Assembly: GCA_964441565.1 (NCBI GenBank)
Contig: CAYTWW010000002.1
Location: 88,032 to 152,031 of the forward strand
DNA: 64,000 nucleotides
Reading direction: 5' to 3'
From: an uncultured Methanosarcinales archaeon
GTDB lineage: Archaea > Nanobdellota > Nanobdellia > Woesearchaeales > GW2011-AR15
Within the stretch, counting starts at the first letter, position 1; every line of letters starts with the position of its first letter. The notes beneath the pieces were generated by a model. The model saw only the letters and a list, made by a program, of their open reading frames with translations, did no database searches and was not told the origin of the DNA. The position numbers and the translations under genes are program-made. Below, piece after piece: positions 1 through 64,000 of this stretch.

Positions 1-278
1 AACAGAGTCGGCCTCATGGAGTGCGTCATGTACTTCATGTTTATCTCCATCATGTCGCTCTGGACCTTCATGGCCTTCTCTGGATGGTTCTTGAGTTCCT
101 TTAGCTTCTTCTGGAGCTCGTTCTGCTCAGTGCGCAGGTCCTTCATCAGGCTCTGATTGGTCAGGAACTTGTATGCTAGCGTGATGACAAGCGAAAGTAT
201 GAATGAGATGAGAAGAATAGCAAGGAACGGATGCATGGTCAGTAGTGGACCCATGATTGTATCGAGTATGGCCATCTA
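1..278 (-). CDS. DUF106/EMC3-like membrane protein (archaeal YidC/Oxa1-like insertase family), N-terminal part only; gene continues past window start
   Basis: Minus-strand reading from ATG at 278-276 gives MAILDTIMGPLLTMHPFLAILLISFILSLVITLAYKFLTNQSLMKDLRTEQNELQKKLKELKNHPEKAMKVQSDMMEINMKYMTHSMRPTL..., a TM helix followed by a K/E-rich coiled segment as in DUF106 proteins. Its position downstream of secY is typical in archaea. The ORF is missing from the ORF track, presumably because it is truncated at the window edge. Confidence 0.5.
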
Positions 279-706
279 TGAAAAAAATCAGGGAACCTAT
301 TTAAATATGCCGATTAGACATAGCATTCCTGGTTGTAAAAATTCACGAACATGCAGCTGTACAAGGCAGACAGACACGCAAAGGAATCGCTTGATCTGCC
401 TTGGAAACATAAGACGTTATTTTAACTCAGGAGTATAGATGAGCGTCAAGCCTGATGGACACCACGATAAGGAAGCGCCAGAGGAGCTGCCTAGGCTCTA
501 GATATCTTTCAATCATGCATTGCCGAAAACTTGACTTCTAGTGCGCTTGTCCATTGACTCTCACCTATTAACCGATACCCTGGGTTTTTCATGTTCGCGC
601 ACTTGAGCAAATCTTTCTGCGAACATGAGGCTTCGAACATGGTGAGATTGTCCGGCTCTCATCTGCGAGCAGTATGTCGGATGCCCGGTAACTGCCCTTT
701 CCAAAC

Positions 707-1462
707 TCAAGCTCTGCAGACAAACAACACCGGCGGATGCTTCCTGACATCCTTCTCAGATATCTGCAGCTCTCCATTCGCTTCAAGCAGCTCAAAACCA
801 GCTCTCTTTATCTCCCTCTTGACTTCCTGTACAGATGGGATGTGGATGTACTGCCTTGTCCGGAAAGTCCTCCCTTTGTCAGACGATTCCCTGTCAAAGA
901 ACCTGTCTCCGAAATCGATCTCATCTACTTTCCATCCAAGACGCTTGAGGATATGGAACCTGATCCACTGCTTGTTCCAGAACCAAGCGAACTCTTGGGA
1001 TAAGACCCTTGGATGCGCTGTGAATATGAATATCCCACCTTTCTTCAGCACCCTCCTGGTCTCCTCCAGCGCCTTGAGCCTGTTATTCCTCCCAGGGATC
1101 TGGGTCCATCCCTGGTTCGAGAATAGCGCATAGTCGAATGACTCATCCCTGAACTTGAGGTCGCAGGCATCCATGACCGTGTAGTTGATCTTCAGCCTTT
1201 CATTCTTAGTGATGGTTTTCGCACTCCTGATCATCGCTGGAGTGATGTCTATCCCTGTCACCATGAAGCCCATCCTAGCAAGCGGGATAGTCGTCCTCCC
1301 TGTCCCGCAGCCGATGTCAAGCACCTTTGCTTTCTGCTTTTTGAAAAACTTTGTGATGAAGTGCTTCTCAGATAGCCATAATCCCTCCCTGGCCTTAGCC
1401 TTGTACAGGCTCTGTGCGTTCTTTGATGAGAATTCAGTGATTACTAAGTCTTTCAGGGACAT
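707..1462 (-). CDS. Class I SAM-dependent methyltransferase
   Basis: 251-aa ORF with motif [13 protein letters not shown] and a Rossmann-like layout. It is co-oriented immediately downstream of secY. Confidence 0.7.
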
Positions 1463-1576
1463 GGAGAATGGGAGACAGGAGGAAGATAAAATTTTTTTTT
1501 ACAAATCAATGAATCTGACATTAACTGCTTGTGAAATTAATGCTTTTCCACCTTTATGCAAAAGGTGGAGAAAAAA

Positions 1577-3076
1577 TTATTTCCCCATGAATTTTCTCAT
1601 GAGCGGATTCATGTCATACACATGCTCCTTGGCGATATCTTCGTAGAGCCTGTAGACGATCATGACTGTCAGGAGGATTCCTGTTCCTCTGGACAGAGCT
1701 CCGGAGAGATCTGCGAGAGCAGCAAGGAACCCTACAGTTATCGCGCCCATCACAGTCAGAGGGAGGATGTACCTGTTGAGCAGGGTCTCAAGTATCCTCT
1801 TGTCTTTCCTGAATCCAGGGATCTGGAGCCCTGATTTCATCATCTGGTCTGCCTGCGCGCTTGCATCCATACCTGATGTCTGGACCCAGAACAGCGAGAA
1901 TATCACTGATCCTGCTACCATGAGTACCACATATATCATGCTCTCGAAGAACACAGGCCAGCTAAAGCCTGTCCTGATCACGCTCTCAAGAAGGTTTGGT
2001 CCATTCAGCAGTGCGATGAAACCCACAGGATTAGCACCCTGGTAACCGCCTGGGAAGCAGAACGGGCTTCCTCCGAAGAGCCAGCATACAGGCTGCCCTG
2101 TGCCGACCCAGTTCTGCAGGAGTCTAACCCAGAGCTGTAGCGTCGCGAAGAGAGATGCGACCAGGATGACTGGGATGTTGCTTGTATAGATGAAATGCAG
2201 AGGCCACCTGATGCCATGCCCCCTCACCCTTCCGAATGATAGAGGGATCTCAACCCTCATCGACTGCGCATATACAGCAATCATGAACACGAATGCTGTC
2301 GCTGCTATCGCGAGTATTATCGAGAGAGCTGTCTGGAAATCCTGGTTAGGGAGCGCATAGAATATCAGTTCCCATAGTCTGCCTACCGGAGCCTGCTGGC
2401 TGACCCAGAACAGCTGCCCGTTGACATCGAATATGCTTATGAGCTGGATGACGATCTGCTTGCTTATGCCTGCTGCGATAAAGAGCGAGATGCCGGATCC
2501 GAATCCCCACTTGCTCACTATCTCATCCATGAAGAGGACAATCATTCCTCCGAGGAAGAGCTGGAATATGAGTCCGAACTGTATGAATGCTATCTGTCCG
2601 GCTGAAAGCGCTATCGATGAAGCAGTCGCCGTCGCTGAGAAGGATCCGCTGAGTGGATCGAAGAATCTTCCAGGCTGGAGACCTCCCATCATGACGTAGA
2701 TGATGGCCTCGAAGACTATGAATGCGATCGACATCAGCTTCTGGACGCCCTGGAATCTCTGTTTCCCCTCATGCGATGAGAGGTCGAACTTGATGATCTT
2801 GGAGCCGTTGAGAAGCTGGAGTATGATCGATCCTGTGACAATCGGACCGATCCCAAGCGACAGGAGGCTTCCGAACTCAGCTCCAAGTATGATTGAAAGG
2901 TACTGGAACTGCCTGAGCGCATTGTCTCCTATCCCGTACAGTGGGATCATGCCAAGAATGAAGAATAGGACTAGGACGACAAGCGTCCATTTTACTTTCT
3001 CCTTGAAAGGGAGTCTCTTCTGAGTAGGCGGCGCAACCTCGGGGAGGTTGAGTATGAGCTTATCAAAAAGAGACAT
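1577..3076 (-). CDS. secY: Preprotein translocase subunit SecY
   Basis: 499-aa multi-pass membrane protein with a typical archaeal SecY N-terminus (MSLFDKLILNLPEVAPPTQKRLPFKEKVKWTLVVLVLFFILGMIPLYGIG). It sits at the canonical end of the ribosomal-protein cluster. Confidence 0.95.
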   Translation of the reverse strand: MSLFDKLILNLPEVAPPTQKRLPFKEKVKWTLVVLVLFFILGMIPLYGIGDNALRQFQYLSIILGAEFGSLLSLGIGPIVTGSIILQLLNGSKIIKFDLSSHEGKQRFQGVQKLMSIAFIVFEAIIYVMMGGLQPGRFFDPLSGSFSATATASSIALSAGQIAFIQFGLIFQLFLGGMIVLFMDEIVSKWGFGSGISLFIAAGISKQIVIQLISIFDVNGQLFWVSQQAPVGRLWELIFYALPNQDFQTALSIILAIAATAFVFMIAVYAQSMRVEIPLSFGRVRGHGIRWPLHFIYTSNIPVILVASLFATLQLWVRLLQNWVGTGQPVCWLFGGSPFCFPGGYQGANPVGFIALLNGPNLLESVIRTGFSWPVFFESMIYVVLMVAGSVIFSLFWVQTSGMDASAQADQMMKSGLQIPGFRKDKRILETLLNRYILPLTVMGAITVGFLAALADLSGALSRGTGILLTVMIVYRLYEDIAKEHVYDMNPLMRKFMGK

Positions 3077-3078
3077 TT

Positions 3079-3528
3079 TTATTCGCTGGGCAGCACGACC
3101 TCGCCGCCAGCTTCCTTGACCTTCTCGATCACACCTGCTGATGCGCTGTCGACGGTTATCTTCAGTTTCTCTGTGACATTCCCCTTTGAGAGGAGCTTGT
3201 CATAACCCAGCTTTGTAAGATCGATCACATATAAATCTTTCTCTTTCGTGATCTCGCTTTCCCTCAGCATGCTATCGAGGTTCCTCTGGAGCGTGGCGAC
3301 TGTTATCGTGTTCACCTTGACTCCGTCAGCCTTCCTGGAGACGAAACCTACCTTTCCAAGATGCCTCTTTCCGCCAGTCATCTTCATGAGCTTGGCTTCG
3401 GATCTCTTTCCAGAGCCAGCCATTCCTCGGCCGCCTCTGCTTCCTGATCCTCTGTGCTTCTTGCCTGTGCCCTTGCCGTGGGTCTCGCTTCCCCTGAGCC
3501 TGGTCGCTTTCCTTTTTTTATGCTGCAT
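3079..3528 (-). CDS. rpl15: 50S ribosomal protein uL15 (L15)
   Basis: 149 aa, Gly/Arg/Lys-rich N-terminus (GSGSRGGRGMAGSGKR); located between L30 and secY. Confidence 0.9.
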   Translation of the reverse strand: MQHKKRKATRLRGSETHGKGTGKKHRGSGSRGGRGMAGSGKRSEAKLMKMTGGKRHLGKVGFVSRKADGVKVNTITVATLQRNLDSMLRESEITKEKDLYVIDLTKLGYDKLLSKGNVTEKLKITVDSASAGVIEKVKEAGGEVVLPSE

Positions 3529-3529
3529 T

Positions 3530-3928
3530 TTAGATCATCTTCCTGATGAGCTCATTGATCTTGGCGCCCCTGTATCCAAGCGCACCATGCTCGCCGAAGC
3601 CTTTCTTTGTGCCTTTCCTCTCGAATCCGCCTTTAGGAGGACTGAGCCTGAAAACCTTCTTGACTTTCTTTCCTGCGACTTCGATAGATCTCTCGTCCTC
3701 TGCCTCCTCGCCTCTCTTCTCTGCGAGCAGAGCAAGGGTCTCGTCGTCGATCTCTCCCCATGTGACCTGGTCCTTGACCTTGAGGACCATCCCTTTGTTG
3801 CTGGGTGTCCCTTCGATTACTGTGCACCAGTTCCTCCTGTGGAGATTCAGGAACTTGAGGCTCTCCTTGACAGAGAGATCCTGTCGTGCGAGGCCCCTCA
3901 TCCTAATAACAGCTAGTTTCGGTTCCAT
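3530..3928 (-). CDS. rpl30: 50S ribosomal protein uL30 (L30)
   Basis: 132 aa with N-terminal LAVIRMRGLARQ-type ferredoxin-like L30 motif; located between S5 and L15. Confidence 0.85.
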   Translation of the reverse strand: MEPKLAVIRMRGLARQDLSVKESLKFLNLHRRNWCTVIEGTPSNKGMVLKVKDQVTWGEIDDETLALLAEKRGEEAEDERSIEVAGKKVKKVFRLSPPKGGFERKGTKKGFGEHGALGYRGAKINELIRKMI

Positions 3929-3929
3929 T

Positions 3930-4715
3930 TTATTCAGCGCTCTGTTCCTGGAGCTTACCCTCTTGGATAGATAGTGCCTTGATGTGCTGAGGCTGGATCT
4001 TTGTCTTGATGAGCTGCCTCATCGCATCTTCGCATGCCTTCATGAGGTTCATGGTCGTCCTGGTCTGTCCATATGTCCTCGACCAGACATCCTTGACACC
4101 TGCGAGCTGAAGGACCTTAGCGCATTCCTTCTCGACGCAAAGCCCTACACCCTTAGGAGCAGGTATCAGCTTGATCCTTGTCGAACCGCATCTGCCTTCG
4201 ACAGTGTATGGAATGGAGTGAGGCTCTCCGCACATGCATTCCCATGAGCCGCAGCCTCTCCTGATCTTGAAGACATGCAGTTTGGCATTCCTGAAGGCCT
4301 TCTCCCTTGCAGGGACAGTCTCCTTGGATTTACCATAGCCAAGGCCGATGTACCCGTCCTTGTTGCCTACGATGCACAGGGTCGAGAAGTGAGGCTTGTT
4401 TCCTTCCTTCGTCTTCTTCTGTGTCTGCTTGAAGACCCTTCTCTTTCCTCCTCCGAACTTTCCCTTGGCCTGGCCGACAGCCAGCAGGTCATGCTCGATA
4501 TTTGGGACGAGAGCGTCTGTTATCTCGACCTCGAGGATCGTCTTTCCTGCATCGAGGATATCGTCGATGTCCTTTATCTCCCCTGACTTGACCTTCCTTC
4601 CGAGGTCTGTCCTTGGTTGCCAGGAATCGACAGCTGAGTTCTCTACTCTCGTATCCTCCTCGGGTTCCGTTATCTCTTCCGCGACTATAGTCTCCGGTTT
4701 TTCATCATCAGCCAT
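3930..4715 (-). CDS. rps5: 30S ribosomal protein uS5 (S5)
   Basis: 261 aa. The S5 dsRBD and C-terminal domain motifs are present (GGGKRRVFKQTQKKTKEGNKPHFSTLCIVGNKDGYIGLGYGKSKE ... IPAPKGVGL). It carries an acidic N-terminal extension. Confidence 0.9.
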   Translation of the reverse strand: MADDEKPETIVAEEITEPEEDTRVENSAVDSWQPRTDLGRKVKSGEIKDIDDILDAGKTILEVEITDALVPNIEHDLLAVGQAKGKFGGGKRRVFKQTQKKTKEGNKPHFSTLCIVGNKDGYIGLGYGKSKETVPAREKAFRNAKLHVFKIRRGCGSWECMCGEPHSIPYTVEGRCGSTRIKLIPAPKGVGLCVEKECAKVLQLAGVKDVWSRTYGQTRTTMNLMKACEDAMRQLIKTKIQPQHIKALSIQEGKLQEQSAE

Positions 4716-4716
4716 T

Positions 4717-5250
4717 TTATCCCTTCATTATCTTGTTTTTCACAGCATCGAACTCGTCAAGAGCCGTTGCTGGATGTGCGGTGAATTTGTCGCCGGCGTT
4801 CTTTGCATGCTCTGCGATATGCTTGCCCCTTATCCTGTCTTCGGATGGGAGGATCTCCTCTGAGTGCTCGATGACAAGTCCGCCATCGATGCATCCCTTC
4901 ACTACCGCGAACAGCCTTGATCCTGCGATAGGTGTCTGCAGGCCTAGGTCAAGGACCATCTCCTTGTCCTCGCTCTTCTTTGCGAGCAGAAGCCCGACAA
5001 GATACGCAGAAGGCATGTTGCCTGTGTTTGCCTTCCATCCATACTTCTTCAGCTCGCTTGACGAAGCGGTCTTCACGACCACATCTCCCACTGCGGCGTA
5101 CTTCACTACCTGAGCGACAATGTTCTTGTTCGATTTCCTGACGACGAGCCTTGGGACGCTCGTCTTGAGCAGGGTAAGGCGCTTCTTGTAATTGGTCTTG
5201 CCTTCCCTCTTTCTCCTGAATAGGACTGTCTTTATGATTTTCTTACTCAT
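4717..5250 (-). CDS. rpl18: 50S ribosomal protein uL18 (L18/L5e)
   Basis: 177 aa, RKREGKTNYKKRL N-terminus typical of archaeal L18. Confidence 0.9.
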   Translation of the reverse strand: MSKKIIKTVLFRRKREGKTNYKKRLTLLKTSVPRLVVRKSNKNIVAQVVKYAAVGDVVVKTASSSELKKYGWKANTGNMPSAYLVGLLLAKKSEDKEMVLDLGLQTPIAGSRLFAVVKGCIDGGLVIEHSEEILPSEDRIRGKHIAEHAKNAGDKFTAHPATALDEFDAVKNKIMKG

Positions 5251-5695
5251 TTTTGATTAGCCCCTGTTCTGTCAGATAAAGCTTGATATGCCTCTTGCTC
5301 CTGAAGAATCCTCCTTTGGATTTCAGGTAAAGCTCTCTGTAGAGCTCGTTTGTTATGACATTCTTATCCTTGAGGGTCTTGAGATAGCTTCTCTGGAGCC
5401 TGATCCTGTTCATCCAGGTTGTCTTCGTGTCCTCCCTGGCGCCAGCCCTTCCTTTCCTGGAACCCTGGCCTCTCCTGAGACCCTTCTTCTTCTGGTCGTG
5501 CGCCTTCCTGACCCTTCCCCTTGAGATCCCTCTCTTCGGGACGATCTGGATGACACCCTCCTGGATGAGGGACTTGATGTCATTTTTTGTGATTGCCTTC
5601 TTGATATCGTCGAGCCTCATGGTGTCGAATTTGACCCTTTTAGAGGACCCCTTGACGATGTCTGCTACAAGCCTTTTCTGAACGTCGAGATTCAT
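5243..5695 (-). CDS. rpl19e: 50S ribosomal protein eL19 (L19e)
   Basis: 150 aa, MNLDVQKRLVADI...KKAHDQKKKGLRRGQGSRKG typical of L19e. Confidence 0.9.
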   Translation of the reverse strand: MNLDVQKRLVADIVKGSSKRVKFDTMRLDDIKKAITKNDIKSLIQEGVIQIVPKRGISRGRVRKAHDQKKKGLRRGQGSRKGRAGAREDTKTTWMNRIRLQRSYLKTLKDKNVITNELYRELYLKSKGGFFRSKRHIKLYLTEQGLIKNE

Positions 5696-5705
5696 TTATA
5701 TCACG

Positions 5706-6278
5706 TCAAAATTTTTTGGTGAGCAGCCTGTCGATCTCCTGCTTCTCAAGCTTCTTCTTCTCCTCATCGGAGAGCTTGTCCTCGATCGACTCCTTCTCTT
5801 CTTTCTTTGTCTCTTTCTTCTTCTCCTCTACCTTCTGCTCCTTGACTTCCTTCTTCTTCTGGAGCTTCTGCTTCTTCTCAGCAGCATAGGCCTGAGGATC
5901 CTTGATGTTGAGGATTGTGAGCTTCATCTCGACTGCCTTGGTCATGATCTCAAGCTTCTTCTTTGTTCCGAGCTTGGCTGAGATTATGATACCCTGCTCT
6001 TTGGGCTTTACAGACCCTAGCTGGTCGAGCTTGGAGACGAGGACTATCTCAAGTCCGCTCCTGTCGAGTCCCTTGACCTCGCTTGGTGAGCCGTATCCTG
6101 GAGAGACCATCTTCTTGTGCCCGGACCCTTTCATCAGCTTTGAATGGTATCCATGAGGCTTCCTCCATCTGATGCTCCCCTGGAGTCTCTTGAGCTTGGT
6201 TGTGCCTTGCCTCACGAACTTGGGCTTCCTCGACTTGATGCTCTTCCTGAGTGAGAGTAGTTCCTTTTTCATTGTCAT
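5706..6278 (-). CDS. rpl32e: 50S ribosomal protein eL32 (L32e) with a Lys/Glu-rich C-terminal tail
   Basis: 190 aa. The L32e core is present (KPKFVRQGTTKLKRLQGSIRWRKPHGYHSKLMKGSGHKKMVSPGYGSP), followed by a roughly 70-aa KE-rich low-complexity tail. Confidence 0.85.
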   Translation of the reverse strand: MTMKKELLSLRKSIKSRKPKFVRQGTTKLKRLQGSIRWRKPHGYHSKLMKGSGHKKMVSPGYGSPSEVKGLDRSGLEIVLVSKLDQLGSVKPKEQGIIISAKLGTKKKLEIMTKAVEMKLTILNIKDPQAYAAEKKQKLQKKKEVKEQKVEEKKKETKKEEKESIEDKLSDEEKKKLEKQEIDRLLTKKF

Positions 6279-6808
6279 CTACCTTTTGAAGTCAGGAAGA
6301 TCCCATCCTGGAAGATCCTCCTGTCGAAGTTCTGTCTCTGGGTGCTCTTCTCGAGGTTGGCAGCTGTCTGTCCGACAAGCTCCTTGTCGTTCCCTGAGAC
6401 GACTATCTCTGCGCCTTCGATCTGCACCTTGACCTTAGGATCGACCTTCACAGTCCTTGGTACCTTCTCGCCGAGGAGGTTCTTGACCGATACGACGCCG
6501 TTGGCGAATGTGACATTCATCGGGAAGTGGCCTGAACAGACCTTCAGCTTGTATGTGTATCCCTCGGTGACTCCTGTCATCATGTTCCTCAGGAGGACCA
6601 CATAGGTGTTCACTACAGCCTTCTCCTTCTTTGTTGTCTCTTCTGCTGAAATCTCGACCCCGTCAGCGACCTTGACAGAGACAGAAGGGTTTGCGAATGC
6701 CTTTGTCAATGAGCCCTTAGGGCCTGTGACAGTGACATTGTCCCCAGACATCTCTACCTTGACCTTCTCAGGGATATCGAGCTTGACACTGATGTTTTTC
6801 TTTGTCAT
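6275..6808 (-). CDS. rpl6: 50S ribosomal protein uL6 (L6)
   Basis: 177 aa, two-domain L6 pattern, positioned between S8 and L32e. Confidence 0.9.
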   Translation of the reverse strand: MTKKNISVKLDIPEKVKVEMSGDNVTVTGPKGSLTKAFANPSVSVKVADGVEISAEETTKKEKAVVNTYVVLLRNMMTGVTEGYTYKLKVCSGHFPMNVTFANGVVSVKNLLGEKVPRTVKVDPKVKVQIEGAEIVVSGNDKELVGQTAANLEKSTQRQNFDRRIFQDGIFLTSKGR

Positions 6809-6809
6809 C

Positions 6810-7202
6810 TTAATACACGTATGCTACGAGTTTTCCGCCAAGGTTCTTCTTGACTGCCTCTACCTGAGTCATCATCCCCTGGCTTGTTGATACTATGAGC
6901 AGCCCGAACCCGAAGGCAGGCAGATACCTTTTCTCGAACTTCTCATATTCTGTGGCCTTGACATTGAACCTAGGCTTGATCACGCCGCACTTGTTGATGT
7001 TTCCGAGCAGGTTGATTGTGATCGTCCCGCCCCTGTTGTCGACGTTCTCCTTGAACGACCCGATATAGGTGTTGTCCTGGAGGATCTGCAGCACAGTCTT
7101 GATGACCTTTGAGTTGCAGCCTACGGTTATCTCCTTCTTGCCCTGCTTGTCCTCGTTGAGGACATGGGACATGACGTTTGCGAGTGTGTCGTTGAGTGTC
7201 AT
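6810..7202 (-). CDS. rps8: 30S ribosomal protein uS8 (S8)
   Basis: The internal Met (MTLNDTLANVMSHVLNEDKQGKKEITV...) gives a 130-aa S8. The 49-aa upstream extension in the ORF track overlaps the S14 gene, so it was trimmed. Confidence 0.85.
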   Translation of the reverse strand: MTLNDTLANVMSHVLNEDKQGKKEITVGCNSKVIKTVLQILQDNTYIGSFKENVDNRGGTITINLLGNINKCGVIKPRFNVKATEYEKFEKRYLPAFGFGLLIVSTSQGMMTQVEAVKKNLGGKLVAYVY

Positions 7203-7210
7203 TTTATCTC

Positions 7211-7447
7211 CTAGTTGAATTTCTTGAAGCCTAGCTTCGCAGCTATGTCCCTGAAGCAGCACCTGCACAGGTTGAGCCCATAGCTTGAGATGTTCCCGCC
7301 GACGCCGGTCCTTCCGCACCTGCTGCACTTGTGGTTTGCTCTTCCGCAAGATCTGGTCTTAGGGGTGTTGTATTTCTTGAACCTCTTGAGCTTCGACTGC
7401 TTAGCTTTCAGCTGAGTCAGTGCTTTCTTATGATCGCTAGTGGTCAT
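7211..7447 (-). CDS. rps14: 30S ribosomal protein uS14 (Zn-ribbon type)
   Basis: 78 aa with a C-x2-C ... C-x2-C zinc ribbon (CGRANHKCSRCGRTGVGGNISSYGLNLCRCCFRDIA). Confidence 0.8.
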   Translation of the reverse strand: MTTSDHKKALTQLKAKQSKLKRFKKYNTPKTRSCGRANHKCSRCGRTGVGGNISSYGLNLCRCCFRDIAAKLGFKKFN

Positions 7448-7956
7448 TCTTCATCCACCTTCACATTGAATTCTTTCTGGAAATATTCCACGCTGTCCTG
7501 CTGGGAGATCTTGTGTTCCTTCCCGACCTTCCTTGTCTGGAGCTTTCTCCTCTTTGTCCTGAATCCTGGCCTCTCGAGAGTGGCTGTGATCTGGAATCCG
7601 AGGATGCCTATCTCCGGATCGTAGGCGAGGCCTGGGATGTCGATATATTCAGTGACTCCGAAACTGACATTCCCTTCTGAATCGAAGCAACTCCTCTTGA
7701 GCTTGTTCTCCCTTGCCACAAGCACTCTCTTCAGGACAGACACTGCAGCATCTTTCCTGAGGGTGAGCTTGAGTCCTATAGGAAGTCCTGGCCTCAGGTT
7801 CCATCCTGGGATCCTCTTCTGTGTGACTGTCTTGACAGGCGCGATGCCTGTGAGTGCCTGGATGAGCTTCTGGCCTTTCTTCATCTGGTCCTGGTTAGTT
7901 CCAGTGCCCATGTTTATGGTCAGCTTCTCTATCCTGATATTCTTCATGACGTTCAT
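7444..7956 (-). CDS. rpl5: 50S ribosomal protein uL5 (L5)
   Basis: 170 aa, canonical position between S4e and S14. Confidence 0.9.
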   Translation of the reverse strand: MNVMKNIRIEKLTINMGTGTNQDQMKKGQKLIQALTGIAPVKTVTQKRIPGWNLRPGLPIGLKLTLRKDAAVSVLKRVLVARENKLKRSCFDSEGNVSFGVTEYIDIPGLAYDPEIGILGFQITATLERPGFRTKRRKLQTRKVGKEHKISQQDSVEYFQKEFNVKVDEE

Positions 7957-7957
7957 T

Positions 7958-8647
7958 TTAATCTACCAGCTTGATTTCAGGCTTGTCCTTGCCGATGACA
8001 AAGATATTTCTCTGGTCGCTTGTGAACTCGTTGCCTGATGCGTCCTTGACAGAGACCATCCTGCCGTCGATCTTCTCGATCTTGCCATGGTGGCCTGTGT
8101 ACTTTCCGCCGGATATGATGCAGTAGTGTCCTTCAGCAAGCTTCAGGTGCTCTGCGATCTCTTGGCTTGGGACCTTGATCCTGACGACATCCCCAACCTT
8201 GTATCCCTTGTCCTCAGCCATCATGATGTTCCTTCCATCATCTAGGTTGAGCTGGAATCCTTTCTTGATCTTGGTCTTGTTGATGATCCTGCAAAGCTTC
8301 CTGTCTGCCTCGTCCTTCCCGACCTTGACAAGTGTGAGCCTTCCTTTGGTCGAGATGAGCATCCTGTACGCTTCGTCAGCCACAGGCAGGCTCAGGACAT
8401 CCATGAAACCCACAGGATACCTGTGGTCCTTCCTTCTGATGCCGTCGACCATGACTTCCTTGTCCTTGAGGATGTTCTTGACTTCCCTTGTGGTCTTGCA
8501 GTAGTTCAGGACATCCTTGAATATGAGTGCTATCGGCATGCTCATGACCATCTTCTTTCCTGGGTTAGGCCTGACGATGAACTTGCTGCCCTTCCTGTCG
8601 ATTCTCCATGTGACAGGTGCTGTCTGCCTCTTCATGTGCGTCTTCAT
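7958..8647 (-). CDS. rps4e: 30S ribosomal protein eS4 (S4e)
   Basis: 229 aa, MKRQTAPVTWRIDRKGSKFIVRPNPG N-terminus typical of S4e, with a KOW-like C-terminus. Confidence 0.9.
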   Translation of the reverse strand: MKTHMKRQTAPVTWRIDRKGSKFIVRPNPGKKMVMSMPIALIFKDVLNYCKTTREVKNILKDKEVMVDGIRRKDHRYPVGFMDVLSLPVADEAYRMLISTKGRLTLVKVGKDEADRKLCRIINKTKIKKGFQLNLDDGRNIMMAEDKGYKVGDVVRIKVPSQEIAEHLKLAEGHYCIISGGKYTGHHGKIEKIDGRMVSVKDASGNEFTSDQRNIFVIGKDKPEIKLVD

Positions 8648-9030
8648 TGTGATTTCCTCTTGAGTGATTCTGAGCGCCTCTTGTCTTCAAGGGTGAGCTC
8701 TGTGATCATGACATTGGAAGGATTGATCCCGTAGAATACCTTGGACCCGTCTTTCTTCTGCATCTCCACACCATTGATGTAGAGCTTCTCTTTCTTCACA
8801 TCGATCCTCTCCACCTTTCCGGTCTTGCCGTTGAACTGGCCTCTGAGGACCTTTACCTTGTCTCCTACCCTTACCCTGACCGACCTTCTCTGGTATTTCT
8901 CCTTGAGGTCGTCAGCAAGGTGGCTTGATATGAATTTGCTCTTGATATGCTTAGGAGCGTTCAGCCTGAATTTTCTCTGCTTTCTTGGCTGGGTGCTCTT
9001 ATTCCAGGTTGCGCTGAATTCTGTTTTCAT
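8644..9030 (-). CDS. rpl24: 50S ribosomal protein uL24 (L24, KOW)
   Basis: 128 aa, KOW motif VRVGDKVKVLRGQFNGKTGKV. Confidence 0.9.
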   Translation of the reverse strand: MKTEFSATWNKSTQPRKQRKFRLNAPKHIKSKFISSHLADDLKEKYQRRSVRVRVGDKVKVLRGQFNGKTGKVERIDVKKEKLYINGVEMQKKDGSKVFYGINPSNVMITELTLEDKRRSESLKRKSQ

Positions 9031-9036
9031 CTTGGA

Positions 9037-9438
9037 TCACACGATTATGCTTGCAGTCTTTGAGATTCCAGACCATCTCTCGCAAGCCTCTTTGGCTACT
9101 GCGCCCTTGAAGATGGTTCCCTTCGGGTTTCCCTTGTCATCCTTGAGGACGACAGCTGCATTGTCTTCGAACTTTATCCTGGTGCCGTTAGGCCTCCTGT
9201 ATTCCTTTCTCTGTCTTACGATGACAGCCCACACGACCTGCTTCATCATGTCTGGCTTGCCTTTCTTGACAGCAGCCTTTATCAGGTCCCCGACTCCGGC
9301 CGAGGGCTTCCTGCTCCTCATGCCCTTGTATCCGAGGACCGAGATGACCTCCAGTACCTTTGCTCCTGAGTTGTCGCATGTGGGGATATTGGCTCCCACG
9401 GGGAGCGACCTTGTCACACGTGATTTTAATTCTTTCAT
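9037..9438 (-). CDS. rpl14: 50S ribosomal protein uL14 (L14)
   Basis: 133 aa, highly conserved L14 sequence ([28 protein letters not shown]...). Confidence 0.95.
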
Positions 9439-9746
9439 TTTTCCAGCACTTTCACTACTGCGAATTTCTTAGTCTTGGAAAGCGGCCTGCATTCCTTTAT
9501 GACTACGATGTCTCCTTCCTTGGCGCTGATGCATGTTGGGTTGTGGGCCTTGACATTGGATTTCCTCTTCTCGTACCTTTCGTACTTCGGGACCTTCTTC
9601 CTTGTCTCCCACTCGACACTTACGGTCTTCTGCATCTTTGAGCTGACGATGGTTCCCTGGAATTCCCTTCCTCTCAGCTTCAGGGATCCATGGATAGGAC
9701 AGTACCTGTCATCGCACTTGTTCTGTTCTTCTGATTTTTTTGCCAT
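9435..9746 (-). CDS. rps17: 30S ribosomal protein uS17 (S17)
   Basis: Start re-chosen at MAKKSEEQ (ATG at 9746-9744), 5 nt downstream of the Rpp29 stop. The OB-fold S17 core is present ([24 protein letters not shown]). The longer version in the ORF track would overlap Rpp29. Confidence 0.85.
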
Positions 9747-9751
9747 TTGGA

Positions 9752-9979
9752 TCACTTTTTTATCCGGTCTTCCGGACGCTTCGCGATTGTCTCGCCATTC
9801 ACCTTGCAATCATGTATGAATATCGTCGCGTTCTTCTTGATTATCGTCTTCACCCCTTTCGGGGTGTTGATCATGAGCGTGTTCTTGGTCTCGTCGATGA
9901 TAGTGCCTTCGAATTTCCGGCCGCTATAAATTATTAGCGCTGGAAGTCCGATGAACTCCCTTCTCTCGAGCTTTTCCAT
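9752..9979 (-). CDS. rnp1: RNase P protein component 1 (Rpp29/Pop4-like)
   Basis: 75-aa Sm-like protein ([45 protein letters not shown]), located between L29/SUI1 and S17 as in many archaea. Confidence 0.75.
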
Positions 9980-10288
9980 CTATTTCGAATGTATGCTTTC
10001 CGGCGCGAAGCCCAGCTCGATGAGGATCTCCCTCACACGATGGATGTGATTTCCCTGGAGCTCGATCTTCCCGCCCTTGCCGGTTCCACCGCAGGCGAGC
10101 TGCTCCTTGAGCTTCCTCAGCACCTCTTTGGTGTCGATCTGCTTCACATCTATCCCTTCGATCAGGGTGTTCTTCTTGCCGAATTTTTTCTTGATCAGAG
10201 ACAAAGTTATCTGCTGTGCCTCCTTAGCGATGCTCTCGCATACGCAAAGCTCTGTCGGTAGTCCGCAGGTTGTGCAAATTTCACTCAT
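9980..10288 (-). CDS. sui1: Translation initiation factor SUI1 (aSUI1/eIF1)
   Basis: 102 aa with an N-terminal C-x2-C-x3-C-x-C motif plus the SUI1 fold motif KFGKKNTLIEGID ... ACGGTG. Confidence 0.85.
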   Translation of the reverse strand: MSEICTTCGLPTELCVCESIAKEAQQITLSLIKKKFGKKNTLIEGIDVKQIDTKEVLRKLKEQLACGGTGKGGKIELQGNHIHRVREILIELGFAPESIHSK

Positions 10289-10469
10289 TTTTGTTTAGCT
10301 TTGTCAGGATCTTTGCGATATTCTTCCTGACCTTCTTGATCTGTCCCGGACTCTTCAGGGTCGTGCCTGTCGCTACCTGCGCATTTAGCTTGATGAGTTC
10401 TTTTTTCATCTCTGACATGGCAGTCTGGAGCTCTTCCGGACTTTTGGAGTTGATTTCCTTATTCTTCAT
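10281..10469 (-). CDS. rpl29: 50S ribosomal protein uL29 (L29)
   Basis: 62-aa helical protein, SPEELQTAMSEMKKELIKLNAQ. Confidence 0.85.
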   Translation of the reverse strand: MKNKEINSKSPEELQTAMSEMKKELIKLNAQVATGTTLKSPGQIKKVRKNIAKILTKLNKNE

Positions 10470-11199
10470 TTTTCTCTTCTTTCTTCTTTTTAGCTCTGGC
10501 CTTCTTAGGCTTCGCTTCCTTGACCTCGGCCTTCACCTCAGCCTTGACCTCTTCTGCGATGGCCTCGGCCTCAGTGCCCTTGACCTCTTCGACAGTAGCC
10601 TCGAAAGGCACCATCTTGACGTCGTCCGGGACCCTTGTGTCAGGTGGCATGATGCTTACCTTGATCCCGACGACACCTGTCTTGAGCTTTGCGATGGCGA
10701 ATGCCACGTCCACGCTCGTGAGAGCGAAGTCGCCGCATTTCTTGAGATATCCCTGGTAGAATCTCCAGGTCCTAGCCCTTGCGCTTGGGATCTTTCCTGA
10801 TATCAGGATCTCGATCCCTCTTGCGCCTGAGCTCATGACGTCTGTCATCGACTTGTGGCCGATGCCCTTGAACCTCATGGATCCGAATTTCTCGAGAGAG
10901 TTCGCGATCCTGTCTGCTACGACCTGTGAGACCAGGTTGACGTTAGGGACTTCGCTTATCTCGATCTGCGGATTCTCGAGCGAGAACCTCTTCTTGAGGT
11001 TCTTTGTGAGCTTCTTGATGTTCGATCCTCCTCCGCCGATGATAAGGCCTGGCCTTGAGGCATATATCACGATCTTCTCTCCGAGAGGGGTCCTCTGGAT
11101 CTTTGTGTGCGAAAGTCCGACTCCTCTGAGATTCTCAGCGATATACTCCTGGATCTGGAACTCCTTGATCTTCTGAGTGACGATTTCTCTCTCAATCAT
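10459..11199 (-). CDS. rps3: 30S ribosomal protein uS3 (S3) with an A/E/K-rich C-terminal tail
   Basis: 246 aa with a KH domain (GVGLSHTKIQRTPLGEKIVIYASRPGLIIGGGGSNIKKL) and a C-terminal EAEAIAEEVKAEVKAEVKEAKPKKARAKKKKEEKNEE tail. Confidence 0.9.
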   Translation of the reverse strand: MIEREIVTQKIKEFQIQEYIAENLRGVGLSHTKIQRTPLGEKIVIYASRPGLIIGGGGSNIKKLTKNLKKRFSLENPQIEISEVPNVNLVSQVVADRIANSLEKFGSMRFKGIGHKSMTDVMSSGARGIEILISGKIPSARARTWRFYQGYLKKCGDFALTSVDVAFAIAKLKTGVVGIKVSIMPPDTRVPDDVKMVPFEATVEEVKGTEAEAIAEEVKAEVKAEVKEAKPKKARAKKKKEEKNEE

Positions 11200-11638
11200 T
11201 TTTAACCTTCTCCTGCTCGGCGAGCACGACCTCTACATGTGTCCTCTTCATCTTCCTTCTCCTGAGCCTTCCGAAATGCCAGGGGCTGGAGGCCTTGTGC
11301 GCGACCATATAGACGATGTAAAGATCGCTTCCGAGCCCTTTGGCTCGTGCATTTGATTCTGCGCTCTCGATGAGCGACATGATCATCTTTGCTGCAGTGA
11401 CAGGGTACCTTCCGGCAGCGATGCCTGGCTTGTGGCCTGTATCCCTGTTGAACCTCTTCATAGGCACTGCCTTCTTCTTGATGATGACCTGTGCGAGGAA
11501 TCTCTTGGCAGCGGCTGTGCTCTTGCCCCTGCATGCGCTGCATATCTCGACAGACTGCTTCATGGAGATGCTGAGGTTCTTGCCCACAGCGAAAGCCATG
11601 TTCTCCTTGAGGCCCTGATAGCTGAGAGTGTATTCCAT
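11192..11638 (-). CDS. rpl22: 50S ribosomal protein uL22 (L22)
   Basis: 148 aa, canonical position. Confidence 0.9.
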   Translation of the reverse strand: MEYTLSYQGLKENMAFAVGKNLSISMKQSVEICSACRGKSTAAAKRFLAQVIIKKKAVPMKRFNRDTGHKPGIAAGRYPVTAAKMIMSLIESAESNARAKGLGSDLYIVYMVAHKASSPWHFGRLRRRKMKRTHVEVVLAEQEKVKND

Positions 11639-11640
11639 CT

Positions 11641-12024
11641 TTACCTCACCGAGATCGCTGCGCTCGATTTTGTCGCGCCGATTCCTGGAGCGCTGTGGTT
11701 GACCCTTCTCCTTGTGAGCGAGAACTCTCCAAGGTAGTGGCCGACCATCTCTGCTGTGATCAGGATCGAGACATACTCCTTCCCATTGAAGACCTTGATC
11801 GTCTTGTCTACCATCTCTGGCACGACGACCATGTCCCTGCAGTGGGTCCTGAGGTTCTTGTCATTCTTCCTGATCTTCTCCATGACCTTCTTGTGCTCTT
11901 CAGATGTGCCCCTCTTCAGGGACCTTCTCTGCCTCGAGTTCATCAGCTTGGATACCTCAGGGATAGACATCTGCTGGATCTCGTCCAGCGTCTTTCCCCT
12001 GTAAAAAAATTCTTTCTTAGCCAT
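11641..12024 (-). CDS. rps19: 30S ribosomal protein uS19 (S19)
   Basis: 127 aa, [30 protein letters not shown]-terminal S19 signature. Confidence 0.9.
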
Positions 12025-12029
12025 TTTGT

Positions 12030-12734
12030 CTACCTTTTCCTGCCTGTCCTTTTTGGATGCATCTTACCGACGTTCCTTCCAGGTGGCGCGTTCTTTGGAG
12101 CTATGGTTGGGAATCCCTTCTTGGATGACCTCGATGTTCCGAATGGATGGTCCACTGCGTTCATCGACTGTCCCTTTACTCTAGGCCACAGCTTGTTCCT
12201 TGCCTTCATATAATGGAATCTTGTACCTGCCTTCAGGAAAGGCTTGTCCTTCCTTCCAGCCCCTGCGATGAGCCCTATGCTTGCCCTGCAGCTTGGATTG
12301 AATGATTTCTGCTTCTTGGATGGAAGCTGGACAATGACCTGCCCATCCCTCTGCGCGACGACCTTGGCATACGCTCCTCCTGCTCGGACGAACTTGCCTC
12401 CATCGCCTGGCATAGACTCGATATTGAATACTTCGGTACCGACAGGGATGCTTGACAGCGGCATTACATTGCCTGTGGCGACGCCTGCCTCTGTGCCCAT
12501 CTTGATCATGTTGCCGACACGAAGGCCAGCTGCTGCGATCATGTAGCTCTCCTCTCCGTTGTCGAGCCTGACCTTGGCCAGCGGAGCTGAATGGCCTGGA
12601 CACTTGACGAAATCCTCGATCCTTCCTTCGCTCTCCCCGCGTGCGTACTTGACCTCTGCCTTGTACCTGAAGCTGGGAGCCGTGTATCGCGGGCCTCCCC
12701 TTCCTCGTGCCTGTGAAATTATATTCTTACCCAT
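12030..12734 (-). CDS. rpl2: 50S ribosomal protein uL2 (L2)
   Basis: 234 aa, highly conserved L2 sequence (GRNxxGxITxRHxGGGHK-type region: [38 protein letters not shown]). Confidence 0.95.
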
Positions 12735-12735
12735 C

Positions 12736-12993
12736 TTACATCAGCCCCAATTGGGTGGCGATATCTATGGCCGGCGTCTCGTCAGAGAAGGTGATGTATG
12801 CCTTCTTCCTGGCATCCGGTCCGATAGCGGTGTTGACTTTCTTTATCTTGACCTTGTACATATCTTCGACAGCCTGCTTGATCTCTTTCTTGTCAGCCTT
12901 GATGTCGACGATGAAGACAAGCGTGTTCTTGGATTCCATAAGCCTTATGGACTTTTCCGTCGCAAGCGGATATTTTATGATGTCTGTGACCAT
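12736..12993 (-). CDS. rpl23: 50S ribosomal protein uL23 (L23)
   Basis: 85 aa, located between L4 and L2. Confidence 0.9.
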   Translation of the reverse strand: MVTDIIKYPLATEKSIRLMESKNTLVFIVDIKADKKEIKQAVEDMYKVKIKKVNTAIGPDARKKAYITFSDETPAIDIATQLGLM

Positions 12994-12994
12994 T

Positions 12995-13855
12995 TTACAG
13001 TTCCTTCTTCACGCTTTTTCTCTTTGGCTTCTCGACAGCAGCCTCTGCTGTCTTCTCAAGGAATAGTCCCTCTGAGAATTTCTCGAGCGCCTTGTCTGTG
13101 AATATTGCCAGCCTTCCGCATACGCCGCCTGGCGCAAGGAGCTCTGCATTCACGTTCTTGGCAAGGCAGACCTGGACCCCAGGTATGTTCTTGGCAGCTC
13201 CCATGAGCTTGCATTTCTCTGAGACGATGATCACAGGCCCGATCTTGCTGACCTTCCTCCTTCCCCTCATCTTTGCCTTTCCAGCACCGACCTTCTTCTC
13301 AGATACTCTCTCGAGCTCCTTGTCGAGTCCTAGCTTGCTGAGCAGGTCCAGGACTTCCTTTGTCTTGCTCAGTCCTTCTGTTCCTGCATCGACGACAAGA
13401 GGGTACTCGGCGATGACATGGCCTCTCTTTGCCACAAGCTCCTTCTGGACGCTTGCCGAGAGAGCTGACCTTATCGCTTTCCTCTTCTCCTTGATATTGA
13501 TCTTCTGTGATACGACCTTGTCGATCTGTGGAGGATGTGCCCTCCTTCCGCCGACGGTGTTAGGTGCGACAGCTCCCACCCAGTTGAACCTTGTTCCCCT
13601 GTGGGACATGATCTTCCTTGGGACCCTGGAGATACCGTGGCCATAGGCTGCTTTCCAGTCTCTCCTTCTCCTGGAGAGCTTTCCTTTCTGCCTCCTACCT
13701 GCATCTGGCTTTGCTCCATAAACCTGGGCCTTGTGGCTCCTGATGGCAAGCACTGCCCTCTTGATGAGGTCTGGCCTTATCTCTTCATCGAACTGCTTGG
13801 GGAATGTGACATCCCCCTTTGCTGTTCCTGTGAGTGTCTTGACTGTAGCTTTCAT
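12995..13855 (-). CDS. rpl4: 50S ribosomal protein uL4 (L4/L1e)
   Basis: 286 aa, L4 core with a K-rich C-terminal extension. Confidence 0.9.
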   Translation of the reverse strand: MKATVKTLTGTAKGDVTFPKQFDEEIRPDLIKRAVLAIRSHKAQVYGAKPDAGRRQKGKLSRRRRDWKAAYGHGISRVPRKIMSHRGTRFNWVGAVAPNTVGGRRAHPPQIDKVVSQKINIKEKRKAIRSALSASVQKELVAKRGHVIAEYPLVVDAGTEGLSKTKEVLDLLSKLGLDKELERVSEKKVGAGKAKMRGRRKVSKIGPVIIVSEKCKLMGAAKNIPGVQVCLAKNVNAELLAPGGVCGRLAIFTDKALEKFSEGLFLEKTAEAAVEKPKRKSVKKEL

Positions 13856-13857
13856 TT

Positions 13858-14847
13858 TTATCTGCCCTGCTTGGATGACTTGCTGATATAGACTATGTTC
13901 GGCACTTCCTTTGTCTTCTTAGGGTTAGGCCTTATCGATGGCGTGAAGATGATGAGCCTCTTCTTTGGGCCTGGTACCGATCCCTCTAGGAGGACGTAGT
14001 CGTTCTTGACAGTCCCGTAGTGCGTGATGCCTCCCTCCTGGGAGACCTCGGTCGCATCAGCAGAGATCTTTGCGATCCGCTTGTTGTATTCTGTCCTCTG
14101 GTGGAAACCCATCTTTCCTGAATGCGCGACCCTCCACATGATGTGGGCCTGTGCGCACCATGGACCAAGTGAGCCTGGATTCCTTGTGGACTTCTCAGAC
14201 TTCTTCTGCCTGAGTGATATACCGAATTTCCTGACAGCTCCCTGGAAGCCTTTCCCCTTGGTGATCGCATGCACGTCGACCTGGTCGCCTTCCTTGTAGA
14301 CATCCGATATCCTGATATCCTTTCCGATATTCTGCTTGGCATATGCGAGCTTCTCCTCGACACTGCCCCCCATCCTCAGCTCGAACATCTCAGGCTTCTT
14401 CTTGATGCCTGTGAACTTTGGCTGGGTGTAGACCATGATCCTTACTTCTGTGAAATCCTTTGCGTCGATCGCCTCTAGCTCCTTCGCAGGATCAGTCTCT
14501 TTCTTGGAACCGATGATCTTCCTCTCCGCTTCCTTGTCAAGCTTTGCTCTTATCTCCTTGACGAGCCTCAGCGTAGGTCCCTTCTTGTAGAACCTGACTG
14601 ATGCGATTTTGATCGGAGGACATTCGACTATTGTTATCGGAACACATATCTCTTCCCCTTTTGTCGACGAGTTCTTGTAGTTGTCGACAACCATCATGTG
14701 GGACATCCCGACCTTGTAGCCGGAGAACCCTAGCATCTTGCAATCCTTGACTGCGGGAGCATTCCTCACTCTAGCATATGACCTCTTTGCTCTGACTCTG
14801 GGCCAAAATTGTAGTGATCCTTGCCTTGGGCTTCTTGTTGTTGCCAT
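13858..14847 (-). CDS. rpl3: 50S ribosomal protein uL3 (L3)
   Basis: 329 aa, first gene of the cluster, conserved L3 sequence (GFSGYKVGMSHMMVVDNYKNS...). Confidence 0.9.
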   Translation of the reverse strand: MATTRSPRQGSLQFWPRVRAKRSYARVRNAPAVKDCKMLGFSGYKVGMSHMMVVDNYKNSSTKGEEICVPITIVECPPIKIASVRFYKKGPTLRLVKEIRAKLDKEAERKIIGSKKETDPAKELEAIDAKDFTEVRIMVYTQPKFTGIKKKPEMFELRMGGSVEEKLAYAKQNIGKDIRISDVYKEGDQVDVHAITKGKGFQGAVRKFGISLRQKKSEKSTRNPGSLGPWCAQAHIMWRVAHSGKMGFHQRTEYNKRIAKISADATEVSQEGGITHYGTVKNDYVLLEGSVPGPKKRLIIFTPSIRPNPKKTKEVPNIVYISKSSKQGR

Positions 14848-14861
14848 TTTTAACTCTATCT

Positions 14862-14882
14862 TGTTTTATATTGCCTTGATAT
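14862..14882 (-). promoter_or_regulatory. Candidate archaeal TATA box/BRE for the ribosomal-protein operon (leaderless or short-leader transcript)
   Basis: The minus-strand sequence ...GGCAATATAAAACAAGATAGAGTTAAAAATG places an ATATAAAA element about 20-25 nt upstream of the rpl3 ATG. Confidence 0.3.
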
Positions 14883-15155
14883 GACCTATTGTTGAGGCAC
14901 ATGCGGCAGAAGACTTCAGCGCCGCGAACCTCTTTTCAGGTCAGCTAAACATAATCATATTATGTTTTTAGTGCGGTCTAGAAATTGCAGGTTCCTTATA
15001 AATCTTGCTAAGGCTTAGGTTATAATGAAATCCTTGGTATTTGAGATGAAGTTGATTAAAACAGTACACGATGCATAAAGCTGCGCATGTTTGGTACATG
15101 CACCAAGGGATTGATTGAATCACTGAGGTTAGGAGGCGTGCCTAAGGCCATGAAG

Positions 15156-15546
15156 AATCACCAAGGCACTTAGGACTTCGTCCTGGTGCCACTCGCGGTA
15201 CTCGTGGTGCTGAGGACTTGCGTCCTGGCATTACTCGATTTTCTCGTAACTTCCGATTTACCTGCTTTTACATACTCACGGAATCACCAAGGTACTAAGG
15301 ACTGCGTCCTCGTATCACTCGAAGTATCTCGTGATTCCGATATTCGGCGTGAGCAATCTCGCCGATCGGAATTATGGAACGTCAATATTTTTTCCAGGTC
15401 TCTTTTTGAGGCGTTTGACTCCATTCGGAGTAATTTCATACCTAGACATTTCAAACAAAGAGATTTTCAGAACGGAAAAAGGACGAAAAGACTATGCCTA
15501 ACTCTCCTCAGTGCACCAATCCCAATAAGGGAGCCTCTGGCACTTC
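15156..15546 (+). repeat. Copy 1 of a conserved multi-block intergenic repeat family (longest copy; contains three tandem hairpin units)
   Basis: The ordered blocks are: aatcaccaagg; hairpins ggcac-tt-aggacttcgtcct-g-gtgcc (about 15166-15190), aggacttgcgtcct (about 15213-15226) and aggactgcgtcct (about 15298-15310); the stem TTCCGAT..N22..ATCGGAA; ttttttccaggtctctttttg; agattttcag; and gggagcctctggcacttc (15529-15546). The same blocks recur in the same order near 21.0, 24.3 and 43.5 kb. Confidence 0.75.
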
Positions 15547-15601
15547 TCTTTCCATACTTGATCACCACAGGTTCTGAGGAAGGGTGATTCTGTTTCAGTT
15601 A

Positions 15602-15865
15602 CTACGTCGGATGCGTATGATAGTATTTCAGCACACCGACAGTGAACCTGCCTTCTTCAGGCTCCCGTATGAACACGCAGAGCACAAGATGACGCTCTGA
15701 ATCAGATCTCTTGGAATTCACTTGGGAGGTTATGTTGATGCATCTCGCATGCACAGTGGCCTTCCTTTCTGGGAAATGCTCAACTTCGACACCCGCCGAG
15801 CTGATGTTATAGCTGACAGTGTCCGCATCTTCCCCGAGGAATTCCATCAGCTCGTCTTTTATCAT
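15602..15865 (-). CDS. Hypothetical small protein
   Basis: 87-aa ORF with no recognisable motif; intergenic context; weak support. Confidence 0.3.
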   Translation of the reverse strand: MIKDELMEFLGEDADTVSYNISSAGVEVEHFPERKATVHARCINITSQVNSKRSDSERHLVLCVFIREPEEGRFTVGVLKYYHTHPT

Positions 15866-15963
15866 CCATGGAAAAACGTCAGGATTCTATATAAAATATC
15901 CCGCTATCTGATAAAAGGAATTGAGTGCCATGCCATCTGCCCCATTGCAGATAGATTCACATC

Positions 15964-17226
15964 CTAACCGATGCAGCTGCCATCCCTCCTCATACCCTTG
16001 GCGCATCTCCCATCCCACGCAAGCTTATCGATAGGAAGAAGACCCTCTTTTAGGATGATAACACCCTGCTTGTTCTTCAGGGAGAACCTTGGAGAGACAG
16101 AGAAGAGACCATCTGCCCCGATTTTCCCTGACAACCTTGTGTTCGTAGAATTGTCTGATATGAAATAGTAGCTCAGGTCAAGCTCTTCATCTCCCTGGTT
16201 ATGCAGGATAATCTGTTCGTTCCCCTCATCCTTGCCATCTGGATTATAGAGGACCTCTTGTATCTTGAGCTGCCCTTCCTCCACCCTCTCGTAGTCAGCC
16301 TCCCTCAGTATTTCGAACTCTTCGACAAACTTCCCCGCGATGGCCGCATCGTGGATGATGATGATGTTCTCATCATTCCTCTCATTGGCGTTCTTAGTGG
16401 GATTGAAGCTGCCTGTTATCACAGTCGCATTGTCTATGATGAACACCTTGTGGTGCATTGTCCCCGGGTTCCTGTCGAGTATCGAGAACTCTGATAATCC
16501 TGAGAACTGTGAATAGGAGGACTCCTGCCTCTTCTCGAAGACACCTCTTACATCGAGACCTTCATGCCACAGGTTGTAAAGTTGATTGGCGATATCCTCA
16601 TCTGTGAAAGAGAAAGTCATGAAGTATGCTGAGCTTTTGGCTGCCTTCAGCTCCTGGAGGACTTGGAGCTTGCAGTTGTCCTCAGGGCAGAAGTAGTTCT
16701 CGACTGGTATCCCTCCCAGTTGGACCCCTGTGTTCCTGACCTTCCCTCCCTTGCCGTGCTCTCCCCTCTTCAGCTCTTCGAACTCATCGAGATAATTCTC
16801 AGCTATGCTTCGGGATCGTATTATTATTATATTGTTGTTGTTCCTGAAGTTATCGTTCTCAGTAGGATTCATGCTGCCAGTCCATACTATCTCACTGTCG
16901 AAGACGCAGAATTTATTGTGCATGAGCGCAGGAGAATAGTGGCTTGTGAATCCCTCTATTGCCTCGGAATCCTCTATGACTACATCTGCTCCCTTCTCCC
17001 TCAGCATACTCTCGATCTCAGGAAGGTTGAGCTCATAGAATGCGCACTTGATCTCTCCTGCTGAATCGATCAGAGGCAGGAGCACTTCCATGCATCTCTC
17101 TCTTGGACAGAAATAAGCATCTATGGATCCAGCCTCAGATAGGACTGTCTCCTCCCCAGGTGACACGACAATGATGCCAATCAGCATGATAGCGACTATG
17201 ATAAGGATAAGGACAGGAAGCTTCAT
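15964..17226 (-). CDS. Secreted phospholipase-D-family nuclease (two HKD motifs) with C-terminal lamin-tail domain (LTD)
   Basis: Start re-chosen at MKLPVLILIIVAIMLIGIIVV (signal peptide or N-terminal anchor). Two HxK(x4)D motifs (HNKFCVFD and HHKVFIID) each sit with GSxNPT (GSMNPT, GSFNPT). The C-terminal EVLYNPDGKDEGNEQIILHNQGDEELDLSYYFISD resembles LTD domains of extracellular nucleases. Confidence 0.75.
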   Translation of the reverse strand: MKLPVLILIIVAIMLIGIIVVSPGEETVLSEAGSIDAYFCPRERCMEVLLPLIDSAGEIKCAFYELNLPEIESMLREKGADVVIEDSEAIEGFTSHYSPALMHNKFCVFDSEIVWTGSMNPTENDNFRNNNNIIIIRSRSIAENYLDEFEELKRGEHGKGGKVRNTGVQLGGIPVENYFCPEDNCKLQVLQELKAAKSSAYFMTFSFTDEDIANQLYNLWHEGLDVRGVFEKRQESSYSQFSGLSEFSILDRNPGTMHHKVFIIDNATVITGSFNPTKNANERNDENIIIIHDAAIAGKFVEEFEILREADYERVEEGQLKIQEVLYNPDGKDEGNEQIILHNQGDEELDLSYYFISDNSTNTRLSGKIGADGLFSVSPRFSLKNKQGVIILKEGLLPIDKLAWDGRCAKGMRRDGSCIG

Positions 17227-17231
17227 ACTCC

Positions 17232-18056
17232 TCAGACCCTGGATATCCTGAACACAGCTTCTTTCGAGACGCAATCGATGCTCCCATCTGATCTCCTTGC
17301 CACATGTTCATCCTTGTCAGGCCCGACCCTGATAGCGAAGACCAATACCTCCGGACACTGTCCTACCCGGGCAGGGTCATACTTCATCTTTAGGATTGCT
17401 GGTTCGCTGAATGTCATAGAAGGAGCGAATGTGTATGTGTCTGATACGCTGCCCGCACCTGAGATATCTATGGTGAAAAGCTCTTCTCCTGAGGACGGAG
17501 GGAGCTCAATGGTCAATATGCCATCGACCGACTCAAGCTGTGTCCACGCATCATCGTCCATCATGATGGATGAGCTGAAATCCGGATCTACACTTGTGTA
17601 TGGCCTGTCGCCTCTGATAGAGATGACCGACCCCGGAGGCTGGCAGATCATATAAGGATACCTGTCGATCCGGACATCAGGGATCTGGAATGACACCATA
17701 TCCATCCTGTCCTTCACCAAGAACACATTGTTATCAGTATCCAGCTCAGAGGAGATCAGCGGATAGTTCGAGATGATTCCTGAATCCAGGATCTCATTTT
17801 TTCTGCTGCTGTCTATCAGGCAAATCTCCCGGAACTCGTCTGGCAGATCATATTTCAGGTTCTTCTCCGACCCGAATTCGCTGCTGAGTGACTGGAAATC
17901 TGCCTTCATTGTGCTCTGGAGCCTGGTTAGCTGCATCTCCTTACCAGACCTTGCAGCCGCACCTACAGCATAGTAACCGACCATGATTATTGATGCCACC
18001 ACGATAAGCCCGAAGACCATCATCAGCATCTGAGAAGATATCTGTGCTCTTTTCAT
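17232..18056 (-). CDS. Membrane-anchored extracellular hypothetical protein (possible class III/prepilin-like signal)
   Basis: 274 aa. The N-terminus MKRAQISSQMLMMVFGLIVVASIIMVGYY has basic residues followed by A-Q and a hydrophobic stretch, which could be a prepilin-type signal. It is co-directional with, and 5 nt from, the PLD nuclease gene. Confidence 0.5.
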   Translation of the reverse strand: MKRAQISSQMLMMVFGLIVVASIIMVGYYAVGAAARSGKEMQLTRLQSTMKADFQSLSSEFGSEKNLKYDLPDEFREICLIDSSRKNEILDSGIISNYPLISSELDTDNNVFLVKDRMDMVSFQIPDVRIDRYPYMICQPPGSVISIRGDRPYTSVDPDFSSSIMMDDDAWTQLESVDGILTIELPPSSGEELFTIDISGAGSVSDTYTFAPSMTFSEPAILKMKYDPARVGQCPEVLVFAIRVGPDKDEHVARRSDGSIDCVSKEAVFRISRV

Positions 18057-18130
18057 GTGATACTGATGTCCTAGATCACTATAAAAATATTTTCAACTGC
18101 AGGACACAGGATCAACAAAGGAGTTAATCC

Positions 18131-18412
18131 ATGTTCTTAAAACTTGGTCACAATCTATATAAGGATTCTTCATTAGCAAACGATATGGTGATTCATAGTA
18201 TGCAGGAATTGGTGCACGAGACTTGCCCTTGCTGTTGCAGCTGTGACCTTGAGGAGGATAAGAAGGTCTGGAATCCATTCATAGCAGAGCAGTATGGATT
18301 CTGGGAGAGGAATTCTGCGATCATCAGGTTCCTGACCGGTTTCTTCGCCAAGAAGCAATGCAACATCAAGACGATGGTCTGCAGGAAATGCGGCTATCTC
18401 AAACCATTTTGA
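18131..18412 (+). CDS. Hypothetical Cys-rich small protein
   Basis: 93 aa with a CPCCCSCD cluster and CRKCGY. Weak support; it overlaps short antisense ORFs. Confidence 0.3.
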   Translation: MFLKLGHNLYKDSSLANDMVIHSMQELVHETCPCCCSCDLEEDKKVWNPFIAEQYGFWERNSAIIRFLTGFFAKKQCNIKTMVCRKCGYLKPF

Positions 18413-18949
18413 TTATCTGAACCATCCCGAGCTTTTCTTGAGGCTATGCTTGGTCTCAGGATGGTCTTTTTCTAATTTGTCCAGGAAATCCCCAAGCCTT
18501 GTCTTATATCTCTCGACATATTTCACACTGAGTATACTGCATAATCTCCGGCATTCCTCATCAGAGACAGATATAAGCAGCTTGACATGTTTCTTCCCTC
18601 CAGACCAGAAGTTACCAAGATCCTCTGGCTGCCCTTCAAGATAGCCTTTGATGAAATGCTCGCATTCCATATCAAGGTCCCAGGGCAGGACTATGCTCTG
18701 TGCGTCTGTGCTATATGTCGAATCTTCATAGACGACTTCAAGCGTATATGGCATGTCGCCCAGGATCTGCACGAGGAAGTGCTTTGATAAGGCAAAGAGA
18801 TGGCTGCCATCATCGACGATGCATATCTTTTCCCCTGGTCTTATACCTGCCTCCCTGAGATCCTTCCCTATCCTTTTCTCGATGACTACCAGGAAGCAGG
18901 GGTCGCATATCTCATGCTTCGATTCCCTCTTGCACCTCGCACAGATCAT
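18413..18949 (-). CDS. Hypothetical protein with N-terminal zinc ribbon (C-x2-C...C-x2-C) and a degenerate PP-loop-like segment
   Basis: 178 aa, MICARCKRESKHEICDPCF followed by GEKICIVDDGSHLFALSKHFL. It resembles the N-terminus of Ncs6/TtcA-type PP-loop proteins but is too short and lacks SGGxDS. Confidence 0.4.
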   Translation of the reverse strand: MICARCKRESKHEICDPCFLVVIEKRIGKDLREAGIRPGEKICIVDDGSHLFALSKHFLVQILGDMPYTLEVVYEDSTYSTDAQSIVLPWDLDMECEHFIKGYLEGQPEDLGNFWSGGKKHVKLLISVSDEECRRLCSILSVKYVERYKTRLGDFLDKLEKDHPETKHSLKKSSGWFR

Positions 18950-19101
18950 CCTCTCTCGGAAGTGGAGTATCGCTTATATTGGTATTCCATTTTTGTTACT
19001 ACTTTAGAATACTCTCAGTTTCGAAAAGTATTTATATAAGGTGTACTATTCAAAAGTAGAAACAAATCACGTGCTTATTGATAAGCATTCATGATCACCT
19101 C

Positions 19102-19125
19102 TTTTTCCCTGGAAGCACCCCGCAA
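19102..19125. other. Perfect 10-bp hairpin with GCAA tetraloop (gaagcacccc-gcaa-ggggtgcttc), flanked by T-runs
   Basis: Perfect inverted repeat read directly from the sequence. It lies between two minus-strand genes (Lon-like stop at 19225; next start at 18949) and is a candidate bidirectional terminator or structured RNA. Confidence 0.5.
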
Positions 19126-19148
19126 GGGGTGCTTCGAGGGTTTTAGTC

Positions 19149-19180
19149 ATTTCTTTGGCTACCTTTCTTTGTGACTGCAA
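19149..19180. other. Perfect 13-bp hairpin ctacctttctttg-tgactg-caaagaaaggtag; member of a 2-copy hairpin motif (second copy 28352-28380)
   Basis: Perfect inverted repeat. The extended motif tttctttggcYtacctttctttgYgA..caaagaaaggt is shared with 28340-28380. Both copies lie in 3' intergenic regions. Confidence 0.5.
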
Positions 19181-19224
19181 AGAAAGGTAGAGTGATATTG
19201 AGATAATAAGAAAAGCCAAATATT

Positions 19225-20907
19225 TCACTTCTTCCTCTTCTTCACAGAGAACTCTTTCCGAATCCAAAAGAAGCAGGCGATGAACCCCCACATGAATCCC
19301 AGTATGAAGAGGACAGGATAGCTGATATCGATCCTTGGCAGCTCGAATCTTTTCTGCCTGAAGTATATGTCCAGCTTCGACAGCTCAATCGCATACTCAG
19401 AATATAGGAGGGATGAGAACTTGTCATTCTCTATGAGCGACCGCGCGTAGTCGTAATAGCTGTATCCGACGATAGGGAAGACCTCCTCTTCCATCTGCCT
19501 GCCTATGATCTGCTCAGCCACATCCATCCTCTCCTCGATGAGCTGCCGAAGCTCTTCCTCCTCAAGGCCGAGAGTGTTCATGATTATGTCGACCTCAGCC
19601 TTCGCCTTGCTTGCCGTATACAGGCACATGCTGTACTGTCGGTCTGAAAGGTCTTTGTACGCATAGGACACCTGCCTCCTGATGTCGTTCAGGGATACAG
19701 GGAGATACTGCCTCACATACTCAAGCCTCTCCTCCACCTCAGATATCTTCCTCTGGCATGACTCCCGCAGAGAGCTTTCGTCGATATCGAACTTCCTCCC
19801 GGGCCTGCCGAAGAAGCTGGACCATGAGTAAGCTGAATGCAGCCTCTCCTCAGCATATGCCAGGTTGTATAGGCTAGTATTAGTCTCGTTTCCTATGCTC
19901 CTGTTGAGATATTCCTCTGCATCGAGGATCCTCTCTGAGACGACCATCATCGTCTGCAGGTCTGTCAGAGTCTCGATATCCTTCGACGATATTTTCTCTC
20001 TGAATGATCCTATCTCTCGCTCGATCCTGTCATGAGTACCTGTCATGTTCGTTATGTTTGCTTCCAGATGCGCTGCGTACTGCAGCTTGACATTGGCACC
20101 GAAGCAGTAGCTTGCTGCACTATAGAATCTCTCTTCCCTGATGGCTGATTCAGCTCTCGCATACAGGTCGGTCGAGTCATTGAGGAGCCATGACTCCTCC
20201 CTTCCCTCCATAAGATCCTCTGTCCTTGCGCATATGCTCTCTGAGATGTTTCTCATCATCTCGATATAATCTGCATTGACGATCAGGGAATAATCATGCC
20301 CAAGATCCTTGCCGATCGTCTCTTTCACAGCCTCCCTCAGGCTTGACACCTTGACAATCCTGATGCCTGTGCTGTTCTCAAGCTCGGCAAGATCAGTATC
20401 ATTGATGCTGCCCCACCTGGGGATGAGGACAGTCGTCATGTTGGAGGAATCAGCATATCTCACCTTCTCCGCGATCCCGCCTACTGGTCCGATCAGCCCA
20501 CCTGAATTTATCGTGCCTGTTATAGCCACATCCTTGTCAAGCGCAGCACCCTCAAGTACGCTCACAGTGAGGATAGATATCGCTGCCCCTGCGCTAGGTC
20601 CTCCGACGATCGCTGCATTTGCCCTGATAGTGTAGTAGAAATCATATCTGCTGCAATCCTTCTCCAGGAAATCGCAAGCTATCTCATTCGCGAACCTTGT
20701 CGACATAACAGTGTCGAGCTTGGTCAGAGGGAATGAATCTATGAATATCCTTCCTGATCCTGGGTGGACATCAAGAAATATGTCTGCTCCGCTGCCTATC
20801 TCGCCAGATCCTGACTCGGAAGTCGCGAGCAGCTTCATGCTGCCTGATGCTGCATATGCGAGCGGCAGCAGCAACAGGAGCAGCGGTACAAGAAGCAGTC
20901 TTTTCAT
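19225..20907 (-). CDS. Secreted, C-terminally membrane-anchored Lon-like serine peptidase (S16 proteolytic domain only, no AAA module)
   Basis: Start re-chosen at MKRLLLVPLLLLLLPLAYAASG (signal peptide); the ORF-track extension overlaps repeat copy 2. Lon proteolytic-domain motifs are present: GGPSAGAAISILTVSVLEG, ITGTINSGGLIGPVGGIAEKV (Ser-Lys dyad context) and TTVLIP. A C-terminal TM helix (VLFILGFMWGFIACFFWI) is followed by KKRKK. Confidence 0.7.
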   Translation of the reverse strand: MKRLLLVPLLLLLLPLAYAASGSMKLLATSESGSGEIGSGADIFLDVHPGSGRIFIDSFPLTKLDTVMSTRFANEIACDFLEKDCSRYDFYYTIRANAAIVGGPSAGAAISILTVSVLEGAALDKDVAITGTINSGGLIGPVGGIAEKVRYADSSNMTTVLIPRWGSINDTDLAELENSTGIRIVKVSSLREAVKETIGKDLGHDYSLIVNADYIEMMRNISESICARTEDLMEGREESWLLNDSTDLYARAESAIREERFYSAASYCFGANVKLQYAAHLEANITNMTGTHDRIEREIGSFREKISSKDIETLTDLQTMMVVSERILDAEEYLNRSIGNETNTSLYNLAYAEERLHSAYSWSSFFGRPGRKFDIDESSLRESCQRKISEVEERLEYVRQYLPVSLNDIRRQVSYAYKDLSDRQYSMCLYTASKAKAEVDIIMNTLGLEEEELRQLIEERMDVAEQIIGRQMEEEVFPIVGYSYYDYARSLIENDKFSSLLYSEYAIELSKLDIYFRQKRFELPRIDISYPVLFILGFMWGFIACFFWIRKEFSVKKRKK

Positions 20908-21000
20908 CCTGCCAAAAAAAGCCAGATTGCTATTAAACCTTTTGGTGATGAACCTGATGCTGCAGAACAGGAGTATCTGCCAAAGGCAAGCAATCAAGAC

Positions 21001-21199
21001 AATCGCCAAGGTACTTAGGACTTGCATCCTTGTAGCACCAAGGTTCCGATTGCGCGTTGGAAGTAGTGATCGGAATAAAAGATAAGTTCCAGTTTTTCCA
21101 GGTCTCCTTTTTTGTAGCAAGATTTTCAGTCATTGAAGAATTACTTTATTTATCTCCCATCACTGCACAAACTGGTGATACGGGAGCCTCAGATGCTTC
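21001..21199 (+). repeat. Copy 2 of the multi-block intergenic repeat family
   Basis: Blocks: aatcgccaagg; degenerate hairpin tacttaggacttgcatcct; gttccgat..N..gtgatcggaata; agtttttccaggtctccttttttg; attttcag; tctcccatcactgcacaaac; gggagcctcagatgcttc. Orientation matches the other copies. Confidence 0.7.
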
Positions 21200-21213
21200 T
21201 TCTTTCCTCCAGA

Positions 21214-21792
21214 CTACGTCCCGTAGCTGTCGACCTTCTCCTTCACTATGCTGTTCAGTGATCTTTCCCGAAACATCATAAGCTCATCCAGGAGCTGCGT
21301 CGCATGCTCAGGATCATTGTAGAATACCCTTACAGTCGATTTCTCAACCGCGGTATTACGCTTAGGATAGATGTATATCGTCAGCTCATATTCAAGCGGC
21401 ATCAGAGCGATCATGTCCTCGATGAACTGAGGCTCCATGCCTTTCTGCCTGTACTGTGTCACAAGCCTGGACTGGAACATTATCCTTTTGTATTTCTCTT
21501 CCTCTGATCTCCTGGCGATGGACTTCATCTGTCTGATGAGGGAATCGACCTTCTCTTCTGTCCCGACAACATCAGTCATACCTTCAGGAAGATCGCCTGG
21601 CTGCGTCTCTGCCTTTGGCTTCGCTATCATCCTTACACCGAATGCTGAAGGTGATGCAGCATACCTGATCTCTATCTCAGAATACTTGTCAAGCACACCC
21701 CTGTCGAACTTCACAAGCTCTCGCTTAGGTGCCTCGACCTTCTCTTTGCCTTCCTTCTTGCTGACCTTGCTAAGGATGTCTTTTACGTCCAC
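21214..21792 (-). CDS. Hypothetical protein
   Basis: 192-aa ORF with no recognised motif; good coding appearance. It ends directly after repeat copy 2. Confidence 0.5.
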   Translation of the reverse strand: MDVKDILSKVSKKEGKEKVEAPKRELVKFDRGVLDKYSEIEIRYAASPSAFGVRMIAKPKAETQPGDLPEGMTDVVGTEEKVDSLIRQMKSIARRSEEEKYKRIMFQSRLVTQYRQKGMEPQFIEDMIALMPLEYELTIYIYPKRNTAVEKSTVRVFYNDPEHATQLLDELMMFRERSLNSIVKEKVDSYGT

Positions 21793-21823
21793 ATCGGCGG
21801 GGAAAAAAATGCGAGATATAAAG

Positions 21824-24160
21824 CTATTTCTTTGGTTTCTTCGGAGCTTTGACAGATGCCGCTCTCTTCGCTGCTGCAGCGACCTTGCTGGAAGCTTTGC
21901 TCCCAGTCACCTCGGGGTTTTGTGCTGCAGGTTTATCTGCAGTTTTTTCGACAATCTTAGGTGCAGGCTTCGCACCAAGGTTCTGCGTGTATCTGCAAGC
22001 CGGGTATGTCGAACATCCCAGGAACTGGCCATAGACAGACTTCCTGAGGACAAGGTTGCCTTTCTTGCATTGAGGGCATTCCTTGACCTCACCATTCTCG
22101 ATCTTGTCAGCTTCTTTCTTCTGCGCAGTGTCTGTCAGCTTCTTCGAAGGGCATCCAGGATTGAAGCAGACTGTCTGCTTCTTCCTCCCGACGATCTGGA
22201 TGAGGGGAAGATTGCATTCCTTGCAAATCTGGTCTGTCGGGACGATCTTTCCCTTCTGCGGCACAGGATATATTGTCCTGCAGTCTGGATATTGATCGCA
22301 TGCCAGGAATCTCTGCCTGGTCTTCTTTGAACTCTTCAGGACAAGCCTTCCCTTCTTGCAAGTCGGACATTGACCGACATCTGTAGTCATGCTCTCCCTA
22401 TAGCTGACCCGCAGCTCCTCGCCGATCTTGCCCTCCTTCTGCTTGAAATCAGCAAGTATCTCTGTCAGCTCCTTCTTCGCCCTTTCGATGACTTTCGCAC
22501 CAGTCTCCTTCTTCTCCCTGATGCTGTCCATCTCCTCCTCGAAATGGCGTGTCAGTTCTTCTTCGACGATCCTGGGAGAATATTTCTCAAGCACCTCGAT
22601 CGTCTTTATGCCAAGCTCGCTCGCTTCTAGAGCCTTCCCATCCAGATATCCCCTGTCAGCAAGGCTGTCGATTATTTGCGCCCTTGTGGATTTTGTTCCC
22701 AGGTTCCTCTTCTCAAGTTCCTTGATCAGGGATGCCTGCGTGTATCTTTTCGGCGGTTCTGTCTGTTTCGACAGCTTCTTGATCTCCTGCACCTTGACCA
22801 TGCCGCCTTCCTTTAGCGGAGGGAGCTCTTCCTCCTTCTGTTTCGAATAAGGCTCATACAGGACATGCCATCCCTTATCTACCGTGGTCGTGCCTTTGGC
22901 GACAAATATCTCTGTGTTGACATCGATCTTGGCAGTCATCGTCTGCCTCACAGCCCATTCCCCGAAAGTCGCGAAGAACCTCTTCACGATAAGGTCATAG
23001 ATCTTCTTCTTGGGCCCTTCGATTCGGTCAGATTTCTGGCCAGTCGGATATATTGCCGGATGGGCTGGATCATCCTTTGTTCCCTCGTTTGCCTTCAGCG
23101 GCTTTCCCTTCAGTAGCGCATACAGCTTAGCATATTCTGGATTCTCTGAGAGTGCCTGCATTATCTTCGGGAAACCGATCTTCGCAGGAAGCTTCTGCGA
23201 ACTCGTCCTCGGATAGGATATGACTCCTGCCAGGTACAGTTCCTGAGCGACTGATAGAGCCATCGAAGGCGATATGCCAAAGACCCGATAGGCCTCTGTC
23301 TGGAGAGTGGTGAGATCAAATGGGAACGGAGGAGGCTGCTTGAACTCTTTCCTTTCGACCGACTTCACGATGCCATCATGCCCGCTCGTTTTTTTGAGCG
23401 AAGAGTCGCATTGCTTCTCATCCCAGAACTTGTCCATCTCATGCATCGCCACGATCTGGTCCTTGTCATAGGAACCATGCAGTTCAAGCTGCCAGTATTT
23501 CTGCGGCACGAACTTCCTTATCTCTAGCTCCCTGTCCACGATTATCTTGAGGGCTGGACCCTGCACCCTTCCGGATGACAATGTCTTGTATACCTTTGCC
23601 TTCCTAAGCGACAACGTCAATGCCCTGGAGAGATTTATTCCATACAGCCAGTCAAGCACATGCCGTGTCTCCCCTGCGTTTGCCTGCCCCCAGTCTATGG
23701 TTGGATTCTTATCTGAATACGATTCCACGAGGTCTGGCTTTGTGAGCGTGGAGAATTTCATCCTCTCTGCATCCTTCTGCTTGCAGATGAACCTGACGCA
23801 GTTGTATCCTATCAGTTCTCCCTCGATATCGTAATCGCATGCCACTGTATATGCGTCAGCATCCTTGCACAGCTCCTTTATCGCATTCAGGTATTTCTTG
23901 GAATATGCAGCATTCTTGTCCACATCGCTTGTCGGTCTCCATTCGATGTCAAAGCTCGGATAGATGAAGCTCTTCTTCTTCTCAGTCACTGTATACAGAT
24001 GTCCCACAGCGCACGCCACCACAATGTCCCTGCCCTTATGCTTGAGCGTATAATATGGCACTCCTGAAAGATTGAGTTTCTTCGGAGAAGAATCAGCGAG
24101 AGCATACGCTATCTTCTGCGCAGCGCTCGGTTTCTCGGTGATTATGAGCTCATAACCCAT
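21824..24160 (-). CDS. topA: DNA topoisomerase IA (TopA/Topo III-like) with four C-terminal C4 zinc ribbons and a lysine-rich tail
   Basis: Start re-chosen at MGYELIITEKPSAAQKIAYAL (Toprim domain). The conserved type IA core is present, with the active-site-region Tyr in SYPRTSS, and C4 ribbons (CPTCKKG..C..C, CKEC...C..C, CPQCKKG...C..C). Confidence 0.9.
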   Translation of the reverse strand: MGYELIITEKPSAAQKIAYALADSSPKKLNLSGVPYYTLKHKGRDIVVACAVGHLYTVTEKKKSFIYPSFDIEWRPTSDVDKNAAYSKKYLNAIKELCKDADAYTVACDYDIEGELIGYNCVRFICKQKDAERMKFSTLTKPDLVESYSDKNPTIDWGQANAGETRHVLDWLYGINLSRALTLSLRKAKVYKTLSSGRVQGPALKIIVDRELEIRKFVPQKYWQLELHGSYDKDQIVAMHEMDKFWDEKQCDSSLKKTSGHDGIVKSVERKEFKQPPPFPFDLTTLQTEAYRVFGISPSMALSVAQELYLAGVISYPRTSSQKLPAKIGFPKIMQALSENPEYAKLYALLKGKPLKANEGTKDDPAHPAIYPTGQKSDRIEGPKKKIYDLIVKRFFATFGEWAVRQTMTAKIDVNTEIFVAKGTTTVDKGWHVLYEPYSKQKEEELPPLKEGGMVKVQEIKKLSKQTEPPKRYTQASLIKELEKRNLGTKSTRAQIIDSLADRGYLDGKALEASELGIKTIEVLEKYSPRIVEEELTRHFEEEMDSIREKKETGAKVIERAKKELTEILADFKQKEGKIGEELRVSYRESMTTDVGQCPTCKKGRLVLKSSKKTRQRFLACDQYPDCRTIYPVPQKGKIVPTDQICKECNLPLIQIVGRKKQTVCFNPGCPSKKLTDTAQKKEADKIENGEVKECPQCKKGNLVLRKSVYGQFLGCSTYPACRYTQNLGAKPAPKIVEKTADKPAAQNPEVTGSKASSKVAAAAKRAASVKAPKKPKK

Positions 24161-24287
24161 GGGTAAGCAAGCAAGAATCAAGGCTGCCTATAAATAATTT
24201 CAGGTTTGGTATCTGAAAAGAAAAATCTGCTATCCTGCCGAAATGAAGTGTTGATATTGATGAGAAGGTACTCAGGACTTCCTAAGT

Positions 24288-24480
24288 AATCGCCAAGGCT
24301 TCCGATCTTAGGCGTAAGCAATCTCGCCGATCGGAAGAAAAAAAGTTTCATTTTTCCAGGTCTCTTTTTTGGGAGCTTGGAACTTGTTTAAAAAAAGATT
24401 TTCAGTACGAAATAAGACTAAAAATTCTTTTTTTCTCCCATCATTGCACAAACAACTGATATGGGAGCCTCTGGCGCTTC
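24288..24480 (+). repeat. Copy 3 (most compact) of the multi-block intergenic repeat family
   Basis: Blocks: aatcgccaagg; cttccgat..N..cgccgatcggaag; agtttcatttttccaggtctcttttttg; aaagattttcag; ttctcccatcattgcacaaac; gggagcctctggcgcttc (24463-24480). It lies between topA and the next minus-strand gene. Confidence 0.75.
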
Positions 24481-24515
24481 CTTTCATCTGTCTAATCTGA
24501 TTTGCCTGTAGGTAT

Positions 24516-25052
24516 TCACATAACTCTCGCAAGGAACGGAGCGATATTCAGGAACAGCACAAGGTTCACAAGGATATTGCTTATGCTGTACATCAGGTTC
24601 TTGCTGATATCATAATTGAACACGAAATGGTAGAATACGAAAACGAACATGTTCTTGGCGAAAGTGGCAAGCACCCCAAGCCAGAAGAGCGGCAGTGGCA
24701 CATAAGGCACAAGGAAGGCAGCGATCACATTCCCTATCACCATTGGCACCAGGAACGGTGAATAGTATCCATAGAACGCGCTAGACAAGACTGTCCCGAA
24801 TATCGCGATAAGCATCCCTGCCTTCAGCCCGTAATTGATCGTGCACAGCACGATGCCAAGAGTTAGGATCTCTATTTCGATAGGCAGCTGAAAATCCCTC
24901 TTGTAGGCAGAGAGGACGATGTTTCCCACGATGAAGAATGTGACGAATATAGTGGCCTTTATCTCGTTATAGAACAGGAACACAAGAGGCAGCGAGAACA
25001 GCCCTGCGATTATGTACAGGATGATCCTTTTTCTCCTCTTGTTCTTTTCCAT
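24516..25052 (-). CDS. Multi-pass membrane protein, hypothetical
   Basis: 178 aa, 5-6 predicted TM helices, N-terminal KRRKR. Confidence 0.55.
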   Translation of the reverse strand: MEKNKRRKRIILYIIAGLFSLPLVFLFYNEIKATIFVTFFIVGNIVLSAYKRDFQLPIEIEILTLGIVLCTINYGLKAGMLIAIFGTVLSSAFYGYYSPFLVPMVIGNVIAAFLVPYVPLPLFWLGVLATFAKNMFVFVFYHFVFNYDISKNLMYSISNILVNLVLFLNIAPFLARVM

Positions 25053-25086
25053 AAAGAATATAGCCTGCCTGTCCTTTTTCCAAGGG

Positions 25087-25953
25087 ATGCGTGATATAGT
25101 AATTAAGCTTTCTGAAAGGATAAGGAGAGAGTGCTGTTCGCTCGTCCTTCCTGGAGAGAATTACAGGGAGCTGAGTCCATCAGGAGATGATGATCTGACA
25201 TTCATAGACGGAGGGAATGCCGAAGTATTCGCCTCCCCTTCAGTGTCTGTTCACCTCATCCGGCTGCATGCAGTCACCGCTGGCAGCGAGAAGAAGCACT
25301 TCCACAAGGAATTCTTCTGTATCGCGACGATGGAAGGGAGGAAGGCGAGAGTAGAGGCTTTGGACCAGGAGTTCCCCTCCCTCGACATCGAGGTCGACAA
25401 GGATAGCACATGCGGTTCAGCATGCGATGCCTTCAGGAGGTTATCTGAGCTGAGGTTCGCTCTTGGATTCAAGACACCTGTCGTGCTCGATGGCAGCTTC
25501 GAGACACGCACAGATGAGGATAAAGCCCTTGTCCAAGACCTTCTGACGAAGAGATCATGCGCCATATCCAAGACATGTTCCCTCCTGTCTGATGAAGGTT
25601 ACTCGCTTGCTGCTGCAAGCATGAGATGCTCCCCATTCCCGCTATTCTCATACCAGCTCCCAGCGAAAGGATTCTGCTCATACCTTGTCAAGCTGCACAA
25701 GTCATCTAAGCATGCATTCCGTCTGGACTGCTCAGACACATTCAGGGATGCGCCTTCCAGCTTGGTGAGATTCTGCTCAGACCCTATCTTCCCAGGTTAT
25801 CCCTATCCGCTAATCGAAGCAGACAAGCTTGCCCGAATCTCGAAGAAGGAAGCAGGCTCCATCCGCCTCAGATTGACGCTTGCACTCGACAAGGATGGAG
25901 AACTGCTGCAGAATTCCAGTACTGCGCATGACATACTTGACAACGTGCAGTAG
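25087..25953 (+). CDS. Hypothetical protein (faint resemblance to NurA/RNase-H-like nucleases, unverified)
   Basis: Start re-chosen at MRDIVIKL; the ORF-track extension overlaps the divergent membrane-protein gene. LTFIDGGNAEVF is an early acidic motif reminiscent of the NurA IDGS motif, but there is no further support. Confidence 0.45.
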   Translation: MRDIVIKLSERIRRECCSLVLPGENYRELSPSGDDDLTFIDGGNAEVFASPSVSVHLIRLHAVTAGSEKKHFHKEFFCIATMEGRKARVEALDQEFPSLDIEVDKDSTCGSACDAFRRLSELRFALGFKTPVVLDGSFETRTDEDKALVQDLLTKRSCAISKTCSLLSDEGYSLAAASMRCSPFPLFSYQLPAKGFCSYLVKLHKSSKHAFRLDCSDTFRDAPSSLVRFCSDPIFPGYPYPLIEADKLARISKKEAGSIRLRLTLALDKDGELLQNSSTAHDILDNVQ

Positions 25954-25987
25954 CAGTATAGTGGGAATTCATAAGAAGGCGTTTCTG

Positions 25988-26350
25988 TCATCTTTGATAC
26001 TGGAAAGGAGGCACGTATCCTCCGAAGTCGACTCTTCCCATGAACTTCTCGTCAAAATGATAGTCCAGGACAGTCACAGGTCCCTTCACACGGCTATGCT
26101 GGTCAGCAGGCTTCAACAATCTTGCAGATGCGTTCTTCTGCCCGATCTGATGGCAGAAGTATTCCAGCCACTCATCAGATAGTTCTGCTTGGTAGAATGC
26201 ATCACTGATCCGCTCCTTTTCAGATCTGCATAGTGTATCCAGATCTTCGCAAAAAGGAAGACTGCCCTGCGCAAGTTCTTCTGCTGCCTTGTTGTATAGC
26301 TCACCGTACATATCATATAATTCTCGGACTCTTCTGTTTGGGAATTCCAT
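25988..26350 (-). CDS. Hypothetical protein
   Basis: 120-aa ORF with no motif. Confidence 0.4.
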   Translation of the reverse strand: MEFPNRRVRELYDMYGELYNKAAEELAQGSLPFCEDLDTLCRSEKERISDAFYQAELSDEWLEYFCHQIGQKNASARLLKPADQHSRVKGPVTVLDYHFDEKFMGRVDFGGYVPPFQYQR

Positions 26351-26432
26351 CTTCTCACCTCGTTTAGGTCTTTAGATCCTTAATACCATCAACGAGTGAG
26401 TACTATATCCAATTTTTACCGCACATGTGCGG

Positions 26433-26906
26433 CTAAGAATTCAATATCGTCTTTGCCTCTGCCTTTCTCAGGTGCTCGACAAAAGTGCTTTTTGACAGGC
26501 CAAAGTATTTGGCAAGCTTTGTCACAGAGATTCTCCTGGGCCATTCATAATATCCGAGGTCCTTTGCCAGGTTGAGTACGCTCAACTGGATGCTTGTGAG
26601 CTTATTCTCTATCTGTCTCTTCTTTATAGATCTCAGCTCCACTTTGCCGAGGAATTGTAGATCTCTGTACAGCCTTGTGAGTTCCTCCCTCCTGTCAGCC
26701 CCTACATCCCAGATCTCCTTCCCATCCTTGAATTCCACAGAGTCAAGGACAAAGCAATCATTCTTCAGAACATAATAAGTCACAGACTCATACTTCCCTT
26801 CATTGTAGGTATGGAGTCTAAGATAAAGGAAATCCTTGCCTTCATCCATTGTCTCGATCTTTCTGCATATCTTGAAAGTTTTTAGGGTCTTGATGACATT
26901 TTCCAT
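26433..26906 (-). CDS. HTH (HTH_10/Bat-type) DNA-binding transcriptional regulator
   Basis: Start re-chosen at MENVIKTL (ATG 26906-26904). C-terminal helix-turn-helix LGYYEWPRRISVTKLAKYFGLSKSTFVEHLRKAEAKTI. The longer ORF-track version overlaps the divergent kinase gene. Confidence 0.6.
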   Translation of the reverse strand: MENVIKTLKTFKICRKIETMDEGKDFLYLRLHTYNEGKYESVTYYVLKNDCFVLDSVEFKDGKEIWDVGADRREELTRLYRDLQFLGKVELRSIKKRQIENKLTSIQLSVLNLAKDLGYYEWPRRISVTKLAKYFGLSKSTFVEHLRKAEAKTILNS

Positions 26907-27144
26907 GCCTTCCCCTCTTGCAGAAAGTATTCCGATCGTGTGGTCATCAAAGAACTGGCAGTTGCTTAGCCTGAATATGCACCTTGGAAAACAGGAGGAC
27001 AGTTCTGTTGCCCAGCAACCATTATGTGCGATATGGAACTTTGCAGAGTACACAATGATCACAACAGATCCCAAGTATAAATCTTTTGTGAACAAAAACT
27101 TAATAAGCCATGCAAGATTAGGTCTATTGAAAGAGGTCTTGCCA

Positions 27145-28146
27145 ATGTATGACGTAATCACAGTGGGATCGGCGACAGTCGATGTGTTCGCTGATTCAGA
27201 ATCAGAGCTTATCAAGATAAGGACTGCCAAGGAGACAGAGGAATGGATAGCGTATCCATCTGGCGCCAAGATACTGATCAAGAATATCGAGTTCTATACT
27301 GGAGGAGGAGGCACCAATACTGCGGTCTGCCTCTCAAGGCTCGGCCATAAGGTTGCCTATGTCGGAAAGCTGGGTGATGACTCGAACTCTGATATGGTGC
27401 TTGATGAGCTCAAGGTCGAACGTGTCGATTTCCTTGGTGTGCGCACAAAGGGCATGTGCGGATATTCAGTCATCCTCACGAATCTTGACAGGGATCGGAG
27501 CATCCTCGCTTACAAGGGAGTCAATAACGAACTGAGATACGATGAATTGAACATGAGGAAGCTCAAGACAAAGTGGTTCTATTTCTCTGCCATGATGAAG
27601 GACTCATTCGAGACCCTTGAGAAGCTCGCTGCATATGCTGAGAAGAACAAGATAAGGATAGCCTTCAACCCTAGCAACTACCTTGCAGAAAAGGGCACTA
27701 CCTTCCTCTCGAAGATACTTTCAAGGACAGAGATGGTCATCCTCAATAAGGAAGAAGCTGAGCTCCTCGTGGGAAAAGGGCCGGTGATCGAGCTTATCAG
27801 GAGGATAATGGGATGCGGACCGAAGCTTGTCGTGGTGACTGATGGCAAGAAAGGCGCCCATACTTGGCACAAAGGGACATACTACCACATCGTGCCTGCG
27901 AATGTGCAGGTCCTTGATACCACAGGAGCAGGCGACAGCTTCGCAGCCTCCATACTCTCAGGCATGATAAAGAAGAACGATATCGAGTTCTCCCTGAAGC
28001 TTGCCCAGGCGAACGCAGAATCCAATGTCATGTTCCCGGGAGCGAAGAACAAGGTCCTGACATACAAAGAAGCCCTTGCTGCGCTGAAGAAGAACCACTG
28101 GAACATCAAGAAGGAAAAAATCAACCTTGTGGTTTCAATCTGCTAA
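27145..28146 (+). CDS. PfkB-family carbohydrate/nucleoside kinase (ribokinase-like)
   Basis: Start at MYDVITVGSATVD. Glycine-rich substrate motif near TGGGGTNTAV and the conserved ATP motif DTTGAGDSFAAS are present; 333 aa. Confidence 0.85.
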   Translation: MYDVITVGSATVDVFADSESELIKIRTAKETEEWIAYPSGAKILIKNIEFYTGGGGTNTAVCLSRLGHKVAYVGKLGDDSNSDMVLDELKVERVDFLGVRTKGMCGYSVILTNLDRDRSILAYKGVNNELRYDELNMRKLKTKWFYFSAMMKDSFETLEKLAAYAEKNKIRIAFNPSNYLAEKGTTFLSKILSRTEMVILNKEEAELLVGKGPVIELIRRIMGCGPKLVVVTDGKKGAHTWHKGTYYHIVPANVQVLDTTGAGDSFAASILSGMIKKNDIEFSLKLAQANAESNVMFPGAKNKVLTYKEALAALKKNHWNIKKEKINLVVSIC

Positions 28147-28351
28147 ACCAAATATTTTTAATACATTTTTAAGATTGTTCGTCTTGATGCAGGGATACAG
28201 CAGGATCGGGATCTACAACAAGAACCTCAAGGCTAAGAATCCTGAGAAGCAGGCCCAGGCATCGACGGATTACGTCAATCTCATCCTTTTCGTGCTTCTG
28301 ATCGTCGTGCTTGTGCTGTTCGTTGTCACGTGAACTCGTTTCTTTGGCCTT

Positions 28352-28380
28352 ACCTTTCTTTGCGAGTTTCAAAGAAAGGT
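28352..28380. other. Second copy of the conserved hairpin motif (acctttctttg-cgagttt-caaagaaaggt)
   Basis: Perfect 11-bp inverted repeat preceded by tttctttggcct, matching 19141-19180. It lies between convergent genes (the small + ORF and the HerA stop at 28402). Confidence 0.5.
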
Positions 28381-28401
28381 TCCAAATCAGTTGTGTGGTG
28401 T

Positions 28402-30384
28402 CTAATACACTGCCACATACTTGACAATGCTGCACTCCCTGACATCCTTGACTGTGCAGAACCTCTGGATCTTCTCCTTGACAGAATCCAGGGACACTTT
28501 CGGCTCCATCTGTTCTGCAGGTGCCTCAGCGAATGATATCCTGTCATAGCATGCGACCTTCGAAAGATGGGAGAATATGTGTTTTTCAGACAGGCGCATG
28601 CCTGATCCATCTACATCTATAAGCCCTTGCGCCACCAGGCTTGCCACGACTTCCCCTATCCCGAGCCCAAGCTGCTTTGCCATGTCCTCTTCAGTGAATG
28701 TGCCAAGCTTGAAAGCCTGATGCAGCACTTTTATCTGGTCCTTCGATAGCCCTGCGAGCTCTGGCAGCCTTTTCGTCCGCATGGTCTCGATGTCTGTCAC
28801 GATCTCCCCGTTCTCCATCTCGCAGAGCAGGTTGAATTCCATGCCCTTCTCAGAGCATAGGAACATATAGGCAGGTATAAGCACTGTCTCCACCTTGGAC
28901 ACCTTCTTCTCGCTCATCAGCTCGATGTCCTTGGGTGACATCTTCGGTTTCACCAGAGGGATCATCTTCTTCTCCTCGAACTCTGTCAGTTTGTCGAAGA
29001 ACTTTCCTTCATTCTGCTCAAGCATCTCTACAGCATGTCCTCCATGCTGCGTCAGCCTTGGCCTGATGTTCACGAATAGCGGCATGTCTGCTATGCCTGT
29101 GATCAGAGCTGAACCGATAGGCAGGTTCTTAATCTCGCTCTCAGACTCGGCTGTGATACCCTCGACAGAGCTTGCGATCGCCTTCAGGTCACTGGGGTTC
29201 GTGACCTTCAGGATTATTTGTGTCGTGCACTGCGAGACGACAGACTTGTCTATCCTAGCAGGCCTCTGCGTTATCAGGCAAAGCCCGAGCCCGAACTTCC
29301 TCCCCTCTGATGCGACAGTACGCAGGATCTTCGAGCATCTCGCTTCTCCAAACGACCTCTCAGGGCAGAAGTTATGCGCTTCCTCGATCACACAGAAGAA
29401 CGGTGGCACCTTGTCTTTCTTCCTCAGCTCAAACAGGTCTTTCAGAAGCTTGTACAGGAGTATCTCAGTCACATCAGGATTCATGCCCTTGAGATTGATG
29501 ACAGTGCATTTCCCCGGCTGGACAAGCTCGTTGTAAGGAGAATAGCTATCTGTGAAGATATCAAGGTTCTTCAGGTACTCAAGGTTGTTGATGAGCGTCC
29601 ATTTGGCGGTATTCTCTTCCTTGTCGAGCGCGAACAGGACATTTGTGAAGTTGATCTTGTCAAGATGCTTGATCGCGCTGTATAGGATCCCCAGCTGCGT
29701 GTTGGACAGCTTTCCAGGTATGAGCTGGATTATCTCCGCAGGTGTCAGCTCGCTGTTGAGTTTTAGCGGACGAAGACTTGGATTCAGAGATGGATCTCCG
29801 AATTCCTGGACATTACTGAATGCCTTCGGCACAAGCCCGAACTTCGTCAGATTCTCCTTCTCCTCGGTGTTTGCATGCTTGAGCGAGGAGTACTCGCCAT
29901 GCGGATCGATTATCACGATAGGGACATTCTTCCCTATTATCTCCTCGACAAGGACCCCTGTCGTGTATGATTTGCCTGAACCTGATTTCGCCAGCACTAT
30001 CACATGCTTTGTCAGAAGCTTCGTGAGGTCCAGGTAGATGTCGATATCCTTTCCTTCGAGCTTTCCCACATATGCCCCCTTCTCAGTCTGCGGAAGGGCT
30101 ATGACTGACCTGACGAAATCATCCTCAGCACGAAGGACCTCAGAATTCTGGTCGAAAGGTATCCTTATGGACTTTATCCTGCCTTTGTCATCCTTATAAC
30201 CGATGACTGTGCATCTAGCGACATCCTTGTCAGTCCTCTCGATCTCCATTACCTGGCATAGCACCCAGTCATACACCTTGTGCATGACCTGGACGAACTC
30301 GAACTTCCTCGTCTCCTTCTCGACAATGAACTGGAAGTCGGTCGTGGTTATCTTGCCGAAGATATGTCCAAGGATCATCTGCAC
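28402..30384 (-). CDS. HerA/FtsK-superfamily (DUF87) P-loop ATPase with N-terminal HAS-barrel-like region
   Basis: 660 aa. Walker A is VLAKSGSGKSYTTGVLVEE and Walker B/DEAH-like is FFCVIEEAHNF. TQRP motif is LITQRPARIDKSV. The C-terminal region is helical and HTH-like. Confidence 0.8.
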   Translation of the reverse strand: MQMILGHIFGKITTTDFQFIVEKETRKFEFVQVMHKVYDWVLCQVMEIERTDKDVARCTVIGYKDDKGRIKSIRIPFDQNSEVLRAEDDFVRSVIALPQTEKGAYVGKLEGKDIDIYLDLTKLLTKHVIVLAKSGSGKSYTTGVLVEEIIGKNVPIVIIDPHGEYSSLKHANTEEKENLTKFGLVPKAFSNVQEFGDPSLNPSLRPLKLNSELTPAEIIQLIPGKLSNTQLGILYSAIKHLDKINFTNVLFALDKEENTAKWTLINNLEYLKNLDIFTDSYSPYNELVQPGKCTVINLKGMNPDVTEILLYKLLKDLFELRKKDKVPPFFCVIEEAHNFCPERSFGEARCSKILRTVASEGRKFGLGLCLITQRPARIDKSVVSQCTTQIILKVTNPSDLKAIASSVEGITAESESEIKNLPIGSALITGIADMPLFVNIRPRLTQHGGHAVEMLEQNEGKFFDKLTEFEEKKMIPLVKPKMSPKDIELMSEKKVSKVETVLIPAYMFLCSEKGMEFNLLCEMENGEIVTDIETMRTKRLPELAGLSKDQIKVLHQAFKLGTFTEEDMAKQLGLGIGEVVASLVAQGLIDVDGSGMRLSEKHIFSHLSKVACYDRISFAEAPAEQMEPKVSLDSVKEKIQRFCTVKDVRECSIVKYVAVY

Positions 30385-30411
30385 AGAAAAAAGCCCGGCG
30401 CTTTAAATTAT

Positions 30412-32244
30412 TTATGTGCCGTATGCGTAATGATGATAGACCTGATTTGGGGACAGTAGCCTCCTTATCAGGTATGCTCTCGCTCTGCCTTCTTCCTGTG
30501 CGACGGCGAGATCCTCAGGCGCCAAGTCTCCATTCGTCCTCCTCCTTGTGATGCCCATGTATCCCTTATCTATAAGGAATTCCACCATTGCGAGCTGCCA
30601 GTTCCTGTAGGCTTCATGTGATTGCTGTTGCGCATCCTCCTGCAATGCGTCCTCAAGCGTCGTCTTCGCTTGGAACTCCGCGGCATACACCCTGTCGCCC
30701 CAGCTGCTCGGTGCAGTCTCGATCCTGAGATGGAGTGCATTGTAGTCACGATCCTGATCAGAGATGTAATCTTCAAACGCATCCTCATCCACCCAATTGA
30801 CGAAGATGCCTGCATGCGGCTCAGGCTTCTTTATCAGGACAACTTCTTCATCTGGCACCATGTGGCCGATCTTTTCCCTGTATTTGGAGATAATGAACGG
30901 TTCGATCGTCGTATATGCGATACCTTCACGCTCATAGATCGGGGCTGACCGTATGAGCCTGCGATCCTGCTTGCTGACTAGATCTATCAACGCATTCTTC
31001 TGCTCTTCTGTAAGGAGCACAAGCACACTCCCTATATGCTTTGTGATATTTGAGACAAGGTCCCCGTACCTGACTGCGTAAGGCCGTATGTCAGAAAGAG
31101 GACGTCCGACTAGATGTTCAGCCAGGGAATACAGGGTACTGTATGCCTGTTCTTCTCCGCCTGCCAATGCTTCCCTATCAAAGTCCCTGATATCGGCAGG
31201 CACCTGCGCCCCAGAAAATATCACTCTTATCCTATGGAGGTCGCTCAGGTCCCTCGGACTCGGCCTCCTTCTGAAATCAATGCCCTTTGACTCCATGAAA
31301 TCCTGAAGCTCGCCTGACTCGTACGCCTGCTGGAGGACTGGGGTGTGCTGCTGGAGGATGAACTTGTCAGGGAATGACTCGCCTTTGATGCCGTATGAGA
31401 TGAAGATATGCTTGGAGGGGATATGTTGCTCAGCAGCCTCTGATATCGACTGGATGATAGTGTCCTTGATCCTGGGATTCTTGAAGATCGATTTCTTGGG
31501 AAGGTCATCCAGATGCTCCCTCACAAGATCTGAGAGATTGACCGTCAGGAGGATTGTCTGATCAAGAGCATCATATAAGCTTAGGTAGTCCGATCCTACA
31601 CCTACAGCACTGCTGATCTGGTCATAGAGGTCTTTTTCATCCTCGAACCATTGTGAAAGCTCAGCATAGGCCTTCTTGATTATGCTCTGTTCCAGAAGAG
31701 GCTTATCTACCTTTGGCCTGAACAGCATCACTCTGCCCACATAATGGACGTCGGTCTCCCCACCGCATCTCCTGCAGCTGATCCTGCCTCTGTCCAGGTT
31801 CTCATCATGATGTGAGTAGAGGAATTGCGATCTCGAATAATGCTGCCTTGCTTCCTGTATCACGGCTCCTATGTCCCCTGCATCAGGTTCCGTAGGTATC
31901 AGCGCCCTGGCGACCATGGTGGGATAAGCATGATTATGGCATGTCTCATTCACAAGGAGATAGTGGCTCACTTCAGGATCGCTGACAAGGTTGGCGGCCC
32001 AGCCTGATATCCTGGAGACCACGGTCTGGACGAAAGTGAAACCATGGTCCTTCTCAGTATCAAACTTCTCCAGGAAGCCTGATGCCATCTTCAGGACGTC
32101 TGCCCAGCTATCCTGCAGATACTGGATGGATCGTGTCCGCTCTTCCCGGAACAGTCCCTTCTCCAGCTGTGCAAGGTCCGTGCTGATTATATGCTCCAGA
32201 GACCTCATCATGCTAGTGATTTGTGAAAGCTTAATTAAAAACAT
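30412..32244 (-). CDS. Large hypothetical protein (610 aa) forming a tight pair with the HerA-like ATPase
   Basis: 27-bp gap to the downstream ATPase gene on the same strand. Contains a C-x2-C element (SCRRCGGETDVHYVG) and no recognised catalytic motif. Confidence 0.6.
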   Translation of the reverse strand: MFLIKLSQITSMMRSLEHIISTDLAQLEKGLFREERTRSIQYLQDSWADVLKMASGFLEKFDTEKDHGFTFVQTVVSRISGWAANLVSDPEVSHYLLVNETCHNHAYPTMVARALIPTEPDAGDIGAVIQEARQHYSRSQFLYSHHDENLDRGRISCRRCGGETDVHYVGRVMLFRPKVDKPLLEQSIIKKAYAELSQWFEDEKDLYDQISSAVGVGSDYLSLYDALDQTILLTVNLSDLVREHLDDLPKKSIFKNPRIKDTIIQSISEAAEQHIPSKHIFISYGIKGESFPDKFILQQHTPVLQQAYESGELQDFMESKGIDFRRRPSPRDLSDLHRIRVIFSGAQVPADIRDFDREALAGGEEQAYSTLYSLAEHLVGRPLSDIRPYAVRYGDLVSNITKHIGSVLVLLTEEQKNALIDLVSKQDRRLIRSAPIYEREGIAYTTIEPFIISKYREKIGHMVPDEEVVLIKKPEPHAGIFVNWVDEDAFEDYISDQDRDYNALHLRIETAPSSWGDRVYAAEFQAKTTLEDALQEDAQQQSHEAYRNWQLAMVEFLIDKGYMGITRRRTNGDLAPEDLAVAQEEGRARAYLIRRLLSPNQVYHHYAYGT

Positions 32245-32290
32245 TGCCGTAACCTAAAAGAAAAACAGCAGTTTTTTCAAGTATGAAGGA

Positions 32291-32758
32291 TTGCATGCAG
32301 GGATGGACAGGCTTATCGCCCTAAATTCGAAAGAGATCAAGGAGATCTCAAAGGAGATCGAGGACAACTATGGGGCAGGCTTCGATTTCTCAAGATATGG
32401 TGTCTACAAGAGCGGCAAGGATAAGGTCTACATTATAAATAGGGAAGCTACTGCTCTCGACTTCGATGAGCTCCGAGTCAATACCCTTGGTCTGTATTTC
32501 TGCGACATGTCAGGAGAGGAGATAAGGCTATCGATGGAAGGGTCTTTCCTTGTATCGAAGACAGCTAAGAAAGGCATCCTCGACATCGGAGACGATGATG
32601 CTGTCCTATGGTTGTCTGGAAAGGATCTTGAGTTGAAGGCTGAGAGAGGTTTCCTGATCATCCGGAACAGGGGAGATATCCTGGGTTCAGGCAAATCCAC
32701 AGGCAGGCTAATACTCAATTACCTCCCTAAGACAAGGCGGTTAAAAGCGGAATCCTGA
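32291..32758 (+). CDS. Nip7-like/PUA-domain small protein (tentative)
   Basis: 155 aa. N-terminal NYGAGFDFSRYGVYKSGKDKVYIINREA and C-terminal GFLIIRNRGDILGSGKSTGRLI are PUA-like. It sits in the 0.48-kb gap between the HD gene and the 610-aa gene, on the opposite strand. Confidence 0.45.
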   Translation: MHAGMDRLIALNSKEIKEISKEIEDNYGAGFDFSRYGVYKSGKDKVYIINREATALDFDELRVNTLGLYFCDMSGEEIRLSMEGSFLVSKTAKKGILDIGDDDAVLWLSGKDLELKAERGFLIIRNRGDILGSGKSTGRLILNYLPKTRRLKAES

Positions 32759-34259
32759 TCCCTGGTGCTGAGTATGGAAGTCGGATGAGCGCCCTTGAAT
32801 CAGGCACATATCCGCCTCGCATGTTCTTCGATTGCGAAGCCTTGGCAAGAGCATTGAATGACAGCATCTCAGCATAGAACTGTTCGACCGAATCCAGGGA
32901 TACAAGGCCTCTGTATCCTGTGTCTGCCACTGGGTTTGAAGGGTCGACCTGGGAAGAAAGCCGTCCGATGGTATCCTTGAAATGGTATTCCTTGTTCATT
33001 CTCTTCTCAAACCAGCTGACAGCTATGCCTGGCGACCTGTCCCTCTTCTGGAACATCCCCTTCCTATCATACGACAAGGCCCCCTCATATACCTTTGAGA
33101 GTTGTTTCCATAGCATATCCGAGGATATCTTCCTTGGCTTCTCTCCCCTCAGCTGAGAGTATTTCATTATCTTCTCCGCAAGCCCCTGGAGTTCATCATC
33201 ATCGCTTATCCTGTCTACAACCCGTTCGGTATCGTTTATGATCGCCTGGGCTAGTGCCATCCTCATCCCGAACAGCATTGGTGCCCTTGGGCCTTCAGCA
33301 ATCATCTCCACTGTCTCGTTCTGCAGTGCCCAGTTCCTATAATGCGTCTCCCTCTTCCCCTCTGTCCTGTCTACGAGAACATATTTGAGGGTATCGATGT
33401 CTTCAGGCTTTGTATCACGCGTGAAATCGAATGTGTATTCCCTTTCAGTATTATGGATCCTGTCAGCGAACTTGACAGATACTACAACATCCCTCACCAC
33501 AGTATCCTTGACTGAGAGCATCCTCTGGATGTACTCGACATATGACTCGAAAGGGCTTCGGGTTATCGCCTTAAGCCCATCTGAAAGCTGTCTCTCAAGG
33601 ATATCATCTCCCAGATCAAGATACCCTACGACGATATTGATGATCCGATCCCTCTCTGAGATATACTCCTGCTCCATTTGCCCAAGCTGTCTTTGCGCCT
33701 TGTCGATGAGCGCCAGATACATAGAAGGAAGCCTGCCCATACCCTCCCTTGTCTCTTTTCGCAACTGGTTTATCTGGCTCCTGTATTTCTCCTTGAACTC
33801 TGGAAGATCCTCTATCGTGTCATGCAGGAGAGACAGGTAGGACATGAATGGGCTCCCGAAGTCTCCCGCCAGCCTGTCTGCGATCAGTGAGACACCGATC
33901 ACATGAGAAAGCCTTGATTTCTCAGGGGAGAACTTCCTCCTCTTGTCTTTCCTGTTTTCGAAATCATAATAGATATGCTTGTCAAGATTGAGAATCCTTA
34001 TCAGCACGTCACTATCAAGTGCATCATCATGCCTGAGAGAATAATCGCTCGCCAGCCTCCTTGCGATAGGAGCCAGCCTTTTCCTCAATGGTGCTCTGCT
34101 GATGAAATCATCAAGCTCAAACATGCCATATGTGCTGGCCTTCAAAACATAAGGATCGAGCAGGTCTCCGATAGCTATGCCTTCATGGGACAGCATGACT
34201 GCTCTCTCTGTGATACCGTCGATGGATTCCTGCGTCAGAAGCTCCTCAAGGTCAGGCAT
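32727..34259 (-). CDS. HD-domain protein with RelA/SpoT-type (p)ppGpp-hydrolase-like signature, plus N- and C-terminal extensions
   Basis: 510 aa. SHVIGVSLIADRLAGDFGSPFMSYLSLLHDTIEDL carries the H...HD motif, and about 130 aa later VKFADRIHNTERE echoes the RSH hydrolase block (cf. KLADRLHNMR). Confidence 0.6.
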   Translation of the reverse strand: MPDLEELLTQESIDGITERAVMLSHEGIAIGDLLDPYVLKASTYGMFELDDFISRAPLRKRLAPIARRLASDYSLRHDDALDSDVLIRILNLDKHIYYDFENRKDKRRKFSPEKSRLSHVIGVSLIADRLAGDFGSPFMSYLSLLHDTIEDLPEFKEKYRSQINQLRKETREGMGRLPSMYLALIDKAQRQLGQMEQEYISERDRIINIVVGYLDLGDDILERQLSDGLKAITRSPFESYVEYIQRMLSVKDTVVRDVVVSVKFADRIHNTEREYTFDFTRDTKPEDIDTLKYVLVDRTEGKRETHYRNWALQNETVEMIAEGPRAPMLFGMRMALAQAIINDTERVVDRISDDDELQGLAEKIMKYSQLRGEKPRKISSDMLWKQLSKVYEGALSYDRKGMFQKRDRSPGIAVSWFEKRMNKEYHFKDTIGRLSSQVDPSNPVADTGYRGLVSLDSVEQFYAEMLSFNALAKASQSKNMRGGYVPDSRALIRLPYSAPGIRIPLLTALS

Positions 34260-34343
34260 CCACTAGCAATACCGATGATTGATTTAAAAACCTGAGTGCA
34301 TTATGCAAAATCTGGAAGGGAGATATTCCATCATAGGGGATTT

Positions 34344-34802
34344 TTATCCGGTCTCACCACGGTTCCATATCCTATCTCCCACATGATGGATGTTCCTTAT
34401 CACCTTTCCTGTTGCCATCGCATCCATCTTCACAGAATCGAACATGGCGATACCGACTGCAAGAGGTCTCCTGTTGTTGATGTCTACGACAGAGACTACA
34501 TCGCCTTCACCAAATGTAGGGATCTCCTTTATCCCTGGCCGCATGATGTCTGCCCCTGATGCAACGAATCTCACAGCACCCATATCGACCACGATCTGCT
34601 TGAGGAAATTATCAGTTAGGAGCATCCTCAGGACAGGAACCGGATGATTTTCATATAGGAAGAACCTGAGTTCCTCGTTCACCAGTATAAGGTCCTCATC
34701 AAGTTCCACCTTGTCTTTCTTGTCCACAAGCTCTCTTCCATACCTTTCGACTACTGTCGAGAATAGTTCCCTTATCTCCTTGTTCTTCAGATGCCTTTTC
34801 AT
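34344..34802 (-). CDS. PUA-domain protein (archaeal small PUA family)
   Basis: Start re-chosen at MKRHLKNKEIRELF. C-terminal PUA motif VRFVASGADIMRPGIKEIPTFGEGDVVSVVDINNRRPLAVGIAMFDS. Confidence 0.6.
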   Translation of the reverse strand: MKRHLKNKEIRELFSTVVERYGRELVDKKDKVELDEDLILVNEELRFFLYENHPVPVLRMLLTDNFLKQIVVDMGAVRFVASGADIMRPGIKEIPTFGEGDVVSVVDINNRRPLAVGIAMFDSVKMDAMATGKVIRNIHHVGDRIWNRGETG

Positions 34803-35185
34803 CTTATCTCGATTGTCGCAGACGCTGCAGGATCCTTCAGATGCTCGACGATCCTCCTGTCTATGTCGCATGCTGCCTTCGTCGCCCTTGTCCCAAGAGT
34901 CCTGCTGCTCAGGAATGAGCTCCTCCGCAGGACTATCTCATGCTCATCATCAAAAGCATGGTTGACCTCTGCGGTGAAACTGTCTGAGATACCTTTTGCA
35001 AAGATGGTGACAGTGATGTGATCCTTATCTCTGATATGGTCAGACAGCTCTTTAAGGCCATAATCAGCCCTGATTCCTAGTATGCAGTCACCATTAAGGC
35101 TTAGAGCATCATCCTTGGTGAACTCGATTGTGTTCCTGTGCTCTGACCTTGTATTCTTGTGTCCGTGCACAGTGAACCTGATCAC
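34799..35185 (-). CDS. DUF371-like archaeal protein
   Basis: 128 aa. FTVHGHKNTRSEHRNTIEFTKDD matches the conserved N-terminal block I remember for DUF371. It is adjacent to the PUA gene, as is common for that family. Confidence 0.45.
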   Translation of the reverse strand: MIRFTVHGHKNTRSEHRNTIEFTKDDALSLNGDCILGIRADYGLKELSDHIRDKDHITVTIFAKGISDSFTAEVNHAFDDEHEIVLRRSSFLSSRTLGTRATKAACDIDRRIVEHLKDPAASATIEIR

Positions 35186-35409
35186 TTCTTATCTTCCCGC
35201 TTGACTATGTCTTCGATAGGCTTCTTCTCAGATGCTTCCTGTGCCATCTTCTGGAGGTCGATGCCCATGTCAGATAGAGACTTGACATGCATCTGCATCA
35301 GCTGCTCAACGATGTTGACCAGCTTCAAGAGCTCTTGCCTCTCTTTTGCCAGGGTTGACAAAGAACCTTTATGGAAACCTATCTGCTCTTCCTTGGAAAC
35401 ATTCTCCAT
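35182..35409 (-). CDS. Small helical hypothetical protein
   Basis: 75-aa coiled-coil-like ORF, overlapping gene ends (ATGA-type) with the next gene. Confidence 0.35.
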   Translation of the reverse strand: MENVSKEEQIGFHKGSLSTLAKERQELLKLVNIVEQLMQMHVKSLSDMGIDLQKMAQEASEKKPIEDIVKREDKK

Positions 35410-35540
35410 ATTATCACCTACTCTCCATCTAGGTTTCCAGATATATAATGCTTTCTAATTCCATGAAATATCCTGCATGGAAAATATTTATCCGGTTTTC
35501 TCGATAAGCCTTATAACTTAGTTGATACTAATCTGCCCCC

Positions 35541-36176
35541 ATGGACCTGCTAGCGCTATCAATCAATATCAGGCAACTCTTCCTTGGAAGCGAGAGGAAT
35601 TTCTTTGGGCTTCCTGTTGACCAGAAACATAGGGGAAAGATAATATCCATCAATTCATACTACAGGAGATTCTCCCTGAAGCATGCTGGGGCACTCCCGA
35701 CAAAGACCCACGCCCAGTTCATTGTCTGGAAGACCAATCACAGGCTAAGGCTCGGCTTCCCTGTAGGCTGGTATATGTACGGACCCTTCTGTCCTATACC
35801 CTTCGGTTTCTCTTTCAGGGACAACCTGAATGATGAAGAGAAGAATGTCGTCGAGAAGGCTGCCATCGACCTGATGAGGTTTGGGACGCTGAAGCTTGAG
35901 AGGATCGCTTCTGTCTATCAGCCAATCCATGAGGCGCGGCTGGACATAGTGCATGGTAAGCGCAGAGATGCATTCGTCAATCTGAGAAGGCATGCTCCGC
36001 CAGAGACCAGGGATCTGATACGCCCTTGCGAAGGCGAGCAGTTCGCTTCATTATGGCGCTACATCTCGCTCGTGCGGCTCCGGGACTCCCTGAGGTTCTA
36101 CTATGGAAAGCGTATAGATCTTTACCTATGGAGACAGATCCTGAGAGCCAGGAGGATGGTTCAGCAGGCTGAATAG
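35541..36176 (+). CDS. Hypothetical protein
   Basis: 211 aa with no motif; 16-nt convergent overlap with the 671-aa gene. Confidence 0.4.
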   Translation: MDLLALSINIRQLFLGSERNFFGLPVDQKHRGKIISINSYYRRFSLKHAGALPTKTHAQFIVWKTNHRLRLGFPVGWYMYGPFCPIPFGFSFRDNLNDEEKNVVEKAAIDLMRFGTLKLERIASVYQPIHEARLDIVHGKRRDAFVNLRRHAPPETRDLIRPCEGEQFASLWRYISLVRLRDSLRFYYGKRIDLYLWRQILRARRMVQQAE

Positions 36177-38176
36177 TTCGTTCGGAGGAAATCGATTATT
36201 GAGCTTGAGCCCCTTCTTGTGAAATGAAGATATTTGATACCTCTCTTGTCGCATTCTGATTTCACTGGACCATAGCAGTCATGGTCGATATTTGGTGTGA
36301 TGAATATGATCAGATCCATTTGCCCTGCCTGCTGAGCATCTCTTCTGGGATTCTGCCGATGATAGACAGTTGTCGGGACAGGTATCGTCTTTTCGATGAT
36401 GTGAGCAGTCTCTGAAGAATAGTCGCCTCCATAGATATGGATATTTGAGAACCTTTCTAGATGCAGGCTATCAGTCAGGGTCTGAGCAGAAGCAAGGTCT
36501 GGATTCCTTGCTTGTGATTCAGGCAGTAGGCGAGCGCAAAGGCCAGCGTATATGTTTCCTTGAAGTTCAAGCCTACCCAGTCTCTGCCCGGATTCAAGAA
36601 GGCTTTGGTATGCTGCCCAGAGGCACACATCTGATAGGAGTATCTTGATCATTGAGCTTTGATTTTCTTGTAGATCATTCGACATGAGCAGGGCCTGTTG
36701 AAGCCCTTTATCGGCGATAGTCCAGAACCTGCCCTGCATTCCATCTGGAAGGCAGGAGAATCCCTGACTCACTGATCGAGCATCCTCGATTCCTAGAGAA
36801 GAGATATATGCATCGAATCTGCTCTGTCTCTGCTGTGATGCCACAGCTCTGGCTTTGCTGATCCTTCTCTCGAGTGTCTCCAGGTTTCCTGCTTTGAACC
36901 CAGGCTCAATATCTCCATCTATCTTATTCAATGCACTGCGGATCGTCTTGAGCCTGGTCTGGTTCGGTTGCTGAAGGGCAGTATCCAACAGCAAGGCAGC
37001 CTTGTTGACATACCCTGACCTGACCATGGTGAAATAATCCTTGAGCACCAATTCTGCCATGCTGTACCTTTCGGTCACATCAATGATCCTATCATGGCTG
37101 TCGGCTGAGAAAAGGATCTCGATGTTCTCAAGGAGGACTCCGGCTCCTTTCCATTGGTAAGGTTTTTCAAGTCCTAGGAGGAATTCTTCGAAGGTGCCAT
37201 TGCCAAAAGGCATCCTGAACCATGGCATCCCCCCGATCACAGCTCTTGATCCTGCCCCTGTGGTCTTTGCAAGCTTAAGGATGCCGGGATTTCTTGCCAG
37301 CTCATCAAGCAGGCAATCTCTGTTCTCAGGAGCTTCAGCCTTCAGGAGCCTGAGAGCTGTGCCTGGCTCATCTATCATAGCCAGCTTCTCAGCGACATAT
37401 CCTATGGGAGGTGATTCGCGTCTCCTGTCGAGGAGCTTGTATATCTCGATCCAGCTCTGCCTTGTGAGTACCTTGTATGATTCCTCCAAGTCCTGCATCA
37501 TCAGGACGATCGGGTCTAGCCTCTGTGCCTCGGAGAACAGACCGATTGTGACCTCTGTATCTGTCTTGTAGACTTCTCTTATGAGGATATTCCTCTCTCG
37601 CGTCGCCTCAATCAGATCTTCCAGATACAGGTTGGTGGCTACTGGCCCTGCTGCTTCGAATATCGAAGTAGCGATCCCCACCAGCTCTTCAAGATTTGAG
37701 ACCTTCTTATGGTAGTCTCCCATGGATTCATCGCAATACAGCTTGATCCTTGTCAGAGGATAGACATAAGGGACTTCATAGAAGTTGTGCTTCTGGGGTA
37801 TCTTGACATCCCCAGCCAACATCACTGCTTCCAATACCTTCTCGTCGCTTGGATTGATGCGTGCCACCTTCTGAGCAGTGCCAAGGCAGCTGAGGCCATA
37901 GTTCCAGTCCGCATAGTCTGCAAGTGTTGAAAGGAATTTGCGTGCTCTCTTGAGGAAATCCTGGGAAGCTCCTGTGATCAATGGCTCAAGATCCAGCTGA
38001 AGGCTGACAGCAGGAGATACCTGAGGCAGGGCTTTATCGAAAAGCCTTCTCGCATCCTCGAGAGCGATGTTATAGAGCCACGCCATTGCTGCTGAGACTA
38101 CAGCTCTCTTGTCCTCGTACTCCTCTCTATCCTTTTCAAGCTCCCTTTCAAGGCGTTCCTTTTTCTTTCTACTCAC
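36161..38176 (-). CDS. Large hypothetical protein (671 aa)
   Basis: Long ORF with good coding appearance and an N-terminal KE-rich coiled segment. No catalytic motif recognised. Its start lies 42 bp from the tRNA 3'-end duplicate. Confidence 0.55.
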   Translation of the reverse strand: MSRKKKERLERELEKDREEYEDKRAVVSAAMAWLYNIALEDARRLFDKALPQVSPAVSLQLDLEPLITGASQDFLKRARKFLSTLADYADWNYGLSCLGTAQKVARINPSDEKVLEAVMLAGDVKIPQKHNFYEVPYVYPLTRIKLYCDESMGDYHKKVSNLEELVGIATSIFEAAGPVATNLYLEDLIEATRERNILIREVYKTDTEVTIGLFSEAQRLDPIVLMMQDLEESYKVLTRQSWIEIYKLLDRRRESPPIGYVAEKLAMIDEPGTALRLLKAEAPENRDCLLDELARNPGILKLAKTTGAGSRAVIGGMPWFRMPFGNGTFEEFLLGLEKPYQWKGAGVLLENIEILFSADSHDRIIDVTERYSMAELVLKDYFTMVRSGYVNKAALLLDTALQQPNQTRLKTIRSALNKIDGDIEPGFKAGNLETLERRISKARAVASQQRQSRFDAYISSLGIEDARSVSQGFSCLPDGMQGRFWTIADKGLQQALLMSNDLQENQSSMIKILLSDVCLWAAYQSLLESGQRLGRLELQGNIYAGLCARLLPESQARNPDLASAQTLTDSLHLERFSNIHIYGGDYSSETAHIIEKTIPVPTTVYHRQNPRRDAQQAGQMDLIIFITPNIDHDCYGPVKSECDKRGIKYLHFTRRGSSSIIDFLRTNYSAC

Positions 38177-38217
38177 AAATCAAGGCGGACCAGGTAGCAA
38201 TATTTAAGGATTTTCAT

Positions 38218-38241
38218 GAAAAGAGTGAAGGGATAGGGATT
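38218..38241. repeat. Direct repeat: duplicate of the tRNA-Leu 3' end (gaaaagagtgaAgggatagggatt versus gaaaagagtgaGgggatagggatt at 38311-38334), att-site-like remnant
   Basis: 23 of 24 nt are identical to the 3' acceptor/T-arm end of the tRNA (minus strand) 93 bp away. A third partial T-arm-like fragment (gtgttcaaatcctgac) lies between them. Confidence 0.6.
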
Positions 38242-38318
38242 CCCAGGAACCGTAAGTTCATGGGCACACGAATGAAATGAGTGTGTGTTCAAATCCTGAC
38301 CCGAACGAATGAAAAGAG

Positions 38319-38458
38319 TGAGGGGATAGGGATTTGAACCCTAGTAGGCACTAAGCCAACAGATGACTTACATTGATCGTTCATCGCACTGCGATTTCGC
38401 AGCTCTCACCACTCAAATGCCTTGAGTCTGTCCCGTTTGGCCGCTCCGGCATCCCCTC
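38319..38458 (-). tRNA. tRNA-Leu (anticodon CAA) with a 56-nt intron at the canonical 37/38 position; CCA not encoded
   Basis: The minus-strand sequence has an acceptor stem GAGGGGA/TCCCCTC with discriminator A, then U8, a D-arm (CCGG..GG..), anticodon stem ACAGA/TCTGT and loop CUCAAG|A, a 15-nt variable arm (TGGCTTAGTGCCTAC), and a T-arm TAGGG-TTCAAAT-CCCTA. The intron, GCATTTGAGT..., pairs with the anticodon (ACTCAA/TTGAGT). The mature length is 84 nt. Confidence 0.7.
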
Positions 38459-38492
38459 GTGAGGTAGAAGAACTCCGGTTGATTTATAAAGA

Positions 38493-38864
38493 TTATGAGA
38501 GCCTGCCGATCTCCTGCTCTACATCCCTGAGCTGCTGCTCAAGCTTCTCTAACTCGGTCATCTCCTTTATCGTCCCCCTCACCTTCATCTTGGTCTTGGG
38601 AGCATCGACGACCTTTGCCCTGAGATGTGTCTTTGGCAGAGTCGACCTCAGCTTTGTGAATAACAGGTCAAGCTCTCTGACAACAGTCTTGAGCTGCTGA
38701 GTTCGCTTCATCTTCTCAGCCCTTGTCTGCTCAAGCTTGGCATACAGTTGGAGGATCTGGATCATCTCTCTCGAGCATTCAAGTGTGTTCCTCCTGACAT
38801 CCAGCGGATTCTGCACACCTACGAAGAATCCTTCCCTGCTATCTTCGGTCTTTGGCATCTTCAC
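38493..38864 (-). CDS. Coiled-coil hypothetical protein
   Basis: 123 aa, helical, ELEKLEQQLRDVEQEIGRLS C-terminus. Confidence 0.4.
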   Translation of the reverse strand: MKMPKTEDSREGFFVGVQNPLDVRRNTLECSREMIQILQLYAKLEQTRAEKMKRTQQLKTVVRELDLLFTKLRSTLPKTHLRAKVVDAPKTKMKVRGTIKEMTELEKLEQQLRDVEQEIGRLS

Positions 38865-39088
38865 AGTTTGGGTTCGAAGAGAGTCTGGTCGATGAAAGTC
38901 AGCTTCCTCTCGACATCCTCAAGTCCATTGCGCCACAGTTCAAGCTCAGAATCCTCCTGGTTCTTCAGATCATTGATCTTGCCCAGGATTGTCTTAGCTT
39001 CCTTGACCTTCTCCTGTATGAGCTCCATGATGTCGAGTATGTCCTTATACTCATCGATCTTGACGAATACGTTCATGCCTTGTTGCAT
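38861..39088 (-). CDS. Small helical protein, paralog of the C-terminal domain of the next gene
   Basis: 75 aa. It shares VFVKIDEYKDILD... and the C-terminal DVERKLTFIDQTLFE with 39093-39914 (LFVRTDLYRQALNNFIDIKDM ... EIQRKLIFIDKTLFEG). Confidence 0.45.
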   Translation of the reverse strand: MQQGMNVFVKIDEYKDILDIMELIQEKVKEAKTILGKINDLKNQEDSELELWRNGLEDVERKLTFIDQTLFEPKL

Positions 39089-39092
39089 ATGA

Positions 39093-39914
39093 TCACCCTT
39101 CGAATAGAGTCTTGTCTATGAAGATCAGCTTCCTCTGGATCTCCTCGATAGCTTTCTTGAACTCAGAGAATTCTACATCTGCGTTCTTCTTCAGGTTCTC
39201 GAGCCGGAATACTGTCTCTTCAGATTCTGTGAGCATGTCTTTTATGTCTATGAAGTTGTTGAGCGCCTGCCTGTAGAGGTCTGTCCTCACAAAGAGTGGC
39301 TTCTGGAGCTTCCTGTGCCTGTCATGCGAATACGGCTGCTCGATATCGCTGATCTTAGGGTGCCTGTAGAGATATTTCTCCTCAAGCTTCTCAAGCTCCA
39401 GCGGTGATATCTCGCTTCTCAGGTTTGGCGGAGGAGCAGGAACCTCGATCTCCGGTCTTGGCTGGCTCTTTGGTGTTCCCTGGACCCCCATCGTGAAAGC
39501 AGGCAGCTCATTCTTCTGCTCTGAGAAAGTTGGCAGCTGTTGCTTAGGAGGAGGTGTCAGAGGCTCCATAGTGAATCTTGGTTTAATATCGCTTTGGACA
39601 GGCCGCGCAGGAATTTCTGCTCCAGGAAGCTCAGGCCTTTGTGGAGGGGAAGGAGGGATCTTCGGGACGCTCATCGGTTGAGTCACTGCCTGCACTGGCT
39701 GCAAACCAGGTGTGGTCGGCACAGCCTGTTGCATAGGTGCCAAAGGCTGCATAGGCGGCATCGGTTGCATCGGCGGAACCGGAAGTGGCGGATCCATCGG
39801 CTTGAACTCAGGAAAATCTATAGGAGGGGGAGCTGGCAGACCTTCGGAAGGCTTAGGAGGTGAATCTGAGAAATCCAGAGTTTTTTTCTTTTGCTTGAAT
39901 TCAAACAGACCCAT
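39093..39914 (-). CDS. Proline-rich low-complexity protein with conserved C-terminal helical domain (paralog of 38861-39088)
   Basis: Start re-chosen at MGLFEFKQKKK. About 170 aa of P/Q/M-rich repeats (PMQPMPPMQPLAPMQ) precede a C-terminal domain shared with the upstream 75-aa protein. Confidence 0.5.
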   Translation of the reverse strand: MGLFEFKQKKKTLDFSDSPPKPSEGLPAPPPIDFPEFKPMDPPLPVPPMQPMPPMQPLAPMQQAVPTTPGLQPVQAVTQPMSVPKIPPSPPQRPELPGAEIPARPVQSDIKPRFTMEPLTPPPKQQLPTFSEQKNELPAFTMGVQGTPKSQPRPEIEVPAPPPNLRSEISPLELEKLEEKYLYRHPKISDIEQPYSHDRHRKLQKPLFVRTDLYRQALNNFIDIKDMLTESEETVFRLENLKKNADVEFSEFKKAIEEIQRKLIFIDKTLFEG

Positions 39915-40086
39915 ATTATTGAAGCATATATTCCAGGGCCATTTTAAACTTTTTGCGTAACTCTTCAGAAGTAAATAATCCACTTTTCCTCTCCAAGAAT
40001 AAGGCAACAAGGCAGGATGGATTTCAATACTTGCGGATGAATAAAAAATAATATATAATAAGGCCTAATAGAGCAAAAATTTATCC

Positions 40087-42150
40087 ATGAAATACGATAT
40101 ATTATCCATATTTTTGATTTTTATGGTAACATTTCCACCACATGATGCAGAAGGCCTGACCATAACAGAAGTGATGCCGACTGGCCAGGAGTGGATCGAG
40201 ATCTGGACTGAAGAAGCGATAGATATCTATGGCTCGATTGTCAGAGATGCCAGCTCAGAAGACGAAATCAGCTGCTGTGATCCAGGATGCGATATGAACA
40301 TCAGCCCAGGCACATACTTCGTCATCACAACAGAGGGCATGCCTGGACATAATGTATTCTGTGTCGATGATAAAAAGATTGGCAATGGCATCGGTAACGA
40401 TGGCGACACCATCTCTTTCAATGTCGGCAACTCCTCTTCAGAAGTTAGCTTCAGCACCTCCCGGGAGAACCTTTCATTCTCTTTCGATACTGGATCCCCT
40501 AAGTATTCCAGACCGACACCAGGACATGCAAATGATATGCTACCGGACATCTTGGCTGAGCTCCTGCTGCCAGATACTATGTATATTGATCAGGCATATG
40601 GCTCTTTCAGGCTGACGGACCTATATGCAGGTCTTGGGAAGGAATTCAATGTGAGCATCTCTGTCTTCAATGGATCAGAGGTCGTCACCTATGTTTTTGA
40701 AGGGACTGTCGACAAGAGATTTGCAGGCGGAGAGATTTCCATTAGTACCGCAGGTAATTTCACAGCATGTCTTGAGCACGATATGACCAGCATCTGCAAG
40801 CAGATCGAGGTGATCGATATCAGCCAGGTCCCTTGCGATATGTCGATCTCAATCTCCGTCGATAAGGATATCTTAAAGCTAGGAGATGGCCTCAAGTACT
40901 CTCTTGATCTCAATGGTACTTTTCCCGCTGAGATTGAATACTGGATCGAGGATCTGGCAGGAACCACTGTCAAGCCGCCGTATGACACAAAGCTAGCAGG
41001 GAAGAAGACGTATACGCCTGAAGATGCTGGCGCATATATCATCAAGGCGAAGCTTCATGCATCCTGCGATGATTCTGAGGAAGGAAACATCGCTGAGAAG
41101 CTTTTCGCAGTCAAACAGGAGAGGATCGATGATAATATCGAGATACTCGATCTCTTCTTGGGAGGAAAGAAAGAGATCGTCTGCGGCAGCATGTTCGAGG
41201 TGAAGATCCATGCTTCAAGAGCAGACCACCAGAGCGGCGAGATAAAGGTATGGGTCGAAAAGGACGGTGTCAGGCAGAGCTATGTCTCTTACGGGAATCT
41301 TTACAGGAAGAACCAGGAGTCGGATCTGAGGATCCCCATCCTTATTAGGGATAATTGCAGGCAAGGCGAAGCCATGCTTGTCGCGTCTGCCTTCGGCTCA
41401 GTCGACAAAGATACGATCGCATTGACAGCTCCTGGAAGCTCTTCATTGCGCTTGACATCTGAACAGGAGGAAGGATATGTCAAGGTCCTTGTCGAATGTG
41501 AGCATGAAGGCACTCTCGCATATTCTTTGTACAAAGGCACTAGGAAGGTCATGGAGAACGAGACTTCTCATGATGGCACAAGCACAATCGCCTTTGATCT
41601 TGATGAAGGCACCTACACATTCAAGGCTGAGATCGGCAGTGCCAGGGGAGAGTATAAGTTCTCAGTCTCAGAGCAGAAGCCATTGATCAAGAGCTTCTAC
41701 ACGCTATCGAAGAAGAAGAGCGGAACGATAAATCTCTTCTCACGGATCCAGGGAGAAGGCCAGGTGGAACTTGAGAGCAGGAAAGAGACTGTCGTCATGC
41801 CAGCTGCAGGAGAGATGTCTTTCCCTGTAGAGCTGGAGAGGGGCAGGAACATCTTTGTCCTTAAGCTAATGGAGAAGAATAAGACAGTCGATACAAAAGC
41901 CATTGTCATCATGGGAGAGCAGGAGGATGAGCACCTGATTGAACTGCAAGCGACTAGTGTAAGTAACGAAAATTCCTCATTGGTTTCCCAGGGCAGAAGA
42001 AATGTAGATCTTATGACCGGGAATGTGGCAGAGGAAGTCTATATCTCATCATCAGAGCGCTCCCGATCATACGCTGTGATTTTCGCATGCCTTGCTGTCG
42101 TCGGAGCTGTGATAGCATCCTTCCTCCTGAGGCCACCAAAAGCATTATAA
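40087..42150 (+). CDS. Cell-surface protein with N-terminal signal peptide and lamin-tail domain (LTD), C-terminal TM anchor
   Basis: 687 aa. Signal MKYDILSIFLIFMVTF. LTD-like LTITEVMPTGQEWIEIWTEEAIDIYGSIV...YFVITTEG. C-terminal TM YAVIFACLAVVGAVIASFLL. Confidence 0.7.
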   Translation: MKYDILSIFLIFMVTFPPHDAEGLTITEVMPTGQEWIEIWTEEAIDIYGSIVRDASSEDEISCCDPGCDMNISPGTYFVITTEGMPGHNVFCVDDKKIGNGIGNDGDTISFNVGNSSSEVSFSTSRENLSFSFDTGSPKYSRPTPGHANDMLPDILAELLLPDTMYIDQAYGSFRLTDLYAGLGKEFNVSISVFNGSEVVTYVFEGTVDKRFAGGEISISTAGNFTACLEHDMTSICKQIEVIDISQVPCDMSISISVDKDILKLGDGLKYSLDLNGTFPAEIEYWIEDLAGTTVKPPYDTKLAGKKTYTPEDAGAYIIKAKLHASCDDSEEGNIAEKLFAVKQERIDDNIEILDLFLGGKKEIVCGSMFEVKIHASRADHQSGEIKVWVEKDGVRQSYVSYGNLYRKNQESDLRIPILIRDNCRQGEAMLVASAFGSVDKDTIALTAPGSSSLRLTSEQEEGYVKVLVECEHEGTLAYSLYKGTRKVMENETSHDGTSTIAFDLDEGTYTFKAEIGSARGEYKFSVSEQKPLIKSFYTLSKKKSGTINLFSRIQGEGQVELESRKETVVMPAAGEMSFPVELERGRNIFVLKLMEKNKTVDTKAIVIMGEQEDEHLIELQATSVSNENSSLVSQGRRNVDLMTGNVAEEVYISSSERSRSYAVIFACLAVVGAVIASFLLRPPKAL

Positions 42151-42173
42151 AGCGCCGGGTTTTCAGGAGGCTT

Positions 42174-42767
42174 ATGAACGAGAGGGAGATAAAGTCGAGG
42201 GTCGCCGAAGGGTGGATCCATTTCAGGGCAATCATCGAAGTCGCAGGGATCCCAAAAGAGCATGTCAAGGAGACCCTTGCCGGACATATGAAGAAGATCG
42301 AGGAGAACAAGTCGCTCGCCCTCATCTCGAAGAAGATCAATCCTCCAAAGAAGGAAGAAGAATACTTTGTGGCATTCGCCGAGGCAGAGGCCTTGGTCAA
42401 GAACACAAAGGAACTGATCAGCTTCTGCTTCTACTTCATGCCATCGCATATCGAGATACTCGATCCAGAGCAGATGATGTATGACATGCAGGACATGGCA
42501 GACTTCCTAAACGACCTTCAGGCAAGGCTCCACGCAGTGAATATCGGCATACAGGATTATCAGCAGAAGAATGCAAACCTGGTCAAGAACACGACCACGA
42601 TAATCAGCAACTTCATTATGTGGACCTTGCATGAGCCTAGGACACTGGCTGAGATGTCCAAGATAACCGGCATCAAGGGGGAGGAGCTGGAGAAGCTTCT
42701 CGCTGCACTGGAGAAGGAGAAGAAGGTTCACAAGAAAGGGGAAAAGTATTCGCTGAAAAATGGCTGA
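42174..42767 (+). CDS. Hypothetical protein upstream of scpB (possible divergent partner; not a recognisable ScpA)
   Basis: Start at MNEREIKSR. C-terminal winged-helix-like LAEMSKITGIKGEELEKLLAALEKEKKV. The N-terminus does not match the ScpA/kleisin consensus. 8-nt overlap with scpB. Confidence 0.35.
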   Translation: MNEREIKSRVAEGWIHFRAIIEVAGIPKEHVKETLAGHMKKIEENKSLALISKKINPPKKEEEYFVAFAEAEALVKNTKELISFCFYFMPSHIEILDPEQMMYDMQDMADFLNDLQARLHAVNIGIQDYQQKNANLVKNTTTIISNFIMWTLHEPRTLAEMSKITGIKGEELEKLLAALEKEKKVHKKGEKYSLKNG

Positions 42768-43473
42768 TTACAAGAACCAGATCGAGGCGCTGCTATTTTC
42801 GTCAGGCCGGTTCATGGAAGCTGAGACGCTCGTAAACCTTATCGGAGCTTCAGGCAAAGGTGTCATCGTCAGCAACATAAATAAGCTCAAGGAAGAATAC
42901 GAGGCTCGGGATTCTCCACTTATGATAGTCGAGGAGAACGATTCCTGGAAGATAAATGTCAGGGAAAGGTATCTCCCGCTTGTGAGGCGCATAGTCGCAG
43001 AGCTTGAGCTGCCAAAGACAGTCCTTGAGACACTTGCGGTCATCGCATGGAAGGCGCCTGTCCTCCAGAGCGATGTCATCGACATTCGGCATAACAAAGC
43101 ATATGAGCACATCGACCAGCTTGAGCAGCTCGGATTCGTCATCAAGGAGAAGATGGGGAGGAGCTATCAGCTCAAGCTCTCAAGCAAGTTCTTCGACTAC
43201 TTCGAAGTGGATGGGAACAAGGGCATCAGGGAGATCTTCAAGGACATGAAGAAACCGCAAGAAGAGCAGCCGCCAGCAGGAGAGATTTCTGTACCCATAG
43301 CGCCCATCTCATCAGTTGCACCAGTTCAACAGGAATCTGCATTGGAGACAGTCCAAAAAGAACCTGTCCCCCCTGCCGAGGAGAAAGTTGCTGAGCCTGC
43401 CGACAGTGTCGAGCCGAAGGATCCGCTTGATGAAAAGCAGGAGGAGAATTTCCAGCCTGGCCTTGACGACTGA
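42760..43473 (+). CDS. scpB: Segregation and condensation protein B (ScpB) with acidic/Pro-rich C-terminal tail
   Basis: IEALLFSSGRFMEAETLVNLIG and LPKTVLETLAVIAWKAPVLQSDVIDIRH match the two ScpB winged-helix signatures. Confidence 0.75.
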   Translation: MADYKNQIEALLFSSGRFMEAETLVNLIGASGKGVIVSNINKLKEEYEARDSPLMIVEENDSWKINVRERYLPLVRRIVAELELPKTVLETLAVIAWKAPVLQSDVIDIRHNKAYEHIDQLEQLGFVIKEKMGRSYQLKLSSKFFDYFEVDGNKGIREIFKDMKKPQEEQPPAGEISVPIAPISSVAPVQQESALETVQKEPVPPAEEKVAEPADSVEPKDPLDEKQEENFQPGLDD

Positions 43474-43511
43474 GTTGTCAAAAAAGCACTCTGAATATCA
43501 GTCGACATTCT

Positions 43512-43880
43512 GGTCGCTTCCAATCACCAAGGCACTGAGGACTTCGTCCTGGTGCCGCTCGAATTCTCTCGTGGTGATCAGGACTAGCATCACTCGAGGT
43601 GTCTCGTGATTTCCGATATCACGCAATGGAAGCGGTGATCGGAATTAACAAACGTCTTTAGTTTTTCCAGGTCTCTTTTTTTGAGAACTTGTAGATGTTT
43701 CAAAAAAAAGAGATTTTCAGTTACGAAAAAACTTCAAAAATTCTTTTTACTCCCCTCACTGCACATGACCGTAGAAGGGAGCCTCTGGCGCTTCTGTTAT
43801 TGGCTCAATAGGATCACAAGGCACTTAGGACTTACGTCACTATAACCTCTGGTCCCAGGCAAGAGCCTCCGGCACTTCTC
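43512..43880 (+). repeat. Copy 4 of the multi-block intergenic repeat family (with an appended partial second unit)
   Basis: Blocks: aatcaccaagg; hairpin ggcactgaggacttcgtcctggtgcc; tttccgat..N..gtgatcggaatt; agtttttccaggtctctttttttg; aagagattttcag; ctcccctcactgcacatgacc; gggagcctctggcgcttc (43777-43794). A partial second unit follows: atcacaaggcacttaggacttacgtcac ... agagcctccggcacttctc (43862-43880). Confidence 0.75.
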
Positions 43881-43972
43881 TGTGAATGCGTTTCGAATTG
43901 CACAAATCACCTCTGAGTAAGACTCGCCTATTCACAAAACTTATAAACCCTTTCTCTTATAGTAGTCTTCTG

Positions 43973-44830
43973 ATGGACAGTTTTCATGAGTACATGAAGC
44001 AACAGCTCAAGCGTTACATCAAAGAAGAGCAGAAGAAAGGAGTTCCTATAGAGCATATCGTCCAGATCCTCCTGAATGCAGGCCATGAGAACAATGTCCT
44101 CGATGAAGTCGTGCGTGAGATGCAGGCCGAGCAGGCAGGTGCTGTCGCTGAGCAGCCTGCAGATGCTGCTGAGAAAGATATAGTCGCCAATCTCAAGGCT
44201 TCTATCCTGGGATTCATGGGCCAGGCTACTGCGAAGGAGGCAAAGGAAGCCAAAGCAGAGATTAAGAAGGGGGGATCAGAGGCGATTGTCGAAGAGGCTA
44301 TACAGGAGTATGAAGTCGAGCAGGAGACCTATATTGCCGAAGGCACCACATTCTTTCTCTATATTGCTGCCCTTGTCGTCCTCACGCTTTTCACTGCAGG
44401 CCAAACAGGCGATGATTTCGTCTATGTCGCGATGGGGCTTGCTCCTGCGTTCCTGAACACATTCATATCATTCGCGTTGATCAGGTTCGCTGATTATGTA
44501 CCTGTCTTCATGCTTCTCCCCGCTGTTGTCGGCGGTGCGTTCTATGCATTGGGAGCTACAGGCAGGATACCAATCATGGCAAGGATGGAGGTTGAAGCGC
44601 TTGCAATAATCAATGTCGTCCTTGCGCTTTTCTTCAATCTCGCGCTCATCGTGGTCCATTCGATCAAACCGAAGCCGATCACTCAGTTCGAGCACAAGGA
44701 ACCAGTCGCTGCTGTGCCGCATCACCATCCCAGTCATATCCCTGCCCAACCTGTTATGCAAGAACCGCCGCATATCAGGAGGTTTGAATCGCATATCGAT
44801 GACCTCAGGAAGGAATTCAATCTAAGATGA
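43973..44830 (+). CDS. Membrane protein, hypothetical
   Basis: Start re-chosen at MDSFHEYMKQQLKRY. Acidic/Ala-rich central region, then 3-4 TM helices and a His/Pro-rich tail. Confidence 0.5.
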   Translation: MDSFHEYMKQQLKRYIKEEQKKGVPIEHIVQILLNAGHENNVLDEVVREMQAEQAGAVAEQPADAAEKDIVANLKASILGFMGQATAKEAKEAKAEIKKGGSEAIVEEAIQEYEVEQETYIAEGTTFFLYIAALVVLTLFTAGQTGDDFVYVAMGLAPAFLNTFISFALIRFADYVPVFMLLPAVVGGAFYALGATGRIPIMARMEVEALAIINVVLALFFNLALIVVHSIKPKPITQFEHKEPVAAVPHHHPSHIPAQPVMQEPPHIRRFESHIDDLRKEFNLR

Positions 44831-44958
44831 TGACTCTTCAATGCCCAAGGTGTGGCAACAAGATGAAGTATCAGCCTGCGGGCCCGAGCATCATAGGAAA
44901 ATCGAAGAGATGCGTATACTGCGGAAGGAGCTTCAAGGTCATTGCGAACAGAGCATAG
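44827..44958 (+). CDS. Small zinc-ribbon protein (43 aa), missing from the ORF track
   Basis: ATGA start/stop overlap with the upstream gene. MMTLQCPRCGNKMKYQPAGPSIIGKSKRCVYCGRSFKVIANRA carries C-x2-C ... C-x2-C. Confidence 0.5.
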   Translation: MMTLQCPRCGNKMKYQPAGPSIIGKSKRCVYCGRSFKVIANRA

Positions 44959-44989
44959 TTTTATTTCTGGGTAGGTTTTCCCCTGACAG

Positions 44990-45439
44990 ATGAAGTATGC
45001 CCACAATATCGAGCTGCGTGTCTTCTGCAAGGGAGGAGACGATGAGCTGCAGCTGACAAACGTAATGCATGAGCTCGTGGACCTCGACTTCGAGAAGGAG
45101 AAGATAGAGCTGAAGAAGCAGAAGGCAGAGCTATTCGATGAGCGAAGCCTGACGATAATGATAGTCTTCCTGGATAAGCAGAGGCACACGACCAAGTTCC
45201 TTGACGACCTCTTCAAGCGGCTTTCCTCTGAGCAGAAAGATATCATCAAGAGGCAGCTCGAATCGAGGCTTGACGAGAAGCTGCATTTCTTCATCAGGCT
45301 GGACAAGCCAAAGCTCCTCGAAGGAGACTACTGGCTGACAGACTCCGGGGATTGCTTCCATATGAACATCGCGATCGCCGCATACCCGCACACAAGGTTC
45401 GCAGCCCGTGATATCATAATGAAGATGCTTGATGCCTGA
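44990..45439 (+). CDS. Conserved archaeal small protein (COG1325/DUF54-like, tentative)
   Basis: 149 aa. The N-terminal HNIELRVFCKGGDDE block resembles the 'predicted exosome subunit' family from memory; low certainty. Confidence 0.4.
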   Translation: MKYAHNIELRVFCKGGDDELQLTNVMHELVDLDFEKEKIELKKQKAELFDERSLTIMIVFLDKQRHTTKFLDDLFKRLSSEQKDIIKRQLESRLDEKLHFFIRLDKPKLLEGDYWLTDSGDCFHMNIAIAAYPHTRFAARDIIMKMLDA

Positions 45440-45479
45440 CCAGAAATATTTATATAGTCTCCAGAGCTAGGTCAGATGC

Positions 45480-45746
45480 ATGGGAATAGATTCTGATCTT
45501 GAACAGACCTACAGGAAGCTTGAGGTCGAGCTATCCAGGATGAGGCTCAACCTCACCAAGAAGACGGACAGGAAGCAGCTGCTAAAAGACATGAAGCTCT
45601 TGGTCGCAGACATGAAGCAGCTCAACAAGGATATCGAGCATCCGCCTGCCAAGCCTGTGGCAAGGCCAGTGAAGAAGCCGAAGTCGACAGTCAGGAAGGT
45701 AGGCTACAAGAGGCTACTAGAATCTATCGATAGGAGCGTGAGATGA
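45480..45746 (+). CDS. Hypothetical small basic protein
   Basis: 88 aa, helical, K/R-rich C-terminus; 1-nt spacing to the next gene. Confidence 0.35.
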   Translation: MGIDSDLEQTYRKLEVELSRMRLNLTKKTDRKQLLKDMKLLVADMKQLNKDIEHPPAKPVARPVKKPKSTVRKVGYKRLLESIDRSVR

Positions 45747-46262
45747 ATGGCTGAGAAATTCGAGAAGATAATAACACTCATCAACGTCGAGCTTGATGAG
45801 GAGCATAAGCACGCAATGAGGAAGATCAGGAACCTCGAGGTCAAGAAGGAGCAGCAGAAGATCCAGGGCCAGCAGCGCCTTCTAGCTCTCAAGGAGAGAA
45901 ACAGGAAGCTGGAGGAAGCGCTCCCCAAGCTCAATGCAGAGATCCTTGAGCTCCAGAAGCAGAATACATCCCTGCTGTCTCACTACAAGGCCAACGAGAA
46001 GAAACAGGCTGTACTCAAGAAAGACATCGAGGAGAAGCAGAAGCTCCTCAGGCAGCTCCTCGCGTCCCATGAGAAGCTCGTCGATGAGATGAAAGAGCGA
46101 AACAGGAGGGAAGGCCAGCTCATGCAGAGGACAGAGAAGATCATCTTCTTCAAGAAGCAGCTGACAAACCTCATGAAGAAGACAAAGGCCGAGATCTCCC
46201 GTCTTGAATTCGAGCTTGACGCCCTTGCGAAGGAAGAGAAGAAGGTAGATGGGAAGGCTTGA
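45747..46262 (+). CDS. Coiled-coil hypothetical protein
   Basis: 171 aa, continuous heptad-like K/E/L-rich sequence. Confidence 0.4.
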   Translation: MAEKFEKIITLINVELDEEHKHAMRKIRNLEVKKEQQKIQGQQRLLALKERNRKLEEALPKLNAEILELQKQNTSLLSHYKANEKKQAVLKKDIEEKQKLLRQLLASHEKLVDEMKERNRREGQLMQRTEKIIFFKKQLTNLMKKTKAEISRLEFELDALAKEEKKVDGKA

Positions 46263-47196
46263 GAGGATACTTTCCCGCTTCTCTCCGTTCGATAAGAGCC
46301 CGGAATACAAGGCTGCCCTGATATCTGGATATGCAAGAGCTGATGACCGCATCCTATCACTCTATGAAGCAGTCCTTGATGCGCTCCTGGATTTCCTTGA
46401 CCAACCGGAGCTGGGTCTTTCAGTCGAGAACCTCGGCATCTTATGCTTCCTTGATATCGAGCGTACACTTTTCCTCCAGACAGCCTTAGGAAGATCTATA
46501 GTCCTTCCATCACGAACATGCATCCACCTTGGTGCAGGCACAGGCATCCTCGGCCTTACTGCGCTCGCATTCGGCATAGACAAGGTGATCCTTGTCGAGA
46601 ATGACAAGCAATGCGTCAGCTTCATCTCATTCTTCCTGGAAAAGACCGGCTATAAGAAGAGGGGGAAGACGTACAAGAAAGATGGAAAGACCGTCATTCT
46701 TATGGCCGAAGATGCACGTACCATAGATGTCCCTGATGTTGATCTTGTTATCTGTGAGCTCCTTGAGACGCATCTGATCTCAGAGGACCAGGTCTCAGCT
46801 CTTAAAAACATCAGTAAGCACGCTAAGGATGCAGTCTTCTTCCCATCAAAAGATGAGCTTTACCTCTCCCTGGCATCGAAGGATGAGAAGGATGTGACAA
46901 CTAGCCTTAAGATAGGTGAAGTCGATTTCTCAAGGATAGCTGATGAAGGCATATCATTCTCAGGAGAACTCATCGCCAGTAGGTCAGCGAAAGCGCATTA
47001 CCTCAAGCTCTGGGATGTCCTCACATTCCCTGACGGGACTGTCTGCGACAGGGAATTCTTCATGATGCTCCAGAGGAAGCTGATCCACCTGAAAGGATGG
47101 GAGCCGCAGCTAAGGAAGGGAGACAGATACAGGGCTTATGCCAGGTTCAGGTTCGGCCAGGATGATTATTCAGGTTACGGGATCGAGAGCATATGA
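46249..47196 (+). CDS. SAM-dependent methyltransferase (PRMT-like small-domain class I MTase)
   Basis: 315 aa, motif I HLGAGTGILGLTALAFGIDKVILVEND with an acidic motif downstream. Confidence 0.6.
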   Translation: MGRLERILSRFSPFDKSPEYKAALISGYARADDRILSLYEAVLDALLDFLDQPELGLSVENLGILCFLDIERTLFLQTALGRSIVLPSRTCIHLGAGTGILGLTALAFGIDKVILVENDKQCVSFISFFLEKTGYKKRGKTYKKDGKTVILMAEDARTIDVPDVDLVICELLETHLISEDQVSALKNISKHAKDAVFFPSKDELYLSLASKDEKDVTTSLKIGEVDFSRIADEGISFSGELIASRSAKAHYLKLWDVLTFPDGTVCDREFFMMLQRKLIHLKGWEPQLRKGDRYRAYARFRFGQDDYSGYGIESI

Positions 47197-47447
47197 CACG
47201 GGAGCAGGAGATAGAGAAGATCAAGCAGCGCAACAGGCGTGTCGAGCTTGAGAAAGCCTGGGAGACCAGCTTGACCAGGAAGGTCTCCATATCGATACTG
47301 ACTTATGTATTCTTTGTCGTGTTCTTCCACGTATTCGGATTTTCCTACCCTTTGAGGGACGCAGCTGTCCCGACACTCGCTTTCCTCCTGTCCACTGCCT
47401 CGCTTTCTGCAGTGAAGAGGATCTGGCTCTCCAGACGCAAAGATTGA
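47193..47447 (+). CDS. Small membrane protein (2TM-like), hypothetical
   Basis: 84 aa with two hydrophobic helices after a basic N-terminus; ATGA overlap with the upstream gene. Confidence 0.4.
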   Translation: MTREQEIEKIKQRNRRVELEKAWETSLTRKVSISILTYVFFVVFFHVFGFSYPLRDAAVPTLAFLLSTASLSAVKRIWLSRRKD

Positions 47448-47479
47448 TATATAGTAACTGAGTGATATGCCTTATGTCA

Positions 47480-47495
47480 GGTGATTGCCGCTGGC
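47480..47495 (+). promoter_or_regulatory. 16-nt direct-repeat box ggtgattgccgctggc (copy 1 of 2) in the AT-rich region upstream of trpB
   Basis: An exact 16-mer is repeated at 47670-47685. Each copy contains the small palindrome TTGCC-N3-GGCAA. They lie in the 344-bp AT-rich intergenic region 5' of trpB. Confidence 0.4.
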
Positions 47496-47669
47496 AATGT
47501 CATTCTTAAGATAGTCGGAAGCATAATGTTTGGGTATTGGAGTCCTCCAGTTGTCAGATTAAACTAAGATATTGCAAAATAGATATATTTAGTTCCCTTT
47601 ACAAAAATAAAGCATATATTCAACTGGAAAAGCTTAAATATAATCGAAATATACCTTTTTTTCATGAAC

Positions 47670-47685
47670 GGTGATTGCCGCTGGC
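47670..47685 (+). promoter_or_regulatory. 16-nt direct-repeat box ggtgattgccgctggc (copy 2 of 2), about 110 nt upstream of the trpB start
   Basis: See copy 1; this is a candidate operator for a Trp-responsive regulator. Confidence 0.4.
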
Positions 47686-47791
47686 CAGGTATACTTCATC
47701 AATATACTGGACAGAGTGAAGAACCGTTATTCTGAATGTTGGCCTGGTAGTTTACAGGCTGTAGGATCATGTTACAACAATACTAGATGAG

Positions 47792-48952
47792 GTGTTTACT
47801 ATGAAAGGATATTTCGGAGAATATGGAGGCCAGCATGTGCCTGGTGAGATGAAGCAGAGACTTGATGAGCTTGAAAAGGCATTCGAGCAGGCGATCAAGG
47901 ATCCAGCCTTTGGGAGGGAACTGAGGGAACTCTTGAAAGATTATGTAGGAAGGCCTTCGCCGCTCTACCATGCCCACAAGCTTTCGACACGTTTCGGCGC
48001 GAAGATCTACCTAAAGCGAGAGGACCTCAATCACACAGGAGCACACAAGATAAACAACGCAATAGGCCAGGCACTCCTCGCAAAGCGGATGGGAAAGAGG
48101 AGGATGATTGCAGAGACAGGCGCAGGACAGCATGGCGTCGCGACAGCCACAGTGGCAGCACTCATGGGGATGGACTGCGAGATATTCATGGGAGAAGTGG
48201 ATGCTGAGAAGCAGCGGATGAACCTTCTCAGGATGCAGCTCCTCGGCGCGAAAGTCACTGTTGTGAAAGAAGGTCAGCGGACCCTCAAGGAAGCAGTAGA
48301 TGCAGCCCTGGACTCCTACGTCAGGGAGAAGGACACGTTCTATCTCCTCGGAAGCGCTGTCGGACCTCATCCATATCCGACTATAGTCAGGCATTTCCAG
48401 AGGGTGATAGGAGAAGAGGCCAAAGCCCAGATCATGGAGCAGGAAGGCCGCATACCTGATTTTCTTGTGGCATGTGTTGGCGGAGGATCAAATGCCATCG
48501 GCCTCTTCCATGCATTCTCAGGCTCCAGCGCTAAGATGATAGGAATAGAGCCTGCCGGAAGAGGGCTTGGAACAGGGAAGCATGCAGCAACCCTGACTCT
48601 TGGAAAGCCAGGCATCATCCATGGCTTCTATTCCTACCTGCTGACAGACAAGGACGGAAAGCCTGCAGATGTCTACAGCATCGCATCAGGTCTTGATTAT
48701 CCTGGTGTCGGACCTGAGCACAGCCATCTGAAGGACATAGGAGCAGCTGAATATGTGACTATCACAGACTCAGAGGCTATCGATGCATTCCATATCTGCT
48801 CAGAGGAGGAAGGCATAATCCCTGCGCTTGAGAGCAGCCATGCCCTCGCCCATGCCTTCAAGCTGGCAGAAAGGAACAGGGACAGCATCATAATAGTCAA
48901 CCTATCTGGAAGGGGGGACAAGGATGTCGATTTTGTCTGCAGCATGTCATAG
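47792..48952 (+). CDS. trpB: Tryptophan synthase beta chain (TrpB); no trpA adjacent
   Basis: 386 aa. PLP-lysine region [35 protein letters not shown] and GGGSNAIG are canonical TrpB motifs. Confidence 0.95.
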
Positions 48953-49002
48953 AAATCCTCTGAAGGCGCATTTGTGATACTTTTTTATTTTCTTGAGAAT
49001 AC

Positions 49003-49782
49003 TTGATTGAAATGAAGCTCGAAGATGCGGCAAGGGCTGTACGGCAGATCTATCTGGATAGAGGGATCAATCTCAGCATGTACCTGGAGAAAGAGCTGCC
49101 TATGGATATCGATATCAAGGAAATCTTCCCAAGAGAGACTTTGCATCTCTTCGATCAGTACAGAGATTCTCCCGAAGGAGGACTTTCATTTTCAGAAGGA
49201 TTCGACTTCGAGAAGAGCAACAGGCAGCGAAGGCAGATACTCTATCTCCAGGAGAAGGCTGCTGAGCTTATCAGAGAAGCCGCTCCAGAGAAGATACTCT
49301 CGCTTGGGATCGGCGATGGTGTGACAGCTGCGAAGTACGCAGGCCATGCCACGTTTGTCACAGGCATAGATATGCATGCAGAGTTCCTGGCCAAGGCACG
49401 TTCATCGATACCTGGGCTTGTGCGAGTCCAGGCTGATCTTGAATCTCCCCTCCCTCTCCCGGATGCATCATTCGACGCAGCAGAATGCATCATGGTCAGC
49501 CATCATATCAGGCGATTCAGGGAGTTGATATCAGAAGCTGCACGGATGCTGAGACCAGGAGGGATATTCATCCTTGGAGACATCTGCGACATGACTCTCG
49601 CAAGTGGGAATATGACATTCCCTGAGGCGCACATGCATCCGCCTTTTCATGGCATCGAATTCTATCGAAGCCACTCAAGGATGATGGAAGAGCTGTCTGT
49701 CTTTTTCGATCAATATTTCTATGAGAGAGTATGCCCAAGCCTGGTACTTATTGGAGGGAAGAGACATGGACAACATCGATGA
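49003..49782 (+). CDS. Class I SAM-dependent methyltransferase
   Basis: 259 aa, motif I ILSLGIGDGVTAAKYA and post-I acidic residue pattern, LRPGGIFILGDI. Confidence 0.7.
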   Translation: MIEMKLEDAARAVRQIYLDRGINLSMYLEKELPMDIDIKEIFPRETLHLFDQYRDSPEGGLSFSEGFDFEKSNRQRRQILYLQEKAAELIREAAPEKILSLGIGDGVTAAKYAGHATFVTGIDMHAEFLAKARSSIPGLVRVQADLESPLPLPDASFDAAECIMVSHHIRRFRELISEAARMLRPGGIFILGDICDMTLASGNMTFPEAHMHPPFHGIEFYRSHSRMMEELSVFFDQYFYERVCPSLVLIGGKRHGQHR

Positions 49783-50479
49783 CAGGATATTCTCGCTTTT
49801 CCGCAGACGTAGGAAGCGCTCCGAGCACAGGATAGATATGCTGCAGCTGAACACCCGCAAGACCGGCACCCCAATATTCTACATCATGGGCTATGGATCA
49901 GCGCCGTCCCTTTTCATGCCTGCTGCATCCAGGCTCAAGCATCCTGTCTTCGGTCTCACATATCCTGACAGCATCCTCTCAGGCGATGCAGATCAGACCC
50001 TGAAGACATTCGAGCTCATTGACAGGGCATTCAGCGCATCTGGTGACGGTGAAGCCTATACATTCGGCACATCCCTCGGGAGCTTCATCTCAGTATTCCT
50101 CGCATCAAGGCACAAGAGGATAACCAGGATGATACTCAGCGTGGGAGGAGCAAGCGTCGCTGAGACTGTATGGAACAACCCCAACATGTCACTGATAAGG
50201 CTTAAGCTTGAGAGGAAGTATTCCCTCTCTGATCTCAAGGAGAAGTGGGCTGATATCGAACCAGGCAATCTTGCCACAGAAGTCAGGGACAGGAAGATCC
50301 TTATCTATGAATCGAAGACTGACATATTGGTCAGGCATGAGAACCAGAAAGCGCTGACCCAGGCGCTGTCTGCAGGCAACCAAGTCAAGGTCAGGACAAG
50401 CAGGATGTTTGGCCACTACATCACTGCGATCAGGAGCGCGTATGATTTCAAGGAGATCCAGGATTTCTATGATAGCTGA
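49766..50479 (+). CDS. Alpha/beta-hydrolase-fold protein (tentative)
   Basis: Start re-chosen at MDNIDDRIF. A GxSxG-like nucleophile elbow (FGTSLGSF) and a C-terminal His are present; 237 aa. Confidence 0.5.
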   Translation: MDNIDDRIFSLFRRRRKRSEHRIDMLQLNTRKTGTPIFYIMGYGSAPSLFMPAASRLKHPVFGLTYPDSILSGDADQTLKTFELIDRAFSASGDGEAYTFGTSLGSFISVFLASRHKRITRMILSVGGASVAETVWNNPNMSLIRLKLERKYSLSDLKEKWADIEPGNLATEVRDRKILIYESKTDILVRHENQKALTQALSAGNQVKVRTSRMFGHYITAIRSAYDFKEIQDFYDS

Positions 50480-51122
50480 AAATATCTACGACCTTAAGAG
50501 GGAGCTTGGCGATGTCACCCTTGTCGCAGTCACAAAGACAAGACCGGCAGAAGATATCATCGCAGCCTTGGATGCTGGTGCTGGATTCATCGGTGAGAAT
50601 CGCGTCCAGGAGGCAGTCGGAAAATTTCCAGGCATAGCTAAGAAGATTGAAGAGAAGGATGCAGAGTTCCACCTGATAGGTCATCTCCAGACTAACAAGG
50701 TGAAGCAGGCTGTCCATATATTCGACGTCATCCAGTCCGTCGATTCACTTAGGCTGGCAGAGGAGATCGATAGGAGAGCCTCTGAGACTGGCAAGATCCA
50801 GCGCATACTGCTCCAGGTCAACATCGGCCAGGAATCACAGAAATCAGGAGCTGATCCGGAAGCTGCGATAGATTTATTAAAGCATCTGACCAAGCTCAAT
50901 TCCATCAAGGTCGAAGGGATGATGTGCATCGCTCCTTATTCAGTTGACCCAGAAGACTCAAGACCATATTTCAGGAAGATGCAATCCCTCTTCATCGAGG
51001 CAAACAGGATCCTTGGCATGAAGACTCTCTCGATGGGCATGACAGGCGACTATCGTGTCGCCATGGAGGAAGGCTCCACGATGGTGAGGATCGGCACAGG
51101 AATATTCGGTGGACGAACATGA
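50469..51122 (+). CDS. yggS: YggS-family PLP-binding protein (PLP homeostasis; alanine-racemase-N-like fold)
   Basis: Start at MIAENIYDL. Contains LVAVTKTRPAEDIIAALDAGAGFIGENRVQE, HLIGHLQTNKVK and MGMTGDY. Confidence 0.85.
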   Translation: MIAENIYDLKRELGDVTLVAVTKTRPAEDIIAALDAGAGFIGENRVQEAVGKFPGIAKKIEEKDAEFHLIGHLQTNKVKQAVHIFDVIQSVDSLRLAEEIDRRASETGKIQRILLQVNIGQESQKSGADPEAAIDLLKHLTKLNSIKVEGMMCIAPYSVDPEDSRPYFRKMQSLFIEANRILGMKTLSMGMTGDYRVAMEEGSTMVRIGTGIFGGRT

Positions 51123-52864
51123 GGATCATAATATCAAAAGAGCTCAGGCAAAGGTATCCTGGATTCAATGCGCATGCAGTAGTGTGCAGAGATGTGAAGG
51201 CACGAGAACTTGACAGCGAAAGGAAAGCTGTCGAGCTATCGATCAGGAAAAGCACGAACACGTCCGATATCCATCTTATACGAGATTATAACGAGTTCTT
51301 CAGCCAGTATGGAAAGAAGGTCCCTCTTGAATTCCAGATGGACTCGATCATCAAGGGGAAGAATATCTCAGCAGAGAATCCTCTTGCTGAGCTTTTGTTC
51401 ATGCTGGAGATGAAGCATGCAACGATGATCTCAGGCCATGAGCTGAGCCTGGCAGATCAGGAGCTAAGGTTCGAGATCGGGAAAGGGACTGAAGAATATG
51501 TGAAGCTCGGTGGCAAGCCGCAGAAGATCAAAGAGGGAGATATCCTACTCAAGAGCTCAGGCAGGATCCTCGCATCCCTGCTCTATGGCCCTGATGATAG
51601 CTCAAAGATGAACAAGTCTACAAAGGACATCGTATTTGTCATCTGGTTCTATAAGCCAGCACCTGGCGGCCTTGTCGAAGCGATTGCCTCTGACATTGAG
51701 AGCAATCTCCACGGTTCCACAGACCATTCTGTCGCGTCAGAGGATGAGAAGGAATACACAGTCACACCTTGGGAGGTCAAGGGTGACATCGATTATGGCA
51801 AGCTGATAAAAGATTTTGGCGTGAAGCCAATCGACCAGAAGATCAGGGAGAGGATCAGGAAGATCACTGAAGATGAGCACATGTTCATCAGGAGGAATAT
51901 CTTCTTCGCGCATATGTACATGAACGAGCTGCTCGATGAGTATGAGAAAGGCAATAAGTTCTATCTCTACACAGGACGTGCGCCATCAGGACCGGTCCAT
52001 CTTGGCCACCTTATCCCCTGGGTCTTCACGAAGTGGCTCCAGGATGCTTTTGATGTGCATCTTCTGTTCCAGATACCGGACGAAGAGAAGTTCCTATTCA
52101 AGAAGAACCTTACATTGAAGGAGACGAAGGACTGGGCATACGAGAATATCCTGGATATAATCGCAGTAGGCTTTGATCCTATGAAGACGAAGATATTCCT
52201 TGACACAGAATATGCAGGGCATATGTATGGGCTTGCCTGCCAGGCAGCGAAGAAGATGACATTCTCGACTATCAGGAGCACATTCGGGTTCAATGATTCG
52301 AACAACATCGGGACAATATTCTATACTGCCATGCAGTCAGTCCCTGCATTCCTCCCAACTGAGATGGAAGGGAAGAAGACCCGTGTGTTGATTCCATGCG
52401 CGATAGATCAGGATGTGCATTTCAGGCTCACAAGGGATGTGGCGGAGAGTCTTGGCTATCCAAAGCCTGCGACGATACTATGCAGGTTCCTCCCAGCCCT
52501 TTCAGAAGGAGGGAAGCTATCAAGCTCAGGAGAAGCAGACACGACGATCTGGGCTACAGACACACCTGCCCAGGTCAAAAAGAAAGTCCTCAGATATGCA
52601 TTCTCTGGCGGACGCGACACTGTCGAAGAGCACAGGAAGCTGGGAGGGAACCCTGATATCGACGTCGCATATCAATGGCTGACATTCTTTGAGGAGGATG
52701 ACAGGAAGCTCAAGCAGGTGCATGATGACTACAGATCAGGCAAGCTGCTCTCAGGAGAACTGAAGCTCATGCTGGTGGAGCAGCTCAACAGATTCCTGGC
52801 AGAGCATCAGAAGCGCAGGCATGAGGCGAAGAAGCATATCGAGAAGTTCATGCTGAGGGATTAG
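51119..52864 (+). CDS. trpS: Tryptophanyl-tRNA synthetase (archaeal/eukaryotic type) with an N-terminal B3/4-domain fusion of about 200 aa
   Basis: The C-terminal roughly 380 aa is a class I aaRS with HIGH-like PSGPVHLGHL and KMSKS-like KLSSSGE. The N-terminal part, MRIIISKELRQRYPGFNAHAVVCRDVKAREL...IRDYNEFFSQYG...GDILLKSSGRILASL, matches the stand-alone B3/4 (PheT B3/B4-like tRNA-binding/editing-fold) family pattern. Confidence 0.85.
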   Translation: MRIIISKELRQRYPGFNAHAVVCRDVKARELDSERKAVELSIRKSTNTSDIHLIRDYNEFFSQYGKKVPLEFQMDSIIKGKNISAENPLAELLFMLEMKHATMISGHELSLADQELRFEIGKGTEEYVKLGGKPQKIKEGDILLKSSGRILASLLYGPDDSSKMNKSTKDIVFVIWFYKPAPGGLVEAIASDIESNLHGSTDHSVASEDEKEYTVTPWEVKGDIDYGKLIKDFGVKPIDQKIRERIRKITEDEHMFIRRNIFFAHMYMNELLDEYEKGNKFYLYTGRAPSGPVHLGHLIPWVFTKWLQDAFDVHLLFQIPDEEKFLFKKNLTLKETKDWAYENILDIIAVGFDPMKTKIFLDTEYAGHMYGLACQAAKKMTFSTIRSTFGFNDSNNIGTIFYTAMQSVPAFLPTEMEGKKTRVLIPCAIDQDVHFRLTRDVAESLGYPKPATILCRFLPALSEGGKLSSSGEADTTIWATDTPAQVKKKVLRYAFSGGRDTVEEHRKLGGNPDIDVAYQWLTFFEEDDRKLKQVHDDYRSGKLLSGELKLMLVEQLNRFLAEHQKRRHEAKKHIEKFMLRD

Positions 52865-52867
52865 GCT

Positions 52868-53233
52868 TCATCGGGTCAGCGCCTGATATATGCCATAGAT
52901 GACTGCGCCACTTATCCCTGCTCCTAGTCCCATTTTGATCAGTTCTTTTTTTATGCTATATACAATATGATCCGGGACATCCTGGATATTCATATGCTCA
53001 AGAGATCTCCGTATTTGAGCGCAGGAACCGGGTTTTCTCCCTTCCATACGTCTTGCAAGATAGATCATATTCTCCAGTCCTTGATTCATGGAAGGCTTAG
53101 GCTGACTGTTCATGACAAGCTCGAGTTGCAGAGGAAGATAATGATGTGACAGATAATCTGTAAGTTGGTCAAGCAACATGCAAGGATGATATGATTTTCC
53201 TTTATTTAACCCTTCCGATGTATCTCTTGACAA
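52868..53233 (-). CDS. Hypothetical protein
   Basis: 121-aa ORF; 32-nt overlap with the upstream membrane-protein gene; weak. Confidence 0.35.
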   Translation of the reverse strand: MSRDTSEGLNKGKSYHPCMLLDQLTDYLSHHYLPLQLELVMNSQPKPSMNQGLENMIYLARRMEGRKPGSCAQIRRSLEHMNIQDVPDHIVYSIKKELIKMGLGAGISGAVIYGIYQALTR

Positions 53234-54182
53234 ACATCAGAGAATAGACCTGGAAGAACACTCTGACAGGAAGCGCGAATAGCGCTGTGAGGAAGACGAA
53301 GGCGAAGACCATGATGACGAACAGGAGGCCACCGACCACGATGAGGGGAGCAAGCATTATCTCTGCCGCCTGATAGAACATATAGCCTATGCCGAAGATG
53401 ATGATGCCCACAAGCAGGAATACGAGAAGCAGCATTATGGCGATCAAAAGCTCTGCAATCACTCCGCCTAAGCCCAGTAGCAGGCGCATCAGCCAGTACA
53501 TAGCCAACTCTCCGAACTTCCCTTTAGCCTTCCCTTTGAACTTCTTCCATGCCTCTGTTAATGGGACATGATCAATATACATCACAGGGACAAGGAATTC
53601 ATCTACTACAAACAAGACTAAACCTGTCGTGATAGCGAAAAGAAGGAAACCGAACCCCATAGGCAGGAGAAACCACAAGTTGAAGTCTGCAAGCTCTCCT
53701 GCGAAGAATGATAGCAGGAGCGGAAGCAGTATCAACGCGAATGCTGTCATAGATATGAATCCGAATATCGTCCTGAAAAGAAATAGGCTCATACCCAGCC
53801 CCCTGTACCTGTCGAAGCTTTTCCTTATCCTTATCTCTCCCTTCTCGACACCCTCTACAAATGAGAACAGGAGGACTGAACTCAGGAATGATAGCAGAAG
53901 CCCGACCAGCAGGAGGATGGCGATGAGGATCCCGAATATCGCACCATGCTGATTGATTGCTGATAGTGCCTCGTTGTTGAATTGGATGATCGACTGCCTG
54001 AGATCCAGTGTTCCATGATCTCCTCCGGATCCTCCTGAATTACTGCCTGAATAATTGCCGCTGCTGCCTGACTTGGAGAATGAAAGGATCGCCATCCTGA
54101 TCCAATATCCCTTCTTGAATGGGAACAATAGCTTCTTCATCCTCTGGAATGCAGGACTGATGATCTCAGGAGCGAGTGTCAT
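53202..54182 (-). CDS. Multi-pass membrane protein, hypothetical (Gly/Ser-rich N-terminal loop)
   Basis: 326 aa, about 7 TM helices, SGSSGNYSGSNSGGSGG low-complexity segment. Confidence 0.5.
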   Translation of the reverse strand: MTLAPEIISPAFQRMKKLLFPFKKGYWIRMAILSFSKSGSSGNYSGSNSGGSGGDHGTLDLRQSIIQFNNEALSAINQHGAIFGILIAILLLVGLLLSFLSSVLLFSFVEGVEKGEIRIRKSFDRYRGLGMSLFLFRTIFGFISMTAFALILLPLLLSFFAGELADFNLWFLLPMGFGFLLFAITTGLVLFVVDEFLVPVMYIDHVPLTEAWKKFKGKAKGKFGELAMYWLMRLLLGLGGVIAELLIAIMLLLVFLLVGIIIFGIGYMFYQAAEIMLAPLIVVGGLLFVIMVFAFVFLTALFALPVRVFFQVYSLMFVKRYIGRVK

Positions 54183-54208
54183 ATCCTCTTCTTGGACAGC
54201 ATTCTTAT

Positions 54209-54904
54209 TTAAATCTTCTTGAAATATTCAAGCTCTGCCCTTGATAGAGGCCTTGTCTTGCCTGGCTTCAGGTCTCCCAGGGATATAGGCCCGACAGAGA
54301 CCCTGATAAGCCTCTTTACCTTGTAACCGATGTTCTCGAACATCCTTTTGACGATATGTTTCCTTCCCTCATGCAGCGAGATCTCTACGATATTCTCCGA
54401 GAGCCTCTTCATCTTGTCTGCCTTCGCAGGACCATCCTCGAGCGTCACTCCTTTCTTGAGCCTATCCGCATCCTCTGCTGTTATCGGCTTGTTGAGATGC
54501 GCCACATATTTCTTCTCAGTCTCATACCTTGGATGAGCGACCCTATTGGCGAAGTCGCCATCATTTGTCAGGATGATGAGCCCCTCCGCATCAAAATCCA
54601 GACGGCCTGCATAGAACAATCTCTCCTTTGACTCCAGGAATTCATATATGGTCTTCTTCCCGCCCCTGTCCTCTGCGCTTGTCACGACGAATCGGGGCTT
54701 GTTCATCGCCAGGTATATCTTCTGCTCTGCCCTGACAGGCTTGCCATTCACTGTGATCTCATCCTTCGCTGCATCGGCCTTGTCCCCGAGCTTAATCTGC
54801 TGGCCATTGACCTTGACGACGCCAGCTGAGATCAGTTCCTCCGCCTTCCTCTTTGAGCAGAGGCCTGACGCTGCGATTATCTTCTGTACCCTTTCCACAG
54901 CCAC
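54209..54904 (-). CDS. RsuA/RluB-family pseudouridine synthase with N-terminal S4 domain
   Basis: 231 aa. S4-like RVQKIIAASGLCSKRKAEELISAGVVKVNG and the catalytic GRLDFDAEGLIILTNDG motif. Confidence 0.8.
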   Translation of the reverse strand: MAVERVQKIIAASGLCSKRKAEELISAGVVKVNGQQIKLGDKADAAKDEITVNGKPVRAEQKIYLAMNKPRFVVTSAEDRGGKKTIYEFLESKERLFYAGRLDFDAEGLIILTNDGDFANRVAHPRYETEKKYVAHLNKPITAEDADRLKKGVTLEDGPAKADKMKRLSENIVEISLHEGRKHIVKRMFENIGYKVKRLIRVSVGPISLGDLKPGKTRPLSRAELEYFKKI

Positions 54905-54933
54905 TTGGTTGGGACAAAGATTTATATAGTTTT

Positions 54934-55191
54934 ATGTCATCAGTCGGAGGCATGGCTAAGCCGAAAGTGATCATCCCTCCGCTCTCAGGAGGCTATATGG
55001 CGTCGACGATGCTCGGTTTCTTCATCTCTGTCATATATGTGTGGAAGATCAGCCCGCCATGGGGCCTTGCATTCTCGATAGCGTTCGCAGCGATGTTCAT
55101 CTCTGCTGTCAAGTCGATGACAATGGCAGAGCCAGACATGTTTGTCGAGACAGAGATGAGATCAAAGAAATCTAAGAAGAAGGGAATTTGA
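54934..55191 (+). CDS. Small membrane protein, hypothetical
   Basis: About 85 aa with two hydrophobic segments; start uncertain (alternative 54952). Confidence 0.3.
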   Translation: MSSVGGMAKPKVIIPPLSGGYMASTMLGFFISVIYVWKISPPWGLAFSIAFAAMFISAVKSMTMAEPDMFVETEMRSKKSKKKGI

Positions 55192-55477
55192 TATCGAATT
55201 TCTCCTTTGCCTTGTTCTCCTTGAAATAGACTGAATGCGACGCCCTCTTCTCGAATAGCGCGATTGCCACATTCATCATGTCGTTCTGGAACGGTTTTAG
55301 GTTCTTCTCCCGCATGATGGCCTTCGAGTCTTCGATGCATTGCTTGAGAACTTCGATATTCTCTCGTCTGGCTATCGCTTCCTGTTCTTTCTCTTCAGCA
55401 TCGTTCAGCGCGATCTCTTCCCACTTAGGATAGCCCCCTTTCGGGCTCTCTCTCGGAAATGATTTGTAGAACACCAT
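55172..55477 (-). CDS. Hypothetical small protein
   Basis: 101 aa, helical/charged; weak. Confidence 0.35.
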   Translation of the reverse strand: MVFYKSFPRESPKGGYPKWEEIALNDAEEKEQEAIARRENIEVLKQCIEDSKAIMREKNLKPFQNDMMNVAIALFEKRASHSVYFKENKAKEKFDIKFPSS

Positions 55478-55551
55478 AGCATCTGGGAATATGGTCCTAT
55501 AGAAAAAATTTCCTAGAAGTCTTTTTATATAATCATAGGTTACGCCTCACT

Positions 55552-58023
55552 GTGAGCCAGCTAAGTCACATCATGGTCTCTTCTCTCGAGAAGAACTCAA
55601 GGAAGAACCTCGTCTCCCTCAAAGGCGATTTTGTCTACAGGAGATATTCCTATGGCTCCATCCTGGAACTCTCAAAGAAGTTCTCGAAGTTCCTCGAACA
55701 GAATGGGATCAGGAAAGGGGACAGAATCTGCATATGTTCATACAACTGCCCGCAGTATTTCTTTGTGATGCTGGGTGCGATGTTCTCGGGTGTGATCATT
55801 GTGCCTGTCGATTTCGCTACATCTGACCAGTTGACCGGTACCTTCATGAAGCTCACTAGGTGCAGGATGCTGATCACAAGCATCAAGAAATCCATCAGCA
55901 CATCAGTGCCTACGTTCTATGTCGAGGAGCTTGAAGAGATGCTATCGCCTCTCACAAAGAAAGAGCCTGTCCATGTCGGAGATGACCACCTGGTAGAGAT
56001 CCTCTTCACATCAGGGACCACCGGAGATCCGAAAGGAGTGATGCTCACACATGATAACATCTGCTCGAACATGATGTCCGCGCTCTCTGTCTTCAAGGTA
56101 TATAGGACCGAGAAGCTGCTCTCCCTCATTCCGCTCTCCCATATGCTCGAACAATGCACAGGCTTCTTCGGCGTGATATTCGCCGGAGCTGAGACGACAC
56201 AACTGAGGTCGAGGAGGCCAAGCGAGATCCTCAAGGTCATACGCTATGAGAGGACCACGATGATAGTGGCTGTCCCGGCATTCTACAATCTCTTCAAGCG
56301 GAAGATCGAGGAGAAGGCAGAGAAATCAGGCAAACTGCAAGACCTGAGAACCCTTCTTACACTGGCTCAGAAGCTTCCAATGCCTGCCAGGAGGCTCCTA
56401 TTCAGGAAGCTGCACAGCACATTCGGAGGAAAGCTCAGGTGCGTAGTGAGCGGCGGAGCATCCCTCCCTCCTGAGACTGAGCTCTTCTGGGACAGGATAG
56501 GGATCCCAGTCATAAACGGCTACGGCTTGACCGAGACAAGCCCGATACTATCGATAAACACCCTTGGGCAGAGGAGATTCGGAAGCGTTGGCAAGCCTAT
56601 ACCAGGTGTACGTCTGCGCGTCTCTGAGGAAGGCGAGATCCTTGCCAGAGGACCAAACATCACGCAAGGCTATTACCTGAATCCAAAGGCGACCTCCTCG
56701 CTCCTGCAGAAAGGATGGCTGCACACAGGCGACTGCGGTGAGATAGACAAGCAAGGTTATGTCTACATCAAAGGGAGGATAAAGAACATGATCCTGAAGG
56801 CCAACGGGCTCAATGTCTACCCTGAGGATATAGAGTTGCTGCTCGACAGCCACCCCTTGGTGAAGGAATCATGCGTGCTGGGCATCGAGAAGGGGACAGA
56901 TGTGATCATAACAGCCATCTTGATCACAAGAGGTATGTCTTCGAACAGCGACCTGAAGGAGATGATAGACAGCATAAACAAGAAGCTTGAGCAGCATCAG
57001 CAGATACAGGATTTCTGCGTCTGGCCAAGACCTGATTTCCCAAAGACTCATACCATGAAGATAAAGAGGCTCCTTGTGGCATCCCAGCTGCAGAGATGCG
57101 AGGCTGGCATCGAAAGCTCTGATGAGCTGTCCTCGATCCTTTCAGAACTATCTCATAAGGATCATATCAAGGACGAGCACCTCCTTTATTCTGACCTGGG
57201 ATTCGACTCTCTGAAGACTATCGAGCTATCCACATTGATTGAGGAGAAGCTCGCTGTCGATATCGATGAGGCGATGATAGATGCAAAGACGACTGTGCGG
57301 TCGCTGAAGGAGATCATCAGCAGATCCGAGCCGAGTAGCGAGCTCCCTGTCTCACGTCTCATGTTCTCCCCGGTCTTCAAGCCATTCAAGCTGATACTGC
57401 CTGAGATAGCTTATCTTGTCACTTCACGGTTCTTCTCAAGCTTCAGGATTGAGGGCAGGGAGAATCTCTCAGATGTGAAAGGTCCTGTCATAATCATAAC
57501 CAACCATACAAGCCATCTTGATATCCCTACGATCACAAAGCACCTGCCGTTCCATCTCAGGACAAAGATGGCGACTGCTGCAGCAGCTGACTATTTCTTT
57601 GTCCAGGATGGAAAGCTTATATCAAGAGCTGTGGCCTTCATGTTCAACCATCTCCTCGGCGCCTTCCCTATGTCAAGGGACAAGAAAGCCCTGCGCCGGA
57701 CATCTCTGAGAAAAAGCCTGGAATTCATAGGCGAGATAGCTGACAAGGGATGGTCGCTTGCCATAGCTCCTGAAGGGACCAGGAGCAGGACAGGCAAGAT
57801 GGGGCACTTCAAGAACGGGATCGGGATCATCGTGAAAGAGACAGGCTATCCTGTCATCCCCGTGAAGGTCAAGGGCCTGTTTGACATCATGCCGCCAAAG
57901 ACCCATTTTCCGAGGAAAAGAGGCCCGGTCGAGATAGTCATAGGGAAACCTGTCAGGTTCTCAAGCACAGACAGTCCTGTGATGATAACAAGAGAACTCG
58001 AAAGCATAGTGAGGAAGCTATGA
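55552..58023 (+). CDS. Tri-domain fusion: fatty-acyl-AMP/CoA ligase (AMP-binding) - acyl carrier protein - 1-acyl-sn-glycerol-3-phosphate acyltransferase (PlsC/LPLAT)
   Basis: 823 aa. AMP-binding core FTSGTTGDPKGVMLTH, then GYGLTETS. The ACP-like segment LLYSDLGFDSLKTIELSTLIEEKL carries the DSL phosphopantetheine site. The C-terminal acyltransferase has NHTSHLDIP (HxxxxD) and APEGTRS. Confidence 0.85.
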   Translation: MSQLSHIMVSSLEKNSRKNLVSLKGDFVYRRYSYGSILELSKKFSKFLEQNGIRKGDRICICSYNCPQYFFVMLGAMFSGVIIVPVDFATSDQLTGTFMKLTRCRMLITSIKKSISTSVPTFYVEELEEMLSPLTKKEPVHVGDDHLVEILFTSGTTGDPKGVMLTHDNICSNMMSALSVFKVYRTEKLLSLIPLSHMLEQCTGFFGVIFAGAETTQLRSRRPSEILKVIRYERTTMIVAVPAFYNLFKRKIEEKAEKSGKLQDLRTLLTLAQKLPMPARRLLFRKLHSTFGGKLRCVVSGGASLPPETELFWDRIGIPVINGYGLTETSPILSINTLGQRRFGSVGKPIPGVRLRVSEEGEILARGPNITQGYYLNPKATSSLLQKGWLHTGDCGEIDKQGYVYIKGRIKNMILKANGLNVYPEDIELLLDSHPLVKESCVLGIEKGTDVIITAILITRGMSSNSDLKEMIDSINKKLEQHQQIQDFCVWPRPDFPKTHTMKIKRLLVASQLQRCEAGIESSDELSSILSELSHKDHIKDEHLLYSDLGFDSLKTIELSTLIEEKLAVDIDEAMIDAKTTVRSLKEIISRSEPSSELPVSRLMFSPVFKPFKLILPEIAYLVTSRFFSSFRIEGRENLSDVKGPVIIITNHTSHLDIPTITKHLPFHLRTKMATAAAADYFFVQDGKLISRAVAFMFNHLLGAFPMSRDKKALRRTSLRKSLEFIGEIADKGWSLAIAPEGTRSRTGKMGHFKNGIGIIVKETGYPVIPVKVKGLFDIMPPKTHFPRKRGPVEIVIGKPVRFSSTDSPVMITRELESIVRKL

Positions 58024-58331
58024 GGGCCGGTATCGACATAGTCCACATCCCAAGGATCAAGGCAATGCTTGATGATCCAGAGCTTCTCGGGAGGACATTC
58101 ACGCATTCTGAGCTCAGGGACAAGCGGCCTGAGCATCTTGCTGGCATCTTCGCAGCCAAGGAAGCCTTTCTCAAGGCTTCTCAGGTCAAGGTATCCAGAT
58201 GGGATGAGATCGAGATAGGATCAAAAGGCAAGCCAAGGATCATCCATAGCTTCGCAGATAGATGCAAAAGTATCGACCTCAGCATATCCCATGACGGAGA
58301 CTATGCTGTGGCTATAGTCATCATTCCTTAG
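58020..58331 (+). CDS. acpS: Holo-[acyl-carrier-protein] synthase (AcpS-type 4'-phosphopantetheinyl transferase)
   Basis: 103 aa. MRAGIDIVHIPRI ... FAAKEAFLKA ... ISHDGDYAVAIVI is typical of AcpS. ATGA overlap with the upstream ACP-containing fusion. Confidence 0.8.
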   Translation: MRAGIDIVHIPRIKAMLDDPELLGRTFTHSELRDKRPEHLAGIFAAKEAFLKASQVKVSRWDEIEIGSKGKPRIIHSFADRCKSIDLSISHDGDYAVAIVIIP

Positions 58332-58339
58332 CCAAAGTG

Positions 58340-59017
58340 TCAGAATAATCCCTTTATCCCCCATAGCAACCAGTTCCTCCAGAAGTAGAAGAAAGACAGG
58401 GGACTGCCCTCGATCCTTGCCACCACATACTGCGCATACAATCGGGGGCTGATCATGTGCTTCTCATTCGATGGGATCTTGTAGTTCTTATGGAAATCCG
58501 TCATCAGCCTGTACGGATGGAAGATGATGACTCTCCCCTCGACCTCTTTCATTATGCTCTTGAGATAGCCCTCGACCGCATGTTTGGATGCGCAGTAGAG
58601 TGAGTAATGCTTGGCAGGGAAGAGTCCTGCCATCGAGCTTATGACTGCAAGAGTTGCATGTGGATTGTTCTTGTAGAGTTCCTTAGAGGTCAGGAATACA
58701 GATCTGGTATTGATATCAAAGATCCTGTCCCATTCTTCTGCAGAATATTCAAGGAAAGGTTTCCTGTCATTGTATCCAGCGCTGTGCAGCAGCAGGTCGA
58801 TTGTGCCAAGTTCCCTCCGTGATTCCCTGAGCAGCGCCTTCACCTGCTTCTCATCAGTGATATCTGCAGAAAAGGATTTTGACCCCAGTTCCTTCCCAAG
58901 CATTGCGAGGGCTGGCTTGTCCCTCCCCGAGAGAAATATCTTGTGCCCTTTTCGCTTCAGCAGCCTCGCGACCTCTGCTCCCAGTCCACCTGTCGCTCCG
59001 ATTATAAGCGCATTCAT
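58340..59017 (-). CDS. Short-chain dehydrogenase/reductase (SDR; FabG-like ketoreductase)
   Basis: Start re-chosen at MNALIIGATGGLGAEVARLL (TGxxxGxG Rossmann motif). Catalytic YxxxK region (YCASKHAV) and the NNAG-equivalent region (HSAG) are present. Confidence 0.8.
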   Translation of the reverse strand: MNALIIGATGGLGAEVARLLKRKGHKIFLSGRDKPALAMLGKELGSKSFSADITDEKQVKALLRESRRELGTIDLLLHSAGYNDRKPFLEYSAEEWDRIFDINTRSVFLTSKELYKNNPHATLAVISSMAGLFPAKHYSLYCASKHAVEGYLKSIMKEVEGRVIIFHPYRLMTDFHKNYKIPSNEKHMISPRLYAQYVVARIEGSPLSFFYFWRNWLLWGIKGLF

Positions 59018-59018
59018 C

Positions 59019-59057
59019 TCACATATCCAGGGGCATTCGGGCTCCCGCCGCCATGCC
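59019..59057. repeat. 38/39-bp direct repeat, copy A (tcacatatccaggggcattcgggctcccgccgccatgcc), left border of the AT-rich insertion
   Basis: Matches 59679-59716 with 3 mismatches and 1 indel. Copy A sits 1 nt upstream of the SDR ATG. Copy B encodes the last 12 codons plus stop of the DUF87 ATPase. Confidence 0.7.
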
Positions 59058-59678
59058 CACAAACTCCCGATCAATTTAGTAGGATTATCCTTCGGAACTT
59101 TCCTTGGGAACAACTTTTAAGCACCTTGTATCACCAGTATTTACTATTTCATTATGCTTGACATACATGTTTCTGTGAAATTGTCTTTCTCGATAATGTC
59201 TTTTTCAGGAGAAAAACAGTAGTAGTTGTGCTTAAAAAATCCATTATCAAGGTTAAATTCAATTTTATCCTGGTCAACAGTGTTACAAAAATCCAGATTA
59301 TTTGTTTCTTTTGCCTGCAGAAATTGTCTGTTAAAGACACCCCCGCAGCTGTCATAGACAAACGGATTGTCAAAGATAAAACTAAACAGGACCAAAATAT
59401 CAATTAATATGGTGATAGCGAACAACGCATCTAAAATATAAAGACTCATATTTCTTCTTTTCCTAGCCTGATAATAAAAGAAAGAAAGCAGACATGTGCA
59501 TAATAGCCAGATAATGGATAGCGATGCAAAATAGAGGATTTGGTTTTCGGTAATAATTTTGTAGATTAGATCGATAAATAATCTAGTGGGAACATAACTT
59601 ATCGGAATAAAAAATACAAAAAGCATGAATTTTTTTACAAAAACATGATTCTCCATGGTTTTTTCTCGCACAGGCATA
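59058..59678. mobile_element. About 0.62-kb AT-rich insertion (roughly 32% GC versus about 49% for the surroundings) bounded by the 38-bp direct repeats; carries one membrane-protein gene
   Basis: There is a sharp compositional drop between the repeats. Removing the segment and one repeat copy would place the ATPase stop 1-2 nt from the SDR start, the tight packing seen elsewhere in this window. Confidence 0.5.
59144..59677 (-). CDS. Membrane protein encoded within the AT-rich insertion, hypothetical
   Basis: 177 aa, three predicted TM helices, then an Asn/Asp/Phe-rich soluble domain. Its AT-rich codon usage is atypical for this window. Confidence 0.5.
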   Translation of the reverse strand: MPVREKTMENHVFVKKFMLFVFFIPISYVPTRLFIDLIYKIITENQILYFASLSIIWLLCTCLLSFFYYQARKRRNMSLYILDALFAITILIDILVLFSFIFDNPFVYDSCGGVFNRQFLQAKETNNLDFCNTVDQDKIEFNLDNGFFKHNYYCFSPEKDIIEKDNFTETCMSSIMK

Positions 59679-59716
59679 TCACATATTCAGGGCATTGGGG
59701 CTCCCGCCACCATGCC
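59679..59716. repeat. 38-bp direct repeat, copy B (tcacatattcagggcattggggctcccgccaccatgcc), right border of the AT-rich insertion
   Basis: See copy A; overlaps the ATPase 3' end (…WHGGGSPNALNM-stop). Confidence 0.7.
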
Positions 59717-61016
59717 AGCTGACCCTTGGCCTAATCCTTATCTCGTGGATCGATTCGTTCATATCATCAAAGACAATCGCTGTGCCTTTCAGCCTTGGAA
59801 GGTCTTCCATCGCTTCCATGATACCGTCCCTGTTGTAGCTCTGCGCAAGCAGCATCAGCGCCTGCACATCGATATCCGCGGTGACCCTGTGGGAAAGAAC
59901 AGTATCTGACTGTGTCATCACATCTGTATGTATCTTGCCTGGCTGCTGGGTCGCGAGTATAAGCGATATGCCTGGCTGCCTTCCCTCTCTCATTATGATC
60001 TTGAGCGGCTCAGTGGCCGCATTCTTGTCCTTCTCGTCCCTCGGAAGGAACTCATGCGCCTCGTCGATTATCAACCACACAAGAGGCATCTTCTTTGCCT
60101 TCTCAGGATTCTTGATAGCATGGTTATCGCCGCTCATCCATCCCTTCTCTTTGTTGATGTGCTGGAATTCCTCATCCTTTCTGGAGAGCATCCTTGATAT
60201 GAATAGATGCTTGGCCACAAGCCCAAGCACCATCGCTTTCACATCCCATCCTGAAGGAAGCGTAGCATAGCAGCTGACATCGAGTATCGAGATCTGTCCA
60301 GGAGCAGCGAGGAAATCTAGCTCGGTAGTCTCCTCTGAGAAGACACCCCAGCTGTCTGCGAGCCTGAACATGGCGACTGCTTCCATCCTCTCTTCCAAGG
60401 GGAACTCATCATTCTTCTTCAGAGCCTCCTCGATATCCTTGATGTCATAGTCTTTCTTCGTGTCCTTCAGCATCTGGATAGTGTCGTTTATCATGACACC
60501 TATTCCTGAGAACTTCTTCTGCTTGAATGCCTCAAGCCAGTCATCTGCATCAAGGTCTGATGGCTTGATCGAGAACGGAAAGTCAGTGGGGATGCCTTTC
60601 TTCTTGTATTCCTCATAGAACTTGCATGGCGTGAATATCCTTACATTCACCCCTTGCGGCTTGAGCCCAAGCTCTGCCAAGCCTTTCTCCTCGTCGACAT
60701 TAGGCATCTTCATTGTCCAGTAGACACCCATCGTGTCGATCAGGATTATCGAAACATTTTCCTTGATCTCATCCTTCATCAGCGAGAACCCTTCTGCCAC
60801 GACACCCATCGTATATGATTTTCCGCTTCCCCGCTTGCCGAATATAGAAAGGACGTGGCTTCCTGAGACATCCAGGTAGACAGGATTGCAGAGCTTTGTT
60901 GAGTATGCATCCACCTCCTGGTATTTGTTCCCTACATAGATGCATCCGAGAGTCCCGTACCTCTTCGCATCTCCGGCGCTCCTCCCGATTATCAGGGGAG
61001 TCTCTGTGTCTATCAT
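59679..61016 (-). CDS. HerA/DUF87-family P-loop ATPase (second copy in window, 445 aa)
   Basis: Walker A IFGKRGSGKSYTMGVVAEG. Walker B/DEAH-like LVWLIIDEAHEFLP. ATQQPGKI corresponds to the TQRP-type motif. Confidence 0.75.
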   Translation of the reverse strand: MIDTETPLIIGRSAGDAKRYGTLGCIYVGNKYQEVDAYSTKLCNPVYLDVSGSHVLSIFGKRGSGKSYTMGVVAEGFSLMKDEIKENVSIILIDTMGVYWTMKMPNVDEEKGLAELGLKPQGVNVRIFTPCKFYEEYKKKGIPTDFPFSIKPSDLDADDWLEAFKQKKFSGIGVMINDTIQMLKDTKKDYDIKDIEEALKKNDEFPLEERMEAVAMFRLADSWGVFSEETTELDFLAAPGQISILDVSCYATLPSGWDVKAMVLGLVAKHLFISRMLSRKDEEFQHINKEKGWMSGDNHAIKNPEKAKKMPLVWLIIDEAHEFLPRDEKDKNAATEPLKIIMREGRQPGISLILATQQPGKIHTDVMTQSDTVLSHRVTADIDVQALMLLAQSYNRDGIMEAMEDLPRLKGTAIVFDDMNESIHEIRIRPRVSWHGGGSPNALNM

Positions 61017-61097
61017 GCTGAGAAATGTTAAAAATCCTGAGTTAATAAAGGTTTTCAGAAGATAAGTTTATCATATACATTTTTTTTACCTTCGTCC

Positions 61098-61523
61098 ATG
61101 CGAATCATAAAAGCAGATCACGACATCAGCGCATTTGAGAAGAGGCTGTGGAAGGAGTTCTGGGAGGAAAACAAGAGGACCCAGGACTACAGGAAGATGA
61201 AGTTCCTCATAAAAGAAGAAGATGCAGACATCGGCTACATCCACTTGATCATATCCGGAGGGACGATGAAGGTGGAAGATATAATCGTCGATAAGAAGTC
61301 CAGAGGGAACAAGATAGGCCACAGGATAATGGAGTTCATCTATGATCTGGCGAAGGCTCAGATGTGTCATAAGATACGGCTTGAGACTTCAAAGGAATTC
61401 ATGCCTGTCGCATTCGAGTTATACAGGAAGCATGGCTTCATGATCGAAGGCAACCTCAAGGATGACATGCATGGAAAGGATTGGGTTGTGATGAGCAGAC
61501 AGTTGGTAAGAAAGATAGAATAA
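61098..61523 (+). CDS. GNAT-family N-acetyltransferase
   Basis: 141 aa. Acetyl-CoA-binding motif region VDKKSRGNKIGHRIMEFI (Q/RxxGxG/A-like) and C-terminal YRKHGF. Confidence 0.75.
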   Translation: MRIIKADHDISAFEKRLWKEFWEENKRTQDYRKMKFLIKEEDADIGYIHLIISGGTMKVEDIIVDKKSRGNKIGHRIMEFIYDLAKAQMCHKIRLETSKEFMPVAFELYRKHGFMIEGNLKDDMHGKDWVVMSRQLVRKIE

Positions 61524-61541
61524 AGGAAAAAACTAGAAGGG

Positions 61542-64000
61542 CTAATCTTTTCTCCTACGTCTTCTGTAGAACAGGAAGATCAGGCCACCCAATACCAGGA
61601 TCGCTACGATTGCCATCCAGACATTGCTGTTCTCATCCTGCGCTTCAGTCTCGATCTGATCCTCAGGCTGCAGTGCAGCATTGCCTGTGACTGCCTCGGA
61701 TATCTCAGCCTGGCATGGCTGCTCCTGATTTGGCCTTGACGATGTGGTGCCGCATGCGTTGGAATCAGTGCAATCCCTTGTCTGCATCCCATCTGAGCAT
61801 CCAGACCATTGGCCGCAGTTCCATTCCTCGACACAGGAGCAGTTCTGGATCTCAGCAGGTCTTCCATATGTACTTCCGCAGTTCACATCAGTGCAGCTCC
61901 TGGTCTGTGACCCGCCTACGCAGCTGCTCCACTCAGTGCACGTCCAGTTCGAATAGCAGTTGTCTCTTCTCAGATCCCAGCTTCTGCCAGAAGAAGAACT
62001 GATAGTCTCAGGAATAGTCCCTCTTACTGCAGAATGTGTCAGGTTCTCTATCCTTATCGTTGCTCCCTCATCTACGCAGACAATCCCGTTGCTTGTCAGG
62101 CTGCCTCCAAGACATGATGTCATATCAGTCTCGCTTGCTCCATCGCAACCATCGCTCATCTGGTTTATAGATGCAATTTCGCTGTCCTTGACACATAGTC
62201 CGATGAAACCATTGTCAGATATATAGATCGTCTTCTTCTTGCCTGCCTGCAACTGGCCAGAGAGATTGACTATCATGGAATTCTCACCTTTGATTACCTT
62301 GATCCTGCTGAGATCAAGCACATCATCTGTGAAATCATGCGAGAAGTTCAACATGAGATCCGACGAATCATAGAGCCTGATCTCGTATTCTCCAGAATAG
62401 TAGATTCCTGATGCATTCCCTTCTCCCACCCCGATAGCCAGATCGCTGACACCTGGAGCAGGAACATCATCCTCGTCAAACCACAGCCTGTCTGTATTGT
62501 CAGGCAAGACGTCATTATCGCTGTCAGCCATTATCTCGAAGAATTTGCTGCTGCTCTGCTTGGTCTCATTCGACACATTATCATAGCATTCGACAGACCA
62601 CTCATAGCTTCCGCTTGACAGTGTCTGTTCAAATGAAAGTACAATACCCTCCTCAGGTGAATCTACGGTCTGGTTGAGCACTGAGTCTATGTAAAGCGAG
62701 CAGTTCGGGGCAGTCCCATTATAGTAGATGTATGTGAAGTTGATATCTGTGCTGAATGTCTGGTTGCTGTTCTCTGGACTATATAGCTTGATCGTGAATT
62801 CAGGCCTGTCACCGTACACCTCGAAATCATCTACATCAGTCTCATTCACATTTCCTGCATCATCGAACAGGTAGAACCTGTATGACCAGTTGCCTGTCAC
62901 TCCATTCTTTGCCACTATTATCGGCTCAGTGATGTCAGTGATGACTTGCCTGGTATCATTCACCCAGCTGCCGCTCATGTTAGTCGAAAAGATATAGCTC
63001 TCTGTGAAGTTGTAGGATGCAAGATTATCAGAGACCTTGATCCTGAAGTATATCTCCTCTTCGCTGTAGACAGGACCATAGTGCTGCTGCTCAGAGTAGC
63101 CAGGCGCATCATTGTCGACAATGATATAGAGCCTGTCTGAATCCCTGGTGTTGTTGCTTGGTGTTGCACGATCTGTGATGTACACCGGAAGCTGGTAGTT
63201 GCCTGTCTCACTCTGCGTGACTGTGATATTGGTGCTCCAGGAACCCCACTGGCCTGAGGCGTTGCTTCCTGATACATGCTCCATCGTAGCATTCGTTTCG
63301 CTGCCTGCATATGTGGTATCCACCATCACAATGCCTATCCCTGCATCCTCGTCAAGTGCAGCTATCGAAGCTGTGACAACCTGTCCACTCCGTACTGAGG
63401 ACTGTCCAGAAGGGTATGCTAGGATCAGGTCTTTTGATGAAGGTATGTTCCTGTCGATCATCAGGTGCACTGCTACAGACGCCTGGTTGTTCTTGGTGTC
63501 TTTAGCTGTCACATTGATAACATATCCATCAGAGTCGTCATACTCGGCTGTATCCCATAGGCACGCATACGGAGCAGTCGTATCCACACATAGTGTAGAG
63601 TAGGATTCTGTTGAATTCTTGATCCTGAAAGTGACACTTGATATCCCGCTCAGGTCAGAGGCAGACACAGATATCGTCGCATTCCCATTGGAATATGTGT
63701 TGTTGCCCGGGCTTGCTATCAGGACATTTGGTGGTGTAATATCGATATTGGTCGTCCTTGAGATATCGCTCGCATTGAATTGATGCAGCTTGTTGGAGAT
63801 GCCGACATATGCATAGCCGTTCGCCACAGCAGGCGAGTTCTGGAGCATTATATTGGACCTGTACATCGCGATCAATTGAGATATGTCAGAGGCATCAAGC
63901 TGATAGAATCTCCAATCATGGCTTGTGACATACACGAATCCGTCTGCTACAGCAGGTGAAGATGTTATGCCGCTGCCTGTCCGATATTCAGCGATCTTCT
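61542..64000 (-). CDS. Large N-glycosylation-sequon-rich surface protein with beta-propeller-like (PQQ/BamB-like) repeats, Cys-rich W-x-C-x-EWS-x-C repeats and a C-terminal TM anchor; N-terminus lies beyond window end
   Basis: The reading frame stays open upstream of the ORF-track Met to position 64000 (…ADGFVYVTSHDWRFY…). There are many N-x-S/T sequons. Repeats NWTCTEWSSC, EWNCGQWSGC and TRSCTD/TRDCTD are present. C-terminal VWMAIVAILVLGGLIFLFY is followed by RRRRRKD. Confidence 0.7.
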   Translation of the reverse strand, partial: KIAEYRTGSGITSSPAVADGFVYVTSHDWRFYQLDASDISQLIAMYRSNIMLQNSPAVANGYAYVGISNKLHQFNASDISRTTNIDITPPNVLIASPGNNTYSNGNATISVSASDLSGISSVTFRIKNSTESYSTLCVDTTAPYACLWDTAEYDDSDGYVINVTAKDTKNNQASVAVHLMIDRNIPSSKDLILAYPSGQSSVRSGQVVTASIAALDEDAGIGIVMVDTTYAGSETNATMEHVSGSNASGQWGSWSTNITVTQSETGNYQLPVYITDRATPSNNTRDSDRLYIIVDNDAPGYSEQQHYGPVYSEEEIYFRIKVSDNLASYNFTESYIFSTNMSGSWVNDTRQVITDITEPIIVAKNGVTGNWSYRFYLFDDAGNVNETDVDDFEVYGDRPEFTIKLYSPENSNQTFSTDINFTYIYYNGTAPNCSLYIDSVLNQTVDSPEEGIVLSFEQTLSSGSYEWSVECYDNVSNETKQSSSKFFEIMADSDNDVLPDNTDRLWFDEDDVPAPGVSDLAIGVGEGNASGIYYSGEYEIRLYDSSDLMLNFSHDFTDDVLDLSRIKVIKGENSMIVNLSGQLQAGKKKTIYISDNGFIGLCVKDSEIASINQMSDGCDGASETDMTSCLGGSLTSNGIVCVDEGATIRIENLTHSAVRGTIPETISSSSGRSWDLRRDNCYSNWTCTEWSSCVGGSQTRSCTDVNCGSTYGRPAEIQNCSCVEEWNCGQWSGCSDGMQTRDCTDSNACGTTSSRPNQEQPCQAEISEAVTGNAALQPEDQIETEAQDENSNVWMAIVAILVLGGLIFLFYRRRRRKD

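Follow-up and report, generated by a model that had tools for sequence, protein, structure and literature searches.

A tryptophanyl-tRNA synthetase fused to a CtdA-like B3/B4 domain in DPANN archaea, a candidate for proofreading of tRNA-Trp

Tryptophanyl-tRNA synthetase (TrpRS) is counted among the synthetases without a proofreading domain, and we know of no editing domain described for this enzyme. It nevertheless mischarges Phe under Trp scarcity (the W>F 'substitutants') and accepts hydroxy-Trp and many Trp analogues. Here we analyse a stretch of 64,000 nucleotides, called the window below, from a DPANN archaeon with a tiny genome. In this window a TrpRS is preceded, within the same reading frame, by a domain of the B3/B4 type, a kind whose usual task is to remove misattached amino acids from tRNA. 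The gene and its parts are located as follows:

51119-52864, + strand: B3/4-TrpRS fusion gene, 581 aa, whose ATG overlaps the YggS stop codon (ATGA)
51119-51733, + strand: N-terminal CtdA-like B3/B4 domain, residues 1-205 (Pfam, phmmer, AlphaFold, Foldseek)
51734-51748, + strand: short, disordered linker, residues 206-210 (pLDDT <50)
51749-52864, + strand: TrpRS body of the archaeal/eukaryotic type, residues ~211-581 (NF008927, Foldseek)

A preliminary description of the locus had given exactly this reading frame, and had recognised in it a complete archaeal/eukaryotic-type TrpRS core with the motifs PSGPVHLGHL and KLSSS. Both points hold. Pfam PF00579 is matched at E 4e-25, and over residues 210-580 the protein lies above the NCBIfam cut-off, with 513.2 bits against 478 for NF008927 and 264.6 against 176.75 for TIGR00233. 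The HIGH-type motif GPVHLGH occupies residues 291-297 (nt 51989-52009), with HLGH at residue 294, and the KMSKS-type motif KLSSS residues 466-470 (nt 52514-52528). A Foldseek comparison of the body with yeast and human TrpRS gives 48% identity, an rmsd of 1.3 Å and a TM (target) of ~0.9. No second trpS was found within the 64-kb window. Judged by these signatures, the TrpRS part is probably a working archaeal TrpRS. The catalytic body is a full member of the canonical family (NF008927; yeast 3kt3, human 2qui, P. horikoshii 3jxe), from which the window protein differs by its additional N-terminal B3/B4 domain of ~205 aa. The N-terminal appendages known from TrpRS, among them the eukaryotic WHEP domain, have no relation to B3/B4. 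A start-codon scan of the linker, residues 206-210, found no in-frame Met and no SD-like start, so TrpRS cannot be made without the N-domain. The AlphaFold model of the full-length 581-aa fusion has a pLDDT of 92.8 and a pTM of 0.70, the latter meaning that the relative orientation of B3/B4 and TrpRS is uncertain.

The identity of the N-terminal domain requires more care. The ~200 aa in question had been assigned to B3/4, and the family, the phmmer relatives and the fold all uphold this, but the window copy's own Pfam score does not reach the threshold. Against Pfam B3_4 (PF03483) the window protein scores 18.5 bits at full length and 21.1 bits with the N-domain alone, below the gathering score of 29.3 bits. 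All 14 of the 14 aligned fusion N-domains match B3_4 at E <1 (best E 6.7e-11), and three other fusions, scanned separately, exceed the gathering score (L008 with 35.1, L009 with 36.9 and P0156 with 42.8 bits). Because these other N-domains match, the family falls within B3_4, with the window copy as a divergent member; the window copy itself scores below the threshold, and it is the family and the structure that support its assignment. Word-indexed homology searches gave almost nothing, whether started from the N-domain or from a 14-sequence profile, and an exhaustive HMMER search was needed. This phmmer search returned 264 relatives, nearly all of them stand-alone B3/4 proteins of 215-235 aa with the generic annotation 'DNA/RNA-binding domain of Phe-tRNA-synthetase-like protein'. 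Profile scans of the window protein detected no other domain beside B3/4 and the TrpRS body, and none of PheT B1, B2, B5 or B6-8.

The ties to characterised proteins come through profile searches and the fold search only. With phmmer the N-domain had no match among PDB sequences, profile searches against the PDB retrieved PheRS-beta alone (best E 2.6e-4), and when the window N-domain and its stand-alone relatives were combined in one profile, CtdA was reached by sequence at E 0.36. AlphaFold modelling of the N-domain, which had been suggested as a check, gave a confident B3/B4 fold (pLDDT 94.9 for residues 1-205). The best Foldseek matches of this model are the CtdA structures 9mkl_A, 9mkl_H and 9f7e_A, at full length and with E 2.4e-15 to 3.8e-15, a TMq of 0.79-0.82 over 222-227 aligned columns and ~15% identity. 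PheRS-beta editing domains come next, at E 1e-8 to 1e-5. More than being B3/4-like, the N-domain is a member of the stand-alone B3/4 family (COG3382-type), which is known today as the family of CtdA aminoacyl-tRNA deacylases.

CtdA is a canavanyl-tRNA(Arg) deacylase of the free-standing B3/B4 family, with structures 9mkl and 9f7e (PMC10018355, PMC12449066, PMC12268091). The window domain shares with it the whole-domain fold and the length, with a Foldseek TM of ~0.8 over ~226 columns, and its relatives are likewise single-domain proteins of ~220-230 aa, 'PheRS beta subunit-related' and COG3382-type. In contrast, it is only ~15% identical to the characterised CtdA-1, it is fused to a synthetase whereas CtdA is free-standing, and it is tied to TrpRS and Trp genes whereas CtdA is tied to ArgRS and canavanine. 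CtdA is an experimentally proven aminoacyl-tRNA deacylase, and the specificity of an archaeal clade, CtdA-2, is unassigned (PMC12449066). The window N-domain may correspond to this clade.

Whether the domain keeps the residues of a known editing site was an early question, and for PheRS the answer is negative. Of E. coli N254, H265, G318 and E334, the domain keeps no more than the glycine in the G-rich loop. In the HMMER profile alignment to 3pco_B, N254 stands opposite F94, H265 opposite S105 and G318/G319 opposite Y156/G157, and E334 faces a hydrophobic residue. The pocket and catalytic residues of CtdA are N105, G116, E118, C166, Q173 and I189 in S. enterica and Y104, N105, E118 and E191 in P. 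canavaninivorans. Of these, the pair N105/G116 would land on F94/S105 by spacing alone, at 15% identity and E 0.36, which suggests that it is probably not conserved either. The N-domain has a conserved pattern of its own (F94, E97, S105-G106-H107-E108, D141, S153, Y156-G157-P158, T168 and W176). The four most conserved segments of the family, F94, S/A105-G-H/Q-D108, Y156-G157-P158 and W/Y176, align with the pocket-lining N254, H265, G318 and E334 regions of PheRS, and Q73, F94, E97, D108, D141 and G157, in pocket-lining segments, are kept across fusions and stand-alone proteins. At other positions the stand-alone relatives hardly vary but the fusions do: of the 14, Y57 is kept by 3, Y68, D146 and D159 by 4 each and H189 by 1, and 8 have Q in place of H107. 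Two lysines, K44 and K99, are newly invariant in the fusions. The relaxation of polar residues could reflect either an altered specificity or a loss of catalysis. With pN of 0.24-0.47 against pS of 0.76-0.87, and zero changes among near-identical variants, the N-domain is to all appearances under purifying selection, and it evolves 2-3 times faster than the TrpRS core; the pairs available are all saturated at synonymous sites, so these values are no proper dN/dS estimate.

The architecture extends well beyond the window. A phylogenetic survey, as had been proposed, yielded ~17 further fusion proteins in DPANN MAGs (GCA_043803745.1 and the JAZDLQ, JAMPXQ and JAAXVZ assemblies among them), spanning at least three TrpRS subtypes (NF008927, NF008925 and NF008926), together with a split form in which the B3/4 gene lies 17-41 nt upstream of trpS (L015 and L022). 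This true split arrangement in related archaea lends some substance to the suspicion that an assembly, frameshift or gene-calling artefact has merged an adjacent stand-alone B3/4 gene with trpS, as a lost stop codon between the two could imitate a fusion. However, the 581-aa ORF is present in identical form on 5 contigs, which come from three or more independent metagenomes, the ~17 other fusion proteins stem from independent assemblies and have a continuous, alignable linker, indels are absent from near-identical variants, and the fusion model is confident across both domains. An artefact is thus extremely improbable and this reading is effectively refuted already; N-domain and TrpRS form one real gene. 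The fusion had been called unusual, and the literature searched contained no prior description of a B3/4-TrpRS fusion, while databases label the proteins merely 'tryptophan--tRNA ligase'.

The trees bear on how often the two domains came together. In the N-domain tree, 15 of 16 fall in one clade with 88% bootstrap, and the N-domain of P0019 clusters with the split form, outside the main fusion clade. A single fusion event with monophyletic TrpRS cores is rejected, as the cores are scattered among unfused TrpRS. From this scatter it follows that the domain was lost several times over, and that close relatives can do without it. Across the TrpRS subtypes, the split form and P0019, the linkage of the domain to TrpRS recurs independently. 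The same B3/4 subfamily also carries a TDO-like fusion partner, and the TDO-like-B3/4 protein adjoins a divergent TrpRS gene of the bacterial type; one stand-alone B3/4 member sits at the end of trpB-trpA. A Trp linkage of the whole stand-alone B3/4 family was considered and rejected, with trpS nearby in 1 of 80 metagenomic loci and trp genes in 0 of 80. On this neighbourhood evidence, the Trp link is apparently restricted to the B3/4 branches near the fusions.

In the window, the genes upstream of the fusion are:

47801-48952, + strand: solitary trpB, tryptophan synthase beta subunit (TIGR00263, 570 bits)
49003-49782, + strand: SAM-dependent methyltransferase (Pfam Methyltransf_11)
49766-50479, + strand: alpha/beta-hydrolase-fold protein (weak Pfam Abhydrolase_1 match)
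50469-51122, + strand: YggS-family PLP-binding protein (TIGR00044, 196 bits), directly upstream of the fusion and translationally coupled to it

These profile scores bear out the clustering of the fusion with a solitary trpB and YggS, as first described. Translation of trpB probably starts with the ATG at 47801, which is preceded at 7 nt by GAGGTG as a Shine-Dalgarno sequence, and the JGI gene call is 383 aa long. It had also been stated that trpA, C, D and E are not nearby; a tblastn search with the operon proteins of a relative found no homologue of trpE, G, D, C, F or A in the 64 kb. In L004 and L009, YggS again directly precedes the fusion, and a hydrolase occupies the position that it has in the window; in L007, YggS lies one gene away from the fusion. 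In the L007 operon a methyltransferase comes after trpA, and the window methyltransferase is 33% identical to it (tblastn, E 4e-40). The conserved order is a full trp operon, trpB or trpB2, followed by a methyltransferase or hydrolase, then YggS and then the fusion, and the L008 cluster includes a tRNA-Trp gene. By this synteny the window cluster is most readily seen as the 3' remnant of a trp operon layout that is intact in a relative.

The cluster is headed by a leader with a repeated box:

47448-47800, + strand: AT-rich intergenic leader/promoter region upstream of trpB (GC 0.36 overall, 0.29 between the boxes)
47480-47497, + strand: box 1, GGTGATTGCCGCTGGCAA, a palindrome ATTGCC-GCT-GGCAAT, then TATA-like TTCTTAAGATAG
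47670-47685, + strand: box 2, GGTGATTGCCGCTGGC, an exact copy of the first 16 nt of box 1

The AT-richness of the leader (GC 0.36 against 0.49 for the window) and the two exact 16-nt boxes, GGTGATTGCCGCTGGC at 47480 and 47670, were part of the preliminary description and are as it reported them. Box 2 follows box 1 at a distance of 190 nt and precedes the trpB ATG by 131 nt. The window contains only these two copies, even when up to 3 mismatches are allowed, and the uniform-model expectation for an exact pair within the leader is ~1e-5. Elsewhere in the window there is a strong AT skew at 3-16 kb, which is an archaeal ribosomal-protein operon. The box recurs upstream of the cluster in two other genomes, L008 (twice) and L004, once beside a tRNA-Trp gene, and all three box-bearing genomes carry the fusion; it was not found at L005 and L006, the other fusion loci with upstream DNA available. 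By this recurrence the box is evidently a conserved cis-element in three genomes. A reading of leader and boxes as an RNA element of the riboswitch, T-box or attenuator type was considered and is unsupported. No Rfam family matched the leader, either at the gathering score or with E relaxed to 1, and the predicted folds of five box copies are inconsistent and no stabler than shuffles (z -0.05 to -1.2). By inspection, the box hairpin is unlike the tRNA-Trp anticodon arm. The sole small ORF starting right after box 1 reads MSFLR* and has, by inspection, 0 Trp codons, so a Trp-leader-peptide attenuator is unsupported as well. The box appears to act as a site on the DNA, beside TATA-like elements, and not as a structure in a leader RNA.

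Of the readings considered, the likeliest is that the N-domain acts in cis in the post-transfer proofreading of mischarged tRNA-Trp, a proposal that in our judgement has an even chance of being right. TrpRS would load tRNA-Trp with a near-cognate or non-proteinogenic amino acid, the mischarged 3' end would move to the B3/B4 pocket, and the ester bond would be hydrolysed there. Candidate substrates are Phe under Trp scarcity, hydroxy-Trp and Trp analogues made by a promiscuous TrpB from foreign indoles. The fusion is the last gene of a Trp-supply operon, represented by a full trp operon in a relative and by trpB with the methyltransferase, hydrolase and YggS in the window, where trpB might serve indole salvage; the conserved palindromic DNA box beside TATA-like elements heads this operon. 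Deacylation by the N-domain, the substrate on which it would act and a part played by the box in regulation are what we infer here. As the PheRS editing residues are absent and the polar set of the stand-alone proteins is partly relaxed, editing by the N-domain is plausible and not firmer than that. The error modes of TrpRS, Phe-tRNA(Trp) and hydroxy-Trp, are documented, and a known editing domain is absent (PMC8942854, PMC11415595). A wider reading, which we hold more tentatively and at somewhat below even chances, would make this the first TrpRS with its own editing domain. A CtdA-2-type B3/B4 deacylase would have been captured by DPANN TrpRS at least two or three times independently, to clear from tRNA-Trp non-cognate aromatic or analogue amino acids, either Phe under Trp scarcity or analogues arising when a solitary TrpB/TrpB2 salvages environmental indoles.

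The relaxed polar residues may also be taken to mean that the domain is a non-catalytic appended module, which binds the acceptor end or body of tRNA-Trp for capture and retention, or holds and protects Trp-tRNA(Trp). The newly invariant K44 and K99 would suit this function, as would the 2-3 times faster evolution of the N-domain than of the core and its repeated loss from close TrpRS relatives. Many appended domains of synthetases work in this way, and the annotation of the stand-alone members as nucleic acid-binding points in the same direction. But the Q73, F94, E97, D108, D141 and G157 segments are kept in fusions and stand-alone proteins alike, and the closest characterised homologues are enzymes and not binders (PMC12449066). 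Pure tRNA binding would moreover leave the TDO-like fusion and the trpBA-adjacent stand-alone genes unexplained, and we consider this alternative unlikely, though it deserves attention.

Another alternative is a ligand sensor, in which the former editing pocket would bind free Trp, indole or a Trp-related metabolite and would either tune TrpRS or regulate the Trp-salvage operon, possibly via the box. The fusion regularly lies within clusters for trp biosynthesis or salvage, a TDO-like domain is fused to the same B3/4 subfamily, a trpB-trpA pair ends with a stand-alone member, and the box heads the cluster in three genomes that all bear the fusion. On the other hand, we know of no B3/B4 protein that senses small molecules or regulates by binding DNA, the profile scans detected no helix-turn-helix or similar DNA-binding motif, and the box is missing at L005 and L006. 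A sensor seems to us quite improbable, clearly more so than a tRNA-binding module.

If proofreading is the function of the domain, mischarging of tRNA-Trp would truly be a problem on which selection acts in nature, and it would become possible to assign a substrate class to the archaeal/CtdA-2-like branch of free-standing B3/B4 deacylases, as its first functional lead. A TrpRS with a deacylase fold offers an experimental handle on whether errors on tRNA-Trp are edited in nature, and which ones, and this handle is strengthened by the fused, split and unfused forms in close relatives. An editing module that discriminates Trp analogues would matter for genetic-code engineering, which relies on the promiscuity of TrpRS and TrpB. 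The box, tRNA-Trp, trpB, YggS and TrpRS together might further serve as a compact model for how DPANN archaea with reduced genomes regulate Trp salvage.

A precedent for the attachment itself is the B3/B4 of PheRS-beta (E. coli PheT 3pco, T. thermophilus 1pys, P. horikoshii 2cxi), which is homologous by Pfam B3_4, profile and fold and is likewise an editing-type domain covalently attached to an aminoacyl-tRNA synthetase. There, however, it is embedded in a class II beta subunit, while the window domain is N-terminal on a class I monomer-type TrpRS body; PheT is a B1-B8 multidomain protein with PheS as its partner, while the window protein carries the B3/4 domain alone, with F94 and S105 where the PheRS pocket has N254 and H265. 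The synthetase pairs described as fused or split include neither TrpRS as a partner nor the joining of B3/B4 to a class Ib synthetase. The pattern is nevertheless the one seen with AlaRS/AlaX, ProRS-INS/YbaK/ProXp and ThrRS/ThrRS-ed, where a deacylase fold is free-standing, adjacent (here L015 and L022) or fused (here the window), with patchy loss.

The protein encoded by the fusion gene joins a B3/4 domain to a TrpRS body, and its residues ~210-580 are a genuine archaeal/eukaryotic-type TrpRS.

Features of the fusion
51119..52864, + strand: B3/4-TrpRS fusion gene, uninterrupted ORF of 581 aa
fusion residues 291-297: GPVHLGH motif, TrpRS signature
fusion residues 466-470: KLSSS motif, TrpRS signature

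The TrpRS body matches NCBIfam NF008927 (513 bits, cut-off 478), TIGR00233 (265 bits, cut-off 177) and Pfam PF00579 (E 4e-25), and the model of the fusion fits onto crystal structures of TrpRS from yeast and human (48% identity, rmsd ~1.3 Å, TM(target) ~0.9). Together with the two motifs, these matches bear out the archaeal/eukaryotic-type core named in the preliminary description. The full-length AlphaFold model has a pLDDT of 92.8, falling below 50 at residues 206-210 only, and a pTM of 0.70. The ATG of the fusion overlaps the stop codon of the preceding YggS gene (ATGA), and near the domain junction there is neither an in-frame Met nor a start codon preceded by SD, so that the TrpRS body is not translatable without its N-terminal extension.

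The N-terminal ~200 aa had been placed in the stand-alone B3/4 family. Taken alone, the window protein reaches 18.5-21 bits against Pfam B3_4, below the gathering score of 29.3, and for this reason the assignment was put to a fuller test. It falls short for the single copy but stands for the family: 14 of 14 aligned fusion N-domains match B3_4 (best E 6.7e-11), and other fusion proteins, scanned one by one, score 35-43 bits. PheRS-beta B3/4 editing domains are the sole matches of the N-domain profile among PDB sequences. An exhaustive phmmer search (1.8 billion representatives, E up to 1e-3) gave 264 matches, nearly all of them single-domain proteins of 215-235 aa that are themselves B3_4-positive and are named 'PheRS beta subunit-related protein' or 'DNA/RNA-binding domain of Phe-tRNA-synthetase-like protein'. 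The predicted structure of the N-domain alone (pLDDT 94.9, pTM 0.90) has as its top PDB fold matches 9mkl and 9f7e (E 2.4e-15 to 3.8e-15, TM 0.79-0.82, identity ~15%), the two structures solved for CtdA by crystallography, with the whole length covered; CtdA is a deacylase of canavanyl-tRNA(Arg) that occurs as a free-standing protein. Next come PheRS-beta editing domains (E 1e-8 to 1e-5). Homology and predicted fold thus identify the N-terminal 205 aa as a complete CtdA-type B3/B4 module, and the placement in the stand-alone B3/4 family was right. The stand-alone family includes an experimentally shown aminoacyl-tRNA deacylase (PMC10018355; PMC12449066), and its archaeal members are assigned to an uncharacterised clade, 'CtdA-2', for which the authors suggest another specificity (PMC12449066).

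The doubt whether two genes had been joined by an artefact is removed. The identical 581-aa ORF is found on 5 contigs from at least 3 JGI metagenomes, with two near-identical variants (1-2 substitutions, all within the TrpRS body), and a full-length search returned 13 more full-length fusions at 48-57% identity as well as truncated ones; we regard an artefact as extremely improbable. Three further fusions (L008, L009 and P0156) were added by a genome scan and exhaustive search. Wherever the source is labelled, it is a DPANN MAG (Woesearchaeota, 'Nanoarchaeota' or unclassified archaeon), and databases give the proteins the plain name 'tryptophan--tRNA ligase'. Synthetase-fused editing domains and B3/B4 deacylases are both already known kinds. 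We found no description of a CtdA-type domain on TrpRS in the searchable literature, and the CtdA papers PMC10018355, PMC12449066 and PMC12268091 do not mention such a fusion. The architecture is real and recurrent, and appears to be undescribed so far.

Neighbour joining places the N-domains of 15 of the 16 DPANN fusions in a single clade (supported in 176 of 200 bootstraps), next to the stand-alone protein P0122. The N-domain of another fusion, P0019, lies outside this main clade and groups with the stand-alone gene of L015, one of two loci with a split form.

Split forms
L015 4649-6461: 222-aa B3/4 gene, 17 nt upstream of an unfused TrpRS gene
L022 910-2350: second contig with the split form (B3/4-to-trpS gaps across both loci 17-41 nt)

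The unfused TrpRSs of the split form are 68-70% identical to the TrpRS core of the window (68% for L015). In P0156 the B3/4 domain is joined to another subtype of TrpRS (NF008925, 490 bits against 451), and in L008 an N-domain of the main clade sits on a further TrpRS body (NF008926, 332 bits against 320). The tree of TrpRS cores does not group the fusions as monophyletic: they are interspersed with unfused DPANN TrpRSs, which are often their nearest neighbours (distance 0.14-0.17), and one such unfused locus has no B3/4 gene nearby. The simplest reading is that fusion or capture took place at least two or three times, with repeated loss besides; the association is recurrent, yet the domain dispensable. 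The N-domain evolves 2-3 times faster than the TrpRS core, and its pN of 0.24-0.47 against a saturated pS of 0.76-0.87 points to purifying selection.

Residues conserved in at least 87% of the stand-alone relatives are Y57, Y68, Q73, F94, E97, A105-G106-H107-D108, D141, D146, G157-P158-D159, T168, Y176 and H189. The fusions retain Q73, F94, E97, D108 (E in the window), D141, S153, G157, T168 and W176, and have K44, K99, I142 and L155 as invariant residues of their own. Other positions are relaxed: Y57 survives in 3 of 14 fusions, Y68, D146 and D159 in 4 of 14 each and H189 in 1 of 14, and H107 is replaced by Q in 8 of 14; the window N-domain itself retains Y57, H107 and D159. In a HMMER alignment to E. 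coli PheT, the PheRS beta subunit, the conserved segments fall on the four PheRS editing-pocket segments, but the PheRS residues as such are not kept: N254 lies opposite F94, H265 opposite S105 and G318/G319 opposite Y156/G157. The comparison included E334, which we take to be an editing-pocket residue of E. coli PheT. The other PheRS pocket residues used are cited in PMC12449066. The three B3/B4 subclasses have no catalytic residues in common (PMC12268091), so that comparing pocket residues cannot decide catalysis. A conserved pocket persists in remodelled form, and this would fit either a changed specificity or degeneration.

The genes that flank the fusion make up a conserved, Trp-related cluster.

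Gene order at fusion loci
Window: trpB (47801-48952), methyltransferase, alpha/beta-hydrolase, YggS, fusion; DUF7544 downstream
L007: complete trpE-G-D-C-F-B-A, methyltransferase, YggS, methyltransferase, fusion
L004: hydrolase, YggS, fusion; adjoins a nine-gene aromatic amino-acid biosynthesis block
L005: trpB2-type gene (TrpB-like, NF009057), fusion
L008: tRNA-Trp(CCA), trpB, HD-domain protein, fusion
L009: hydrolase, YggS, fusion, DUF7544
L006: no trp genes; triple RPE-B3/4-TrpRS fusion

When the L007 operon proteins were searched against the 64-kb window (tblastn), trpB, the methyltransferase, YggS and the fusion were the sole matches, and within this span the solitary trpB reported earlier beside YggS and the fusion holds. 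The cluster looks like what is left of the 3' end of a trp operon, as would suit indole salvage. Two other loci also tie the B3/4 subfamily of the fusions to Trp. A stand-alone member lies directly 3' of trpB-trpA at L017. At L013, a 634-aa protein (5767-7671) combines a weak tryptophan 2,3-dioxygenase-like (TDO) region (residues 206-325) with a B3/4 domain of this subfamily at its C-terminus (hhalign probability 99%); its gene is immediately followed by a divergent bacterial-type TrpRS (7828-8859; TIGR00233, 178.9 bits against 176.75), and the two together may make up a system linked to tRNA-Trp. The Trp link is not general, since of 80 metagenomic loci that carry stand-alone relatives, 1 has trpS and none has trp genes.

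The L006 protein (8001-10472; P0009, 823 aa, on 8 contigs) has a ribulose-phosphate 3-epimerase part scoring 212.0 bits against a cut-off of 212.6, and an internal Met at the B3/4 start makes separate translation of the downstream part possible. At L008 the tRNA-Trp(CCA) gene (3946-4021) lies 40 nt upstream of trpB, in the order box, box, tRNA-Trp, trpB, HD-domain protein, B3/4-TrpRS, the box being a 16-nt repeat. In two genomes a DUF7544 polytopic membrane protein gene is convergent with the fusion and directly downstream of it (window 53202-54182, minus strand; L009 3803-4774).

What might the fused domain do? In the best-supported reading, to which we give about even chances, it would act in cis as a post-transfer proofreading module for tRNA-Trp. 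This reading draws on the domain's homology to two groups of deacylases proven by experiment, on its occurrence in fused, split and free form, a pattern that is classic for synthetase editing factors, on the recurrent association, on purifying selection acting on the domain, and on its obligatory co-translation with TrpRS. TrpB converts substituted indoles into Trp analogues, so clearing such analogues would be attractive for an indole salvager, analogous to canavanine clearance by CtdA. Documented errors of TrpRS are Phe-tRNA(Trp) when Trp is short (PMC8942854) and hydroxy-Trp (PMC11415595).

A non-catalytic tRNA-handling appendage, which we consider rather unlikely, would suit the relaxation of polar residues, the newly acquired lysines and the fact that the domain was lost repeatedly. 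Less probable still would be a regulatory sensor of Trp or indole.

The two exact 16-nt boxes described in an AT-rich leader are confirmed: the window has two exact copies of GGTGATTGCCGCTGGC, at 47480 and 47670, both in a leader with a GC of 0.36, and no further copies at up to 3 mismatches.

Box copies
Window 47480-47497 and 47670-47685
L008 3572-3589 and 3836-3853: upstream of tRNA-Trp and trpB
L004 6471-6487: ~95 nt upstream of the hydrolase-YggS-fusion operon

The box is common to three different DPANN genomes, always upstream of trpB or the hydrolase-YggS-TrpRS cluster, and among the 98 loci examined it was found at no others. Its consensus is rGYGATTGYCGCTGGCAA, with the palindrome ATTGCC-GCT-GGCAAT, and a TATA-like T/A-rich element follows 8-20 nt after four or five of the 5 copies. 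An RNA role finds no support: Rfam gives no match to the leader and boxes, even with E allowed up to 1, and the predicted folds are inconsistent between copies and no better than shuffles. We therefore interpret the box as a putative transcription-factor site, conserved at the DNA level and lying beside the Trp-cluster promoter. Just upstream of the leader, an 84-aa membrane-protein ORF contains an imperfect 20-nt direct repeat (47365-47407; CTGTCCCGACACTCGCTTTC / CTGTCCACTGCCTCGCTTTC, 23-nt spacing).

The strong AT skew without long ORFs at 3930-14847 proved ordinary, being that of an archaeal ribosomal-protein operon on the minus strand (L3, L4, L2, S3, S4e, L5, S8, L6, L32e, S5), which confirms an archaeal host. 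In an Aenigmatarchaeota-labelled MAG (L098 8041-10401), a 786-aa PheRS beta encoded 400 nt downstream of an unfused TrpRS matches Pfam B3_4, B5 and tRNA_synthFbeta and also tRNA-synt_2c and tRNA_SAD (AlaX-like editing); this PheT would then have two editing modules, the second of AlaX type. Window 55552-58335 (L001 14434-17213) encodes an 823-aa protein with AMP-binding, PP-binding (weak match) and acyltransferase domains, followed by a phosphopantetheinyl transferase (ACPS) gene, and is probably a lipid or acyl-activation module, unusual for a reduced DPANN genome.

Follow-up and report, generated by a model that had tools for sequence, protein, structure and literature searches.

A ligase-ACP-acyltransferase fusion linked to AcpS and SDR genes in a DPANN archaeon: a probable fatty-acid salvage module of bacterial origin

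Gene content of the locus

Three intact ORFs form a module at positions 55552-59017 of the window, the whole 64 kb stretch of DNA analysed here: a tri-domain fusion gene, an AcpS gene, and an SDR gene. Checking the ORFs placed them exactly at the coordinates given in the earlier note. The module comprises the following features:

55524..55532, + strand: candidate archaeal TATA box TTTATATAA, ~24 nt upstream of the GTG start (consensus-level only, read from the sequence)
55552..58023, + strand: fusion gene with a GTG start, encoding ANL ligase, ACP, and PlsC-type acyltransferase, 823 aa (Pfam domains, same-length homologues)
55630..57081, + strand: ANL ligase domain, N- and C-subdomains, residues 27-510 (PF00501 and a C-terminal subdomain match)
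57130..57312, + strand: acyl carrier domain, residues 527-587, with Ser553 in LGFDSL (PF00550)
57355..57432, + strand: predicted helices, residues 602-627, MFSPVFKPFKLILPEIAYLVTSRFF..., ahead of the acyltransferase core (AF2 models)
57442..57870, + strand: PlsC/GPAT-family acyltransferase domain, residues 631-773 (PF01553, E=7e-21)
58020..58331, + strand: AcpS-type 4'-phosphopantetheinyl transferase of 103 aa, with translational coupling to the fusion (PF01648, TIGR00556)
58340..59017, - strand: classical SDR of a rare, module-specific subfamily, 225 aa, convergent with AcpS (adh_short, E=5e-37)

The spacing between the putative TATA box and the GTG codon would imply a leaderless or near-leaderless fusion transcript. 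The ATGA overlap described previously is present, with the AcpS ATG at 58020-58022 and the fusion TGA at 58021-58023. The SDR gene is indeed convergent downstream, and its stop codon lies 8 nt from that of AcpS. The SDR ORF extends over 58340-59113 on the minus strand; its true start is taken to be the ATG at 59017 because the N-termini of the homologues agree.

Archaeal host of the module

The archaeal context proposed earlier is borne out by the genes around the module. The contig carries an archaeal ribosomal operon (archaeal-type uS5, uL18, eL32, uS8, eS4, uL4, and uL3) and an archaeal TopA, while the TrpRS in the window is of the archaeal type and the SecY has a Sec61 plug. The uL3 protein is nearest to those of Woesearchaeota/Nanoarchaeota (DPANN). 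These genes indicate that the contig is archaeal and that the host is a Woesearchaeota-like DPANN archaeon.

CPR bacteria are among the nearest relatives of the fusion, as they would be if a bacterial fragment had been mis-assembled or mis-binned into an archaeal contig. However, the module has archaeal genes to either side on one and the same contig, and in GC, GC3, and codon usage it resembles typical host genes, the fusion gene (codon distance 0.046) being among the most typical. The fusion protein or near-identical variants from its 90% cluster occur on six contigs, of up to 220 kb and 186 kb. In other assemblies, homologous modules stand directly beside genes that mark archaea: L21e, Rpb4, and TFIIB (L015), exosome subunits and S2 (L017), or L15e (L009). 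An assembly artefact is thus exceedingly improbable and effectively refuted.

Domains and predicted structure of the fusion

The 823-aa protein is the triple fusion that had been claimed: Pfam assignment recovers AMP-binding, PP-binding, and Acyltransferase domains, each above its cut-off, and homologues of the same length align across 100% of the query. AMP-binding (PF00501) covers residues 27-375 (E=3e-67). AMP-binding_C_3 covers residues 413-510 with 22.2 bits, just over its cut-off of 20.8, and two other Pfam models of ligase C-terminal domains score under theirs. The carrier domain matches PF00550 over residues 527-587 (30.4 bits against a cut-off of 20.8), and its best NCBIfam matches are acyl carrier proteins, all under cut-off.

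The catalytic residues of the ligase, ACP, and acyltransferase are all intact in the window protein, and the motifs pointed out before (DSL, HxxxxD, APEGTR) are present and conserved when residues are counted across 118 family members. In the ligase, the P-loop (TSGTTGDPKG), GYGxTE, TGD, GRxK, and A10 lysine are invariant or near-invariant; T153-T157, P160, K161, and G162 of the P-loop and K503 of A10 are each found in 118/118. The same holds for Ser553 of the ACP (DSL) and, in the acyltransferase, for N651/H652/D657 (NHTSHLD) and P740-E741-G742. The four acyltransferase motifs read NHTSHLD (I), FPMSR (II), PEGTRS (III), and PVIPVKV (IV).

AF2 modelled the full-length fusion with a pLDDT of 88.9 and a pTM of 0.85, and the acyltransferase domain with a pLDDT of 91.7. 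The models place helices at residues 602-605 and 607-627, which probably form an interfacial membrane-binding element.

The earlier note called the first domain an acyl-AMP ligase, a term that finds no specific support in the FAAL sense: the nearest relatives by sequence and structure are ANL enzymes of the CoA-ligase and acyl-ACP-synthetase type. The top 60 sequence matches with solved structures are CoA ligases, luciferases, an acyl-ACP synthetase, and A domains, and none of them is named a fatty acyl-AMP ligase. The best are CoA ligases, including FadD13, with the acyl-ACP synthetase 8hsy lower in the list; in fold, the domain matches MenE and FadD13. Every match of the fusion to NCBIfam ligase models falls under its cut-off. 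The best superpositions of the ligase and ACP part of the model are with structures in thioester-forming states: 5x8f (MenE ternary complex, rmsd 4.4), 5bsr (4CL with AMP and CoA), 5es8 (LgrA in its 'thiolation state', 626 columns, rmsd 5.7), and 5ja2 (EntF).

For the acyltransferase model, the top Foldseek match is Thermotoga maritima PlsC (5kym; E=3.6e-11, TM 0.63-0.67, 25% identity), aligned over 218 columns of the 240-residue query. GPAT1 and plant GPATs follow, and PatA and LpxM are much worse (rmsd 12-15). The best NCBIfam matches of this domain are Aas-type and PlsC-type models; the curated PlsC model TIGR00530 gives 55.2 bits against a cut-off of 102.95.

These rankings bear on the acceptor. 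The acyltransferase might act on something other than a membrane glycerophospholipid (for example a glycolipid, a protein, an amino-lipid precursor, or a small secondary metabolite), which would make the module a specialised tailoring or natural-product unit. PF01553 enzymes do include OlsA, LpxL/M, and PatA. Loading modules of natural-product pathways typically contain A-ACP didomains, and the fold matches include structures of McyG and NRPS. In most bacterial members of the family, motif III is also degenerate, a sign that acceptors may vary from member to member. However, while the phosphate-binding arginines of motifs II and III are degenerate in the rest of the family, both R709 (motif II) and R744 (motif III) are kept in 17/17 members of the DPANN/CPR clade, together with a canonical PEGTR. 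Given also that PlsC is the best fold match and that the module is flanked by no further biosynthetic genes (KS, C domains, glycosyltransferases) in any of the 12 loci examined, a different acceptor is unlikely.

The AcpS and SDR partners

AcpS assignment rests on PF01648 (E=1.6e-11; 44.7 bits against a cut-off of 25) and TIGR00556 (66.5 bits against 45.35), whereas the stricter acpS equivalog TIGR00516 gives 49.7 bits, under its 59.8. The motifs GIDIV, AAKEAFLKA, and SISHDGD can be read in the protein, which is 53% identical to the AcpS of a CPR module. To our knowledge, ACP and AcpS are generally absent from archaea, and this AcpS is therefore probably dedicated to the fusion.

The SDR had been described as FabG-like, but this label says too much: the FabG model TIGR01830 scores 77.9 bits against a cut-off of 297.75, the FabG subfamily model NF009466 84.7 against 222, and several unrelated SDR models score higher. 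The protein instead belongs to a tiny dedicated subfamily: only 6 of 1.84 billion representative clusters reach E<=1e-30. Two further lineages of archaea and a single CPR bacterium have its orthologues (37-40% identity) beside their own modules. They share its catalytic residues and C-terminal motif, and the window protein ends in an aromatic, hydrophobic tail.

De novo ACP-dependent fatty-acid synthesis, with the SDR as FabG and the ACP domain carrying the growing chain, would account for the sub-threshold matches to 3-oxoacyl-ACP reductase models, and some DPANN MAGs reportedly contain Fab genes (PMC10936187). However, no ketosynthase, dehydratase, enoyl reductase, or malonyl transferase occurs in the window or beside homologous modules, and a search of the 64 kb window, part of a 220 kb contig, turned up no genes for fatty-acid synthesis, whether Fab, KS, or other. 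A ligase domain is, moreover, a feature of salvage and not of synthesis. De novo synthesis is accordingly highly improbable in light of these scores and neighbourhoods.

Family distribution and gene neighbourhoods

Among database relatives, at least the 120 best contain both ligase and acyltransferase, and a recorded carrier-domain match is missing in four. Most of these 120 align over 94-100% of the query, with identities of 34-54%. The window protein has the size and order of the family (three domains, ~820-840 aa, alignable end to end). Most named members are bacterial and include CPR, TM6, Acidobacteria, and Desulfobacterales. The tri-domain fusion is, by these database matches, not special to archaea and belongs to a large, mostly bacterial family. 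Within it, the window fusion falls in a clade that mixes DPANN archaea and CPR bacteria with 100% bootstrap.

Twelve loci were compared, nine from DPANN/CPR and three from Babeliales, Acidobacteria, and a bacterium with a 3.8 Mb genome. AcpS adjoins the fusion or lies within ~2 kb of it at 9/9 DPANN/CPR loci and is near it at 0/3 of the others. The trio of fusion, AcpS, and SDR is confirmed at four loci, from three archaeal lineages and one CPR bacterium, between which the flanks are wholly reshuffled. The SDR is missing at the Woesearchaeota locus L007 and at L014. In a second archaeal clade (Pacearchaeota), the fusion is paired with AcpS and an MFS transporter, and the two MFS genes of this clade are orthologous (39% identity).

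An alternative reading is an ether-lipid route, in which fusion and NAD(P)-dependent partner would be a minimal form of the myxobacterial elbD/elbE system that makes non-isoprenoid alkyl-glycerol ethers instead of esters. ElbD has the same core order of ligase, ACP, and acyltransferase, and 'ElbD-like homologues lacking the FAR domain' have already been mentioned for other bacterial phyla (PMC9131029). Furthermore, elbE, an NAD-dependent epimerase/dehydratase gene, adjoins elbD and is required for ether lipids, and the window SDR has a weaker Epimerase match in Pfam (8.7e-8) besides adh_short. Acidobacteria and Desulfobacterales are named members of the family, and alkyl ether lipids are made by some Acidobacteria and by at least one sulfate reducer. 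However, the N-terminal FAR (NAD_binding_4) that defines ElbD is missing in the window protein and in all 120 best relatives, no ElbB (HAD) or ElbC neighbour was seen at the module, and the window SDR, of the classical short type, falls in another, tiny subfamily. In Desulfatibacillum, alkyl ether formation is assigned to Ger and not to ElbD. On balance, an ether-lipid route is improbable for the window module.

Proposed function

Archaea do not normally make acyl-glycerol-phosphate lipids. The core proposal of the earlier note, a bacterial-type unit that activates, loads onto ACP, and transfers to a glycerolipid, with its own AcpS in an archaeal genome, is supported by the domains, the archaeal contig, and the composition of the module. 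The explanation that we favour, and consider rather probable as a whole, is that the three genes are a horizontally acquired module of bacterial origin, self-sufficient for fatty-acid salvage and glycerolipid acylation in a DPANN archaeon. The most likely function of the fusion is ATP-dependent activation of a fatty acid, self-loading, and acylation of a phosphoglycerol acceptor, and the most likely role of the module is to salvage fatty acids, not to make them de novo.

The reaction sequence would begin with AcpS, which would move 4'-phosphopantetheine from CoA onto Ser553 of the fused carrier. The ANL ligase would then adenylate a free fatty acid, probably long-chain, with ATP and, in its thioester-forming conformation, load the acyl group onto the pantetheine thiol of the fused ACP instead of onto CoA. 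The acyl-ACP would be delivered in cis to the PlsC-like domain, held at the membrane surface by its N-terminal helices, where the His652/Asp657 dyad may esterify a glycerol acceptor that bears a phosphate, for example G3P, DHAP, lysophosphatidic acid, or some other lysophospholipid. The partner SDR, likely NADPH-dependent, may act on a lipid carbonyl in this pathway, and the most specific conjecture is that it reduces 1-acyl-DHAP to 1-acyl-G3P. In an organism whose window shows no fatty-acid synthesis, ester-linked acyl lipids would thereby be built or repaired from scavenged fatty acids and lysolipids. CPR bacteria have no fatty-acid synthesis and abound in lysolipids (PMC7242380).

Several observations count against salvage: the absence of the SDR at the two loci named above, the sub-cut-off scores of the acyltransferase against the curated PlsC model and of the ligase against NCBIfam models, the in vitro results for the related ElbD, and the transporters. 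ElbD displayed ligase and ACP activities, and its acyltransferase activity was undetected (PMC9131029). Neither the MFS partners of the Pacearchaeota clade nor that of one bacterium are LplT homologues, and in the window no transporter adjoins the module and no MFS gene lies near it.

A bolder and rather unlikely extension is that some DPANN archaea, along with their CPR counterparts, scavenge fatty acids and turn them, with this portable set of three genes, into ester-linked fatty-acyl glycerophospholipids, possibly via a DHAP route. The PlsC/GNPAT-like domain would acylate DHAP, and the SDR with its hydrophobic C-terminal tail would convert the product to 1-acyl-G3P, so that a G3P dehydrogenase would not be needed. 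If true, this would mean a living archaeon with a bacterial-type or mixed membrane, the lipid divide having been crossed in nature by way of a module passed between the ultra-small symbionts of both domains.

Comparison with known systems

PlsC has the fold and all four motifs, HX4D and EGTR among them, of the acyltransferase in the fusion. Here, however, this domain is the C-terminal part of a larger enzyme and would be fed in cis by the fused ACP.

The A-PCP loading didomains of NRPS, PKS, and CAR type likewise place a PPTase-primed carrier after an adenylation domain, and the thiolation states of LgrA and EntF are matched by the model. In the fusion, the downstream partner is a lipid acyltransferase and not a condensation, ketosynthase, or reductase domain, and the PPTase is of the small AcpS type instead of the Sfp type.

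Myxococcus xanthus ElbD (FAR, ACS, ACP, AGPAT) resembles the fusion in domain architecture, with the same core order and an adjacent gene for an NAD(P)-dependent oxidoreductase (PMC9131029). In contrast to ElbD, the window fusion lacks a FAR domain and has no elbB/elbC neighbours, its partner is a classical SDR of a distinct rare subfamily, and its host is archaeal/CPR.

In Escherichia coli Aas, too, a single polypeptide contains an acyltransferase (PF01553) together with a fatty-acid ligase of the ANL type, and both halves are homologous to the fusion (BLASTP: 28% identity over 299 aa and E=1e-29 for the ligase, E=1e-6 for the acyltransferase). Aas, encoded with lplT, is a 2-acyl-GPE acyltransferase/acyl-ACP synthetase that re-acylates lysophospholipids with exogenous fatty acids via acyl-ACP. 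The grouping of MFS, AcpS, and fusion in the Pacearchaeota clade would echo lplT-aas functionally, by analogy. Scores against the Aas equivalog models (NF006386, NF005291, NF005959) stay far below their cut-offs, at 192 bits against 1221 and 158 against 1349, and the acyltransferase domain alone scores 54.8 against Aas models. As the earlier note maintained, the two proteins differ in domain order and in the fused ACP, and BLASTP reveals the permutation directly: Aas runs from acyltransferase to ligase, whereas the fusion runs from ligase through ACP to acyltransferase. Aas uses free cellular ACP, while the fusion has its own ACP and its own AcpS.

The module and its domains

An earlier note on this DNA had described an overlapping pair of genes and a convergent third. 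All three lie exactly at the coordinates that it gave, and the ATGA overlap is present. The genes, and the domains of the first protein, an ANL ligase-ACP-PlsC-type acyltransferase fusion, are as follows.

Genes of the module and domains of the fusion protein
55552-58023, + strand: fusion, 823 aa, GTG start; the N-terminus (MSQ...) agrees with homologues
58020-58331, + strand: AcpS-type phosphopantetheinyl transferase, 103 aa; its ATG overlaps the fusion TGA
ATG at 59017, - strand: biologically sensible start of the SDR, 225 aa; backed by homologue N-termini
Fusion residues 27-375: AMP-binding domain (Pfam, E=3e-67)
Fusion residues 413-510: ANL C-terminal subdomain (Pfam)
Fusion residues 527-587: PP-binding domain (Pfam, 30.4 bits against a cut-off of 20.8)
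Fusion residues 631-773: Acyltransferase, PF01553 (Pfam, E=7e-21)

Pfam assigns every domain that had been read in the 823-aa protein, and key residues are invariant in an alignment of 118 full-length fusion relatives. In the ligase, these include P-loop T153-T157, P160, K161 and G162, G323, Y324, G325 and E328 of GYGxTE, D394, G408, R409 and K411 of GRxK, and the A10 lysine K503. The carrier serine S553 is also invariant, as are N651, H652, D657, P740, E741 and G742 of the acyltransferase. The tri-domain observation is confirmed, far beyond chance. The second protein is an ACPS (PF01648, E=1.6e-11; TIGR00556, 66.5 bits against 45.35) and the third a classical SDR (Pfam adh_short, E=5e-37). 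The ends of these two convergent genes are 8 nt apart.

A TATA-box-like candidate element precedes the fusion gene, where relatives are very AT-rich. No tRNA or Rfam elements were found in the 64-kb window. A DUF7544 multi-pass membrane protein (53202-54182, -; E=1.3e-49) is encoded on the strand opposite to the module, 1.4 kb upstream of it. It is not kept beside the module in relatives and is thus probably unrelated. Between the module and a downstream HerA/DUF87-type ATPase lies a 177-aa membrane-like ORF without a Pfam match.

Archaeal host

Ribosomal proteins of archaeal type (uS5, uL18, eL32, uS8, eS4, uL4 and uL3) are encoded in an operon in the window. Each protein scores far above bacterial models on an archaeal or archaeal/eukaryotic NCBIfam model, with uL4 falling 8 bits below its own NCBIfam cut-off and eL32 also under its cut-offs. 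Together with an archaeal TopA, SecY with a Sec61-type plug and an archaeal-type TrpRS, the operon bears out the archaeal context proposed in the earlier note. The best named relatives of uL3 are all from Woesearchaeota or Nanoarchaeota and are at most 61% identical. Thus, the host is a rather divergent member of the DPANN, the ultra-small archaea. Many window ORFs have no Pfam match, as is probably typical for DPANN genomes.

That the module was misplaced in an archaeal contig during assembly, a possibility the note had raised, is hardly credible. The GC content of the module (0.497-0.508), its GC3 and its codon usage all lie within the spread of 26 host genes. By codon distance (0.046), few genes are more typical of the host than that of the fusion. 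The fusion or near-identical variants from its 90% cluster occur on six contigs, the longest of 220 kb and 186 kb, and homologous modules in other assemblies directly adjoin archaeal markers. The evidence indicates a module long resident in a genuine archaeal chromosome.

Distribution and phylogeny

Among the best 120 database matches to the fusion, all contain the ligase and acyltransferase domains, all but four have a recorded carrier-domain match, and nearly all are about 820-840 aa long. Named relatives come from Acidobacteria, Desulfobacterales, Tepidiforma (Chloroflexi), TM6/Babeliales, Patescibacteria, Woesearchaeota and Pacearchaeota. Several fusion relatives are on contigs of 1-4 Mb. 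The tri-domain architecture is not an archaeal oddity. In a scan of genome contigs with the fusion protein, the matches listed were distant acyl-CoA synthetases of Proteobacteria.

In a neighbour-joining tree of the fusion family (814 columns, 50 bootstraps), the window protein belongs to a fully supported (100%) clade of 17 sequences. This clade straddles DPANN and CPR (ultra-small bacteria), as it comprises archaeon- or Woesearchaeota-labelled proteins and, nested inside it with 94% support, a pair that has a protein of Beckwithbacteria (CPR) as a member; the contig of that protein also encodes DnaE and GatCAB. Between the window archaeon and a CPR bacterium, identities are 45% for the fusion, 53% for AcpS and 37% for the SDR. 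A single well-supported clade spanning both groups indicates that a tool for building membranes has passed between the domains. Exchange of genes by CPR and DPANN has been reported (PMC12455944). The Pacearchaeota fusion falls in a separate clade (100% support) with a protein from contig L017, which is archaeal (exosome subunits, S2). These two separate placements suggest that the family entered Archaea at least twice.

Gene neighbourhoods

Neighbourhoods were read at 12 loci in addition to the window. AcpS is next to the fusion gene or at most about 2 kb from it in all nine DPANN/CPR loci (the window, L004, L007, L009, L011, L014, L015, L017 and L020), and directly adjacent in seven. It is near the fusion gene in none of the three loci from Babeliales, Acidobacteria and a 3.8 Mb bacterial genome (L010, L018 and L019). 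The convergent SDR is found in the window, in two more archaeal lineages (L004 and L015) and at the CPR locus L011; a possible fifth SDR-fusion pairing, P0006 with P0136, is suggested by contigs of matching length. Among the loci read, L007 and L014 lack the SDR. Other flanking genes are wholly different between the trio loci. Thus, the trio is either held together by selection or moving as a block.

The Pacearchaeota-type clade has a different set of partners from the window clade. Here, the fusion gene runs in the same direction as the genes for AcpS and an Atg22-like MFS transporter (L009, 5518-10520; L017, 4477-8436), and only L009 has an extra alpha/beta-hydrolase. The two MFS proteins are orthologous (39% identical), and the transporter is a conserved fusion partner in this clade. 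Elsewhere in the family, one MFS gene adjoining a homologous fusion is GPH/MelB-like; the archaeal ones are Atg22-like. LplT, the transporter linked to Aas, was ruled out as the identity of the MFS partner by NCBIfam and by BLASTP against E. coli LplT. Two CPR versions of the module have a lipase-type gene within a few kb: a patatin-like phospholipase in L014 (9283-10191) and a Hydrolase_4 protein of the lysophospholipase/monoacylglycerol-lipase family in L011 (4761-5558). Such lipase-type genes fit a lipid-scavenging neighbourhood, yet they are common genes.

The SDR

The SDR had been described as FabG-like, a label that has to be withdrawn. On TIGR01830 it reaches 77.9 bits where 297.75 are required, less than it scores on several unrelated SDR models. 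Among 1.84 billion representatives, an exhaustive phmmer search returned only six clusters at E<=1e-30. These proteins and the module-linked orthologues share the TGxxxGxG cofactor motif, NNAG and the Ser/YxxxK catalytic residues. An Arg two residues past strand beta2 in most members suggests NADP(H) as the cofactor. The C-terminal segment, HP[YF]RL.T.F..Y..K.P..H..P..YA.Y.VA......RNW..., is rich in aromatic and hydrophobic residues, and the protein may be a membrane-interfacial reductase for a lipid substrate. An SDR beside an ACP could also belong to de novo FAS. This role is very unlikely for the module, since the SDR fails the FabG models and no KS, DH or ER genes are present in the window or next to the homologous modules.

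Acyltransferase and ligase

Confident AlphaFold2 models were built from an 89-sequence alignment, with a pLDDT of 91.7 for the acyltransferase domain, and a pLDDT of 88.9 and a pTM of 0.85 for the full-length protein. The best solved match of the acyltransferase model is Thermotoga maritima PlsC (5kym; E=3.6e-11, TM 0.63-0.67, 218 aligned columns), followed by human GPAT1 and plant GPATs; PatA and LpxM align much less well, at an rmsd of 12-15 A. Helices predicted at residues 602-627, before the acyltransferase core, may form an interfacial anchor, as in PlsC. The domain is equally near the Aas-type and PlsC-type NCBIfam models, under the cut-off of both.

The arginines of motifs II and III bind the acceptor phosphate in GPAT/AGPAT enzymes. 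In the DPANN/CPR clade, R709 and the PEGTR arginine R744 are each present in 17 of 17 sequences. Outside this clade, motif III is degenerate, PEG[K/E/G][L/R/M] (alignment positions of residues 743-744 of the window protein), and the Arg is found in only 22 of 98. Because both arginines are strictly kept, the DPANN/CPR clade is more PlsC-like than the bacterial bulk, and these residues indicate that it probably acylates a phosphate-bearing glycerol acceptor. The degenerate EGTR elsewhere suggests that many bacterial members may use a different acceptor from that of the archaeal/CPR clade. For the window protein, a non-glycerolipid acceptor is improbable, being opposed by the conserved arginines and the PlsC fold.

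The ligase of the full-length model is closest to thioester-forming states, namely the MenE ternary complex (rmsd 4.4) and 4CL with AMP and CoA. The ligase and carrier portion aligns with the A-PCP "thiolation state" structures of LgrA and EntF (626-697 columns), a likeness in the model that is consistent with a fused carrier loaded by its own ligase. The solved ligases nearest in sequence are the CoA ligases MatB, FadD13 and MenE; a Vibrio-type acyl-ACP synthetase comes lower in the ranking, and no FAAL enzymes appear in it.

Proposed function

In the proposed mechanism, AcpS would prime Ser553, and the ligase would adenylate a free fatty acid and then thioesterify it to the fused carrier. 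The carrier would pass the acyl group in cis to the PlsC-like domain on the membrane, where LPA, a lysophospholipid, G3P or DHAP would be esterified. The SDR would carry out a linked reduction, possibly of acyl-DHAP. We hold the sequence of priming, activation, carrier loading and PlsC-like transfer with moderate confidence; the chain length, acceptor and SDR step are what we infer. The acyl donor made by the module would require only ATP, CoA and free fatty acid. Thus, the module could in principle work in a genome without fatty-acid synthesis, free ACP or acyl-CoA metabolism, and ultra-small genomes are reported to lack fatty-acid synthesis (PMC7242380).

The physiological role may be salvage or repair of ester lipids in the archaeon. 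The membranes of archaea and bacteria differ in chemistry, which is non-homologous. It is doubtful that the module gives the archaeon ester-linked acyl phospholipids; if it does, this would be a notable case of the lipid divide being breached in nature. Most ultra-small DPANN and CPR organisms are without lipid synthesis, which raises the question of how they obtain their membranes. The compact module (3.5 kb, three genes) makes ester-lipid synthesis or repair in DPANN an answerable question. It would also be an entry to the first biochemistry of a large uncharacterised bacterial enzyme family.

Other genes in the window

15964-17274, - strand: 436-aa protein with two PLD-like domains and a lamin-tail domain
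25012-25953, + strand: very weak NurA-like ORF
28402-30384 and 59679-61016, both - strand: two separate HerA/DUF87-type ATPases, the latter directly downstream of the module
30412-34259, 39093-42767 and 43886-46262: long series of ORFs of considerable size (up to 687 aa) without a Pfam family at E<=1e-3
47792-51122, + strand: stand-alone TrpB (TIGR00263, 570 bits), then a methyltransferase, a weak alpha/beta-hydrolase and a YggS-type PLP protein
51119-52864, + strand: TrpRS, just downstream of TrpB in the same orientation
61542-63935, - strand: 797-aa Big_7 Ig-like-domain protein

The catalytic core of TrpRS (residues 210-580) follows an N-terminal extension of about 200 aa with a weak B3_4-domain match (PF03483, E=1.7e-3), an appended domain unusual for TrpRS. 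Further trp genes were not seen in the window, and the lone TrpB hints at indole salvage in a reduced genome. The PLD-like protein was considered as a phospholipase or cardiolipin synthase and rejected, because its best NCBIfam matches are the NucT nuclease and defence-associated PLD proteins (DrmC, DpdK). It is probably a secreted or surface nuclease, not a lipid enzyme. The Big_7 protein is rich in Cys, Ser and Thr and ends in a hydrophobic segment and RRRRRKD. It is likely a cell-surface adhesin, possibly with a role in host attachment.

Comparison with known systems

Transfer from bacteria has been reported for PlsC homologues of DPANN (PMC6431249), and likewise for Fab-type genes and CFA synthase (PMC10936187). 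A review of myxobacterial plasmalogens gives the domain order of ElbD, the Myxococcus xanthus ether-lipid enzyme, as FAR, ACS, ACP and AGPAT, and describes ElbD-like homologues of other phyla as almost all lacking FAR and unstudied (PMC9131029). Thus, the fused family has been seen before and is biochemically uncharacterised. An ElbD-like ether-lipid role for the module is unlikely; judged by the review's description of ElbD, the FAR domain and elbB/elbC are missing (PMC9131029). The literature searched gave no description of the fused module in archaea and nothing specific on the fused architecture or on ElbD homologues without the reductase domain. Databases already contain archaeal copies under the label "AMP-binding protein".

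Both the parts and the fused family belong to known kinds. What is new is the conserved, portable unit of fusion, dedicated AcpS and rare dedicated SDR common to DPANN and CPR, the second archaeal version with a transporter, the clade-specific retention of canonical phosphate-binding residues, and the evidence of long residence in a genuine archaeal chromosome.

Direct comparison with Aas of E. coli MG1655 upholds the earlier claim that the domain order differs from that of Aas: both halves are homologous, but their order is swapped. The ligases are 28% identical over 299 aa (E=1e-29), and the acyltransferases match at E=1e-6. E. coli PlsC aligns with the fusion in the motif III-IV region (E=3e-5). 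The fusion resembles the logic of Aas but is rebuilt without the need for a host ACP, and this freedom would account for AcpS travelling with the fusion gene in ultra-small genomes.

Follow-up and report, generated by a model that had tools for sequence, protein, structure and literature searches.

A foreign fragment of about 0.62 kb lies between two genes of a DPANN archaeon, flanked on either side by a copy of the gene junction that it interrupts. The 64-kb stretch of DNA analysed here, called the window, is part of JGI contig Ga0255811_10893858 (186 kb). Our preferred explanation, at about even confidence, is a single capture event: illegitimate or short-homology recombination would have brought in the fragment and duplicated the target. 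The feature is a clean yet single example of gene acquisition and establishes no new mechanism.

The locus consists of three co-oriented genes on the minus strand, which encode a DUF87/HerA-FtsK-type P-loop ATPase (59679..61016, 445 aa), a 177-aa protein (59144..59677), which we call the cargo, and an SDR oxidoreductase (58340..59017, 225 aa from the ATG at 59017..59015). The ATPase is a core gene conserved in Woesearchaeota/Nanoarchaeota-type DPANN archaea, with thousands of homologues labelled Woesearchaeota, Nanoarchaeota or Nanobdellota. The Rossmann motif of the SDR begins at the ATG at 59017; gene callers report a 257-aa protein by choosing a TTG start at 59113 inside the insert and reading through the downstream repeat copy. 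The DNA between the repeats (59058..59674, minus strand, 617 nt) is about 33% GC. The initial annotation had described a segment of about 32% GC in a context of about 49%, and our measurements agree: positions 59058-59678 are 32.9% GC, and 621-nt windows across the 64 kb average 49.0% with a standard deviation of 2.8%. The insert is about 6 SD under this mean and is the lowest-GC stretch of the window, the next-lowest 621-nt window elsewhere being 40.4% GC. Its only gene was said to encode a membrane protein with atypical codon usage, and GC3 is indeed 0.365 in the 177-aa reading frame compared with 0.55-0.65 in eight neighbouring genes. The non-coding remainder of the fragment (59058..59143, minus strand, 86 nt, 38% GC) lies between the cargo stop codon and the downstream repeat copy. 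The insert is clearly compositionally foreign DNA that was acquired horizontally.

Repeat searches and gapped pairwise alignment define a direct repeat of 42/43 nt, with the upstream copy (copy B) at 59675..59716 and the downstream copy (copy A) at 59015..59057, both read on the minus strand. A repeat of 38 bp with 3 mismatches and 1 indel had been reported; the alignment bears this out and extends it by 4 nt, which comprise a 1-nt spacer (t/g) and an ATG. Over the full length, the copies differ at 5/43 positions, by four substitutions and one indel, an extra C in copy A. In gene orientation, copy B (59716 to 59675) reads GGCATGGTGGCGGGAGCCCCAATGCCC-TGAATATGTGAtATG and copy A (59057 to 59015) reads GGCATGGCGGCGGGAGCCCGAATGCCCCTGGATATGTGAgATG. 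Past the ATG, 4/7 further nucleotides are identical, which is not significant. The repeat search splits the repeat into two adjoining pieces (D4, 27 nt, 93%; D6, 25 nt, 80%), and the longest exact run common to both copies is the 11-nt sequence GGCGGGAGCCC. With up to 3 mismatches allowed, the 27-nt core occurs exactly twice in the 64 kb (0/100 dinucleotide-preserving shuffles), and the repeat is therefore neither a chance match nor a generic gene-end motif. These two occurrences also rule out a generic terminator, the counter-explanation that the initial annotation had named. The hairpin that the repeat can form is not significant compared with shuffled sequences (z -1.5 to -1.8), and Rfam gave no match in the window.

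The last 12 codons of the ATPase (WHGGGSPNALNM) and its TGA stop lie in copy B, which continues with the 1-nt spacer and with the ATG at which the 177-aa reading frame begins. The working ATPase thus takes its C-terminus from copy B, as was proposed before, and ends in ...WHGGGSPNALNM or, in longer form, ...SWHGGGSPNALNM ahead of the stop. Copy A has lost ATPase coding. It reads GHGGGSPNA in the ATPase frame and, once the extra C is removed, continues with LDM and a TGA stop; this relic stop lies 1 nt before the SDR start codon, at the spacing that had been noted previously. Orthologous ATPases end in ...SWHGGGSPNALNM (L007), ...SPSALDM (L006) and ...ESPNVLTM (L008), with similar C-termini in L095, L097 and L098 and a general pattern of ...WHGGGSPNAL(N/D/T)M before the stop. 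Because the translation of copy A matches these termini, we read it as a true 3' end of the ATPase, now a pseudogene remnant. The stop, one nucleotide and the ATG are included in both copies, and therefore the duplicated unit is the entire gene junction.

The substitutions between the copies could also have arisen in another way. In an exchange between strains through homology-facilitated illegitimate recombination, one ATPase 3' end would have been imported together with its downstream gene from a related archaeon, leaving an orphaned 3'-end fragment behind. Homology in a conserved flank, on the ATPase side or the 101-aa/RluA side, would have anchored the exchange while the other end was joined illegitimately. 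We consider this explanation as a whole unlikely, and rank it second. Coding-part substitutions are of the kind expected between functional alleles: GGT/GGC and CCC/CCG are synonymous, and AAT/GAT exchanges N and D, each of which is found at this variable residue among the orthologues. The pattern comprises three sites, however, and has no statistical weight. Between the copies there are also fewer substitutions (3 in 38 nt) than between either copy and any sampled relative (at least 5/38), and the mechanism and the orphaned 3' regions that it leaves are documented in bacteria (PMC5361080; PMC3240628). In DNA sequence, conservation of the ATPase 3' end somewhat exceeds that of the gene on average (75% versus ~68%), which would help such an exchange, but this end ranks 254 of 1295 windows and so is not among the best-conserved stretches. 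We had considered the 3' end as an exceptionally conserved patch of DNA and discarded this idea, as conservation there is merely moderately above average.

The cargo protein itself provides further evidence on the origin of the insert. It has no match in Pfam or NCBIfam, and a word-indexed search of 5.8 billion proteins returned the protein itself alone. An exhaustive phmmer search of 1.8 billion representatives found nine weak relatives (E 5e-8 to 1e-3); one of these, P0124, is repetitive and was excluded from the family, and a profile search added two, giving P0122, P0123 and P0125-P0132 as members. The profile searches that the initial annotation had recommended thus came back empty from Pfam and NCBIfam, yet an unnamed family emerged: a profile built without the window protein scores the cargo at 86 bits. 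The family alignment has three N-terminal transmembrane helices followed by the motif SCG-x-FN ... FC ... YC-x-P-x-x-D ... C, and ten invariant residues are present in the cargo (C111, G112, F115, N116, F130, C131, C154, P157, D160 and C171). On this alignment, we assign the cargo to an unnamed family of proteins with three transmembrane helices and a predicted Cys-rich ectodomain. The profile match is confined to positions 10-171 of 261, and therefore the cargo gene is truncated at its 3' end, with the 5' two-thirds kept and the Cys-rich C-terminal part of the family, about 90 residues, absent. No significant remnant of this part was found in the 86 nt that follow the cargo stop. A continuation in another frame past the stop was considered and rejected; the 1-bit match of 'RCLKVVPKES' to 'qCikiiawrs' is not significant after multiple testing.

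The AlphaFold model of the cargo, built from an 11-sequence alignment (pLDDT 86, pTM 0.70), consists of three long helices and then a small alpha/beta domain, for which no structural neighbour was found in the PDB or BFVD. A basic loop, ARKRRN, connects TM2 and TM3. Together, the model and this loop suggest that the Cys-rich domain faces outward. The initial annotation had guessed at a surface protein, and the predicted arrangement of three helices and an outward-facing Cys-rich domain fits that guess; the protein may plausibly act at the surface. Genomic context was available for two family members, one beside dnaX and one between dnaG-rpoD and comEC, on contigs of 34-36% GC. The relatives of the cargo are thus bacterial chromosomal genes with the composition of the insert itself, and we infer a donor of low GC content. 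Neither the cargo nor its family was found in IMG/VR or in phage or plasmid collections, and the exact 170-aa cargo product was found in the ATPase-SDR locus of the same strain only.

The 5' end of the cargo gene bears directly on how the junction arose. Other family members begin at the residue aligned to Met8 of the cargo (59656), which marks the native N-terminus. Because the family starts align at Met8, the first ATG of the cargo is best read as duplicated host sequence, which makes it more likely that the host junction was duplicated than that an ATPase-cargo junction came in from a donor. Duplication explains, with no further assumptions, why the cargo opens with an ATG that follows the ATPase stop by 1 nt and lies upstream of its native start. 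Exchange between strains fares less well here, since it needs two unrelated genes that each start exactly 1 nt past an ATPase stop, whereas the distance from the ATPase stop to the next gene is 6 to 188 nt in relatives. It is also at odds with a first ATG upstream of the family's native start, and it leaves the foreign composition of the cargo unexplained, merely shifting the acquisition to another strain. Because the duplicated ATG lies 1 nt after the ATPase stop and in frame with Met8, the cargo probably shares a transcript with the ATPase, with translation by termination-reinitiation, an expression pattern that we predict from the arrangement of the genes.

We compared the locus with its counterparts in related archaea. 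The closest non-identical ATPase among 5.8 billion proteins is 76% identical, with none between 76% and 100%, and a scan of GTDB genomes with the ATPase returned relatives of 73-78% identity only. A metagenome scan with the SDR gave nothing above 34% identity, and the source contig itself was also missed; exact-product look-ups with the 225-aa and 257-aa forms of the SDR returned no record. Six orthologous loci were compared (L006, L007, L008, L095, L097 and L098; 29-44% GC), with ATPases of 64-78% protein identity. The ancestral order in these relatives is a paralogous ATPase, the ATPase, a 101-aa gene, an RluA-type pseudouridine synthase and DUF7544. Directly after the ATPase, no extra gene is present in L007 and L097; L006 carries a 560-aa protein of unknown function, L008 a nitroreductase and L095 a cytidylate-kinase-like protein. 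A duplicated ATPase 3' end was found in 0/6 of the loci. The initial annotation held that an insert shared by all relatives with the same flanks, together with a repeat common at many gene ends, would refute its proposal; the six loci carry other genes or none after the ATPase.

In the window, the 101-aa gene lies at 55172..55477 on the minus strand; it is the conserved downstream neighbour of the ATPase in L007 and L097, and in L006 follows after one extra gene. Between the ATPase and this ancestral neighbour stand the SDR and an older accessory block (55552..58331, plus strand), which has host-like GC, is not found in the relatives and encodes an acyl-AMP ligase-ACP-acyltransferase fusion and a 4'-phosphopantetheinyl transferase. 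The occurrence of different genes after the ATPase in relatives indicates that the spot tolerates insertions in general, and that the adjacency of ATPase and SDR is itself derived and lineage-specific. It had been proposed that deletion of the insert would restore a tight, operon-like junction. The reconstructed empty site, ...AGCTGGCATGGYGGCGGGAGCCCSAATGCCCTGRATATGTGAKATGAATGCGCTTATAATCGG..., does regain an ATPase-SDR junction of stop, 1 nt and ATG, but this is not the original state, since relatives have the ATPase followed by the 101-aa gene and RluA. The genes after the ATPase in relatives are unrelated and none has a duplicated ATPase end, a pattern that suggests a junction that is permissive in general and not a specific att site. 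As these genes are unrelated enzymes or unknowns, we rejected for now a functional partnership between ATPase and cargo.

The underlying data are metagenome assemblies, and a chimeric join of unrelated low-GC reads would make the feature an artefact. Contigs from four other JGI metagenomes (L002-L005) carry the identical ATPase and insert. All four cover the left junction and L002 also covers the right one; together with the source, five assemblies, each of a different sample, agree exactly on the left junction and two on the right. The source metagenomes are JGI samples 3300023207, 3300020813, 3300021561, 3300021843 and 3300029799. Every contig with an identical ATPase or cargo has the filled site. 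Exact identity between the copies never extends beyond 11 nt, and therefore no k-mer of assembly size links them and the repeat did not induce the join. Nor would an artefact leave a frameshifted relic of the ATPase end that carries allele-like substitutions. Confirmation of the right junction comes from a single further assembly, L002, which may have reads in common with the source assembly, and some contigs are irregular at the site, two of them ending within copy A and another having an error-laden tip inside the insert. With the evidence on both sides taken into account, we regard an artefact as very improbable.

L004 and L005, which come from different samples, both terminate at window position 59048, within copy A, and L002 and L005 both begin at 61549. 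L002 differs from the window at 3 of 6495 positions, all of them in 58985-59055. L003 terminates 84 nt into the insert with eight mismatches, all transversions, and resembles an error-laden tip. The ends and SNPs at copy A may reflect a systematic sequencing problem at the GGCGGCGGGAGCCC hairpin beside AT-rich DNA, or else heterogeneous strains that have a breakpoint at copy A. They could likewise stem from recombination at the site, and are in keeping with an exchange between strains.

The flanking repeats led the initial annotation to suggest an integrated mini-element with an att-like target duplication, or a recombination-mediated cassette. In such a case, a non-autonomous element would have integrated through recombination between its own att and an att of about 40 nt at the ATPase 3' end, catalysed by an integrase or XerA-type recombinase encoded elsewhere, and the repeats would be attL and attR. 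The geometry is classical for integrative elements: 42/43-nt direct repeats flank the insert, a gene's 3' end is the target, and the ATPase is completed, with its reading frame restored, by copy B. The core of the repeat can also be parsed, in both copies, as a 6-nt spacer between two 11-nt arms whose inverted complementarity is 8/11, resembling a dif site. The differences between copies fall outside the 11-nt core GGCGGGAGCCC, as expected if the arms of attP and attB differed. The spot after the ATPase is variable among relatives, and integrons and other cassette systems occur in Nanoarchaeota-group MAGs (PMC9668308).

Other observations speak against this reading. There is no recombinase in the insert, whose single reading frame has no similarity to one, and a phmmer search with an Xer-type integrase against the window's ORFs of at least 80 aa was negative, so that none was detected in the 64-kb window. 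No inverted repeat connects the ends of the insert. No attC core pair (RYYYAAC...GTTRRRY) occurs in 58900-59850 on either strand, and the 3' region of the insert folds no better than shuffled controls (z -1.46). The initial annotation had suggested looking for additional copies of the repeat; there is none elsewhere in the window, and the repeat core was not found in IMG/VR. Relatives with other genes at the spot show no duplicated ATPase end. The family of the cargo is chromosomal in bacteria and was not found in phage, plasmid or viral collections. The cargo gene is a truncated fragment without defined ends, as expected of a random piece of DNA rather than a tailored cassette. The dif-like parse was read from the sequence, with no archaeal dif consensus compared; the sequence is largely dictated by the WHGGGSPNA codons, and orthologues are less palindromic (5/11 in L007), so we treat the 11-6-11 site as a lead only. 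If the insert were excised as a circle, the predicted junction would be ...GAGTTTGT joined to GGCATGG..., or in longer form ...GATCGGGAGTTTGT joined to GGCATGGYGG.... Site-specific integration thus appears doubtful, slightly more so than exchange between strains. What stands of the original proposal is a real foreign insertion flanked by a duplicated ATPase 3' end; the att-like mini-element, which draws on geometry only, is not supported, given that recombinase, terminal inverted repeats, attC and further copies are all missing. A broader version holds that the partly palindromic last ~40 nt of DPANN HerA/VirB4-type ATPase genes might be a recurrent att- or dif-like site that takes up promoterless foreign genes, including bacterial ones, to be expressed by coupling to the ATPase, and that the genes after the ATPase in relatives are earlier cassettes with decayed repeats. 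We consider this quite improbable.

Comparison with known systems helps to place the insert. Like integrase-mediated integrative elements, it has direct repeats of tens of nucleotides around deviant DNA and a target gene left intact by duplication of its 3' end. Unlike them, it has no integrase in or near it, measures 0.6 kb and contains one truncated gene, and its att-like sequence has no further copy in the window or IMG/VR, with no sign of reuse in related genomes. IS elements and MITEs also produce a direct target duplication around the insertion, whereas this insert is a single copy with neither terminal inverted repeats nor a transposase. The target duplications known for prokaryotic transposable elements are several times shorter than 42 nt. 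Integrons are recognised by attC sites with R''/R' cores and a folded bottom strand at the 3' end of the cassette, together with IntI or at least two attCs within 4 kb, and integron gene cassettes have been reported in archaeal MAGs (PMC9668308). The insert resembles such cassettes in carrying a promoterless reading frame, co-oriented with the upstream gene, at a defined point, and cargo that crosses domains is plausible; but it has no attC, significant fold, IntI or array, and what flanks it is a duplicated end of a host gene, a product that integron recombination does not give.

[quoted passage not shown] There, as here, new DNA lies directly after a conserved gene, the old neighbour has been pushed along behind an orphaned 3' end, and no recombinase is encoded by an element. 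The arrays are bacterial, however, recur at the same loci and swap linked toxin/immunity modules, whereas the insert represents one archaeal event between functionally unrelated genes. Moreover, the entire junction including the ATG of the next gene is duplicated at the insert, and this points to a duplication of the target rather than import of an allele. The outcome at the insert is a duplication of recipient DNA, while homology-facilitated illegitimate recombination, which uses one homologous anchor and one microhomology joint, typically results in deletion.

We therefore return to one-off capture with duplication of the junction. The DNA has deviant GC and GC3, contains a cut gene and has no recombinase or terminal inverted repeats, as expected for captured foreign DNA. 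On this reading, a fragment of ~0.62 kb from a low-GC donor would have been taken up once at the ATPase-SDR junction of a 49%-GC DPANN archaeon. It would have brought in, in the orientation of the ATPase, two-thirds of a gene, counted from its 5' end, that encodes a Cys-rich surface protein with three TM helices. About 42 nt of host junction (the last 12 ATPase codons, stop, 1-nt spacer and ATG) would have been doubled in the process. The upstream copy would preserve the ATPase, and the downstream copy would persist as a dead relic that still provides the SDR with its original start context. The first ATG of the cargo would then be the duplicated SDR start codon, joined in frame to 18 nt of foreign leader. 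As for the recombination route, a break may have been staggered and then filled in, the template may have been switched, or a circularised fragment that already bore host-like sequence may have entered in the Campbell manner; the right joint of the insert has at most 2-3 nt of microhomology (TGG/GG). Machinery encoded by an element would not have been involved, and the insert would not itself be mobile.

Several observations count against this model. For any simple break-repair event, a target duplication of 42 nt is long, and we know of no documented archaeal mechanism that yields one. If the copies were identical at insertion, then the 5/43 differences imply considerable age or error-prone fill-in, and the coding substitutions would also fit two ATPase alleles, that is, exchange between strains. 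This is a single instance, for which polarity and mechanism are proposals based on the sequence. Weighing these points, we place duplication of the junction first, at about even confidence, with exchange between strains an unlikely second, a site-specific cassette somewhat less probable again and an assembly artefact far behind.

The unusual point of the locus is the long (42-nt) duplication of a complete gene junction; the event is otherwise an instance of an already known kind, with no evidence for a mobile element or a recurrent system. For the cargo, the analysis places an unnamed family of Cys-rich surface proteins with membrane anchors in a genomic context for the first time, and provides a confident structural model of it. 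For the host, it gives a base-resolution view of a genome-reduced DPANN archaeon acquiring a gene fragment with low-GC bacterial relatives. Duplication of the junction would have kept the interrupted gene as well as the displaced one functional, leaving all three genes translatable.

The 177-aa membrane protein encoded in the insert (window positions 59144-59677) belongs, together with the proteins P0122, P0123 and P0125-P0132, to a family that lacks a Pfam or NCBIfam model. AlphaFold modeling of the family gave a confident structure (pLDDT 86), for which no structural neighbors were found in PDB or BFVD. Full-length family members, which range from 205 to 348 aa, carry additional Cys-rich repeats at the C-terminus. 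In L006, the closest relative, a 395-aa open reading frame (positions 1515-2702) lies between the two ATPase paralogues. Its product contains Cys-rich repeats and has a lipobox-like N-terminus (LLISCG); it weakly matches the C-terminal half of the cargo-family profile, at 21 bits and with high compositional bias.

Among the four contigs from other metagenomes that share the ATPase gene and insert (L002-L005), contig ends recur at 59048 and at 61549, each in two samples. Strain L002 differs from the window by just three SNPs over 6.5 kb, all of which fall within 71 nt (58985-59055) at repeat copy A and the SDR start. The recurrent ends and SNP cluster reflect either a technical drop in coverage or a strain-level breakpoint.

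Elsewhere in the window, a second DUF87-type ATPase is encoded at 28405-30402 and is distantly related to the ATPase beside the insert (phmmer E 6e-23). Intergenic regions harbor four copies of a dispersed repeat (15140-15570, 21040-21130, 24300-24480 and 43500-43820), in which one conserved block, TTCCGAT...GATCGGAA, forms an inverted repeat and is accompanied by the further conserved blocks TTTTTCCAGGTCTCTTTTT, AGATTTTCAG and GGGAGCCTCTGGCGCTTC. This family could encode a small RNA, serve as a promoter module or represent a MITE-like element; searches across the 64-kb window that contains it yielded no tRNA or Rfam matches. Two local direct repeats, at 38216-38334 and 38873-39146, may reflect internal protein repeats. 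The first is 26 nt long (96% identity, copies 93 nt apart) and the second 48 nt (83% identity, copies 226 nt apart).

We compared the region upstream of the ATPase gene (61017-64000) with the relatives L006, L007, L096, L097 and L098. The relatives encode a tandem paralogous DUF87 ATPase directly upstream of the ATPase orthologue (49-54% identity, as measured in L006 and L007), whereas the window carries in its place a divergently oriented GNAT acetyltransferase gene and the end of a gene for a 1649-aa surface protein with Laminin_G_3, beta-propeller and Big_7 domains. Therefore, both flanks of the ATPase gene are rearranged at this locus. Beside the insert, positions 55552-59017 encode an 823-aa acyl-AMP ligase-ACP-acyltransferase fusion, a PPTase and the SDR, which constitute a bacterial-style acyl/lipid cluster. 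This cluster has host-like GC content and is missing from all six orthologous loci, and the best metagenomic relatives of the SDR reach just ~32-34% identity. The acyl/lipid cluster was probably acquired earlier, at the variable spot that also holds the insert.
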